A stretch of DNA of 64,000 bases from Nemertoderma westbladi (taxonomy: Eukaryota; Animalia; Xenacoelomorpha). Position numbers and translations under genes: made by a program. Position 1 is the first letter of the stretch, and each line of letters starts with the position of its first letter. Below the pieces are notes generated by a model. It was not told the origin of the DNA. It was given only the letters and a program-made list of their open reading frames with translations, and ran no database searches. Below are positions 1 through 64,000 of this stretch, piece after piece. The stretch is from contig JAUCBJ010000498.1 in assembly GCA_032718475.1 (NCBI GenBank), positions 14,436-78,435 on the forward strand. Reading direction: 5' to 3'.

Positions 1-229
1 TCTCAACTTTTGCTTATATTGATACCTACAAATTTTCAACTTGGCAGCTTTAAATCCGACAAAGTTATTAGCATGTCAAAATCGTAACGACGACGACAAC
101 GACGACGACGACAACGACGACGACGACAACGACGACGACGACGACGACGACAACTATTTGCATAAATTGACCCACCCCCTAACAGTGTCAATTCGCTAAG
201 GCTCCGCCAACTTCGTGGCTCGCCCCACA
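1..229 (-). mobile_element. 5' end of HINE/Helentron-like non-autonomous element (same family as 18727-20335), runs off window start
   Basis: Reverse complement is nearly identical to 18728-18965, including the TGTGGGGCGAGCCACGAAG terminus and (GTC)n microsatellite. Confidence 0.75.
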
Positions 230-662
230 ATGAACATCACAGCAGATTATACTATCGAGAGGCAGAATCAAGTTGGAAAGATAGTCATTAACTTGATTTG
301 TATAATTAAAAATGTTATTGGGCAATGCCTTGCTCCAATTAGGTACCGCCGTAAACTTGGGCTCACGATCAGCACAGCAGTGCTCCACTGAGCCCATGTT
401 TATGTTGGTATCCATAGAAACCGGTATATGATCACTACCTACCAAATTATATAAAAGCGAAATTTTAGATATAGAGGTATGAAAATCGTTACTAGAAATA
501 ATGTGATCAAGCCACGAGACAGAACCGTGGGCTGAACTAATAAATGAGAAGGAATCAGTGGGTAATACAATTTTGTCTGAAAATGTAAGACCTGAAAAAT
601 TACAAAAATATATAATTTTATCTATTTGAATTTAAAGTTATAGCAATCTAAATTATAGAAAG

Positions 663-1916
663 TTATATCAATTTGAAGCCAATATTCTAACTTAGATTTT
701 GGTCTGTGTTTGGAGTCACAACTTTGCCATGGAAACAGGATACATCCAATTGAATTCAAAAGCCAGATTTTATACATTTGTAATAGAAGCTTCGAGGCCG
801 ATTAAATAGGAAATGCGCTATTTGGACGATACATGGTCATGAAGAATGCTTGATTGTTATGAAAGATTAAAATTCGAGGAACGCATCAAGTTTATTTATT
901 TTTTTTATTTATTTTATTACAATTTATTTTGTGCCAATATTTAACATAGTAATCCAATGTCCGTTAAAATGACAGTCCAAATAATTTCTAACAATAAAGT
1001 CAGAGTGGCGGTGCACCATCTTGCTGGAACACAATATCGCTATGATGGATTCCTAACTCATGGACAAAAAATCTAAGTTTAAATTTTGAAGATATCAAAT
1101 CTAAATAACTGGCACTTGTAACAGTTGGTGTATCTAAAAGGTATAGACCAATTAATCGTGTGCGAGTATAGCTGCCCATACAGTGACCTTTGGTGAGTCG
1201 CGAGATTTTTCAGCGATTGGGTGTTGGTTTTCCTTTCCCCTCTTTTTAGACTCATCACTAAAAAATACCTTGGATAAGTCCTTAGATTCTAGAAAGTTCA
1301 ATATCTGGGCCGCGAATATGTTGAATTTCATGTAGGAGCTGAATTTTGTGAGGTTTAAATTTGAGTTTCTTAACAACTCTTTGAATACTGCTACGACTGC
1401 AGCTTAATGATAGTGATGTGATGCCCGTCTCAGTGATGTCTTGGGATTTTGGATATAATGGGCCTCAATGATATCTCTTGAAACACGAATGCGTCTTCTT
1501 CCTGACCCATTTTTCTGGTGAAACCGGATTCGGATGAAAGTTTTTTTTAAAGAATCTTAAAATTTCAGCGTATTTAGGAAGACGCTGATTTGGAAATTTG
1601 TGTCCAAGTGCACTAGCTGTCAGTTTGGGCGACTTAGTTTCAAAACACGTTTTTATAATAAAAACTTTCTCTTCACCAGAGAGCATGATTCCAACTTTAA
1701 ACACAAGAGTAAACCAAAATGCTAGCTAGCCTTATTTCCATAGTGACACTAACTTTCTCATAAAATAATTACCCGCAAAAGCATAGAACGTTCATCTACG
1801 AATGTATACAATCTGGCTTTTGAATTCAATTGGTTGTATCTTGTTTCCATAACAACGTTGTGACTCCAAACACAGACCAAAATCTAAGTTAGAAAATTGT
1901 CTTTAAATTGATATAA
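663..1916 (-). mobile_element. Decayed Tc1/mariner-superfamily DNA transposon with long TIRs
   Basis: ~120-bp inverted repeats (663-785 vs 1800-1916). Minus-strand remnants: N-terminal HTH-like MLSGEEKVFII..., FFSDES, SPKVTVWAAI, and FQQDGAPP at ~1006-1030. Frameshifted. Confidence 0.8.
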
Positions 1917-2149
1917 AAACTTAGATTATATCCAAAATGTATTTATTCCTTTTAATAAATTACATAGACTATATTATATTAATATAATGGATTAATAATG
2001 GAAGATTATACCGTCTAGTCAGTTTAATATACATAAATCACAAAATAACAGTTTAATAAAACAGGTTAACAAAACAAATTGGTTAAAAATCGATAATATT
2101 AAAATCGATATTATAAAAACACGATTATTCGGTTTTAATCCCCCACCCA

Positions 2150-5100
2150 CATCCCAGCGCCGTCATGCAGCCGCCATTACTTCCACCCACCCCTCAGACA
2201 CAGACCCACTGCCTAGACAAAAGCGATGGAGTTGCAGCAGTTGCAGCGCATATGTCAAACAACACCTCCCTCTGCTGCTCCCGCACTCCATGGACAACTA
2301 GGTCAGTCCTGACCGCTGCATCTCCCAAGTACTGCCCCTCATGCAACAATACCTCCCGCCTCATGGCACTCTCCCCCCATACCTTCGCACACCACGTTCC
2401 TACCACATCCATCATCTCGTCATGCAAATGAATGACGAGTCCACCCCTAAGGCAATTGAGGGCATGGACTACCGTAAACTCAGCGCCACTGCCGTCGCAA
2501 TGGGAGAGGAGGAGTGGACAGGTGTATCCGTTGTGGAGGCACAATGTGTCTCTAAATGTCTTGGCTGCAGGTCGGTTTGGTGGACCTTGGATGGCGTCAC
2601 ACATAGCCGAGCTTCAGTTGTATCTACACCTTGCGCTGTCTCTCTAAATTCATCCGCTCCAACACCTGAGTCTGCACCTCTGCAGCCCTCATCCTCCACT
2701 TTACGATTCCGGTGGGTGATGTCCTGTAGCTGAGAGACGTAGTCCATGATAGAAAAGGAGAGTCCTCCAGGAGTGCAGAGGCGATAGCCGCTGTCCCCTT
2801 CTTACACATCTGGAATGCCGTAGAATCGTGTCTCTGAGCCCCATTGGAGCCCCCCCCCCCCCGCCCATAGTGGACAGGCTGAAGTAGCAACTCTGTATGC
2901 GGTACAGGAACTCCGAAAAGGGCGGTCATTCGTTATCGCCACTAGGGATAAACCTTCGCTGCATCCGCTACGATCTCGGTATGAGACACCAATTGCTTTA
3001 CTTTATCATCCAAGTAGGAGATGCATTCGGAATCTGCACCCATGAACGAACCCCCCAAGGAACCACCAACCTGCAACTATGTTTGTTCTCTTCTTTCAAT
3101 CATAGTGGAACGAATCATTCTCAAGGATGCATTTTCTCTCAAGGATGCTTTTCCTTGCATACAACTAAAATACATTTGTCAGGTGTGGGGAAGTAACCGA
3201 GCAAGGGGTCATGGAGGCATAAAGAGGAGAATCAACTCGCAACAGACTCGAACAAACCCAACCACGAGGAGTCATCGGTATACCAACTCTGAATATTGGT
3301 GTTGGCCACGCATTGGACGACAGTTACCACAGCACCCTGGGCCTCTGAGGGTTCCATACCAGCCAAAATTCCTGGAGGCAGAGCGGGATTATGCTAAAAC
3401 GGATCTGTATCGAATACATGAGGCTCATCCATTGAAATGACCTCGTCCCCTCATGATTGGTTAACTGTAGACACTGGATCTACCTTGAACCAGTGTATAA
3501 GTGGTATTGTAGCAGCAGCGTACATCTGCACTGCCAGGGGGTTTCCCTGTGTACTTCCCCCTGGCTCCAGATTGGCTGGGAGTCGTAATGAATGTAGAGT
3601 GCGGAGTGTCCCTTGTAGCAGTTAAAGGGGTACTGCGAACATCGAGGCCAGAGCATCCAGGCGTGCCATAAGGCCGGACCCCAGGCAATGATATTAATCT
3701 TGTTGCTTGCATCTACTAGTAATGCACGGTCTTCCCCCTGTAACTGATCTCCTCATTGAGTGTGTGAATCGCACCCTCCATTCCAGCTTTTTAGCTAGCT
3801 CTTATTTGCTCCACCATCCCTGCGAGTTCAATTAAATCGTCGCAAGTCACATGGCCATACACTTCGCTATTAGCCATGAAAATGCTCTAAGGCTCTTAGG
3901 GCGCGAATCTGTTCCCAGTGAACTATTGTGTTGGCTAACTGCGTTGTCATAACAACCACCATTTGGCGCAGCCAATGCAGTGACTCCTACTGCCATGTTT
4001 TAGGAGAAGGTCAGCCCAACAGTTGGCATCACCACCTAATGAACTAGCGCCGCCGCAGATATGGTGGCTAATTTGCTCAACTGTAATAGCAGTGTCGATG
4101 TCTGGAATCCTCATTAACCCCATGAAAACTTCCTTATCCAACACTATTTCAGCCGGATGCTTTTCACATAGGATGTCTTTCACAGAAACCCCTGTGTCCC
4201 ATCCGGCTGCTGGCTGCTGCGGTCTAATAGGCTGCAGGATGTGTGCTCCATTAGGAAGCCAACAGCCGACCTAATCTTTCCTTGCAGCATTAGGTGGCCG
4301 AACACCCTATATATGTGTCCCCTGTCATCATTGTGTCCCCCCCAGAAAATGTAATCAGTCTATGGCACACCAGCCATCGAACTTCAGTGGAGGACTGCAC
4401 AGCACATCCCTATCGCATTGAAGAGATACTGCTATGAGAACTAGCGGTTTATCGGATGGTGGATCCCAACTCGCAACTGCCTCCAGCTCCTCGGCAACAG
4501 GATTGCCTCTAGGAACGCCATAGTGTCACTGTCACAAGGTCGCTAATTTAGATTGGTAAGTATGTCATTCCTCATATGTTGTGGGATTCGCCTGGAGATT
4601 GTAGTAAAGGAGCACCGAATGCTTCCTTCATTTTGCATTGACTGGACTGGGTTCTTTGATGGGTTGACGCAGACCAGGGAGTGCCATTGTTGATCACAAT
4701 ATACAAGACATCTGTCTTAGTTCTGGGCATTAACATAACATCTGGATCATTGGAAGTGTTGGGTCCATTTAAATTGCATCATGTCCCACATATGGGCATG
4801 CATCAACTCAATAGAGTCATACCCTCTACCCGTCTTCCCTCATACCCTCTTCCTCTCCATGCAGCATAAAGTGCCACCTGTTGTGGCTGCAAAGCCTCTC
4901 TTACTAAGGGCATACATCTGATTCTGTATCTAGGACACCCTTGTCCTGGGTTAAGGATAAGGACCCATATTCTCGGCTGCAGGTGTATATGGCCAGATCA
5001 GGCAGATGGTAACCCACAAATGGCTGGTCAAGAGTAGAGTGCTATCATCTCCAATTTGTGTTCACTCCAGACTTCAATGCGACCTGCGTCTGGCAGCAAG

Positions 5101-5150
5101 TGTACAGTGCATGGCCCAACAGATGAGCTGCATAGCCAATGTATTTCACT
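2150..5150 (-). mobile_element. Decayed CRE-like non-LTR retrotransposon (RT plus restriction-like endonuclease)
   Basis: Fragments DILCEKHP, GVRP, STQGNPLAVQMYA...IPLI, and C-terminal FRDTLCL...CDG...HALNCLRGGLVIHLHDEM...RTDLVVHG...LFDI (zinc knuckle, RHD and PD-D-like motifs). Many stops; ends approximate. Confidence 0.7.
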
Positions 5151-7551
5151 TCTACCTATGTCGTTCCTAGAAGTGAGAATGATTTATAATATCTATTAGC
5201 CATGTAATGAGGCGGTGACCTCTTTGAATCAGGCATTGAATTTGCCAAAGTTGGTCCAATCGAAGTGAAAATATTATTAAAAGTAGTTACAATACTCGGG
5301 GGTTCGGATGTACTTGTGCTACAGTAAAGTTTTTTTTGGAACGAACAATTTTTTAGATTTTGTATAATTGTATGTCATGACTCCCAAATTGATCCACAAA
5401 TAACAATTTTTGAGCATTACGATACATTATTTTACTTTATATTATTATATTATTATATTTTATATATTATTATATAATATATTATTTATTATTATTATTT
5501 ACTTATATATATTTATATTATTTAATACATTTGATTACGTGATCTGTCAGCTTTTTAGATACCAATTTTGTACTTAAATGTTTCCAACAAAATTATAATC
5601 ACACAAGGAATCACTTCCCACCTTCTCATTATATATATATAAAAGTAATTCATTTTTTTACACAAAGGTGGGGTTTGTTAAGAAAGAGTAAAATTGTTGT
5701 CTGATAGAAAATGTTTAATGATAGAAAATGTTTACTGATATATTTTTTTGTTAAGGATTAGTAAAGATATTGTCTGTCAATGTAGTATAATTGATGCATT
5801 GTGTGTCAATAATGAATTAATTAGGCAATAAAGCATTAATTAGCGCAGCAGTGTCTCATGGAATCAATATTTAATGCAACTCAATAAAGCAATTGTTAGT
5901 ACCGTTTATCAATAAAGCTATAATTAGTAGTACAGCTGCATATAAAAAAAAATATAGTACAGCAAAGTGTCAATAGATAAAGCAATAATTAATACAACTG
6001 TATGTCAATGAATCAATAACCAGAGTAGCAAAGTGCAACAGTTCTTCATAGTCTCTCTTATATTTCCAAGAAGTGCTAAGAACCGAGAGAAAGCCGCCCC
6101 AATATTAGATTATAACAACAACATTTCCATTGGGTAAGAAAGTGGAGAAGAGCCAGGCCCGACTCTCAATTTTTTAGTTTATATTACGCGATCAATTTTC
6201 ACTCATCTCGTCATGAACACAACATGTATGTAAACGTTTGATAAATTTGTTGGCTATGCGTTTGCGGCTGTTTGGGCGGGGTGTGGTAGGCCTACACTTT
6301 TCACACTGAAACATTTTGGTTGTGAAATGTTCAGGGCACAGCGATCAGAGATATTTCATATATATTTTATTATGAGAGGAAGAAGAACATACAACGTTAT
6401 TTACTATATTATATGTAACGAAATAATTGTTTTTGGGTTTGGAAGCCTCCCCAAAGAGTTGATATACGATTATATTTAAAATTATTTCCATGGTCATGGT
6501 CATTCACCCGTCTTTAGTTAGAAATTTGTTTGCATGAAAGACAGTTTAGTTTGGTTTTTACTGATTATTATCTCTTATCTGACTGGGGTAATAATAAAGG
6601 ATAGGATAAATGGAAGCAAAGTGTGACAGTAACAAATATTTCCCCGTCACCCTAGCATGTCTTAAGTATACGATATCTAAAAGGGGGAAGTTTGGATTCA
6701 CTGCATAAATGCAGTTCACCAAACTTCCCCCGAATGCACACTGTAACTTCCCCCTTCCCCCAAATATCCACTGTTAAATTAATTTGAAGCGATATAATAA
6801 GTACAAAATTGTGCGAGTTTTTTATTGTGTAGTCCATTTGTTATTTGATTTCTATTTATTGTTTAAAGTGCATTTAATATCACACTGGTTTTTTAGAATA
6901 TTACAACCTTATGTTTTATTTATTAACCCAATCGAAGCCTTAATAAGGGCCGCTTATTTGTACGCATATCCCTAATGCGCTCAGTATGAGCCAAACAACA
7001 TATTAATATGAAAATAAAGTATCTGCAAAGAAAAGAACCCAATGCTATATAATTTGACCTTATTAAAAAATTTGCACTTTTGCACACTTATTTGTACAAG
7101 TGCACTTCAGCAGATCGTAATGGTGGTTCTTATTTAACAAACTTATGTTTATCCTCGACCGATCTACGATGGAGTATGATCAAGTGTCAGTCACTAAAAG
7201 TGTAAAAAATCTAATTTAATAAATCGCGACATTTGCGATTTTGGACCATATTCATGGGCATTTTAAGTCACTTTATATACATAAAAAGTTAAACAAATGT
7301 TACGATTATAGTTAGAAATCACTCCAAACTACATTTTAATCCAAAAAATAACATTCTACGATGAATGGAACTGGAAATAATAGTGTTTGAAATATCGAAA
7401 AAATGTGTACTTTTTAAGTGCATTATGCACTAAGTGCACATGCGTTTTCCCAAGTTGTATCCTATTTCACAAAAGTTTCCGATGAAACGGCCCAGTAGAA
7501 CAGAAGTTATTGATGTTTAAAAATAATCACTCGAAAATTTCAAATTCTCTT

Positions 7552-7624
7552 GGTCACGTAGTCTAGTGGTAATCAATCACGTTAACGATACTTAAGTTCG
7601 TGGGTTCGAAACCCAAAATGACCA
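7552..7624 (+). pseudogene. tRNA-derived remnant (pseudogene or SINE head)
   Basis: A-box TAGTCTAGTGG, B-box/T-arm TGGGTTCGAAACCCA, partial acceptor pairing GGTCA/TGACC; anticodon arm not canonical. Confidence 0.5.
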
Positions 7625-9514
7625 TTCTTAATTTTTTGCAAAAAAAAAAAATTTTTAATTTTTGACTAAATTAAGGTTCTGGTGCTCCAAATTCAATAAA
7701 ATTGGTATATTCTTTTGTAATTTTTTTTTCTATCTTTTGAGAGGGGGTATTTTTGGCCCCAAAAAAAATGAAAAAAAAGGGCCAAAATTACGCGATATTT
7801 TTCGACCCTTAAAACTCGTTATTTTAATTATAAATGTTAAGAAAAAAGATAGTGGAGTTAATTTGCTACATTTTACGGGAACTTTTGGCGCAAAACGTTA
7901 AATTATAATGTAATGGCGATTTATTAAAAAAAAATTTTTCGTCACTTTTTTATAAGTAGTATATTTCACATAGTTCCAGTTATATAATAGCTATGGCGCT
8001 GTAACTACCGTTGAAAGATAGATAATTTGACGCTCTATAAGACTGTTTAAATAAGTCTCCCAGACCTTATGTATTTTTCGAGTTCCCGCGAAGCGAGTTT
8101 GAAGCGTGAAATTATAATTTGGGCCCTAATTTTTTTAATATCGTTTGCGCGGCAAAACCAATCGAATATTTGGATTCCCCGTATCGATATTAACCGTATA
8201 AACTGTACTTTAACCTTCAAGAGTCAAAAATAAAAAAGTTGTTAGTTATAAACTTTTTATTATTTTCTGGCCCTTTTTGGACCCCTTTGCCTACATAATT
8301 TGTATACCCCCATTCGATAGGAATGTAGCCCCTGTGGTCTTCTACGCTTTCCGAAAAAGAATTGGCAGATTCCTACTAGCGTTGTCGAATTAAAAAGTTT
8401 GGAAATAATAATTATGTAAAAAAGATGGAAAAAACGGACAAAGTTACGGCCCCTTTTTCCACCCGAAATATTAATAAATATCTTACCCCCATTCGATACG
8501 AAGGTAGTACCACTCTTCCCCTTTCCAACCGCGTTAATTTCGTCCCCGTACGATTAATATTAGCCGAGTCAGAGCGGATCCCGCAAAGCCATTTTGTCCG
8601 TTTTTTCAACTTTGACGGACAATTTCGGGAAAAAGGCGTGGTAATCTTTTTTGAAAAAAAAAACGAATTCACTAATTAATCCCTTCTATCGTATCCCGGC
8701 GTCGGTTAAGCAATAACCTAGGGTTTTTTCGAGCCACTGTAGAGCGCCTTTCAAAAAATTTTTAAAATTGTCAAAAAAAATGACGGTTTTTTGTCCGCCG
8801 TGTCCGTCGAGGGGATCGATTTGCTAATGTTAGAGTTGCTAATATCTTAGAATTCCGAGCCGCTCTCCTGGTGCGAAAATAAAAAAATTTGGTCTCTTCC
8901 TTCATCGAAAAGTCCCCCAGAATCCCAAGTTAACCTATATAGTTAGCGATGGCCTGCGGCTTTAGGAGCGGCCGCGGTATTCACCTCCCTCATAGCGGCC
9001 GCGGCGGTGTTGCGTCAAATGGAGAAATATTTATCCCACCATGCGTAGTGTAAAATAATGTTATTTTTTTATGAATCCTTAGAATTAGCTAAATTATTTC
9101 GCTGAGACATTGACATGGTAAATTATAATCCTATAAGATATGGACCTGATCATAGGCTGCGTCTTTGGGAAGACACAGACCATTCTACAGCTCTCCAGTC
9201 TACCGCTAGGGGGCGAAATGTCAAGTGAAAACCTTCTCTCATTATGTTATTTCTAATACCTTTTAGCTGATTATTGGCAGATGTCTACTACACCATAGGT
9301 TATATAACCGTTGCGTATTTGCATTGGAAGGTATCTACTATAGAGTATATGCATCATCTTGTATTTATAGCCTGCCAAGTAAAGACGCTTTCGTTTGAGA
9401 GTACGCTGAGACTTCAAAGTTACAGTAATTAATTAATTTATTTATGTTTGAATTGTTGAATAAGTTTGTTATCTAGTTTAATAATAATTCAATATCATCA
9501 ATTTCGAAACATCA

Positions 9515-9770
9515 ATGACAGATCGGCAGTTAGATAACATTAGATTAATAACATTAGATTTAAGTGCCGCATTCGATACTGTTGACCATCATAAGTTGTC
9601 GATTTTAGAAAACGAAATAGGAGTTAGTGGTCCAGCTTTACAGTGGTTTGAATCTTATTTAATCGATCGGCCACAGTATGTACGAATAGGAAATTCATTT
9701 TCTGAACAAAAAAGATTACGATTCGGAGTACTGCAAGGGTCTGTGTTGGGACCACTGCTCTTTGGGTGTG
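9515..9770 (+). pseudogene. L2/CR1-group reverse transcriptase fragment
   Basis: LDLSAAFDTVDH...ALQWFESYL..R.QYV...FGVLQGSVLGPLLF. Confidence 0.85.
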
Positions 9771-9944
9771 TACAATACAAAGACCTAAGGCGTACAGCCG
9801 TAATACAGTAATCATAACCCGCCACCAGTGCATCATACAGCACCAGCACAGCATAGGCCTACTTACTTACAGACTGACAGAAATACCACGGCAGTATGGT
9901 ACTGCTATCAGGCTGTACGCTACTGTGTTTGACAGGGTTATACC

Positions 9945-10145
9945 ACGGGGTCTTACTTTTGTACCAGGGTGAGTCTTACTTTTGTACCAGGGGGTCTTAC
10001 TTTTGTACCAGGGGGGGGGGGGGTCTTACTTTTGTACCGGGGGGGGGGGTCTTAATTTTGTACCAGGGGGGTCTTACTTTTGTACCAGGGGGGGTGTTAC
10101 TTTTGTACCGGGGGGGGGGGGGGGGTCTTACTTTTGTACCAGGGG
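9945..10145. repeat. ~20-25 bp minisatellite GGGGTCTTACTTTTGTACC(A)Gn
   Basis: About 8 visible units with variable poly-G. Confidence 0.9.
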
Positions 10146-11143
10146 GGTCCTGGGGGGTGGGGTCATATTGCACCGCTTCTAAAGTTTACAAATGTTTACG
10201 AAAACTTCTGATTTTTTGTTTGTACGTAGATCTCAGTAGTCTGAATCCGATTACTGATTCATATGAATCAGATTTTCAAAATATTTGAAAGTAACAATTT
10301 TCAGCAATCCATATTTCAATACAGGTTTTCTGGGGCGCTGAATCTATTGGAAAGTATTTAAAAATGATCTGATTACTATAAATGGTAGTTTTAGTCCTCA
10401 AGTAGGCAAAAAATGAAAAAAAAAACAACTAATCAGCACTTTTCAGTTTAAACACAAAACTTTAAATCAACTCAAATGGTGCTGTGCTATAAATTCACTT
10501 CTTTTAGGTTTTCTGGAGCGCTGATTCTTAAAGGAATACATTTCCAATGCTCTAGATCATTGCAACTCTTATTTTTCTGCGTAAGATGGCAATTCTAGTG
10601 CTAGCACCAAATTTCGAACCCACTTCCCAAAAGTACAAAGAATATGATGTTCAGTGCTGTTTTTATTTATTCCATGGGATTCAGTACCCTCATAAACACA
10701 GATAACGCAAGAAACAATATGATACTATCTATATTATCTATTCTATATATTACAATTTTTGTGCTAGCACCAAAATTTGGCACTCGCCGAAAAAAAGTTT
10801 GCTATTTCCACCACATTTTATATGTATTCCATCGAATTGCGATCACCAAAAAACCGATGTAACTCAAACATAGGGGCGTTACAGATCATAATCATGAAAA
10901 GTAATTTTCAAATAACGTCTCAAAAAGTGCCAAAAGTAGGGTTAAAAAATGTTGCTATAACTCGAGAAGTTCTCAATATTTTTAAAACTTTTTTCTTGTG
11001 TTTCACTATTAGGAAGACAAATTTTTGGGAAAAGTCATACAATTTCAGATTCCAAACAGCGCTTGTTTCTGAGTAATAGCAAAAATACACGGGGGGGGGG
11101 GGGGGGGGCTTCGTATTGATCTCCTTGGGTTTAACAGGGTTAA
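9945..11143. mobile_element. piggyBac-like non-autonomous element (left terminus not seen)
   Basis: Right end AGGG-TTAA at 11136-11143; body homologous to 59527-60200, which begins TTAA-CCCT. Confidence 0.6.
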
Positions 11144-13982
11144 GCATTATTTCTACCACACCACAGTTACCACAAATTGAGAGAAATTAATTAAGTAATT
11201 AGTGTATGAAATTAACCACATCTATAATGTAATTTAATTAAAATAAAATAAACCTAAATTAAACAAAAAAACAACATTGGCCCGATCTGGCTTTGCACCC
11301 CATCCCCACAACGTCAAGTTACAAGCATATGTTACTGGGAAAATCAATTACTTATCAAAAAATTATATTATACTGATCTTAAATATCTTTATATCTCTAT
11401 ATCTTTATTTATGTATACAGACAGTACTTATTTTATATAATAATAATAATACAATCAATGTCCAGTTGCAAATTCAGTCAGGTCAACTTAAGGTGGTTGG
11501 AGGGAGGAGGGAGGGAGGGGGGATCATAGATATGATCCTTTCATTCGAGCCCACACATGCATTGAATGGTATTGGCGCCACAAAGATGTCACAGAAACTA
11601 TCGTTCGGGTTTTGAAAAGCCTTTGTTTTACCAATAATGTGGTGGTAGCCATGGACTTGTATGTATGTCGACTTACTACATCACTTTCCTGGTTACTGTC
11701 TTCCCATTTCCTGTTCTTCTTAATGCTGGTGTTGTCCAGAATAGAGGTGGTATTTCTTTTGTATTAGTTTCAATAGCTTTTATGTATTTAGCAAATTCTT
11801 GAGTTTTTATGAGATTGAGTTGCTTCGCCAGGACGACAATGAAGTTGTTTTATTTGCTATTACCAGCCTATTTTGAGGTGATTTGTGAACTCCTAAAAAA
11901 AGTGTACTTTATTTCACGCGCAATTAATGCAAAAAATTTAATTTAACGCGTAATAAATAAATTTTTACGTGTAAAAAAAGTATTTTAGCGAGTGAAAATA
12001 TTAGCGAATAAAATTTGATCTGTGCCTGAATGATATGGACATAACAACATCCGAAACAACGAGTCCTTTCTGTAGCAGACAACCATAATTAGGATAATTC
12101 GAAAAAACGGCATTTGGAAAGCGGCGTAAATAAATTGTAAAACTTAAAGGTTTTATGGGAAGTGACAGTCAATTAGGATTATACTGAATGGTAAAACTGA
12201 TAGAGCATGAGATGACGACAAAGTTCGCTTAAAATTATTTCAATATCAATTAATTATTCTAGCAGACCACTACAATAATATGATAGTAACATGTTTCTTA
12301 AATTGATTTTCCATTGCTGTTGGTTTGGTAACGATTTAGCAGCTGCAGGAGTTCCTGTCAAACTGTCCGATTATATCACAGCTTTGAAGTTGAAGATGTA
12401 CAAATGCACAATATATTTAAGGGATACATACCGCCTGTTGCAGAATCGTAACTGGCTTATTCTACCCAATATATTTAGCTCTTGGAACTAATTACTATTA
12501 ACAGCTACGCTGATTCAACGGTTGTTAACAGCAAACCAATGTGGGCGGCTAGTGAGATTATCGGGAATTATAAATAGGGTAAAACTGTAACAGGCAATGT
12601 GCTCATCACATGGAGTTTACGTGGGGAACATCCTAATCTCCTCCATACCAAATATTGCTCTTAAATGTTGAGATTATATCAGAGGGAGCTAATACTACCT
12701 CAAGTCATATAAACTTTTATAAAGAATATATATATATATATAAAGAATAACTGCGGTGTAACTGGCGCAATACCGACGGAGACACCTTTTTCAAAATCTT
12801 GTAGCTAAAGAATGAAAGCAAAAATAAAAATTCTAGCTCACCCAGCAAGGAGGATGGAGGTGAAACTATATCTGTTTCAAATTTCATGCTATCTCATTAA
12901 GATTTATTTGTAGAAAAATTTGGGGGGGGGGGGGGGGGGGTCCAGGTACTTCAATAACGCAACTATATTCCAGGACATGGTGTACTACCATAGTACTTGG
13001 TGACCTGGCACTCAGTTCTATGATATTACCTGTTGGCAGGTAGTACATGGTGTGCCTCCTACACCTAAATGTGGTCAACATGCATCGATCATATATACCG
13101 GTTCGAAATTTGTATCGTTTTGATCAGCAACGTATCAAAATAACTGTTATTCAATTAAGTATTTTTTTAAACATTCAAGCAAGTAAAAATGATTACCGGT
13201 AGGTATGTCAAACTATGTATAACACTAAGAAGCAACATGACCTAGACGCGAAGGCATTCTCAAGAGGCCAAACTAGGAAATGCCACTGGAAAAGAAATCC
13301 CAAAGGGAGAAAGAACAACCGTATGAAATGAAAAGAGACGCATATTGTACAGTAACTGACCACTGGAAAGCAGCACCACAAACTTGGGCCTATCACATTT
13401 CTGCTTGTAGGTGACTTGCTTGGCATTTGCAAAACAGGCCGTAGTGGGGGTCGTGCAACCACTTTGAAATGTTTAAACAGTTCACGCCAGTCAATCAACC
13501 AACGTATATTGGGGTGGCCGAGATGTGTCATGATGAAATGGTTGTGCATGTGCAACAGACTTGTCGTATGACAAGCTATCTTTTGGCTATCTTTGGCAGT
13601 CACATCCTGGCGCTGCCCCACCTGTTCAAACGAGTGTTAGTTGGTGTGTCCAACATTTTCTCCCTTAAGGTCTGTTTACAAAATTAAGTTGCTAGTTGCC
13701 GAAAAACTAAAGTTGTCACGTGTAATCAGGTCTTAAGAAGGGGGGCAGAATGAATAAATGATGTTGTTGTAGGCAAGAATGGCAGATACTGGCGCAGTTT
13801 GGATGTTGTGAAAACAAACTAAATTACCGTGTTCAAGACCTGGCTATGAGACCACGTAACTTTCAAACAAACAGATCAGTGGCCTCGGTACTCAAACTTA
13901 TAGATAAAACGGCTGGTACCGCGCCCCCATCACAACTGATCCACTAGCAGTAGTCCTAGCGGATTGGACTACTGCTACTAGT

Positions 13983-14430
13983 ACTACTACTAGGATCACA
14001 TGCTGCATTGCAGCTGCATTTTTAAGAATGTTGTGCCGGCTTGTCGACAAAATTGCGCCGCCACAACTCCCTATCACCCATGATATTTGCTAGATCATCC
14101 GCATCTTCAAGGCCAGTGTCCTTTAAGATGCGTCTCAAGAAAGTCATGGGCTGTCCACCATGCTTATTCACTCCATGAGGCTGCCAAAGTACAAGATTAT
14201 GCACTGGCTGGTACTCACGGCAAAAGCAATGTCCTTCAAAGCGGAGGCGGATTTGTTCTAGTGTCAAGCTTGGGGGAACCAATGAGACACCTCCAATGTT
14301 ATATAGTGTCTGGTTGGAGATGTGTGCATTGTACTTGACACAATGAACCCGGCGTAGCATTCTTGTGAATGTGCGATCCAGAGATTTGGTGTCCTCAGCA
14401 GTTAGAGCCCAGCATGAACGCCCATGCTGC
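13983..14430 (-). mobile_element. RTE family A, 5'-truncated copy
   Basis: RT C-terminus (RLRFEGHCF...LVLWQP.HG) and (TAG)n tail; near-identical copies elsewhere in the window. Confidence 0.85.
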
Positions 14431-14640
14431 TAGCTCGTGTTGAACCAATGCATCAGTATACTGGTGGTAGCCAAGAAGCTTCTCATTCTTCAAGCATCCC
14501 CCACCACGGTATGGAGTCAGTTTGTTTTCACAACATCCAAACTGCGACAGTTTCTCCCATGGGGTTCAGTTTAAATTGTATAAGATAGTGACAAGCCGAC
14601 TTGAGAGCGTCGCAATGATCTATTACAAGGGGGCTGGTAG

Positions 14641-16158
14641 TACTATTTATTTACATAATTGTGTGCAAAGTAGCACTTAGCAGCGTTATGACCCGAGTTT
14701 ATTTATGTGCCGAGCGAGCGCAGCGAGGGAGGTTTACATAAATATACAAGGGTCTTTAACTCTGAAAAGTGACCTTTGCATGCAATGATGTATGTAATTT
14801 TGTTACATTATGTCAACTTATCAGCGTTCGGTATGTGAAGAAAGGATTTTATGGATACTCATTTATACATTTAATCATGTACTATATCGAATATAAGTTA
14901 AATTGAGTCGCCGTCTGTGTCCGTTCAGTTTTACTGAACACTGTCGCCATTTTCTTTGGTCATTTTCTCTAAAGTGTCTTCTATTGGACGTTTCGCCATA
15001 ATGGATTACAGTAAACGTTAAACAATTACAGTATTTACATACAGTAGCTAGTCCCGTCACTGAAAACTGGATAATAAAGTAGCACTCATTAACATAAATA
15101 GAAATAATACATTCTGGAATACCGTAATTGAAGTTGTTTCCATGGCATTGATTACTTTGCAGCGTTCCGTCCTATAGGCCGCAACGCTGCAAAGTAGTAC
15201 TTTGCAGCGTTACGAGTAATTCACCAGAGCGCTGTTAAGTTGACATAATGTAACAAAGGAGTTTTAATAGCCCCGTAAGATAATTAAAAGTTAATTAATT
15301 AATTAAACGGCCTATATATTTCTCCGCGTTGGGGTATCGTCAGGCCCTGTTATCCCACTTAGTTAATTATTTTTGTTACATTATGTCAACTTATCAGCGT
15401 TCTGGTGAATTACTCGTAACGCTGCAAGGTACTACTTTGCAACGTTGCGGCCTATAGGACGGAACGCTGCAAAGTAATCAATGACATGGAAACAACTTCG
15501 ATTACGGTATTCCAGAATGTATTATTTCCATTTATGTTAATGAGTGCTGCTTTATTATTCAGTTTGCAGTGTCGGGACTAGCTACTGCATGTAAATAATT
15601 GTTTTACGTGTGCTGTAATCCATTATGAAACGTCCAACGAAATGAATATGAAACGCGAAACGTCCAATAGGAGACACTTTAGAGAAAATGACCAAAGAAA
15701 ATGGCGACAGTGTTCATTAAAACTGAACGGAAACTATGTTTGCTTCAGTCGACTATAGTCAAGATGGATTAATGATTTATCACATCCAAGCAGGAGATAA
15801 CTTCCAATAAACTTTAATTATATTTAAATGTATAATTAATACTGTGTACCTGTTAATAAATTTCACTTATATTCGATATAGTACATGATTAAAATGTATA
15901 AATGAGCATCCATAAAATTCTTTATCCACATAGCGAACGCTGATAAGTTGACATAATGTAACAAATTTACATACATCATTGTGTGCAAAGGTCACTTTTC
16001 AGCGTTAAAGACCCTTGTTTATTTATGTAAACCTCCCTCGCTGCGCTCGCTCGGTACATATATAAACTCGGGTCATAACGCTGCTAAGTGCTACTTTGCA
16101 AACAATGGTGTAAATAGTAAATAGTATTTTAATTGTCTTACGGGGCTATTAAGACTCT
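14641..16158. repeat. Large inverted duplication of a non-autonomous DNA element (~620-750 bp arms)
   Basis: 14641-15257 is the reverse complement of 15373-16126. Each arm has internal ~28-bp TIRs TTTGTTACATTATGTCAACTTATCAGCG. Confidence 0.85.
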
Positions 16159-18726
16159 TGTCCCACCAGACCCTAGTAAAAGTTTCTCTCATCACTGAAA
16201 CATCCTTTCCCGGACATTCTTGCGTTTAATATTGTATATTCATTCTCTTTTCCCTCTTCTAAGGGGGAATGTTGGACACACCATCCAACACTTATTTGAT
16301 CGCGTTAGACAGCACCAGGTTGGGACAGCTGAAGATGGCATTACAGTACGACACAACCACATCAAGACTCATCGGTATTCCTTTTAATGCCTCGGTACAA
16401 TTACACCGACGGACCTACTAATTAACGGGAGCTAATCATCCATGCCCACCCACGGCCAGTAAACGAACGGTATGTCGTGTAGGATTCATAAAAATATCAT
16501 AAAATTGGTAACCGGAGGGTATCAGTTACAGAGTTTCGTCCCACAGTGGAATGAAAATAATTTATCCGCGGTCTAAAGTTCCGAGGTATTTTTATCCCAT
16601 GGGGTTAAATTATTTTGGGATGGAAATACAGCGTAATGAAAGGTTTATATACTGTAGTAACACAATACAATGTCGACAATACAATACCTGCCCTCCTGAT
16701 GCAATCATGTTGATAGTACCAACATACACCATCTCTTGGAATATAGTGTGGTAATGCACCGATATGACCCACCCATTACCTTTTTTTTTACAAATTTTAA
16801 TGAGGTACGGTAGCATGACATTTGAAACCGAGATTGTTTGATATCCCGACCACGTTTATAGCTACAAGCGTTTGATAAAACTGTTTCCGTCGTTATTGCA
16901 CCAAGGGATACACTGCCACCCCATTCCCCCCTCACCAACCCCCCCACACCCTTATCATAATCCAGGTTCAGGCACTTCCCCCCGCCTGGCGTTTTTTATG
17001 AAGAATTTTGCAAGTACATTATTGCTTTGGTGGTTCATAATCGCGTTACAAAGATTCAGATCGATTCTATGCGTGGTATTCGATATATTTCGTTTTTTTT
17101 TTTATATTATTTTGTCGCGAAATTAAATGTATTTAGACATTCATTGACAGCTGTGGCAAATTAATACATAGATTGGGATTTAGGAGTATTATTGGGCCCA
17201 TTAGAATACAAATCAAAGGCAGCCTTAATTAATTAGAAAAGCCAGCAAGCTAGCTATAAAGACAAACTTAGTGTAATTGGGTCCCTCCCCATTGAACAGC
17301 TTTGCTTACAGTCTGAGAGAGAGAAATCCCAGCCCCTAAATGTCATTATGAACCTAACATTTGAACGACCCTGCTCTTATAATTCAATCAGCTGGCCTCC
17401 CACCTAACATAGCTGTAATTAACCAAATAGATATTCCCATAGGATTCACTGGGAAGAGATATTCAGCTGACAGGGTAATACATTTAAAAGGAAACTAAAT
17501 TTATTATTTGGCTCTATTCGTTGTTATTTATCTGGGTGTGCATCATGGGCATTTTCTATAAATATTCGGTAATCTTATCTTATATCATGTAAACGAGTGG
17601 TGGGTCATCATTTACCTTTTTGATGCATTTTATAATATATTACTTTATTAATAAAAATAATTTTATTAATTTAAAATAAAAAAAAAAATATATATCTTGT
17701 AAACGTGCTTGATAATTAAATTATTTGCTTCATATTATATTTTTGTTAGTGGTAGCAAAGTTTCATTTTTTATTATGTGGGGCGAGCCACAAAGTCAGCT
17801 AGCTTCACGCCTTACAGTTTAGACAATTGTTTAGTTTATTTACTGCTAACTGACATAGTTCATTTGTAATAGTCTTGGCTAGGATTCTTCCTCCGGGCTC
17901 ATTCCAGCCAGCTTGCTGGCTTTCTAGTTTTTATATTGACGATAGAGTTTGTCGAATTCGAAGGCAAAGATCGGTTAAAATTTTATTTCTCATCGATTTT
18001 TAATGTTTACCGAGACTTTTTTAATTTTTGATTCAATTTTATATTTTTTCAATTTTATGTGTATTTATATTTTTGTATTTATATCTTATTATAATTTAAA
18101 ATTTAGACCCATTTTTTATGTACAGACTAGACTGGATAGTAGATACACCCAATAAAGTATAAAGTAAAGTAAGCTAAAAAGATGCTTAAACCATATTAAA
18201 CTAACAACCCCAGTATCTATTTTACGGTATATTAGTTTATTGGTGTTCAACCGATTCTTGCTTCGCTAATATTAATGACATGACATGCCGTCAAGCCGGG
18301 TGCTAATGGATGAAACATCATCACATCAGATAGTATTAGGGAATGAAGGTCAGCACCCGCAAGCAAAAATAAGTAAGTATATATAAATGCTAGTTTTCTG
18401 ACGATATTATAGTCCTTCTTCAGGCTAATATACAATATAACCGTTAGAACTGAGCAGATCATATAACTGAAAGTTTTAAATTTCCCGCCAATTGTAAAGG
18501 TTATACTATGCTTGATTACACTGTACATATGGTAATGTAGGTGTGAGCTACTGTAGGTGCACGCTGGTAAATATTAATACATTGAAAAAAAGGTAACAAT
18601 GAAATATAATTATGCTATGCATGAATATTAATAATATGTATAAATCGTGGTAAGTATGTAGAGTAGGTGCACTCAGTTATATGTTCTGCTCAGTTCTGTT
18701 AACGGTTATATTGGATATATTGTATG

Positions 18727-20335
18727 ATGTGGGGCGAGCCACGAAGTTGGCGGAGCCTTAGCGAATTGACACTGTTAGGGGGTGGGTCAATTTATGCAAA
18801 TAGTTGTCGTCGTCGTCGTTGTCGTCGTCGTCGTCGTCGTCGTCATCGTCGTCGTCGTTGTCGTCGTCGTCGTCGTCGTTACGATTTTGACATGCTAATA
18901 ACTTTGTCGGATTTAAAGCTGCCAAGTTGAAAATTTGTAGGTATCAATATGAGCAAAAGTTGAGATTTTTGAGAGACTTTCAGACACCATCAGTGCAATG
19001 GTCTCCCGCTAGAGGGCCACATGTCTAAACATTAAATGCCCTCCCATTTCTTTGCTTTTAATCCGTTTAAGCTGAAACTTGGCAGATATGTATTAGACCA
19101 TTAGCTGTGACTTTCAAAGGAGGCGAATCCATCTGCAGTTCTCCAGTCTGCCGCTAGAGGGCCAAAGGTCTGAAAGTGAAATCGTTGTCGTCGTTACGAT
19201 TTTGACATGCTAATAACTTTGTCGGATTTAAAGCTGCCAAGTTGAAAATTTGTAGGTATCAATATGAGCTAAAGTTGAGATTTTTGAGAGACTTTCAGAC
19301 ACCATCAGTGCAATGGTCTCCCGCTAGAGGGCCACATGTCTAAACATTAAATGCCCTCCCATTTCTTTGCTTTTAATCCGTTTAAGCTGAAACTTGGCAG
19401 ATATGTATTAGACCATTAGCTGTGACTTTCAAAGGAGGCGAATCCATCTGCAGTTCTCCAGTCTGCCGCTAGAGGGCCAAAGGTCTGAAAGTGAAATCGT
19501 TGTCGTCGTTACGATTTTGACATGCTAATAACTTTGTCGGATTTAAAGCTGCCAAGTTGAAAATTTGTAGGTATCAATATGAGCTAAAGTTGAGATTTTT
19601 GAGAGACTTTCAGACACCATCAGTGCAATGGTCTCCCGCTAGAGGGCCACATGTCTAAACATTAAATGCCCTCCCATTTCTTTGCTTTTAATCCGTTTAA
19701 GCTGAAACTTGGCAGATATGTATTAGACCATTAGCTGTGACTTTCAAAGGAGGCGAATCCATCTGCAGTTCTCCAGTCTGCCGCTAGAGGGCCAAAGGTC
19801 TGAAAGTGAAATCTGTTGTCGTCGTTACGATTTTGACATGCTAATAACTTTGTCGGATTTAAAGCTGCCAAGTTGAAAATTTGTAGGTATCAATATGAGC
19901 TAAAGTTGAGACGTTTGAGAGACTTTCAGACACCATCAGAGCAATAGTCTCCTGCTAGAGGGCCACATGTCTAAACGTTAAATGTCCTCCCATTTCTTTA
20001 CTTTTAATCCATTTATGCTGAAATTTGGCAGATATGTACTAGACCATTAGCTGTGACTTTGAAAGAAGGAATTGAATTGAATTGAATTGAAGGCTAATCC
20101 GTGTGCAGTTCTTCAGTCTGCCGCTAGAGGGCGAAATGTTTGAAAGTGAAATCTTTCTCCCATCTCGTTATTTATGATCCGTTCAAGCTGAAACGTAGCA
20201 GATATGTAGTAGAAGTCGGCCTGAGTCTTTGGTGGGCAGTAAACGGTCTGGAGTCCTCCAGTCTGCCGCTAGAGGGCGAAATGTATAACTAAGTATAATT
20301 AAGTCACGTGCTGCGCGAAGGCCCCACTTCGTGTA
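18727..20335 (+). mobile_element. HINE/Helentron-like element with (GTC)n and 4+ units of a 315-bp satellite
   Basis: Subterminal IRs (5' GTGGGG..CACGAAG / 3' CCCCAC.CTTCGTG), microsatellite, then internal tandem array of period 315 (e.g. 19006/19321/19636). Confidence 0.75.
19006..20280 (+). promoter_or_regulatory. Nine co-oriented CTCF-like core motifs CCGCTAGAGGGC
   Basis: Motif at 19006, 19151, 19321, 19466, 19636, 19781, 19952 (CTGCT variant), 20121, 20266. Alternate sites are preceded by TGCAGTTC. Motif match only; binding not shown. Confidence 0.5.
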
Positions 20336-20609
20336 TTGATATATATTGTATTGTATGAGGCTCCTCAATAATGACAGGGTATTGCCTGATAACTTTATAG
20401 AAGTAAAAGTGTCTGAGTCTGTACCCGACTGAGTCTGAGTCTGATGTTGTTCCCCCAGAGGTCTTTAAAATACCTGAGTGTTTAAAGCTTATCCATCCCA
20501 TCATAATAGACATGTACAGAACAACAAGAGTCCAACAAGAAATGAAAACAAATAAGTTGGGGCCAGTTCCCATGAAGGGCAACCTAACACTCTATGGTTC
20601 TTTTCGGTG

Positions 20610-21250
20610 AATCTCATTGATCTCGATTGCTGCTAAGCTATACAATAGAATTCTATTAAATCGCACCAGGGAACTCATTGAGAGGCTGCTCCGAGGAAAT
20701 CAGAATGGGTTTCGTAAAGGTCGTGGGACCATGGAGCCCATTTTGGCACTTAGAAGAATAATTGAAGAGTTGTCAAAAGAGATAGACAGGCATCTGGCTG
20801 TTATCTTTGTTGACTTCTTCAAGGCCTTTGATTCAGTCTCTCGCTCACGTATGTTCAGCATACTTTCATTATATGGGATTCCTGATGAAATTATTGTAGC
20901 AATCAGATCAGTATACGATGGTTCGACAACATTTGTGTCTACTGTTGACAGTGAGTGACACAGACATTTGAAGTATTATGGGGAGTCCTCCAGGGAGAAA
21001 CACTTGCACCATTCTTTTTCATAATTGTGGTTGACTATGTTCTACGCATGTCCTTAGATCATCATAATGATGATGGGGTGATGGTAACTCCACCCACTGG
21101 CTCCAGAAGTCGATGAAATCCTACCAAGTACCTAACTGATCTAGACTTTGCTGATGACTTAAGAGTACTCTCAGAATCACTAGAGGGAGCCCAACGGCTC
21201 CTCAGTTCATTAGAACAGTCTGCTTCTCGTGTTGGTCTTTTTAATTCCAA
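20610..21250 (+). pseudogene. RTE-clade RT fragment (probably family A)
   Basis: IAAKLYNRILLNR...NQNGFRKGR...IFVDFFKAFDSV, then GVLQGETLAPFLF and DLDFADD; frameshift and stops. Confidence 0.85.
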
Positions 21251-24200
21251 AAATTGGGGTTGCCAATTGTGGATTGCATGGTGGTGACAAAATGTTTTTG
21301 TTAAGCCAGCATAGCATCTCAATGTGCAGTTTCAATACAGCTGGCTGATTATATAGTAGTAGTCTGTTTTTAGTTCAAATGTTTAGTCTGTAGAATTGAA
21401 AGACAGTGCGACCATATTCAGAGATTAGTATTTTAATCCTAAATGTTCATGGGTTATTATAAATGTAACTTCAAATAATGATTGAATTACAGACGTATTT
21501 TACAGATATTATTTTCAGACAGAATTTACGATATGCGGAATTAATTGGTATTATTTAGAAAAAAAAAACGAGAATTGGATGTGATTGACGAACAATTTAG
21601 GAAGATTAAATTCATAATTACAGAGATGTGTCGAATGAATGACATAATCATTTATAAAAAAATAATAATTAAACAAGTGTAATAAGATATAGTATTGATA
21701 TTGTATCTAAACGACTGTATTATATTCCCCTTTGTTATATAATATACAATTAGGTAAAGCACAGAAGGTCAAACAAATGCCAAACGATAATGGAATATTG
21801 TATCTCAAGCAATCGAGCTTAATTAACATTACTCAATATAATATTACCTTACAACAAGCACAATTAATTTATTTACAAATTACAAAAGTACAAATATCGC
21901 AAAATAATATATAATTTAATTATAAAATAGAAGTAGTATATATAACAGCGGTCGAATTTGTTGTGCGTCTTTGTTCAGGCTCGGTCATTTACCATTTGTG
22001 CCATTTGATTATTTATACATTGGACAATTTCGTTTAATATATCTTCCAAATTTTGTATTTTGTTCAGGGTTTCTTTTCGGTTAGATAGCGATTTTGGTTA
22101 GGTAACCTTAAATGTCTTTCTTAATGTTTTAAATTAAATAAAGTAATTTACTTCGATAAAGGATCGGAAAGAAGCACTTTTTGTCAATAATTTTAATTGA
22201 CCGAAATTCAATTATTATGTCCGAGTGTGTTGAGTTTTGCACGAGTTTGCAGGTTTTTACGCGAGCGAAGCGAGTGCTAAAATGACATTGAGTATAAGGA
22301 TAATAGCACAGCAACTATGCTCTGACCACTGAATTAAAATGACTTACTTTCTGCCACTAAAATAGTGGTAGAAAGACTTTCTGCCATACTTTCTTGCACT
22401 ATTTTCTACAAAATTTAGTGAAAAAAGTAGATTTCTCAGATAAATCTTATTTTTAAACCCACTACATAATTGTGTTTGCGGTCTATTATTGTCTGAGAGT
22501 ATTGGAGGGGAGTAGGTCAGTATTGTCTGCATATATTCGATTAGAGCAACATAATTTTTTCGATGCAATTGAGATTGTTATTGACATAAAGGAAGATGAA
22601 TTGACCAATAATGGGTTCCTTGTGGCACCCGAAATTTAGATACTTTATTCGGAAACGTTGTGATTTGTATTATGTTATGTAAACCTAGCTCTGGTAAAGG
22701 AATTACGATAATCCATCCATACATATGTGTAAACGCTTTGCTGATGATCGAGAAATGTGATTCGATAACGTTTGTGGAACCGGTCACACTGCTGCATTTC
22801 TAACTAATTGGGATTGAAGCTACCTTGGAAGTATCTATGCTGAAATCCTACCCCACACCCCCCCCCCCCCCTCTCGGGGGGCCACCCGCCGGACACCACC
22901 ACCCCCCACGGTGCCACCCGCCAGACCACCCCCCCTCTCGGGGGGCCACCCGCCGGACCCCTCCCCCCCGGGGTGCCACCGGCCAGACCCACCCCGCCAG
23001 ACCCCCCCACCCTTGTTAAAAGGTTTTTGGTTCTAGAATAACAATAGTTTACCTTTTCGAAGTCAAGAAAGGTCGCTATTGGCCAGATTGGTAACGAATT
23101 TGCACGAGCACCACTTGGCCTCTTTCAGTTTTACCTCCACGATCACACAGTTTATGATATCCTCCAGTACATTGATGAATATTCATGAAAATCATGATAA
23201 TATTTTATGTTATATGGGTGTAGTTTAAGGTGATGATATGTTATGAGATAATTTCATAAAATTTCACTTTATTTTAAAATATATTGGGATTGAGGTGAGG
23301 GATTGTTTTTCACCACCAGGTAGTAAATATTAATACATAAACTGTCAATAATTAAGTCAATAAGACGTCGATGTACAGCGTATAGTACTATGTAAGTAAA
23401 TACCTATACTATATAAGTAATGTAAGATGCAAGCACAAACAAATAAACAAAAATACCCGAGTGTTAAGTGTTAACATTATGTGTAATATGTATTTTTGCG
23501 ATTTTTCCTATAAGGCTATGTACATTTAATCTTCACAGCATATGTTGTAAAGGGGGGAGTTTATTAGGACATGTGAATTGAAGAGAGAAAGAACCCCTAG
23601 AGAGGAAAGTGTACAGGGACAGGCACAAAGACCGGAGGCGACAGGGGTGTTATTTAAGTGGGTTGAAGGACGACTAGATGGTTACTGGATCTGGGTTGCC
23701 GATGAGTCTCTGTGTTGGGGACAATACAAAATACAAAAATATTGTAATGTTAGGTATCCAACACATCTAGCAAAATCCATTAACTAATACGATAGCAGCT
23801 GTCCCCTTAAGTCAAATATAAGTTTTACTTGCAATTGAGAAATTGTACCAGCAAATAAATCTTAAACATTGATCAGATAAAATCAGCACCATTGATTAGT
23901 GTCAGGTGCTATGCACTGCGTTACCACAACAGCTTACAACATCAATGATAATAACAACATATTTATGCGCAGTATGCATTGTGTACCCGTACACCACAAT
24001 GCTGATTACAGGATCCTTTACTAAATGTTGCACAGTTGCTCACGGAATAACCCGCTCGAGTTGTAATCTCACAAAGTAATGATTAATATTTATGATACTG
24101 TATAAATATCATATAAATTAAATACAGATTTAAAATTATTAGAGCTTTTTTTAAATTTATCATTCATTAAGAACCGCGGATGTGCATTTGAATCATTTAC

Positions 24201-24502
24201 TTGTAATTATTATGTCAAAAGATTTCTGAGATTCTCATCAATTTGAGTCTGTCTGACTCTATTCAGTATATTCCCAGGAATACTCGAAAATATCTATGTA
24301 CAATGTACATAGATAAAAGTATACACAAATTATTCAAGAGATGATTTCTGTGTTTCCTTCTTGCCATTAAATACCCTGTTGTCGCCGATAATGGTCCTCG
24401 AATTATGAAATGCTCATAAAGTAGACGGTAATTCACATAATCTCCTTTCAAATACCATGCATGTACTGTTGTAATCACGTCTAGGGACTGGTGCACATAA
24501 AT

Positions 24503-24659
24503 ATTAAATATATCAAACATAAATATCAATTATATCAAACATAAATATCGAATATATCAAACATAAATATCAAATATATCAAACATAAATATCAAATATA
24601 TCAAACATAAATATCAAATATATCAAACATAAATATCAAATATATCAAACATAAATATC
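24503..24659. repeat. 22-bp tandem repeat (AAATATATCAAACATAAATATC) x ~7
   Basis: Directly visible. Confidence 0.9.
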
Positions 24660-25663
24660 CTTTCTTAGAATTGATGATAGAGATCAAAGTGCAATGTTGC
24701 TTGTTCTTACTTTGTACTGTTGTGGTAATTGGGCATCTTCAAAATACATATCAGTGCCTTCAGTGCCTTTGCCAGTTGCAATACATTACTACATTAATAG
24801 GAGCTGTTTGATCATCATTGTCATTCATTTTGTATAACAGGATTTCCCATGGGTCAGCAAAATAAAGAAGTAGTGCGTTCAATGTCACTGATTAAATAAA
24901 ACCCACCCTAATGGAAACCTGAATTATTGATTACTGGTCAAAACTTCGTATGGGATGAACAAATATTGTATGCAGTACGAATGTATTATATATTACATCA
25001 ACTACACGTCTTGGATCCTCAATTGACATTAACAAAAAGGTACACTGTAAAAAAAGTTTAGGATTGAACGGCACCCCGATTTGGAGGGATTGTGGTTCAT
25101 GAATTTGTTGAAAGTTTGACATGTAAAATTCCCAACATTGTGGAGTATTTTCCAAGCGCGATCCTTCCTGCCCTACCTGATTAGATACTTATACACTTAA
25201 TATGTAATAGATTGGTAACTGTCGCATTATTCTGTTTTCTATCTCGAGGGTGTTCATAACCACATAATTATTGAGGTTAAAACCATGTAAAATTGACGTA
25301 CCCGTCAAAAACCAGAAAGCAAAAGGATGATTAGCATTTTAGTGGTGGTTGACTTATAGTACTTTTGTTATGATTTATATAGTTGTCGTCGTCACTTATT
25401 TACTCTCACTTAAAGGGACATCCTACAAATATACCTACTTAATAATGATTGTTTCGTCAAGGCTGGGCAGACAGGCCGTTAATAAAAATAATCTACATGC
25501 GTTCATTTACCTAAGTAAAATGTAAATTTATTAACAATATAATTTATATAAAGTGACACTCACCCCTAGTAGACGACCTAGTTAAGAACAGCAAATCTAA
25601 ATTAATTATAAATGATTCATTAATCGCAGACAATTTATAAGTATTAAAAATAAATAGTATTTT

Positions 25664-25812
25664 ACTACTACTAGGATCGGCATGCTGTATTGCAGCTGTA
25701 TTTTTAAGAATGCTGTGCCGGCTTGTCGATAAAATTGCGCCGCCACAACTCCTTATCACCCATCAATGTCAAATAATGACATTTCTAGATGATCCGCATC
25801 TTCAAGGCCAGC
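25664..25812 (-). mobile_element. RTE family A, short 3' fragment
   Basis: (TAG)n tail plus family A 3' end. Confidence 0.8.
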
Positions 25813-27480
25813 GTCAAAACAGATCAGTATCACATATATGTAAAATTTTATAAATAATTACCTTTAAATTGTTTCTCAGCGAGTTAGCGAAATAATAAAA
25901 CGTGTTGGAAATTTTGCTACAATATTCATATAACATTGTACTGTATATTATTAAATATATTATATACACCCATGTATATATTATTATTACAGTAGAATAC
26001 AACCTATTGAATTTCTTCTCACCCAGTCAAGATTCAAAGTCATTAGTTTATAAGCCGAAGGGTTTAAATGTAACTGCCATCTCTCTTACCTACCTAACAG
26101 ATTTGCTGCAATACTAATTATTTTTGTTCAGGGAATCGACTAATTTGTAATGGGATGCAAACGCGAGAGCAGCGAGCACAGATTTTAACAATTTACTTTA
26201 TTACGGGATTTAGTTCGGGGGTGCCCTTTATTTTGTACGATTATCTGCATTACATACCGTATAATGAATTGAATTGTTTCTAAAACTTTAAACACCCAAA
26301 TCTCAGAATGAATTTTTTTCATGAAAAAAGCTATTTCTCCGCAATTTTAACTGAAATGAGTTGAAATTTGGTACACTTATTAATCCTTCTCCATACTTCT
26401 TCTGAACAAATATAGTTGGAAATGCCCTGGAGCCTTTTTATATCAAAAAGGCCCAAAAAAGGCCCTTTTTTTGGGACTTTTTGTTCTAAAAAGGCTCCAG
26501 AGCATTTGAGGCAAAATTTTTTTCAGAAGAATTGGATGCAGGGTTCTTCTGAACATATATTCCAAATTTCGACAAATTTCAACAAATATTGGTGGAGAAA
26601 TAGCACTTGGCACTAAAAGGCACTTTTGGCCATTACGGAGCCATTTTGGGGCCAATTTTAAAAATATTTGGTGTGGTTATTCTTACACAGTCCAGACGAT
26701 GCACAAAAAAAATAATTTTCACCCAATTTTAGGGTCCAGAGACATAAAAAATATATGAGGTTCAACCCCCCCCCCCCTTAACTCTTTATTGAATTCCAGA
26801 AGTCAAAATATTATTTTTTGTATTCTCAATATTTTTTTTAATCTCATAATTTTTTGGTAATCTCAATTTAAATAGATAGCGCTGATGAATATTTTTAATG
26901 GACTATTTTAGACATAAATTTGTTTAGAACCTATTCCAAAAATTGAGATCCAATATGCTATAAAGAAACCTATTTTACAAAAATAAGCACTCAGACTGAT
27001 TGACACACACTAACATTATAAAATAATTATATAGCAATTACACTTAAAATCTCCAGGTGCCATTTTTATCTCTGCATGAGGGTTTAGAAAGTTTGACAAA
27101 GATTAAAGAGGCCATACGACCTACTTCTAGCTCCAAATTACCTAAGGTTAATTATCCCGAGCTAGTCAACTATTTAAGTAACGTGAAAACTCGTGCGGCG
27201 AGCGGCATCCTAACGAATTAACTTCTCCCCGGGAAATAATTGGACCTTTTCATATTATTCAGGCACATAAAAAATTGTTGGATATAGTAAAATAATTTAA
27301 TAAATTAAAGAAACTTCGAAGATCATTTTGAGACTGACTATTTATTGTATGCATTATACGACGATGACTGATGATTTGGTATCTAAATTGAGTGCGATTT
27401 TTATGCATTTATGGCTGTAAGATTTCGACAGCTGTTTCTGTTCTGTTTCTTCGATAGTTGTAACTGTCTGTGGGGCGAGA

Positions 27481-28003
27481 CTACTACTACTAGGATCGGC
27501 ATGATGCATTGCAGCTGCATTTTTAAGAATGCTGTGCCGGCTTGTCGACAAAATCGCGCCACCACAACTCCCTATCATCCATGGCATTTGCTAGATCATC
27601 CGCATCTTTAAGGCCAGTGTCCTTTAAGATGCGTCTCAATAAAGTCACGGGCTGTCCATCATGCTTATTCACTCCATGATGCTGCCAAAGCACAAGATTA
27701 TGCACTGGCTGGTCCTCATGGCGAAAGCAATGTCTTGCAAAGCGTACGTGGCTTTGTTCTAGTGTCAAGCTTGGAGGAATCAATGCGACACCTCCAATGT
27801 TATAGTGTCTGGTTGGAGATGTGTGCATTGTACTTGACACAGTGAACCCGGCGTACCATTCTTGTGAATGTGCCATCCAGAGATTTGGTGTCCTCAGCAG
27901 TTAGAGCCCAGCATGGACTCCCATACTACTAGGATCGGCATGCTGCATTGCAGCTGCATTTTTAAGAATGCTGTGCCGGCTTATCGACAAAATTGCACCG
28001 CCA
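27481..28003 (-). mobile_element. RTE family A, two head-to-tail truncated copies
   Basis: Tails at 27481 and ~27924, each followed by the family A 3' sequence. Confidence 0.8.
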
Positions 28004-28500
28004 CAAGAACAAGCAGTCAAGTTTTATGAAGATCTGACTGGACTTATAAAGGACATTCTGAAACACAATGTTAAAGTTATTGCTGGTGACCTGAATCGCA
28101 AATTGTCCCAGAAGACATCAAGGGTTACACCTATAACACCAGTTCTAATAGAAATGGGTACTTACCACAGAATTGTGACTGCTGACATCAGACTCAGTTT
28201 GAGAGCCAGCAAACCCAGGACAAGCAAGTAAATCGACTATGACTGGGAGAAACTCAGAACTGGCAATGCAGTAAAGGATTCTTACACAATAGAAGTTCAA
28301 AACCGCTCTGAAGCACTTCAGTTAATGGATGAAGACCAGCCCACCGATTCAATATATCAGAATATAATAACAGCCCACAAGGAATCAGCTAAGAAGCATA
28401 TCCCCCAGAAACCCAAACGAAAACAGTATGTGCCATAGCAAAACTCTGAGGTTACTTGTAAGAGAGAAGATCTTAAGATAGCCTACAAAGTTAAAACCGA
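28004..28500 (+). mobile_element. RTE family B endonuclease-region fragment
   Basis: EQAVKFYEDL...KHNVKVIAGDLN...HRIVTADIRLSLR; matches reverse complement of 36240-36690 with an internal deletion. Confidence 0.8.
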
Positions 28501-29032
28501 ACTACTACTAGTATCGGCATGCTGCATTGCAGCTGCATTTTAAGAATGCTGTGCCGGTTTGTCGACAAAATTGCGCCGCCACAACTCCCTATAACCCATG
28601 ACATTTGCTAGATCATCCGCATCTTCAAGGCCAGTGTCTTTTATGATGCGTCTCAAGAAAGTCATGGGCTGTCCACCATGCTTATTCACTCCATGAGGCT
28701 GCCAAAGTACAAGATTATGCACTGGCTGGTCCTCACGGTGAAAGCAATTTCCTGCAAAGCGGAGGCGATTTTGTTCTAGTGTCAAGCTTGGGGGAACCAA
28801 TGAGACACCTCCAATGTTATATAGTGTCTGGTTTGAGATGTGTGCATTGTACTTGACACAATGAACCCGGCGTAGCATTCTTGTGAATGTGCCATCCAGA
28901 GATTTGGTGTCCTCAGCAGTTAGAGCCCAGCATGGACTCCCATAGAGGAGTACTGGAACTACTGCTGCTCTAAATAATCGGACCTTAAGTTTCCGATTAA
29001 TTCTCGGTGACTTCCAAATCGTGGAAAGCCTA
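28501..29032 (-). mobile_element. RTE family A, 5'-truncated copy
   Basis: Near-identical to 13983-14430 and 47669-48195. Confidence 0.85.
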
Positions 29033-29877
29033 AAAATGGTTGTTATATTAAGGGTTTTTGTGTAATGATGTTCAACCTAGAAGTCCTAATCAAAAAAATA
29101 AGAAAATCTCTGAAAGTGATGATCCGACGAAATAACTATTTACATCATTGTATGAAAAGTTGCATTTTTCTTTAGCAACATGTAAGGTAATTGTTCCGAA
29201 ATTGATTTCTTTTAAAACTGATAGTAAATATATTTAAAGTGATAAAACATTACAGGAGGTCATTTTTTACTAGTTTCCATGGTTACATGGCAGCTGCCAA
29301 TCCATGTTTATGGCGGCACCATTAAAAATATAGAGGGTCGTTTTGATAATATATTTGGAATGTTTCATGATTTTAGCGCAAGGGGAAAAACATATTGGGC
29401 AATGGTTTGGAAATCTATTAATATTTGCAAAAATTCACCAAAATTTGTAGTAAAAACTACTTTTGATGACGTATATACAGTTAGTTGCCATGGTAGCGAG
29501 ATTCTAAAACCTACAAAGGGAACTCAAGTTTGGTTTACCTCAGGGGTCTGTATTAGGGCTTCTACTGTTTACCATCTACACCCGATCTCTATCAGCTGTT
29601 ATAAGGAACTATGGCCTGTCATACCACCTATATGCTGCTATATACCCAAATATATATCATCAAACCGTCTAATATGCAATCGGCGATAACAGTTTATTTA
29701 TTTATTTATTTCTTAGTTCTTTTATATTTATATACTGATTGGTTAGGTATTAAAATAAGCATTAAATAATAAACATAAAAATAACTAAACTAAACTAAAA
29801 TAACTTACTTAACTTCAGTAATTGAACGGTGCCTGAAGGATGGATGTCCAATCCTGGATGATGAACAGGAACACTAA

Positions 29878-30251
29878 AGGCCTGTTTACACGTGGCAACT
29901 TTTAGAGCAACTTTCTCGGCAACTTGTAGAGCACCACAGGTTGCCGATCAAGTTGCTCCGTGTTAACACGTAAAAAAGTTGCTGTAAAAGTTGCTCAACT
30001 TTTGCGGCAACTTGAAGGAATTTGCGCTGGCGAATTAAAGCGGGATAATCAGATTTAATTATCAAAAACTAGCTAGTAGATAAAATGACCCACTATTTTA
30101 CAGTCAAATTAGCCAAGTCGCTCTAAATGTTGCCGGCCAAGTTGCTGGTAAAGTTGCCACGTGTAAACAGCGATTAAATTAAGTTGCTCCAAAAAAAGTT
30201 GCTAGTTTGCCGAGAAAGTTGATCTAAAAGTTTCCACGTGTAAACAGACCT
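29878..30251. mobile_element. PIF/Harbinger-like MITE
   Basis: TIRs AGGCCTGTTTACACGTGG...CCACGTGTAAACAGACCT flanked by TAA/TTA; internal AAGTTGC/GCAACTT repeats. Confidence 0.75.
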
Positions 30252-30411
30252 TTAGGGGTCGAATAGCCTACGTTGATAGTTAGACGTAAAGGATAATATA
30301 TTATTTGTTGAATAAGTTAAATTTGTATAAGTTACTGTATAATGTACAATGCTCTATATGTATATTACATGTTCTCATACTGTATAATATTAATATTGAT
30401 GTTTCAATATT

Positions 30412-31165
30412 TGATCAACAGCATGATCAACTGCGAGGCATACAGCTCATTCAACCTAATTAGTCCAGACCACAGAATTGTGACTGTTGAGATCAGACTC
30501 AGTTTGAGAGCCAGCAAACCCAGGACAAGCAAGCAAATCGACTATGACTGGGAGAAACTCAGAACTTGAGAAACCAAACTCAGAAGGTCGACGACTTCCA
30601 GTACCTTGGATCATGGATAGAGAGAGGCAAAAATGACATAGAAGTTAGGAAAGCAAAGGCTTGGGTAGCTCTATCAAAAATGGATACCATCTGGAAATCA
30701 GATCTCTCCAGGCACCTGAAGACCAAGTTCTTTCGAGCCACAGTGGAAAGTGTATTTTTATATGGGGGTGAGACCTGGACACTGACTAAATCACTTGAAC
30801 AACGAATTGATGGTTACTACACAAGACTACTAAGGGCAGCCCTAAACATCACCTGGAGACAACACATGACAAACGCCGGGCTTTATGGTACAATACCACC
30901 TGTATCAACCACCCTCTGTGAACGCAGATTAAGATTCAGTGGGCACTGCTGGCGAAGTAAAGACGAGGTCATACCAGATCTACTTTTCTGGCAACCAACT
31001 CATGGAAAGCGTAGTCGTGGACGACCGGCCATAACATATATAGATCAACTTGAAAGGGATACTGAACTTAGGAGAAACGAAATTGCAACAACTATGGAGA
31101 ATCGGGAAGCCTGGAAGGATCTCATTTCCACTGTCCGAGTTCGCTTGACCTAGTAGTAGTAGTAG
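30412..31165 (+). mobile_element. RTE family B internally deleted derivative, 5'-truncated
   Basis: End of EN region (DHRIVT...DWEKLRT) fused directly to RT thumb/C-terminus (DFQYLGSWI...VRVRLT*), then (TAG)n tail. Confidence 0.85.
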
Positions 31166-32450
31166 TCTTTAGGATTGGTGAGAGGTCTGCTCACTTAAAA
31201 ACACTGGGCACTGTTCCTAATCGCAATGAGAGATTGATTATCAAGGATATGACTATAAGAAGGGGAACCATCGCCATTTTCAACAGACGTGTTGGTATAG
31301 GATCTTGTGGACTTGTTTTTGATTTTGACTCATGGATAAATTTGGCTGCATCCTCAGTGGTTATCTCTTCGAATTTGTCCAGCTTGGGAGGGGTGTTATA
31401 AATTGGTTTGGAAGAGCTGGTAGGGCTTTCAACAAACTCAGAGGAGTCGGGAGTGGGTTCACCAACCTCAGAGAAGTCGGGAGCGGTTCACCAACCTCGG
31501 AGGAGCCTGGGGCGGGTTCGGAGGAGTCGGGAGCGGGTTCACCAACCTCGGAGGAGTTGTGAGCGGGTTCACCAACCTCGGAGGATTTGGGAGTGGGTTC
31601 ACCAACATCGGAGGAGTCGGGAGCGGGTTCAGCAACCTCAGAGGAGTCGGGAGCGGGTTCAACGACCTCAGAGGAATCAGGAGCGGGTTCAACAACCTCA
31701 GAGGAGTCAGGAGCGGGTTCAACAACCTCAGAGGAGTCGGGAGCAGGTTCACCAACCTCGCAGGAGTTGGGAGCGGGTTCACTAAACTCGAAGGAGTCGG
31801 GAGTGGGTTCACCAACCTCGGAGGAGTCAGGAACGGGTTCAACAACCTCAGAGGAGTCGGAAGCGTATCAGACGAAGGTGTCAGAGGTGTTCTTTAATGA
31901 AAGTTCTATGGATTAATGACAGCTGTAGTCAATTCATCTGTGAAGAAGATAGATCAGCATTACGTATTATCTTCCCAAAATTATTTTTATTAGATCTGCA
32001 AAAAGTTAGAGATTGTGCATGTGGTGGTGTTGGAGTTGGTTGTGCATGATCCAGTGCTTTATTGTTGTTGTCTATAATAATAATCGCTTCTGGTGTCTCA
32101 TTTCCATTGATAGGTTGTGTACCTTTCTTTAGTATAGCTGCATCGACAACTTTATTCTGATAAATTATCCAATGTGTCTGAGGTCTGAAGTTTTATTGAA
32201 TCGGCTATTATTTCTAAGTTCTCTGGATTTATTTAGTAAAGCCGCACGTTTCTCTGAGGGGATCGTAACAATTATAATCTTATTTAAGTTGGCATCTGCC
32301 ATTCCTATCTTTCTCTTAGTTTGTATTTCTGAATGATCCAGTTCAACATTAAGCTCATTCGCAATTTCTACAACTAGACATTTGTCATTCTCCATTGATG
32401 GTGATCCTTTGATAACGAGATTCGAACTACGACCGACTAACAAACACAGT
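31166..32450 (-). mobile_element. Decayed L2/CR1-group LINE remnants
   Basis: Minus strand DPIPTRLLK...IINLSLRLGTVPSVFK*A..SPILK at ~31170-31310, and ORF1-like NLVIKG...KIG at 32165-32443. May be separate fragments. Confidence 0.55.
31425..31862. repeat. 30-bp minisatellite GAGGAGTCGGGAGCGGGTTCACCAACCTCG x ~14
   Basis: Directly visible; explains the repetitive ORFs in several frames. Confidence 0.9.
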
Positions 32451-32539
32451 AGTGCGCAGTTTATTCTACCACTTACGAAATCTATCTAAGATTAAATAGT
32501 CCTATCAAATCTTGAAATTGTATTACTTTGTGACTTGTA

Positions 32540-33540
32540 AACTCGATACGAACAATGCCCTATACTATGGTTTGCCAACTAAATTAATACGTTGATTGCA
32601 GTTGGTCCAAAATGCAGCGGCTCGTCTCTTAGGTGGAGTAAAATAACGGGACCATATCACTCCAGTGGTGATGGCCGCCCTTCACCGGCTTCCAATTCAT
32701 CACTGCATTGAATTCAAAATTGCATTATTAGCATTTATTGAGTAGCCCCTGCGTATCTATGTGATCTATTGGTGCCTTACATACCACCACGTCTGCTAAA
32801 ACCACATGACCACGGGCTTTTGAATATCCCACAATATCACCTAGAGACGTAGGGGAGACGTGCATTCTCGGTAGCCGCTCCTGCAGTGTGGAACTCAATC
32901 CCACGATATCGCCTATAGACGTATGGGAGATGTGCATTCTCGGTAGCTGCTCCTACAGTGTGGAAATCAATCCCACGATATCGCCTATAGACGTATGGGA
33001 GACGTGCATTCTCGGTAGCCGCTCCTACAGTGTGGAAATCAATCCCACGATATCGCCTATAGACGTATGGGAGACGTGCATTCTCGGTAGCCGCTCCTAC
33101 AGTGTGGAACTCAATCCCACGATATCGCCTATAGACGTATGGGAGACGTGCATTCTCGGTAGCCACTCCTACAGTGTGGAAATCAATCCCACAATATCGC
33201 CTATAGACGTATGGGAGATGTGCATTCTCGGTAGCCGCTCCTACAGTGTGGAAATCAATCCCACGATATCGCCTAGAGATGTATGGGAGACATGCATTCT
33301 CGGTAGCCGCTCCTACAGTGTGGAACTCAACCCCACGATATCGCCTATAGACGTATGGGAGACGTGCATTCTCGGTAGCCGCTCCTACAGTGTGGAACTC
33401 AATCCCACGATATCGCCTATAGACGTATGTGAGACGTGCATTCTCGGTAGCCGCTCCTACAGTGTGGAACTCAATCCCACAGGATGTCCGCGATACCTCA
33501 ACATTGGGGTCATTCAAATCAAAACTAAACAAACTATTTA
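32540..33540 (+). mobile_element. L2-like LINE 3' fragment containing 9 tandem copies of a 72-bp segment
   Basis: LQLVQNAAARL...DHITP...LH.LP. The repeat unit encodes YGRRAFSVAAPTVWNSIP; period 72 from ~32830 to 33480. Confidence 0.85.
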
Positions 33541-35230
33541 TATCGTGCTGAATTTGGAGGGCAGGGGAATTTAATTATTTGTTTTTAATATGCATTATGT
33601 TTAATTTTAATTTTTTACTTCATATGGCAGCTTTCTTTGACACCTCTCTATGACACCTTATATCGTTTTAATTGAATTCCTACTTTGTTTTTAGCTGTTT
33701 TTTTTTAGAATAGCAAATGTAATCGGTTGTGGTACTGCACTGTTTTTGCATATAAGTGAGTAAATAAAATGGCTCCGACGTATTTACATAAAATTTTGAG
33801 CTTATATTAACCAGATGGTAATCTAGGCTCCTCGGATGCAGGATTACTGGCGTTCTCGATATCTGCGCCATTAATTTGGAATAATCTACCACTGGATGTT
33901 CGTTCGGCACCCTAAACTTATTTAACAGCCAGTTGAAGACACATTTATTTTGTAAAACCTACAATTAGAACTACTATCATAACTTTTATTTTATTCATTT
34001 TATTTATTGAGCACTGTCTTTAAGTTATTTTTAAAACATGTCTTTCATTTTTACTGTGCGCCTAGAACACCGTAAATTAAATTAAATAAATTAATTTTTT
34101 TTTTAAATTGTGATTAAATCACAAATATTGAAAAGTAAGATAGTATAAAAGAATAGCCTATAAATTTTTTATACATTTGTATTGTACCCTAATTTTTTGC
34201 ATGCAAGCTCAGAATTAAATTATCGTTCGAATGATATAGTACACTAAAGTGCATGTCTGGCAGGTTTGGCTGGCCAGGGGGGGGGGGGGGGGGGGCAATC
34301 ATTACGGAACACCCGGTAGATTCAAAAATTATTCTGATTCAGGGGGGGGGGGGGGGGGGGGTGGGAGGGTTCTGACAGAATCAAAATTGAACCTCTCCAG
34401 GCCAGGGGAAAAGTTGCTAATTAAAAAAAAATAAAAGCTCATTACCAGAAAAAAAATAACTGACACATATTATATTAACTCTCGTTTATATTTTTAGATA
34501 GAATGACATGCCTATTCATTTTCCACATTTTCCTTAATTTATAATTCGCCGAGGTGGAATTTGTGTCACGTTTCCCTCTGTCTCGCCGGTTAATGGTGTG
34601 GCACTAAGACTATGTGCTAATGGGTTAAGGAACTATGTGACAGAGCAAGTTTATCTGTAAAATATTAATGAGACGCAATCCAGATAATGTTATGTTTGCA
34701 AGATGTAACAACACTCCAAATTGATTATTTATAAGTTAAAGGTAGGTAGGTTGTGTAGGTTGTTGGGATTGATAATGTTTGGCACTGTTGCCCGGCCTAA
34801 CACATTCCTGGAACTGGAATCGCCTCGATACACCTCATCATTGTAGACATTTTATGAGAACACATGAGTAGCAACTATTCAGTCCTAGTGGGGAGAGCAT
34901 TAGGTCTCAAGGGGTTAGTAGAATTCTTAAAACCAGAACAATATTACAGGCCTATTCTTACACGCTCCTTATAGTGCAGCAGCAAGCTGAACCTCATACA
35001 TCGAATGCATGGAAGTGTGTTTGTGTTTGATTACGAAATGGGGTGAAAGTAAAACATGAAAGAAAAATATTGGAACAAGTCTGGCCTTTAAAGTGACACA
35101 TTATAACCATAAGGTTACTAATTACAGCCACTTTAAAGGAAAACGCTACATCAATAACTCGAAGTAGTTCAATAAATTTCAATTAATTTATCTTTTGTAA
35201 AAATAATATTTACAATATAACTGGAATAAT

Positions 35231-37690
35231 ACTACTACTACTCGGTCGAGCGAACTCGGACAGTGGAAATGAGATCCTTCCAGGATTCCCGATTCTACTA
35301 CTACTACTAGGTCGAGCGAACTCGGACAGTGGAAATGAGATCCTTCCAGGATTCCCGATACTACTACTACTACTAGGTCGAGCAAACTCAGACAGTGGAA
35401 ATGAGATCCTTCCAGGCTTCCTGATTCTACTACTACTACTAGGTCAAGCGAACTCAGACAGTGGAAATGAGATCCTTCCAGGCTTCCCGATTCTACTACT
35501 ACTACTAGGTCGAGCGAACTCAGACAGTGGAAATGAGATCCTTCCAGGCTTCCCGATTCTACTACTACTACTAGGTCGAGCGAACTCAGACAGTGGAAAT
35601 GAGATCCTTCCAGGCTTCCCTTCCCGATTCTACTACTACTACTAGGTCGAACGAACTCGGACAGTGGAAATGAGATCCTTCCAGGCTTCCTGATTCTACT
35701 ACTACTACTACATCGAGCGAACTCGGACAGTGGAAATGAGATCCTTCCAGGCTTCCCGATTCTACTACTACTACTAGGTCGAGCGAACTTGGACAGTGGA
35801 AATGAAATCCTTCCAGGCTTCCCGATTCTCTATAGCTGTTACTTCGCCAGCAGTGCCTACTGAATCTTAATCTGCGTTCGTTCACAGAGGGTGGTTGATA
35901 CAGGTGGTATTGTACCATAAAGCTCGGCGTTTTCATGTGTTGTCTCCAGCTGATGTTTAGGGCTGCCTTTAGTAGTCTTGTGTAGCAACCATCAATTCGT
36001 TGTTCTAGTGATTTAGTCAGTGTCCAGATCTCACCCACATATAAAAATACACTTTCCACTGTGGCTCGAAAGAACTTAGTCTTCAGATGCCTGGAGTGAT
36101 CTGATTTCCAGATGGTATCCATTTTTTATAGAGCTACCCAAGCCTTTGCTTTCCTAACTTCTATGTCATTTTTGCCTCTCTCTATCCATGATCCAAGGTA
36201 CTGGAAGTCGTCGACCTTCTGAGTTTGGTTTCTCAAGTTCTGAGTTTCTCCCAGTCATAGTCGATTTGCTTGCTTGTCCTGGGTTTGCTGGCTCTCAAAC
36301 TGAGTCTGATCTCAACAGTCACAATTCTGTGGTCTGGACTAATTAGGTTGAATGAGCTGTATGCCTCGCAGTTGATCATGCTGTTTCTCCACTTTTTGTT
36401 TATAAGGATGTAATCCAGTTGTGCTTTGGTTCCATTAGGGTATTTAAAAGTCCATAGCTTCCCCTTACTCTTTTCGAATGTGTTGTTTGTCGGTATCAAT
36501 TCACATTCCTCCATTAAGTCTAAAAGTAAGTACCCATTTCTATTAGAACTGGTGTTATAGGTGTAACCCTTGATGTCTTCTGTGCCAATTTGCGCATTCA
36601 GATCACCAGCAATGACTTTAGCATTGTGTTTCAGAATGTCCTTTATAAGTCCAGTCAGATCTTAATAAAACTTGACTGCTTGTTCTGGCTCTGAGGCATT
36701 GGTTGGACTGCAGCAACATATAACTGTTGTCTTGGGATTACCATCAAATGTTGCGATCATAACCCTGGAATTTATAGATTCGATGTTGTTTAGGGTCTTA
36801 ATTGCAAATGGGCTTAGCAGAATTCCTACTCCACCAATTGATGCATTGGCCGAGTTTCTTACTGCTGAGCTTGTTACTAACGTCCATCCATTTCCAATGT
36901 CATTGTACTTCATGGCAGTGTCTGCATGACATATCTGATGTTCTTGGATGCAGATGATGTCGATGTTATATCCTATTGCCAGAGCGACCATGTAACCCTG
37001 TTTGCTATGTGCTTTCAGGGTGCTTGCGTTCATTGTAGCAATCTTTAGTGTGTTTTTACATTTCAACAGGTTGGTTCATCTTTCTTCTGTTCCAGTAGCC
37101 AATTTATCAACCCTAGCCTGGTGTACTACTGAGGGACACGGTCCTTGTTGACCCGGGCAATGACCGAGCCGGTATTTCTCCTGGAGGGTTCTCATACTCA
37201 TATCGTTCAGTTGAGAGAGTAAACCGCTTTTGGTCGCAACTCCTACAAGCCTCTTCGCAGTAGGTCGCCGTTGGTCGATTACCTTCCACCGACCTTGTCA
37301 GCATGTCTAGCTATTGGTTGATTACCTTCCGCCTATCCATGGCCTACAGCCCTGCTGCCGACTGTAGGGGTCCTTTTGTTACACCCTGAACCAAGTGTGC
37401 CTCCTGGGTTAGGTTACCAACAATGGTAGAGGAGCATCCAGTATAGACAGAGTGGGGCGTGTATCATCTCTATTGCAGATGCATATCAAGCCTTTGCCTT
37501 CAATGGTGCCCTAGGTGCTATAGCCCTCAATGACTTATTTAGTTGATGGAGCTAAAACCATCCCACTCTTGATCAACTAAATGATAAATAGGCTACTGGT
37601 GCTTATCAGGCCTGCCCTACTGGGCTGACAGCTACATGTAGGTCCACATTACTGCCATATTGGTAGCAGGATCTGGGGACCTGATCTGAC
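35231..37690 (-). mobile_element. RTE family B deletion derivative with 5' UTR, AP-endonuclease region and 9 tandem 3' ends
   Basis: IATMNASTL...ICIQEH...GGVGILLS...AQLDYIL...SPDHRIV; same RT-deleting junction as 30566; ~66-bp terminal unit repeated over 35231-35830. 5' end approximate. Confidence 0.85.
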
Positions 37691-38064
37691 TAAATATTAC
37701 GAAACGAGATTTTAAAGCATTATTTCAACTAATGCAAATGAATTTGGTTAAACCTATCTGCCAAAATGAGAACATTAAAGATACAATATAAATTTAAATT
37801 TCATAATTTGAAGAATCGAGTTTTGTGAGTAAATGTTTTTGTCATTGAGTGTAGAATGTAGGTGGTAGAAAACGTATGATGTTGTATCTTTAATGTTCTA
37901 ATTTTGGCAGATCAATCAAAACGTTTAATCAAATTCATTTGCATTAGTTGAAATAATGCTTTAAAATCTCTTGTTCTCCTTTTGGCAAATAGGTTTAACC
38001 AAATTCCTTTGCATTAGTTTTAAATAATGCTTTAAAATCTCTGTTTCATAATATTTCCAAGAAT

Positions 38065-38384
38065 ACTCTTGTGCCAGGCACAGCCAAAACTCCTTATCTG
38101 CCATGGCTTTTGCGAGATTATCCGCATCTTCAAGGCCATTGTACTTTAAGAGGCGTGTCAAGAAAGAGGGCATGTTTGAATAATACAGAAATAAGGACTG
38201 TCCACCACGCTTATTTTATCCATGGGGCTGCCAAAGCATAAGCTTTTGTACTGGCTGGTCCTCACGGGGAAACCAATGTCATGCAAAGCGTAGACACAGC
38301 TTTGTTCAAGCTTGTTAAGCTTAGGGGAACCAATGAGACACCTCCATTGTTATAAATAGTGTCTGGTTGGAGATGTGTGCATTG
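38065..38384 (-). mobile_element. RTE family A (diverged), left part of a copy split by the CR1 insertion
   Basis: Breaks at ...GATGTGTGCATTG; the family sequence resumes as TACTTGACAC at 43629. Confidence 0.75.
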
Positions 38385-38950
38385 GTAATGGCAATCTCTG
38401 ATCTCCACGGTACTTTAACCTGCAGATCTGTCTGCTGTCAGACAACAGCTTTTACTGCATACTGTTACTGTATAAACAGCAAACATCGTTCTGATTATTT
38501 ATATTTATGACGAGTAAGGGTCTTCTTGATGAGCCACGGCTAAAGTCCCTTACTTGTAATAAATATTATAATTTGAGTATGCTTACGCCACGAAAGGCAT
38601 CGATCCATTAGATGAACTTGCAGACTTGTTCTGATTTATATGTTGCGGAGTAACCTAACAGCCATCATCGCGGGACTATAGTCGACACCAGCAACAACTC
38701 CCATCTGCCCCTCTTTATCAACCGTCATCCATGGGACTTGAACAGTACTTGATTACAGCATTGAAATGTTTTTGATGTTTTGTTTTGAAAGATTCCAGCA
38801 GCATGGTGGATTGATTTAAATTAATTTATTAAGAGATACTGTTGTTTACTGGTACCGGTACCGGTACCTATTTCATACCACTGCTGCACTGCATAATCAA
38901 ACCAAACTCCGTCTGTCTGTCTGTCTGTAACGGTCTCGCGATAATAATTA

Positions 38951-40407
38951 TGTCGTTTAGCCCAACATCTACCGCTTCCGGTGGTTCCACCACTAGAAGT
39001 GACCATCGGCCTGCTCCTCCAGCTACCGGAACAAAGAAGAAGAAGGGGAAGACGTCGCCCCAAATAGCAACCCAACGCCGAGACTCCGTCCCGGCGGTTC
39101 CGCCAGCGGACCTCAGTCGAAATTCCTTTGCTGCTATTTCCCAACCACCACCCCCAGACATTGGCAACTGCACTGTTTGCAACAAACGGGTTATAAACAA
39201 CGGCCTGTCATGTTATGGATGTGGGAAATGGGAACATGCCAACCATTCAAAGATCTCCCCGGCTGTTTACAGCTTCCTGGGTACGTGCCCCTCTCTCTCC
39301 TTCTTCTGTACGAACTGCCACCAACTCTCCTGTGCTGAACTTATCACCCGAGAATCAGGCAAACGTGATACTGACCCAAACACTCCCAATGTCTCACTTA
39401 ACCATCAGATTGAATCGCTGTCTGCCAAACTTAATGATATGCACACTTTCCTTTTGGGTCAACCAGAAAGTAGAGCTAGTGAATCGCCGAACGAAGTATC
39501 AGGTGAGGATGGCCACGGGAATTCCGACTCCCCTTGGATAACCCAAGGCCCTAGGAAATTGCAGAAACATTCCAAATCGGTATCGTTGGACAAGGGAGCA
39601 AGTTTTGAGGACAAACTTCAACATTGCGTTAAGAAAGCAATTAAATCAAACAACGACGAACTGGAATCTAAATGCACGCTTTTCGTGGAGAAGTTGGAAG
39701 AGACCACCTCCCCCAAAGACGACCGTCTGGCGGTTGATCGTCTCCTAGCCCACCTTGAGTGTTCATCAGCAACCGTTACCAGTGTTCGACGGCTTAGAAG
39801 AGCACCTCAATCCAAAAGTCCAGGTCTCATCGAAGTCGTATTCTCATCGATGGCAGACTGCGATAAGGTTATGGGGAATAGACAGAGCCTCGCCTCATCG
39901 GAGGAATTCCGTCGCACGTTTATCCGCCCCAGTTTATCTGAGAATGTTCGCAAAGAACGGGACATCCTTCGCGCGCACTCCTTTCTAACGTATTCCGCCG
40001 ACAACTCGTCGTCGCTATTCGCTGTCTATAATAATCGAACCGAATCGTACTGCCTTCGAAAGCGACTCAACGGAAAGATCGCTTGGCGGTCCGATATCCA
40101 GCTGTCCAGTGAGGAGCGGAAAATAGCCTCTGATCATGTCTCGTCGATGAAACGATCTCGTCGTGGCCAGATGAGACAACCACCACAAGCGGCCGGATCG
40201 TCCACCAGCGACCCCTCTTCTAGACCAACTTCCAGTGAGATCTTTACCTCTACAGGCGCCATGGCTACCGATTGTGATGGGACCCCAGTTGCCATGGTTA
40301 CTGCTACTGGCCGTGTTGCTCCAGGCACCACCGCTTCCGACCCAGTTCCGGTTGTTTGGAGTTCCGCTACAGAAAGCTCAGACACATCTGGCTCGGAAAA
40401 CCTTTAG
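38951..40407 (+). CDS. LINE ORF1 protein with PHD-like finger and RRM-like region
   Basis: Open from 38842, first ATG at 38951. CTVC...CYGCGKWEH...FFCTNC, a coiled-coil, then VRRL...LIEVVF...TFIRPSLS. Confidence 0.8.
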
Positions 40408-43291
40408 GGGGAGAAGCTGCCACTACTGGGAACGTTACCACCGAGTCTGCGAGCCCGATGACTCCTGGAAATGGGGACACTTTACATGGATCTATTCCAT
40501 CCACATTTCTTAACTGTCACCTTATGAACAGTCAGAGTTTAGGTAATAAACTTCCTGAGCTTAATTTGTTTCTAGAAACATGCGATTATCATGTTGTTGG
40601 TGTCACTGAGACTTGGTTACGTGATACTATAACTGACGGTATGCTTGAGAAACTAAACGGAAAACGGTATAATGTTTTTAGAAAAGACCGAATTAATACA
40701 ATCGGAGGGGGTGTGGCTTTATTTGTGCTTAAATCCCTGAAATGTACACAGATATTTTTAAACTGTAAGTTTTCTGATTGTTGCTATCGATATATTAGGG
40801 GACGCACCTACCCGTTTAATTTGTATTTATCGATCTCAGTCTGGAAACTCAATCGAGGATATTACCCTATTATGTGAATGTATTTCGTCACTTTCTGATG
40901 TTAATTACCCAACTGTCTGTATCGGTGATTTCAATCTCCCAGATTTTAACTGGGAAGAAATGTCTTTTCCTATCAACGATATTTATAGTTGCTTTTTCAA
41001 CTGTATTAATGAAGCTGGATTTACCCAGTTAGTAGACAAGCCCACTAGAGGCAATAATATCCTTGATTTGGTGTTCACTACAGAAGTTCTATGTGTCAGT
41101 AGTGTTCTAGTAAATCCCCCCTTTTGTAGTAGCGACCACAGCACAGTCACTTTTAATTTATGTGGCCCTTACCAATTTTTCGAAAGTGACACATTGCAGT
41201 ATTTTGATTTCAAAGATGGCGATTATACTTCTTTTTCTAATTATTTAGATTCTCAGAATTGGCACGATATTTTTAGTTCTTGTACTACTATAGACGATCA
41301 TTGGTGTGCTTTTGATTGCGTATTAAAACATGGTATTAATCAATTTGTGCCTAAAAAGGAAATATCTAGTGATTTCAAAAAGAAATACCCGCTTCATATT
41401 AAACAGTTACAACGTAAAAAGAAATTGCTCTGGCGAAGGCGCCATACCATTCAGGGTAAAAACGAGTACAAAAAAAAATGTACTAAGGAAATCACTAGAA
41501 CAATATTCAGGTATTCATGTTTGAAAGAGAATAAAATATTAGAATCTGGTAAACCAAATGCTATTTTTAGTTATATAAACTCCAAAAGAAATTATAAATC
41601 CGGTATAGCTCCTCTAAAGTTTAATGGCGAAGTCATTGTTGATGATACCACCTAAGCTAAGATATTTTCCAAAGTACTTTCCGAAAATTACTGCGAGGAC
41701 AACAAGTCTACACCGTATTTTGATAATGTGGCACCGGCAAATATTTCACTGCACGATGTTAATTTTAATCCCAATGTTGTTTTTAATGTGTTGCGCAATT
41801 TACCTAGTAAAACTAGTAATACCCCCGATAGTCTACCTAGCAATTTGTATAAGAACCTGGCACGCCAACTAGCGGCACCGTTGTCAGCTATTTTTGAATT
41901 GTCATTCATTTCGCACGCTTTACCCTCTATTTGGTGTACAGCAATTGTAATACCTATGTATAAAAAGGGAGACTCATCTAACCCGTATAATTTACAGACC
42001 TATTTCACTTACATGTGTTGCGTGCAAAGTAATGGAAACGATTATAAATAAGGAGTTACTATCGTATCTATTAAATAACCGCCTAATCTCTAAGCAGCAG
42101 CACGGATTCTTAAAACGTAAATCAACTGCGACTCATTTAATTGAGTGCAATAATGATTGGTTTCGGATTCTGGACAAACGAAAAGATGTTGATGTTGTTT
42201 ACATTGACTTCGAGAAGGCCTTCGACAAGGTCGTCCACGCCAAACTATTGCTAAAACTTGCTGCTTACGGAATTTCCGGTAATTTGTTAGCTTGGTTTCA
42301 TTCTTTTTTATCAAATCGTAAATTTCGTGTGCTTGTTGGTAGAAATTATTCAGATTTTGTTGACGTCATATCGGGTACCCCTCAAGGTAGTGTGGTAGGC
42401 CCTGTTTTATTTATTATATTTATTAATGACCTACCTAATAATTTGCATGCTGTTAGTACTAAACTATTTGCTGATGATCTAAAAATTTACGCTGACCATA
42501 GTAAACATGTTGACATTCAGTGCGCTTTGGATACATTGTCGATTTGGTGTAATACTTGGCAATTGAGTGTTGCTACTTCTAAATGTCATGTTTTGCATAT
42601 TGGGAATCGTAAACTGGATCAAAGTGATTATGTTCTCAATGGTAATTGTCTCAAAGTTAAAACTAGTTGTAAAGATCTAGGTATTACCATGTGCAACGAT
42701 TTAAAATTTAGTAAATACTGTAAGGAGCAGGTTCTTAAGGCGTACAAGGTCATAAATATTATATTTCGGTGTTTTTATTCTTCCAATATGAAATCATTGT
42801 TAACTGCTTATAGATCCTACGTGCGACCATTATTAGAATTTAGTACAGTTGTCTGGTCACCCCATCAGCTTTTCAATATTAAACTAGTTGAACGTGCGCA
42901 ACGTTATTTTACCCGCAGGCTTTTTAAGAGGTGCAATATCTCATACCTAGATGATAGCTACATAAGTAGGCTGGCATTTCTTAATTTGCAACCTCTCCAA
43001 GCTAGGCGTATTATTTTTGATTTGCGTTTGGTGTATAACATGTGTCATGGTAAAGTAGATATTCAGTTTAGCGATTTTTTCGAGTATGTCCAACGCCCGG
43101 GTCTTCGTGGTCATAATTACAAGTTATACATACAGTCTAGCCGCTTAGTAATCTCAAATAACCGTTTTTCCCAACGTACAGTAAATACTTGGAACAGTTT
43201 ACCTCACGATGTTGTTAATGCGCCGAATGTTATCACTTTCAATCGTCTGCTTAAGAATGTAGATTTAAGTCATTTGTATAGTTTTAATTAA
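40356..43291 (+). pseudogene. LINE ORF2 (AP endonuclease plus RT), disrupted
   Basis: VGVTETWL, GGGVALFV, GDFNLP, PTRGNNILDLVFT, SDH, QHGFLK, YIDFEKAFDKV, PQGSVVGP, LFADDLK. Split across 4 ORFs by frameshifts and a stop. Confidence 0.9.
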
Positions 43292-43628
43292 TTATGATTT
43301 ATCTATATGCCTATTTGCAACCTCTTAACCTAATTTATATACCTGCACGATTTTGATGTTTTTATTTGTTGTGAATGTTTGTAAAATTGGTTTTTAGATC
43401 TATTTAGTATTTTTAATATTATCTTTAATTTTAGTTGGGCCCCTATTAGTGCTTTTACGCCTTGGCGGTCTTCTCCCTCCTAAATCCTAACATACATAAT
43501 CTTTCCGGTTTCACATTATTTATTCATATTACATTATGTCCTATGAGTATTAATTTACCATATAATTCTGTATGCAATTTTATTTCGAGTGCATATGTTA
43601 AATGGAGAGCAAATACAATACAATACAA

Positions 43629-44003
43629 TACTTGACACAGCGAACCTGACGTAGTATTCTTGTAAATGTGCCATCCAGAGATCTAAGCCGGCACAGCATT
43701 CTTAAAAATGCAGCTGCAAAAATGCAGCATGCCGATCCTAGTAGTAGTAGTAGTATCCAGAGATTTGGTGTCCTCGCAGTTAGACCCCAGCATGGACTCC
43801 CGTAGAGGAGTACTGGAACTACTGCTGCTCTAAATAATCGGACCTTAAGTTTCCGATTAATTCTCGGTGACTTCCAAATCCTGGAAAGCCTATTCAAGGC
43901 TGCCCATGCCTTTCCCTTACGTATTCGAAGGTCCTCACCTGACTTCCGGATCCATGATCCCAGGTAACAGAAGCTGTCCACATGCTCAAGCATACCATCC
44001 TTT
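43629..44003 (-). mobile_element. RTE family A, right part of the split copy, containing a ~70-bp opposite-strand family A 3' end (43683-43754)
   Basis: FCYLGSWI...KVRLFRAAV. The nested insert is flanked by the direct repeat ATCCAGAGAT (43673-43682, 43755-43764). Confidence 0.8.
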
Positions 44004-44025
44004 ACTTTAAGTATTACTTTACCTA

Positions 44026-46710
44026 TGTGGGGCGAGACACGTATGGCGAGCCATCAGCGAACTGATATAATTATACTATGGCCGTTTTTGAAAAGTCTGT
44101 GTGTGACGTGTGTGTGTGTGTGTGTGTGTGTCGGTAGCCATAAATGTCGGAAGCCATAATCTAAATTAATATCTTCCGCTAAATTGTATGGTTGAGTCAT
44201 TTTGAACGGTCTCTCCATGGAAATTAATTGTTTAGCACCATACGATTAAAGTTATTTTGCACTGCAATTAGATATCTGGAATCCTTGTACCCCATTCCAT
44301 TATAGTTTTTTATTTTTTCAAGTGATTTGCGTTAATAAATGTATTTTTAATTGATTTAAACATAATTAACATTGTAAATTCATACGCTGATTCCATTCTC
44401 CCCCATAGAGCCTAAGGCATGGGCAGCCGTGCCCAATAATATTTCTTGAAGTTTTACAGTTGGCAAGCTAAAGTCATTGGCCAAGCCAGTGCCTAGGCTA
44501 GTACACAAGGACATAGTAGTCCAGTAGAAGGAATAGTGCTCCTTCAATACATCTCAACAGACATCAATTCATTTGCCTGTGCCTACCAACGCCTGCTCCA
44601 TAACATAACATATATTCTTGATTTCCATCACCTCTCGCCACAATTATTATTAGTAATTAAAAGTTTCAATTCGATTTGTCTTTCCGGTATCTGGTTATTC
44701 AGTTATTGCATTATTAATAAATAAATGTTTTAAAATATATCTTACGAAATATGGTAAACTTGTCGCTAACATTCTCGCTATGGGGGTTTTAAGGAGTGCT
44801 GATTACATTTCTGATGTCAGTTTTCACGTTTACATAAATCTAGTCTGTCTGTCTGTCGGTCATTCTGTCAGTCAGTCTGTCAAAACTTAAAAGATAATTC
44901 AAATTAACTAACATTCTCGCTATGGGGGTTTTAAGGGGTGCTGATTTCATTTCTGATGTCAGTTTTCAGGTTTACATAAATCTAGTCTGTCTGTTTGTCG
45001 GTCTTTCTGTCAGTCAGTCAGTCTGTCAAAACTTAAAAAAAAATACAAACTAACTAACATTCTCGTTATGGGGGTTTTAATGGGTGCTGATTTTATTTTA
45101 GATGTCAGTTTTCACGTTTAAAAAAATCTAGTCTGTCTGTTTGTCGGTCTTTCTGTCAGTCAGTCAGTCTGTCAAAACTTAAAAAAGAATACAAACTAAC
45201 TAACATTCTCGTTATGGGGGTTTTAATGGGTGCCGATTTTATTTTAGATGTCAGTTTTCACGTTTAAAAAAATCTAGTCTGTCTGTTTGTCGGTCTTTCT
45301 GTCAGTCAATCAGTCTGTCAAAACTTAAAAAAGAATACAAACTAACTAACATTCTCGTTATGGGGGTTTTAAGGGGTGCTGATTTTATTTCAGATGTCAG
45401 TTTTCACGTTTAAAAAAATCTAGTCTGTCTGGCTGTCGGTCTTTCTGTCAGTCAGTCTGTGAAAACTTAAGAAAGTATACTAACTAACCAACATTCTCGC
45501 TATGGGGGTTTTGAGGGTTGCTGATTTCATTTCTGATGTCAGTTTACACGTTTACATAAATCTAGTCTGTCTGTCTGTCGGTCTCTCTGTCAGTCTGAAC
45601 TACTGTACTGTGGTTGGCATTACGCCATATACCTAACACTAATAATACAGTCTACAATACAGCCTATCTACAGTACAGAATGGATTTTTTGCCATGAAGA
45701 GCAATAAATGTCATTAATACTATCCACCAGTATACCTACTCCAAGAGCCTTCCAATAAAACGTATTCCAGCATGACGTCCACTGCACGTCTTCGTGCTGT
45801 CCATGGTGACGTGCAATGGACGTCATTAGGCTCTAAGGGGTTAAGCAACACGGTCCCTACTTCGCCCTGTCGACACCCCAGCCATTTTCCACCAATCCTT
45901 TTTTAGAGTTTATTAATTTTTTTGGTATTGGTGAAAGTTCTACAACATTAGTAGATATGTTTTTTATGATAGCTAGTGTTTTCTTGCTAGCTAGTACTTT
46001 TTGAAATTATAAAAAATGTGAAAGTCCATGATATTTCAGGATAAACTGTTGAAGAATATATTAATGACCAAAATAATTTCCAAAAATTACTAGCTAGTAA
46101 AAAATACTAGCTATATACCATAAAAAATCTACTAAGGTTCTAGAACATTCACTAATATAAAAAAGCACTCAAAATCACAAAAAAATAAAGGTTAAAAAAC
46201 TCATTCGGGACTCTTTTGCTTAAGGAGTCAAAATTGTAGAACAAATTCCCGAAGTTTGCGACGTTTGCGAAATTTGTGAAGAATTCGTCAGTTTCTGTGC
46301 CCTAATGGTTTCGTGACGAAACAATCAAATCTTACACACTTAACACACACGAACTAATTTAATGTATGCCTGAATAATTAAATAGAAATTAAATTAATGA
46401 ACGCTATTACAACATGAAATCTACGGAATCAATACACAACACACGCACACTACTGAATTTAAAAATTTATATAGATTGCAACTTATATTTGGCTACCTTT
46501 TAATGGGTGATTAATTTAATTATTCACCCTTATATATTTGTAGCCTTTTTAATTTGTGCCTCTAATTGAATCAAACATTAAACTAAAATATATGTCACAA
46601 TATTGGTCTGTCTGTAGCTGGTTAATGAATCTCTCATAAATTTGTTAATTAGTCGCTGTTCATTCATTGAACATTTGAACACGTGCTGCTCGAAGACCCC
46701 ACAACGTGTT
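44026..46710 (+). mobile_element. Second HINE/Helentron-like element with (GT)n and a 142-146 bp satellite
   Basis: 5' TGTGGGGCGAGACACGT and 3' CACGTGCTGCTCGAAGACCCCACAACGTGT parallel the termini of 18727-20335; also contains nested MITE-like IRs (~45900-46190). Confidence 0.65.
44766..45597. repeat. 142-146 bp satellite x 6 with GTCT/GTCA microrepeats
   Basis: Units start at 44766, 44908, 45054, 45200, 45346, 45488. Confidence 0.9.
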
Positions 46711-47668
46711 TAAGCACAAGGTATAGATATCAACTTGATGACATAGACTTTATTAATTTTATTGGGTAGTGTAGTAAATTAAATCTAAAATTGTTCTGAT
46801 TTTAATATAATACAATAGTCATTATATTAATAATTTTATAAATGGACTTACAATGCGAGTTGGAGATTAATTATTATGATGAATCAATGTAGGGCGATAC
46901 TGAACGTTGTTTTTCCCAATTCCACATGAAATTTATTCACATAAATTAGTCTTTAATAATCATAAAACATTGTACAATGAAATATATTTACGTAGCTGGA
47001 GTACAGTTACAACAAATGCTTGTAAAGTAAAAGGTAATCCCATGTAAATAAATGGAAATCCTTTCTTTCTTACAAAAAGATAAGATTAAAAATCCAACCA
47101 CTCATACAATTCCACCAACTTGGCCTTGAGCCAATGAATGACCGTTCTGGAAACATGTGGAATATTATCTGGTCGTTCTCAGGTTTTAGAATGAAATGAA
47201 GGTTGCAAAAAGAAAGAAAGGCCGTGTGGATGTAATAACTTAGGCATTTCCTAATCACACGGCAACAAATACAAATTATCTCGGCACAAAATAACTATGG
47301 TGAAAGCGCTTATCCTATTCCTGTTATGTATGAATTCAATTATTTTTTGATAAAAACCCTAGGAAGTTAATGATATTTCAAAAGGATATGCTAGGTTTGT
47401 AATCGCGTGTCGTCGCTGTTATAATGGCTATTAGATATAATAATACATGACTTGGGTTTTGAATTAAAGATTCACACATTCATAGAGTGCACGTTTAGGG
47501 CTAAGGGGGCACTGATGTGAAGATGTAAACAACACCGGTGAGATTTGTAAGGACATATATAACTTATTAGTGTTATAGGCAACTACAGAGTTACTTTCAA
47601 TTAATGGAAAGGAGCAGGTTACATAGCACGGTATTTGAAATAAAACAACAAACGAAAGTCAATAGGAC

Positions 47669-48195
47669 TTCTAGGATCGGCATGCTACATTGCAGCTGCA
47701 ATTTTAAGAATGCTATGACGGCTTGTCGACAAAATTGTGCCGCCACAACTCCCTATCACCCATGACATTTGCTAGATCATCCGCATCTTTAAGGCCAGTG
47801 TCCTTTAAGATGCGTCTCAAGAAAGTCATGGGCTGTCCACCATGCTTATTCACTCCATGAGGCTGCCAAAGTACAAGATTATGCACTGGCTGGTCCTCAC
47901 GGCGAAAGCAATGTCCTGCAAAGCGGAGGCGATTTTGTTCTAGTGTCAAGCTTGGGGGAACCAATGAGACACCTCCAATGTTATATAGTGTCTGGTTGGA
48001 GATGTGTGCATTGTACTTGACACAATGTACCCGGCGTAGCATTCTTGTGAATGTGCCATCCAGAGATTTGGTGTCCTCAGCAGTTAGAGCCCAGCATGGA
48101 CTCCCGTAGAGGAGTACTGGAACTACTGCTGCTCTAAATAATCGGACCTTAAGTTTCCGATTAATTCTATGTGACTTCCAAATCCTGGAAAGCCT
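47669..48195 (-). mobile_element. RTE family A, 5'-truncated copy
   Basis: Same sequence as 28501-29032. Confidence 0.85.
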
Positions 48196-48198
48196 ATC

Positions 48199-48395
48199 GG
48201 TACGTAGTACCGATAGTTAGAGAGTTAGTAGGTACGTAGTACCTAGTTAGAGTTAGAGTTAGAGGGTACGTAATGCCTAGTTAGAGTTAGAGTTAGAGGG
48301 TAGGTAGTACCGATAGAGTTAGAGTTAGTAGGTACGTAGTACCTAGTCAGAGTTAGAGTTAGAGGGTACGTAGTACCATTAGTTAGAGAGAGAGA
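48199..48395. repeat. 32-34 bp tandem repeat GGTACGTAGTACC-(AGTTAG)n, 6 units
   Basis: Units at 48199, 48231, 48265, 48299, 48331, 48365. Confidence 0.9.
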
Positions 48396-48887
48396 GTGAG
48401 AGGTAAAAGGGGTAAAAATAGGATATAGATATTAGTTAGCAGTAAGTAGAGTTAGTAGCGAGAGGGGGGCATATGAGTGCAGCTGGATAAATCGTGTGGC
48501 CACACGACGCATACTGCTGTGCTGCATAGGCCCACAGAGTAGGCCAGAATATGGATCAGAGAATAGAATAAATCCATAGGCAGTAGTAAGTAGTAGGACA
48601 GTAGAATCAAAGCAAAATAAATAAATAAATAGAATAGGGCTAAAATCGGAAAATAGTGGTAACACAAGGAAAGTCGTTCTAGAACATAATAAAAGTAACG
48701 GACGGAAATTGTAAATTAGGCTGATTTACTAGCTCCGAAATTAATTAGATTAAATTAAGCTTGAAAGGCGCAGTTAAGTAGAAAAGTAGGCCATTATCGA
48801 ACTGTACGAAACATCTTAATACATCACTCATCTGTATTGCGCCTTGGTAAGGCACCACCCTGCAGGTGAGCGAGTGTAGTGTTCGGA

Positions 48888-51422
48888 ATGGCGAGTAAGC
48901 TGATCAGGAAGAGAAAGGCGGAGTCAGGAGGAAAAGAAATATTGGTGGATTTCACCGAAAGACACCCGGAGGAGAAGACGAGAGGATACTACGAGAGGTT
49001 GGAAAGGGGTCACGCGGCACGAGCGCTGCAGGATCACTTCCGGGAGGCGCACGAACAGCGGTTGGTCGGGACCTACGGGACGCCGTCGCTGGACAACGCG
49101 ATCTTCCAACACTTCCACTACGTGGTGAAAGGAGACGAGGCGAAGTTCGGGATTCCGAAGTATCCGAGGGAATCGCCGAGGAAGGACTGGAAAAGATTCA
49201 TAGAGTCCGTCAACAGAGGAGGATATATGATCCTAGATGACGAGGGAACCGTGGAAGACGAAGCGGGTTCGAGACGAGGAACGGCAGGGTCGGCCAGGAC
49301 CATACTCTTGCATTTGGCAGCGCCAAATGGGGACATCTTCTTATTTGACCTAGGGACGTATGGGAAGAAGGACGGGCCGAAATTAGACCGACTACCGAAA
49401 GCGGTACAGGTCTTAGTAAGAGAGAAGTCGACGACGAAAGTGGGATCGGCGATTCGCGAGGACGCGGAGAGGATCATCGGTCCGGACGCCACCAACCTCC
49501 TGGATATGCAGAAAGTCTTTATGGCTATGACGGCACCGGATGGATTGGGGGTGGTCGAGAACTCAGGCCAATGCGGGGCGGTGGCGATGGGCCAATTATT
49601 GGGGCTCGTATGCCACAAACCAATGGATTGGGGGAAGTTTAGGGAAGAATACGGAGCAGAACTAGCGAACTCGCTGGAGTGGGGAGCGAGACCGGGAAAG
49701 CAGGAGGTATATCAGTTTCGCAGAGGAGCGATAAAGGTATATCAGAAGCAATATATCCTGCAGGAGGACTGGATGATGATAAGTTTACTTAACTTATTCA
49801 TGACCGTAGTTATCGAAAGAGAACCAGGGGCATTTCTGTTATCGGGATCACCCCTAAGCTACAGGAGAGCCTTTAAGACGGCCTTTGACGGTCTGGTAGA
49901 CCACCCGGGGCTGAAGGGCGAGTCGGTGTACTACAACAGCCGACATCTGGTAGATGGGGAGACGGATACACCGTATCAGAGATGGGAGCAGCTAGAGATG
50001 GATAGACGGGAAGCAAAGCGACTGGAAGAAGTCGCTAGACGGGAGAGGATAGAAGCAGAGGAGAGGGAAGAGGAGGCCAGGGCACAGAGTTACGGCTTCG
50101 AGGAACAGGCGGGCCTAGACGAACTTCATTGGACTTCGTCAGGGAGTTCGGGGGAGTCTCTAGGGCGAGAATTGGGATGGACGGTGGGATCGCCGAAACA
50201 GTCGACGTCGGGGTTGCACACGATACCCATACCAGCGGGTGCCGAGGGCGACCAACCGCCAAGGAAGCCAAGGGAGCTGGAGGGATGGAGAGCTACGGGC
50301 GAGAGCCAAGGCGGGAAGGGACATAGTGGGTCCATCGGGATACCGGGATTGGAGACACTACCGGAAGAGGAGGACGACGACGACGAGTTCGGAGAGATGC
50401 CGCCCATCGAGAGGATAGGCCACTCGGACACGGACTGGGTTGGCGGAAGGGTGGTGACGGCCAGTGGGGCGAGGGCCTTCTGGAACAGATCCGGCAAGCG
50501 GACCTGGGTGTACGAGGGGCCGGCGATGGATTTCGCGGGGAGCACCATCAGGTTGGGCGAGCAACCGGGGACGGCACCACGGATAGTATTCGGGGAGACG
50601 ATGCCCGAGAGGGGCGGAGAGATCGACGTAAACAGGGAGAGCAACGTGGAGAAGTTTGCCTACCAGCGACTCCATAGACCGCGGAGATCGCTTGGGACGA
50701 AGGACGAGGTGGGACGCGAGACATTGGTACTCGGCTGCGACTACTGTGGGAGACAGACCCATCAGGAAAGCAGCTGCCTATACCGGTTCCAACGGGGAAC
50801 CTTTTGTCTCTATTGTAGAGAACCAAGTCACAGGATGGGGGCGTGTCCACGGTTGCATAACCGATGTCCAAAGTGCCACTTTCGGGGACACTACGGGCGC
50901 GAGTGCGACTGGATGAGCGACGAGGAGAAGTTCACGAGGTTCGAGGAGTGGGCCGACGTCGGGGCCATGACGCGCCAGCGCATGAAGGCCCAAGAGTTCA
51001 AGTGGGGTTTCTTCCTCATAAACCAGGAGACCCACATGGAAATCATAAAGCGAAGGTTACCGTTTACCTATCAAGAGGTAGCTACGGCGGCATCGTTCGC
51101 CGGAGTTATGAACACGCAACGGTACCTGGACAGGTGGACACCAGAGAACCGGAGGGAGTTTAGGGATTTCTTGGCGGAACACGTACCAAAGGCAATGAAG
51201 ATGATCCTATGGGACGCCACACGAGGGAAACAACCAGGCCATTCTGAGGGGCCACCGGCGAAGCGGTATCGGGCTTTAATAACACCAGCGCCCAAGGAGC
51301 CGACGACCGGGATCAGCAAGGAAGTGGCGGCAAAGGTCCGGAAGCAGAAAGCGGATGATGCCAGAGGAGCGGTGATAACCAAGAAACGGGCCAGGGAGGA
51401 GGACGTGAGGAGGTACAGATAA
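48888..51422 (+). CDS. 844-aa protein: DEDDy 3'-5' exonuclease-like domain plus three CCHC zinc knuckles
   Basis: Intact intronless ORF, ATG in GGAATGG context. ILDDEG (ExoI), LLHLA...IFLFDL...LP..V..LV...TKVGSAIRED (ExoII), LLDMQ, QKQYILQED (ExoIII). Three CX2CX4HX4C at 50736-50906. Confidence 0.8.
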   Translation: MASKLIRKRKAESGGKEILVDFTERHPEEKTRGYYERLERGHAARALQDHFREAHEQRLVGTYGTPSLDNAIFQHFHYVVKGDEAKFGIPKYPRESPRKDWKRFIESVNRGGYMILDDEGTVEDEAGSRRGTAGSARTILLHLAAPNGDIFLFDLGTYGKKDGPKLDRLPKAVQVLVREKSTTKVGSAIREDAERIIGPDATNLLDMQKVFMAMTAPDGLGVVENSGQCGAVAMGQLLGLVCHKPMDWGKFREEYGAELANSLEWGARPGKQEVYQFRRGAIKVYQKQYILQEDWMMISLLNLFMTVVIEREPGAFLLSGSPLSYRRAFKTAFDGLVDHPGLKGESVYYNSRHLVDGETDTPYQRWEQLEMDRREAKRLEEVARRERIEAEEREEEARAQSYGFEEQAGLDELHWTSSGSSGESLGRELGWTVGSPKQSTSGLHTIPIPAGAEGDQPPRKPRELEGWRATGESQGGKGHSGSIGIPGLETLPEEEDDDDEFGEMPPIERIGHSDTDWVGGRVVTASGARAFWNRSGKRTWVYEGPAMDFAGSTIRLGEQPGTAPRIVFGETMPERGGEIDVNRESNVEKFAYQRLHRPRRSLGTKDEVGRETLVLGCDYCGRQTHQESSCLYRFQRGTFCLYCREPSHRMGACPRLHNRCPKCHFRGHYGRECDWMSDEEKFTRFEEWADVGAMTRQRMKAQEFKWGFFLINQETHMEIIKRRLPFTYQEVATAASFAGVMNTQRYLDRWTPENRREFRDFLAEHVPKAMKMILWDATRGKQPGHSEGPPAKRYRALITPAPKEPTTGISKEVAAKVRKQKADDARGAVITKKRAREEDVRRYR

Positions 51423-52129
51423 GTTCCCGGAGGCGAGGGAATGAGACTGAGACTGGGAAGTGGTGCGCCTGGAAGGCGCCGCATGTAACGTACGAACTAT
51501 TAAATATAAATTTAATTAATGCAAATAACCATATAAGTGCAATTCGTATGTACGTACGTAGTGATTAGCAATAAAATACATACGTTTGGAGTAAGTACTA
51601 TAGTCATACAACCTTTCTCAATTAGCTACTGGGACTGGGGGACAATTGACTATGGCACTATGGACGAGACAACTGACAATTTCACACTTCTTGAGTGCGG
51701 CGGCACGAGAGGGGGGGGAGGTTCGTCAGGAGAGATAAAACAGTCAAAGTGGACTTGAGAATCGGAATAAGAGTGTGAAGTGCGGAGAGAGTGCGAGCGC
51801 AATTCTAGTGTGGGGGGGGAGAATGAGAGGCTGAGTAAGGGACGAGGAGGTCCGGGGGTATGAGAGAGTTAGGGTGAGAGTGAAGGTGAGATAGGGCGAA
51901 AATGTTGGGGAAACAAAAGTTGCGTGGGAGGTGAGCGCGATCGGCCCGACATGAGACGCCAGGCACACAGGGTAGCGTTATCATACCCATAGGGGGCGGC
52001 CTGGAAAGCCGACCCCGAGAGAAAAGAATTCCACCCCACACCCGATACTAGATCGGGATCCAGCGGGATTGTAGCGCACTTTTTTGGTTGATGCTATCTT
52101 CTTACCGGGAAGATAGCATGGGGGGGGAG

Positions 52130-52666
52130 TGTTAGCTTATTCAATCCCGCCAACACCCCATAAAGTTATTAGCCGATAAGCAATATTGGGAGCCACGAGA
52201 TTGGGCAATTAACCAACTCGTGCCATCCCAATAAGAGTGGGAAGGAAGCACACAATAGAGGGTCAGGGGCCAAACCCCTAACCCAGAGAGAACAGGTGGA
52301 GTGAACGGGAATACTCCACGGGGCGCCAACAAGGGTATTAACCAATCAGAGGGGGGAATGGCATCGATTGAGTAGCAGTAAGGCCACCGTGCAATATAAA
52401 CAATAACCTATTAATCAGTGATTCAGTTATCTCAGTGCAGCAGTGCTAGCGTAGGGTACAGCCAATTAGTTTAGTTAGGGGATCACGGGACTTTAGTTAC
52501 CGTATCCCGCCTTGTACACATTCACAATATATCTATATCTTATAACCTCTTATTATACACCGAACTTCAGAACTCAGTTATCTTTATTTCACTCTTATAC
52601 ACGGCGGGGACGCGTGGACTAAATACCACACCGGATAAATCGGGATCCCTCCTGGATCCCGTCACA
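52130..52666 (+). repeat. Putative 3' LTR (537 bp)
   Basis: Starts TGTTA right after the G8AG PPT and ends TCACA. CCAAT at 52342, TATAAA at 52395 and Inr-like TCAGTT 30 bp downstream. No partner LTR in window. Confidence 0.7.
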
Positions 52667-53211
52667 CTAAATGTTTATAAAGTTATTAATGATAACGATA
52701 AAATCAGTGCCTAAATAAAACATTGCGTAAACTGCACATAGGCGCCAATTTACTTAAATTTTCATATGAGTTTGGATAAACCTGTTTCGCTATAAATATC
52801 ATATATTCCCCATTTTCGAAACCGTTCGGTGACTGTTCAAATTGTAAATCCGTTATTGATCAAATAAATTGATGTTGATTGTCTGGGGTTTGATGCGACT
52901 ACCTACAGGTTAAAGAAAGGCGAACTGCGATAAATTAGTAGGTATTAGCAGCACGTACTAGAGGAGCATGTACTCTCCCTTGATTGGGAGAGTGCAGTTC
53001 AAACCTTCGCGAAATTAGTAATTATTTGTAGCAACCTAAGCGTGTTTCATTAGATAATACCAAGGGATGGCTTCGGCTTAGATGTACTCTACTGTACCCT
53101 TACCTAGCGGAATCAATAATTTTACGACTGGTATAATAATAAGTTGTGAGAAAGAGGTAAATTATTGATTACAACAACGAAATGATCTTCGTTTCAACCT
53201 ACAAATGAAGA

Positions 53212-53487
53212 AGAGCACCCAGAGTGTAGGTCATTGATTCATTCAGTGAGTAGAGAGAGCACCCAGGGTGTAGGTCATTGATTCATTCAGTGAGTAGAGA
53301 GAGCACCCAGAGTGTAGGTAATTGATTCATTCAGTGAGTAGAGAGAGCACCCAGAGTGTAGGTAATTGATTCATTCAGTGAGTAGAGAGAGCACCCAGAG
53401 TGTAGGTCATTGATTCATTCAGTGAGTAGAGAGAGCACCCAGAGTGTAGGTAATTGATTCATTCAGTGAGTAGAGAGAGCACCCAGT
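53212..53487. repeat. 44-bp tandem repeat x ~6
   Basis: AGAGCACCCAGAGTGTAGGTCATTGATTCATTCAGTGAGTAGAG. Confidence 0.9.
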
Positions 53488-53569
53488 AACCCATAGGATT
53501 GCATTGATTTTACTTTTTTCCCGGAGAAAAAAAAGTGAAATATAAATATTTATTACATGGGAAAAAAAG

Positions 53570-54385
53570 TAGAACTTTTTTTCCCATGTAATACGTAATT
53601 TTATTCTTAAATTGGTACTTGTTTGTTTTCTCTAATAAAACATAGCGATATACTACAACAGTACAGTAGGCCTAGTGTTACAAAATTAATTGAACTGTAG
53701 TATTTAATTATATTGCTTCCATAGTTACTGCGATTCATATTATTGTACTCTTCAACAATTGATGCAGCCTAACTCAATGTTAAAATAATTTAGTGTTCTC
53801 GAATATTTATTACGTAACTAGAGAGCCGCTTAACAACATAAACCAATATTGGATATTGAGTTCCGTTTAGGAGTACGCCTTGCAGACTCTAAAGTTGCAA
53901 TAACTTTTGAGTGTGTGAAAAGATTTTGCTCAAATTACGTGCAAACCTTTTCTACGCCGATGGTCTTTCAATATATGTAGTAAAATTAAAGTGAAACTTT
54001 TTCTCCCGATTTTTGGGTATATTCGAGCGAAAAAGTAACAATATAAGAATAAAAATATTTTTGTTGGAATTTCTTAAATTAGATGTGTTGAAAGCGCATC
54101 GATGTAGAAAAGGTTTGCACGTAATTTGAGAAAAATCCATTCTCACACTCAAAAGTTATTGAAAATTTATTAATTTATTTAACATTGAGTAAGGCAGCAT
54201 CAGGAGTAGAAGAGTACAGTAATTTGAATCGCAGTAACCATGGAAGCAAGCAAAATACTATATTTCAATTTATTTTGTATCACTATATCGCTCTATATTT
54301 TATGGAAAGCCATGAGCAACAAAAATGTACCAACTTAAGAATAAAATTACGTATTACATGGGAAAAAAACGTAGAACATTTTTTC
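53570..54385. mobile_element. Foldback-type MITE
   Basis: Inverted arms 53575-53760 vs 54195-54370 and 53895-53955 vs 54105-54160. Confidence 0.65.
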
Positions 54386-55043
54386 AGTTACCATTATTAA
54401 CCTCGCTGACGCCTGGTAAATAAAATGCCCCGAGAATAGTGAAAAAATGATTTTTTAATACCTTTTTACCCAAGTAATGTATAATTATATTGTCCGCACT
54501 TTTGTGGTCAATACTGAAGATATACTAAAGAATAACTATTTATGTTACAAAAAGGAAGTAACATTTTTGTCGGAGATGTTAATCTGCATGTTAACCTCCA
54601 TGACTTCCATGAGAGTTCATGTGTCATTGTTGGGGGAACCAATGAGATACTTCCAACGTTATATACACCATGTCCCAGAATATAGTGTCGTAATTCAGTA
54701 ACACGCCCCCCCCACCCCCCCTAATTATTTTACAAATCTTAATGAGATTGCATGAAATTTGAAACAGAGATAGTTTCACCTCCCGACCATTGACTGGGTG
54801 AGCCAGAATGTTTATTATTGCTTTCAATCTTTAGCTACAAGCGTTTAAAAAAGTGTCTCCAGCGATATTACCCCAGATACACCGCATTTGTTCTTCTGCC
54901 TTATAGCTGTTTGTTGATACCAATGGAAAGCTGGCCATGCAAGGATTGCAAATATGTAACACAATTTGAATTTCGTTGAAAAATAGAGATATGAGCGTTC
55001 AAATGTTGCATGGTTTTGCACCGGCGCGAGGCTATTTTATTCT

Positions 55044-56640
55044 ACTACTACTACTAGGTCGAGCGAACTCGGACAGTGGAAATGAGATCCTTCCAGGCTT
55101 CCCGATTCTCCATAGTTGTCGCAATTTCGTTTCTCCCAAGTTCAGTATCCCTTTCAAGTTGATCTATATATGTTATGGCAGGTCGTCCACGACTACGCTT
55201 TCCATGAGTTGGTTGCCAGAGAAGTAGATCTGGTATGACCTCGTCTTTACTTCGCCAGCAGTGCCCACTGAATCTTAATCTGCGTTCACGGAGGGTGGTT
55301 GATACAGGTGGTATTGTACCATAAAGCTCGGCGTTTGTCATGTGTTGTCTCCAGCTGATGTTTAGGGCTGCCCTTAGTAGTCTTGTGTAGCAACCATCAA
55401 TTCGTTGTTCAAGTGATTTAGTCAGTGTCCAGGTCTCACCCCCGTATAAAAATACACTTTCCACTGTGGCTCGAAAGAACTTGGTCTTCAGGTGCCTGGA
55501 GAGATCTGATTTCCAGATGGTATCCATTTTTGATAGAGCTACCCAAGCCTTTGCTTTCCTAACTTCTATGTCCTTTTTGCTACTCTCTATCCATGATCCA
55601 AGGTACTGGAAGTCATAGACCTGCCTTAGTTGATTATTATCAATGGTTGTCAAGTTTCCATCAACATTAAAGGTCATGAATTCGGTCTTGGTAGCATTTA
55701 TATGCAATCCAACCTCCTTAGCAGCCCTCTCCACTTTATTTAGTAGAAGCTGTGCATCTGCTAGCGTATTAGAGAGCAGGGCGATGTCATCCGCAAAGTC
55801 GGTGTCTGTGACTGTAGTTGCCGGATATCTACTACTTCTGCGTTCTTGAAGTGTGAATCCCAGATCTTCACCCTTTGTGGCCGTCCTCATTGCGTAATCC
55901 AGCACAATTACAAATAGTAATGGTGCTAATGTGTCACCTTGCAGTACGCCAGCCAGGATTGAGAAAAACTCAGTTTCACCATCTGGTGAGAGTACCTGCG
56001 CTTCTGTGTCACAATATAGCAATCCAATGCCAGCAACAATTACTTCTGGTATTCCATAAGCTCTTAGGATTTCAAGCATTTTACCTCTATGGATGGAGTC
56101 GAATGCCTTCTTGAAGTCCACAAAAGTCATGACTGCGGGGAGATTCTTTGACTTAATTCCTTCAATCAGTCTCCGTAGTGCAAGTATCTGAGCTATTGTT
56201 GATCTACTTGGTCGAAATCCGTTTTGGCTCTTACGCAGTAGTTTCTCTATGTGAGGCCTAATCCTATATAGAATCATTTTATTGTATATTTTGGCAGCTA
56301 CCACAAGCAGACAGATCCCACGATAGTTTGTTGGTATGCCGAGGTCTCCTTTCTTGGGGAGAGGCTTTAGTTGACCTTTAGTCCAAATTGGTGGTGGCTT
56401 TTCCCCTTTTAACATCCGGTTGCAAACATTCAATAATGGTCTATTTAGCACTCCGGTTTTCCATACCTCCGCTGGGATTTCATCTAATCCACTCGCTTTA
56501 TTATTGGACATGCTTTTAATGCTTCTTTGGAGTTCGGCAGGTGTGAAGTCCCCTGTTTCTATAGGTAGTGTCTTGTCATATATTTTCCTTGTAGGGCTGA
56601 CCTCGATGTTTGGTGGCTGCCCAAGCAAGTTGCTGAAGTG
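55044..56640 (-). mobile_element. RTE family B, young 5'-truncated copy
   Basis: (TAG)n tail; TSD ATTTTATTCT(A) at 55034 and 56641. Confidence 0.9.
55054..56628 (-). CDS. RTE-clade reverse transcriptase (5'-truncated ORF, uninterrupted 524 aa)
   Basis: KASGLDEIPAE, NYRGICLL, QNGFRPSRST, FVDFKKAFDSI, GVLQGDTLAPLLF, DFADDIALL, FQYLGS, RRLRFSGHCWR. Confidence 0.9.
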   Translation of the reverse strand: MLGQPPNIEVSPTRKIYDKTLPIETGDFTPAELQRSIKSMSNNKASGLDEIPAEVWKTGVLNRPLLNVCNRMLKGEKPPPIWTKGQLKPLPKKGDLGIPTNYRGICLLVVAAKIYNKMILYRIRPHIEKLLRKSQNGFRPSRSTIAQILALRRLIEGIKSKNLPAVMTFVDFKKAFDSIHRGKMLEILRAYGIPEVIVAGIGLLYCDTEAQVLSPDGETEFFSILAGVLQGDTLAPLLFVIVLDYAMRTATKGEDLGFTLQERRSSRYPATTVTDTDFADDIALLSNTLADAQLLLNKVERAAKEVGLHINATKTEFMTFNVDGNLTTIDNNQLRQVYDFQYLGSWIESSKKDIEVRKAKAWVALSKMDTIWKSDLSRHLKTKFFRATVESVFLYGGETWTLTKSLEQRIDGCYTRLLRAALNISWRQHMTNAELYGTIPPVSTTLRERRLRFSGHCWRSKDEVIPDLLLWQPTHGKRSRGRPAITYIDQLERDTELGRNEIATTMENREAWKDLISTVRVRST

Positions 56641-57136
56641 ATTTTATTCTATTTAATAAATAAACCATATTCTGGAACATTTTTTTTAAATGTATGAATA
56701 GCTACGTAATAGTATGATTAAAGATGTAATGCATTGTTGCCCAGCTACGTATTTGGATAAACAAAATATTCCAGATTATGATATATTTATTAAATAGAAT
56801 ATAATAGCCTCGCGCAGGTGCATAAACATGCAAATTTTGAACGCCCATATCTCTGCTATTTTTCAACGAAATTCAAATTGTGTTACATATTTGGAATCCT
56901 TGCGCGGTCAGCTTTCTATCAGTACCAACAAATCACTATAATGTTTAAGAATAACTGCGGTGTAACTGGTGTAATATCGTTGGAGACACTTTTTTTAAAC
57001 GCATGTAGCTAAAGATTGAAAGCAAAAATAAAAATTCTAGCTCACCCAGTCAGTGGTCGGGAGGTGAAAAAAAATTAGGGGGGGGGGGGGGGGGTGTCAC
57101 TGAATTACGACACTATATTCTGGGACATGGTGTTGT

Positions 57137-58320
57137 TGTGTGCCATCCAGAGATTTTGTGTCCTCAGCAGTTAGAGCCTAACATGGACTCCCATAAATGG
57201 GTTTCAGTTCTACAGCTGCTCTAAATAATTGGGTCTTAAGTTTCCGACATATTCAATGTGACTTATATATCCTGCCCATGTCTTTCCTTTACGTATTCAA
57301 AGATCCTCATCTGACTTCCGGATCCATGATCCCAGGTAACATAACTCATTAACATGGTCAAGCATACCATCCTTTTATCGCTTGCTCATACATTTCCTAA
57401 GGACTGTCTAAATTGTGAAGTGTCAAAAATGTGGTCTTATTGGAGTTAACAAAGAAACCAACACTAGAAGCAGCCTGTTCTAATGAGCTGCTGTCGATCT
57501 CCTTCTAGTGATTATGAGAGCATTCCTAAGTCATCAGTAAAGTGTAGCTCAGTTAGGTGCTTGGCAGGATTTCCTCGACTTCTGGAGTCAGTGGGTGGTG
57601 TTTCATTACCCAATCGTCATTATGATGATCTAACGACATGTAAACATACGTACAACAATGTAGAACATAGTTAAACACAATTATGAGTAAAAATGTTGCA
57701 ATTATGTTGCCCTGGAGGATTCCCCATAAAACTTCAAATGGATCTGTGACACCATCTATAATGAAAGTATGCTTAACATCCATGAACGAGAGACTGAATC
57801 CAAAGCTTTAGAGAAGTCAACAAACATAAGAGCCAGATGCTTTTCTTTTGTGATAACTCTTCACTTATCCTTCTATGTGCCAAAATGGGCTCCATCATCC
57901 CACGACCATTATGGAACCCATTGATTTCCACATAGCATTATCTGATGCGATTTAATATGAGATATTTAATATGCGATTTGCCTGCATCAACCTGATTGAT
58001 GGCATCAACCTGCTGGTTGATAAGCTCCTGTAGATTATCAGAGTATTGCCTGTTCAGGGACCTAAATGCAGCCTTAACTGCATTCTCGGCCTCTATAGTC
58101 TGTTTGAGCCAGGAGTTTTCTATGACTTTGTGTGATCGTTTCAGCACTTCCGAATTCTGTGGTCTGTTCATTTTTCTGTTTCGAGAGTATACAGGAACTA
58201 TTTCTGCAGCTGCTGCCTCAACTCTGTCTCTGTGTAGAGCGTATATCCCTTGCAGTGATCTGCTGCCTGAGAAGAAAGGGCCTTCAGTTATATCTTATAT
58301 CATCTCTAGTATGAATCTGG
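57137..58320 (-). mobile_element. Old, diverged RTE family A remnant
   Basis: Similar to 43760-44000 and to the reverse complement of 20700-21240; GILQGN motif. Confidence 0.65.
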
Positions 58321-58499
58321 ACTAATTCTTACATTGGCTACATTAAGACGATGATCACTTATGTATTTTTTGTTCTTTCCCTTTTGTTCACTAAAAGTTG
58401 TGAGATTGCTAGCTTATTTGAAAGCAGGTAATTTAATGGTCCACTGCAAACTCAATATCTGTAAATATGGGCGCGCGATAGTATCTTGGTTCTGAACCA

Positions 58500-59372
58500 A
58501 AGATCCCCACCAGTTGTGGTTGTCCTCATTGCATAATCCAATACAATTATTTATTGTAATGGATCCAATATATGGCTTTGCAATTCATTTTCACATCTGG
58601 CTAGAGTACCTGAGCTTATGTGTCACAATATAATAATCCAATACCAGCGACAATTACTGCAGGTTTTCAATAAGTTCTTATGATTTACATTCTTCCCATT
58701 TTATCTCTGGAGTCAAGTTCTTTCTTGAAGCCCACAAATATTGAACTACTGCAGGAATGTTTTTTAATGTAATTTCTTCTACCAATCTCTATTGTTGATC
58801 TATTTGGTATAATCCATTTTGGTTATTACATAGTAGTTTTCAGTTTAGTTTAGTTTTATTTATTTATTTCACTAATACATATATAAAGTACATACAATAT
58901 ACATAACAAAAAAAATTACAATCAAAATTTACGTATTTACAAACAGTTAATTTCCTGGAAATAAGTGCCGGAGCGTTAAGTTTTAAAGGTAATGTGAAAT
59001 TAAAATTTAACTAGGTAATAGTGAAAAGGGCAACACAGCAATATAGCAAAGCTAGTACGTGGCTGTGCGCCGTTTAGAAGGTTATTGACGATTTTAATAC
59101 AGTACATGTGTTCATTAGAATTTCTATGTGAGGTCGGTCTAATTCTATAAAGAATGATTTTGTTGTATATTTTGGCAGCAACCACAAGGAGACTGTTTCT
59201 ATGTAGGTATTTGGTACACCGACGTCTCCTTCCTTTCCTTGGGAGATTTTATCTTGTAGTGCTTCTCTGGAGTTGGTCAGGTGTACTGTAAAGCCCCCTG
59301 TAGCGAGCATCTTGTTACATATTTCATTTTTGGGCTGACCTCAGTGTTTGGTGGCTCGGCTGCCCAAGCAAG
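58500..59372 (-). mobile_element. Old, diverged RTE family B remnant
   Basis: VAAKIYNKIILYRIRP; patchy similarity to 55860-56635. Confidence 0.65.
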
Positions 59373-59522
59373 TTTACATATATATGGAGTATAGAGAATG
59401 GTGAAGTATTATTGTAGGATTAAAACAGTACATAGACCTAAATGTTCTAGTGGAATTGTAGTCTCTCAAAATGCTCACTGATGTTCGCTATAACTGCCAT
59501 TCACTCTCAATAATCTATCGAG

Positions 59523-60204
59523 TTAACCCTATTAGTACCGGGCTATAAAATGTTGTACAACTACCGGGGGGGGGGGGGGGGGGGGGTCATATTTTACCTC
59601 CCCCCCCCCTCTAAAATCTAAAAATTTTAACAATAACGTCTGATTTTCTGTTTGGTAAGAGATTTCACGAGTCTGAATCCTATCAAAAAAAAAAAAATTT
59701 GAAAAAAGTACTTGTGTGATAATTTTGCAGCACCAAAATTACAAATAGTAAAAAATTTTCACAAAATTTGAAAGTTAAAATTTTTTTCGGCTAATTGATT
59801 TTCAATACAGGTTTTCTGGTGCGTAAAATTCATTGGAAAATATTCAAAAAATAATAGGATTAGTATAAATGGATGTAACATAGGCAAAAAATGAAAAAAA
59901 AGTAACCAGCACTTTTCAGTTTCACCACAAAATTTTTTATTCACATATATACGATGCTATAAATTCCCAGTTTTAGGTTTTCTGATGCGCTGATTCTAAT
60001 GGAATACATTTCTAATTTGCCAGATCATTGCTACTCTTATTTTTCGGAGTAATATGGCCAATTTTGGTGCTAAAACCAAATTTCGTACCCATCACGAAAA
60101 AGTACAAGTTTGAGATGTGCAGTGCGGTTTTTATTGATTCCATCGGATTCAGGACCCTCATAAACCCGTATAACGCAAGAATCAAGATGAGTTTCAAAAT
60201 TTAG
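59523..60204. mobile_element. piggyBac-like non-autonomous element, left part, interrupted by the BEL element
   Basis: TTAA-CCCT start; homologous to 10150-10720. Confidence 0.65.
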
Positions 60205-63200
60205 TGTAAGCGGATTCAATTCCTGCACTACGGAAACTACCCAGCGGAAAATGGGCTTAGTGACATTACCAATATAATGTCACCTAATAACCAACTTAGG
60301 CAATCCACATTGCCGGCCACAAGCAAAGTTGAGAGGTCATAAACCATCTCAAGGGGGCAAAGGGGCTAGCACGTGGGGATAGTGGCAGCAGGGAGTGGCG
60401 AGATGGAGATTAATTAGTTTAGCCAATGATGGGACGGGAGAACAGGTGATTGGCCAGCCCACTCAGAACAGTAGAAGTAACTAATATGTGTTAGCAATAT
60501 AACCGTTGTACTTGTTAATTATGATTCAGTTGGTATCTGTAGAATTGTGAGACCGGAACGGTTTTTAACGTCGTCACTACTGTGCTATTATATTCTGACT
60601 GTGCTATTATTATGTTCTGAGATTACAACAACTGGCACTAAAAACTCAGTTATTCAAACGGCCTTCGGCCTTAATATTCAGACTACAGCCTTTCTTTAGA
60701 GCTACTTAAGACTCTTAGACTCTTAGACTCTTAAGTCAGGTGAGGACCTTCGAATACGTAAGGGAAAGGCATGGGCAGCCTTGAATAGGCTTTCCAGGAT
60801 TTGGAAGTCAACGAGAATTAATCGGAAATATAAGGACTGATTATTTAGAGCAGCAGTAGTTCCAGTACTCCTCTATGGGAGTCCATGCTGGGCTCTAACT
60901 GCTGAGGACACCAAATCTCTGGATGGCACATTCACAAGAATGCTACGCCGGGTTCATTGTGTCAAGTACAATGTACACATCTCCAACCAGACACTATATA
61001 ACATTGGAGGTGTCTCATTGGTTCCCCCAAGCTTGACACTAGAACAAAATCGCCTCCGCTTTGCAGGACATTGCTTTCGCTGTGAGGACCAGCCAGTGCA
61101 TAATCTTGTACTTTGACAGCCTCATGGAGTGAATAAGCATGGTGGACAGCCCATGACTTTCTTGAGACGCATCTTAAAGGACACTGGCCTTGAAGATGCG
61201 GATGATCTAGCAAATGTCATGGGTGATACGGAGTTGTGGCGGTGCAATTTTGTCGATAAGCCGGCACAGCATTCTTAAAAATGCAGCTGCAATGCAGCAT
61301 GCCGATCCTAGTAGTAGAGCTACATCCTCTGTGAAAGCAAGAAGGGTGTTAGAAAAAGATCTGGTGTGTCAACTAGACATAGTCGCACTAGACCAAAAGG
61401 GAAGAAATATTTAGTTAGCTAGTGAGGGAGGTTAAGGAGGTGCCACCATGATCAAAGTAGAGTTATGATAGAGTTATGCAATAACCCAACGGATAGGCTG
61501 CTCAGTTAAAGGTCCAGCTGGTGCAAGACGAAAAAGCTAGTAGCATATCTGAGGGCCTACGGAGAATTCCTTAGGGGAGCTGGTAAGGATACCAAGACGA
61601 GACCCACCATCGATCTGGATGGAGCGGCCAAAGCCGTGATACGATACAAGCAAAGGAAGGGATACGGAGACAAGGTAAACTGCATCAGCAAACAACAACG
61701 CCTTCGTCAAGACAGCGAAACGCGCTGTCACCACAATTAGATGAGGATGGGATCCTGGTTATGAACTCCAGGGTGGTAAACAACATCAGCCCCGTAATCC
61801 CACCAAAGCCAGATAGGTGTATAGATTGCTTGCCAGATAGGGGGGGGGGGGGGGGGGGGGGGCAGGGTGACATTCCCCTATTACTGTATCCGCAATACAC
61901 ACAACCAAAATTAAAAACCCCGACCCCCTCAGATCCAAATAAATCGTGTGACACAGAGATATGGAGGGGACCGCTACCCCCGATGATATATCCCACTCAG
62001 GGAAAGTCGACGAACCTGAGGGGCGATGCACAGCCAACGTTGAAGGAGCCTGCATCCTTACCGTCAAGCGCGCTGGAAGTTCAAGCGATGGGAATGGCAA
62101 CACTCATTGACGCGCTGAAAACTAGAATTGAGCTGCCACCCATGAAGCCTTTCAAGTTTGATCATAGCAAACCGGAAGAATATCTACAGTTCCGGAGGAT
62201 GTACTTTATAGTAACCAGATTTTGATGAGAATCTCATACAGGCGGAGTGCCTTAAATATCTACAAGTCTATACAGGGGGGCCAGCCTACGGCATCATGAG
62301 GCAATACAAAGGTATTGAAGGGGGATTCACAACTGCTTGGAGAGCCCTGGACAGGGAATTTGGCCATCCTGCGAAAATTATCCGACAAACCTTAAGGGGA
62401 ATAACATCGAGCGGACTCACAGATAACCCCGTTAGCATCAAGACTTTCGCCAAGTAGAAAAAGCGCTAATAGTCTTAAAGACTCTAGATGCACCTTACGA
62501 ACTCAATGCATCGAACAACATCACCACGATAGCGCAGGTACTCCGATCTGGTTAAGGAATAAATGGAGAAAGATTGCTTTCTCCACACGAGAGAAGAAGG
62601 GTGCGGAGCCAGGGTTGGAGGAGATTTTGAACTTCCTTAACTACGAGGCGGAGTTAATAACAGATCCAGTCTATAGTGAGGACAGTCTAGGTAAGGTAGC
62701 GAAAATGGAATGCAGCCGACCTAAAACAGAACATAGTCCGTCGGATGCATTTCCGAAAGTGAGGCAGTCGCTACCACATGCGGCCACACAGGGGACTACA
62801 AGTCCACAGAGCCCTGGGAATAGAGCCACATCGTGGAAGTGGCAGGGATAGAGACAAGACAACAACACCAGTAGATATAAACCTAATACTCCCAGTAGGC
62901 CGAGTCCAAACAAACAAAACACTAAACCACTCGACGTGAATCTGGACGCAATATGCGATGCGCTATATGAGGAACACTACAATCCCAATTACAAATGTCA
63001 CTTGCATAGAAATGGGACCCATAAGACCATAGACTGTAAGCATTGGCAGGCGTTACTTAAACAAAATCGGATAGCCTCCACTGCACTGGTAAGAATGGAC
63101 TATGTCATCAATGCGTGGTAGGAGGACACAGAAAAGACGAATGTCAGGAACCACCAATTAAATATGCCGAGACTGATGGGACTGGAGGTCAGATGATGGC

Positions 63201-64000
63201 AACGTGCACCATGGGAGCAAGAAGGAAGAGAACAGTACTACTCGGAGTAGTACCAGTGAGAATAATAGGAGGGAACGGGCTGTCGGTTACGACGCTAATT
63301 TTGGTTGATAGCGGAGCAGCGTTCACGCTAATGGAGAGTTGGGTGGCCGAAAAGATAGGATTATAAACCAGGCCAAGTAAAATGGCGGTGACCACGATCT
63401 CAAGTAAAAATGCAGTCATGTAAATGAGGATGGGATGGTTTGGAATCGAAGCGATAACACCAGGGTGCAACTATGGGGCTACGATCGAACCCATAAAAAT
63501 AATAGTCAATCACCATCTCGGCATGGCAACCTACAAAGATCGAGATCGAGCAATACCAGTACCTGGACGACATCAACTTCTCCGTACCTGAACAAGATGT
63601 CCCGAACGTGTCTCTCATAGTCTGCATGGATTGACCGACAGCCCACGAGAGGCTACAAACCATTTTCAGCGATGACAGAGAGCGAGACCCGGTGGCCATT
63701 CTCACGCCATTCGGATGGACGCTCAGTGGCCCAATAAAGACGAGGATCCCGTTTAGCGTGTCCGAATCATCAGGATGCATGCTGTCCGGTACCGTTGAGG
63801 ACATAGAGCAGAAGCCAAAGATGGGTGATGGGGAGGTCCCCTATGGGAAGCGGCCTGAGTAGAAGTCAAGGATGGGTGATGGGGAGGTCCCATATGGGAA
63901 GCGGTCCGAGCGGAAGTTAAAGATGGGCGATGGGGAGATCCCATATGAGAAGCAGCTTGGGGAGGCATACCAAGAGACCGAGATGTCCGGAAGAGACGCC
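60205..64000 (+). mobile_element. Decayed BEL/Pao LTR retrotransposon (5' LTR, gag, protease), continues past window end
   Basis: TGT start with TATA (60498) and Inr (60526). Gag LP..KPFKFD...Y..F, LKYLQVYTGGPA...LDREFGHP, NKW...EAELITDP; zinc knuckles; protease VLLGVVPV...LVDSGA...TPFGWTLSGP. Stops and frameshifts. Confidence 0.85.
60706..61314 (+). mobile_element. RTE family A copy inserted into the BEL element
   Basis: TSD TAGAGCTAC at 60697-60705 and 61315-61323; (TAG)n tail. Confidence 0.9.

Follow-up and report, generated by a model that had tools for sequence, protein, structure and literature searches.

Identification of the accessory ORF and its LTR

A long ORF in Nemertoderma westbladi raised the question of what kind of element carries it and what its protein does. 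The window analysed here was a stretch of 64,000 nucleotides (GCA_032718475.1, contig JAUCBJ010000498.1, positions 14,436 to 78,435). The ORF was located at 48888-51422 on the plus strand, where 844 aa were read without a stop. It had been described in an initial annotation as an exonuclease fused to three zinc knuckles, with a PPT and an LTR about 700 bp downstream, and these features were recovered. The motifs were found in the proposed order, with LDDEG at aa 116, LLHLA at 140, IFLFDL at 150, KVGSAIRED at 184, QKQYILQED at 286, FEEWADVG at 685 and WGFF at 706. The exonuclease-type domain (49083-49847, aa ~66-320) was followed by a long helix (aa 362-401) and a linker, both within 49848-50735. 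The linker (aa 404-611) had been called acidic and disordered, and it showed pLDDT below 50 in the AlphaFold model and 35 D/E vs 24 K/R. The zinc cluster (50736-50906, aa 617-673) contained three exact CX2CX4HX4C knuckles at aa 617, 640 and 660, and none of 5000 shuffled versions of the protein contained even one. The conserved tail FExxADxGxxT..R..WGFF occupied 50907-51077. No membrane segment was found in the protein (maximum KD19 1.3).

A 3' untranslated stretch (51423-52119) led to the PPT GGGGGGGGAG at 52120-52129, which lay 698 nt past the stop, with TGT directly after it. The same GGGGGAG|TGT junction was found 3' of the ORF in relatives. The 3' LTR (52130-52666, plus strand, 537 bp) ran from this TGT to a closing ACA. 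Its 5' edge was set by the PPT motif, with depth already climbing in the bin 51893-52083, and its 3' edge was set by the drop in depth and by two flank contigs from the DNA runs that began at 52668. The summed contig depth over the ORF was about 7,000-77,000 in three DNA runs, against 20-35 beyond 52848, where depth is not equal to copy number. The repeat to which the ORF belongs is high-copy and terminates with the LTR. One further run, guessed to be RNA, contained a few pieces and was uninformative on expression.

The 5' side was cut off by a 5'-truncated LINE fragment (47667-48197, minus strand), which we take to be RTE-like. It was one among several copies in the window that were 96% alike, and no target duplication was seen by eye. 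Between this fragment and the ORF, a purine-rich non-coding stretch (48198-48887, plus strand) contained 11 GTTAGA units and was repeated in the genome. Profiles for gag, RT and integrase gave no remnant upstream of the ORF, including no pol remnant in 48198-48887. A second LTR, a PBS, gag and pol of this copy were absent within the window, which held the 3' LTR only.

The N-terminal domain is predicted to be a DEDDy exonuclease

The 844-aa protein alone gave no significant match in Pfam or among PDB sequences, and word-based searches with the protein or with its alignment (A1) gave no homologue. A full HMMER search against 1.84 billion representatives yielded 76 hits, the majority via the zinc-tail region. 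Many of the long homologues also had an N-terminal domain in common with the 844-aa protein. One hit (P0043) was a repeat artefact and was dropped. In the Atlas, aa 60-350 lay near 3'-5' exonuclease clusters with a score of 0.94, and PF01612 was annotated on 34% of the members. The family profiles matched EXD2 best (E 4.7e-10 and 5.8e-14), then WRN, and also Egalitarian and TbRND.

The AlphaFold (AF2) model had a mean pLDDT of 59, with core blocks of 80-94. Foldseek placed it near Egl, Nibbler, RNase D, EXD2 and Rrp6 (E 1.5e-6 to 3e-4). The top seven Foldseek rows were Egalitarian-BicD-RNA complexes, one with the I-factor signal. VIA-align gave Z 14.0 for NrnC (rmsd 4.3, 190 aligned), Z 13.7 for the Nibbler EXO domain (rmsd 3.4, 202 aligned) and Z 13.6 for WRN (rmsd 3.3, 177 aligned). 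Since Egalitarian was tied with these three by Z, the Foldseek ranking showed no special kinship.

The putative active site was then located in the family alignment. D117 and E119 (ExoI) and D192 (ExoII) lay in conserved family columns, and the profile paired them with the DCE and SED motifs of EXD2. ExoIII was assigned to Y289 and E293, a Tyr with an acidic residue four positions on, and this stretch aligned to EXD2 weakly (1.4 bits). The last acidic residue was E instead of the usual D; among 43 intact members it was D in 34 and E in 9. These results suggested that the N-terminal domain is a DEDDy-type 3'-5' exonuclease with an RNase H-like DnaQ fold, a prediction in line with the motif order and the fold check of the initial annotation. 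According to the available part of a report on Egalitarian, intact DEDDy residues need not be the functional part of such a protein (10.1101/2025.08.03.668247).

Relatives are carried by BEL/Pao retrotransposons

Relatives were retrieved from a metagenomic collection using the DNA motif for H-x4-C-x2-L-H-x2-C-x2-C-x2-R-G-H, which covers the zinc motif alone. At least 120 loci carried this motif, and about 300 were estimated from 26 of the 64 parts of the collection. The flanking DNA was examined for 80 of the loci. For 33 loci the upstream sequence reached 5 kb or more, and 30 of these had a BEL/Pao pol on the same strand, 5' of the ORF, with 1.6-4.7 kb from the pol end to the zinc motif. The remaining three were two broken copies that lacked pol and one chance match (L071). 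A Pfam scan of 44 of the 46 upstream ORFs of at least 400 aa, from 36 loci, gave Pao peptidase or DUF5641 in 32 of the 36 loci and no other superfamily. The exonuclease domain lay 5' of the zinc motif in 44 of 47 long ORFs, from loci that were chosen by the zinc motif alone. A profile that predated locus retrieval had already shown this pairing for most members.

The full layout in the relatives was a PBS, a single gag-pol of ~2,000-2,400 aa, the exonuclease-zinc ORF, a UTR spanning a few hundred nucleotides, a PPT and an LTR, with an element length of ~10-11 kb. The PBS read TGGCGCC(CAAC), presumably of the tRNA-Lys type, and TGGCGCC was found at the 5' end of 14 loci. Among the 43 loci whose 3' sequence was long enough, 25 matched a G-rich PPT-like junction, probably by chance in some cases. 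The gag-pol was of the BEL type (PR-RT-RH-IN, with Pao peptidase and a triple Gag knuckle), and this gag-pol was missing from the window copy. A KD19 membrane-segment score of 1.8 was reached by 5 of 47 relatives.

A tree of RT/RNase H was made from 62 rows (23 carriers, 11 named and 28 unnamed; P0081-P0135 and odd-numbered unnamed ids were left out). One clade contained 21 of the 23 carriers (SH-aLRT 99), and no protein of a named organism fell inside it. The other two (L010 and L079) were placed outside on a long branch. Five unnamed BEL clades are described from plankton (PMC5029228). The nearest named pol relatives came from sponge, coral, jellyfish, ribbon worm and others and were at most 42% identical, too distant to place the host group. 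The window ORF was 29-46% identical to the relatives over the zinc module and ~24% over the exonuclease. As gag-pol is missing from the window copy, BEL/Pao was assigned to it through these distant relatives. With this qualification, the ORF is very probably a BEL/Pao accessory DEDDy-zinc ORF. Judged from the relatives, whose copies lie between pol and the PPT, it likely takes the place of second gene in a BEL/Pao family. This agreed with the env position that had been proposed for it, and the identity of the carrier was added here.

The zinc motif gave 0 matches in viral contigs. In prokaryote genomes it gave 12 matches, and six of them lacked a family domain and were rejected as chance, five having stops beside the motif. 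The remaining six were on short element-like contigs in two bins. The zinc-plus-tail motif was specific enough to mark the carrier clade.

The conserved unit of the C-terminal region

The fused architecture, with its three exact knuckles, had been thought to define a possibly undescribed family. Exact knuckle spacing was absent in 34 of the 47 long ORFs and is thus rare in the family, and the three exact knuckles are a feature of the window copy. An L-H pair between the second and third knuckles was conserved in the family. The conserved family unit is the Cys/His cluster together with the tail, and the two were modeled jointly with high confidence (pLDDT 79, pTM 0.72). This model gave no Foldseek match at E <= 0.001, and its best Z against 48,161 chains was 3.8, a value that is not proof of a new fold. 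The Atlas gave leads only, all below 0.9, and the module has no Pfam family. The module was universal among the loci because the zinc motif was the search key. The zinc profile also matched 9 of 120 BEL gag-pol proteins weakly (E 5e-6 to 2e-3), which pointed to a possible origin of the module in a Gag knuckle.

Co-inheritance, selection and repeated loss of catalysis

Trees of integrase and exonuclease were compared for 28 loci. The Mantel rho was 0.83, and none of 2000 permutations was as high. These were quick trees, and 7 of 9 strong splits were common to both, with no strong conflict. The exonuclease ORF is old and was co-inherited with pol, and this agreement shows co-inheritance, not function.

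Selection, which had been suggested as a check among copies of this genome, was estimated from the relatives instead of full-length copies of this genome. The exonuclease dN/dS was 0.09-0.56 in 16 estimable pairs of 19, and three were saturated; the pairs were not independent, and dS was near 1. Six pairs with dead sites gave 0.22-0.52. In the same estimates, the pol rows for L005/L051, L019/L043, L038/L063, L044/L077 and L037/L066 were perhaps not true pol ends and were left out. For the family within this genome, the differences listed (40 of 441 rows) numbered 17, of which 9 were synonymous, with p 0.008 against all sites and p 0.07 against transitions only. This was only suggestive of purifying selection.

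The active site was scored in 74 domains (80 aligned minus six partial). The full acidic site was kept in only 43 of them, ExoI was lost in 29, and 2 were changed elsewhere. At least nine changes of site state were placed on the exonuclease tree, and one dead clade had 17 rows in which the domain was still conserved. The domain was missing from 3 of the 47 long ORFs. From these residues, catalysis appears dispensable in ~40% of the relatives.

Comparison with known systems

DEDDy ORFs were already known from bdelloid rotifers. According to the available text of two reports, ORF3 of this type occurs in Juno/Vesta LTR and Athena/Terminon elements (PMC5408684; PMC6431247). As described there, it is like the ORF studied here in being an RNase D-like DEDDy ORF 3' of pol, in the env position and with no membrane segment, and its catalytic residues are kept with one D-to-E change (PMC5408684). 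In contrast to Juno/Vesta or Athena, the carriers here were BEL/Pao with Pao peptidase and gave no dUTPase match in the Pfam scans. Compared by description, the rotifer ORF3 has only a Cys-His-Cys motif in two ORFs and no C-terminal knuckle cluster with tail, as far as the consulted sections cover it. Its acquisition is described in that part as recent and patchy (PMC5408684), whereas the BEL/Pao ORF was co-inherited across a deep clade with repeated loss of catalysis.

The fusion itself resembled TbRND (PDB 7c42, 7c45; PMC7797062), in which, as far as the source was available, a DEDD exonuclease is followed by CCHC knuckles. TbRND matched both family-profile domains. However, TbRND is an enzyme of the kinetoplastid host that acts in mitochondria; it has four knuckles and a 28-aa linker and lacks the FE..ADxG..WGFF tail. 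The window ORF was 16-18% identical to TbRND in structural alignments and has a linker of ~290 aa and a mobile-element context. The window ORF was not a kinetoplastid host gene, did not show >80% similarity and lacked the short Exo-ZF1 linker of the TbRND type. The two are probably independent fusions. In the available part of their paper, the TbRND authors regard the DEDD and CCHC pairing as very unusual (PMC7797062). The fused architecture had not been recognised in the initial annotation. The family has no Pfam model, but DEDD with CCHC is already present in TbRND. EXD2, WRN-exo, Nibbler, EXD1 and Egalitarian have the same DEDDy fold and motifs and span active and binding-only forms, but these are host genes without the zinc-tail module.

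The carriers were like Belpaoviridae with an env-like third gene in having an LTR, a PPT of ~10 nt, a single gag-pol with PR-RT-RH-IN, an extra ORF after pol and, in the relatives, ~10-11 kb (PMC8742986; PMC3118150). The window copy, with its 3' LTR only, fell within the Belpaoviridae ranges of a 0.2-1.2 kb LTR and a ~10-nt PPT (537 bp and 10 nt). In contrast to the env-like gene, the extra ORF is predicted to encode a soluble nucleic-acid-binding protein. The ICTV lists gag, pol and env only as genes of the family and tRNA-Arg or tRNA-Gly for the PBS, which read TGGCGCC in the relatives (PMC8742986). No report of a BEL/Pao element with such an exonuclease ORF was found in the literature searched, which was mostly papers outside subscription and comprised papers only. 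The word 'exonuclease' was absent from the main text of three BEL/Pao surveys, although such elements may be present without annotation in their sequence files. An accessory gene of BEL/Pao that is not env and runs through a whole clade is well supported, with its function inferred. DEDDy ORFs in retroelements and the DEDD-CCHC fusion were already known. BEL/Pao extra ORFs are described as env-like, and the DEDDy-zinc ORF is an alternative to env that is widespread and has been maintained by selection throughout a deep clade. The role of DEDDy ORFs in retroelements was a question left by the rotifer report in its available part (PMC5408684). Active, dead and deleted forms of the same domain can be compared side by side and amount to a natural experiment on this role.

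Possible function of the accessory protein

We tentatively favor, by analogy, an accessory factor that binds the transcripts of its own element, with binding rather than cleavage as its apparent main task. If TbRND is taken as the model, the zinc module would grip single-stranded RNA and the DEDDy pocket would receive the RNA 3' end. In intact-site lineages, including the window copy, the protein would trim this end, such as tails added by the host. Where the site is dead, the end would only be held or shielded, as by the binding-type DEDD proteins Egalitarian and EXD1. Element RNA could thereby be better stabilized, handled or packaged under host surveillance. In the available part of the TbRND paper, the CCHC domain gives RNA binding and boosts 3' trimming (PMC7797062). 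As stated in the accessible text of another report, all five catalytic residues of Egalitarian can be mutated with RNA binding and function kept, and EXD1 functions with a dead DEDD domain (10.1101/2025.08.03.668247). Repeated loss of catalysis with the domain retained fits such a binding-first role. The RT/RNase H identity among carriers was down to 31-58%, and retention of the gene over this deep divergence would be explained more easily if it favors its own carrier. On these two grounds, the own-RNA factor was ranked first, followed by small-RNA counter-defence, transport and cDNA processing. However, the linker of ~290 aa, against 28 aa in TbRND, means that the exonuclease and zinc domains need not be coupled. 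Since 58% of the relatives keep an intact site, cutting matters in many lineages, and it could be directed at RNA or DNA of the host.

Counter-defence against small RNAs was possible but unlikely. In this reading, piRNA/siRNA precursors or tRNA fragments would be trimmed, destroyed or sequestered by the protein, or it would mimic host Nibbler or EXD1, and its nearest folds included both the Nibbler EXO domain and EXD1. The longer branches of the exonuclease were consistent with this, with a median end branch of 0.51 vs 0.31 for integrase, as were basic NLS-like clusters, which were enriched (58 vs a shuffled mean of 19) and present in 31 of 47 ORFs. However, catalysis was lost repeatedly, dN/dS was below 1 in all estimable pairs, and a trans-acting suppressor would equally aid elements without it. 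Mature piRNAs also bear a protective 3' methyl group. In the available parts of the reports, overexpressed TbRND depletes small guide RNAs (PMC7797062) and arenavirus ExoN dampens innate signaling (PMC7968707), but the rotifer DEDDy ORF3 has no clear link to copy number (PMC5408684). A fuller scenario, also doubtful, is that an EXD/Nibbler-like DEDDy nuclease was taken from a host by a deep BEL/Pao clade, as yet without a name, that lives in aquatic animals. Joined to a zinc module whose fold matches none recognised, it would serve as an encoded suppressor of small-RNA silencing that has repeatedly switched between cutting and decoy forms. If true, an animal LTR retrotransposon would possess an anti-silencing gene of an enzymatic kind.

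An Egalitarian- or Rev-like adaptor would route element RNA to the cytoplasm or the germ cell, with catalysis incidental. The Egalitarian complexes at the top of the Foldseek rows, the dead-site lineages and the NLS-like clusters agreed with it. We consider it improbable, given the tie by Z with NrnC, Nibbler and WRN and no motor- or export-binding motif identified.

A role on the DNA side, in which cDNA ends are trimmed or proofread during reverse transcription or integration, was judged quite improbable. The top sequence-profile matches were EXD2 and then WRN, which can act on DNA. However, the catalytic residues or the entire domain are missing from whole lineages that look autonomous, and the exonuclease is a separate ORF outside Pol. 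Dada transposases contain DEDDy domains, proposed in the available text to process 3' ends (PMC3706591), but most described BEL/Pao elements replicate without such an ORF (PMC8742986).

That the protein is simply a Gag or an Env, or that the ORF is a spliced host gene or a passenger under no selection, was very improbable and largely refuted: the CCHC knuckles resemble nucleocapsids and the zinc profile matched some BEL gag-pol proteins, but all 13 carriers checked had their own BEL-type Gag knuckles in gag-pol, the protein has no membrane segment, the ORF is uninterrupted, high-copy and LTR-linked, and the relatives are under purifying selection, in agreement with the initial annotation as to Gag and a host gene.

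Derivatives and boundaries of the element

The window was compared with contigs from three DNA runs. In each of the three, a contig joint connected 50900 to 51445 and skipped 544 bases, so that the accessory ORF (48888..51422, +) lost its tail segment and its end. This joint indicated that an internally deleted derivative exists. The flank contigs of two runs, X2 and X3, began at 52668. The X2 flank contig carried 495 other letters ahead of this position and was possibly an allele without the element insertion. A further purine tract was located at 51812, with no TGT after it, and the depth of the contigs was high immediately upstream of the PPT (region 51812-52120). The LTR may be longer than delimited here, or there may be short derivatives of a non-autonomous kind.

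Variation among relatives

The architecture varied among the loci recovered by the zinc-motif DNA searches (L-numbers). The zinc cluster and conserved tail occurred without the exonuclease in L047, L054, and L059, and this module was duplicated in the protein homologue P0002. Long N-terminal extensions gave ORFs of 1,300-1,600 aa in L005, L051, L043, and L015. In GC-rich relatives, long frames overlapped the accessory ORF in antisense, reaching 1058 aa in L038 and 955 aa in L007. The pS of the accessory ORF (0.42-0.57) was lower than that of pol (0.72-0.77) in the same pairs, which included L046, L026, and L028. This lower synonymous divergence could reflect either codon bias or extra constraint.

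The sequence TGGCGCC(CAAC), which we take to be of the tRNA-Lys type, was the PBS at the 5' ends of 14 loci (L013, L029, L031, L037, L039, L046, and others). This putative type differed from the tRNA-Arg/Gly types listed for Belpaoviridae (PMC8742986).

The accessory ORF was also located on six short contigs within two bacterial genome bins (L123, L124, L127, L128, L130, and L132); two of the six contigs carried a BEL integrase. These contigs were probably mis-binned animal retrotransposon DNA.

Other repeats in the window

A second, decayed BEL/Pao element with gag and protease remnants was located at 60260-64000 (best E 6e-10 against the profile of the loci carrying both BEL/Pao pol and the accessory ORF). 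Its LTR-like start was unrelated, and it was interrupted at ~60733-61317 by the same LINE fragment as that at 47667-48197. One LINE family was present as many 5'-truncated copies, at most 96% alike (at 14019, 27520, 28537, 43776, 47667, 57139, and 60785). A LINE at 38833-43291, presumably CR1/L2-like, contained an ORF1 of 524 aa with a Cys/His finger; its AP-endonuclease and RT were present as pieces, each in a different reading frame. A second LINE family with an RT ORF of 529 aa was found at 55054-56643.

Tandem arrays were located at 18867-20112 (unit 315 bp), 31410-31925 (30 bp), 32682-33624 (72 bp), 35154-35895 (66 bp), 44766-45714 (146 bp), and 53168-53519 (44 bp). Spurious long ORFs arose from some of them.
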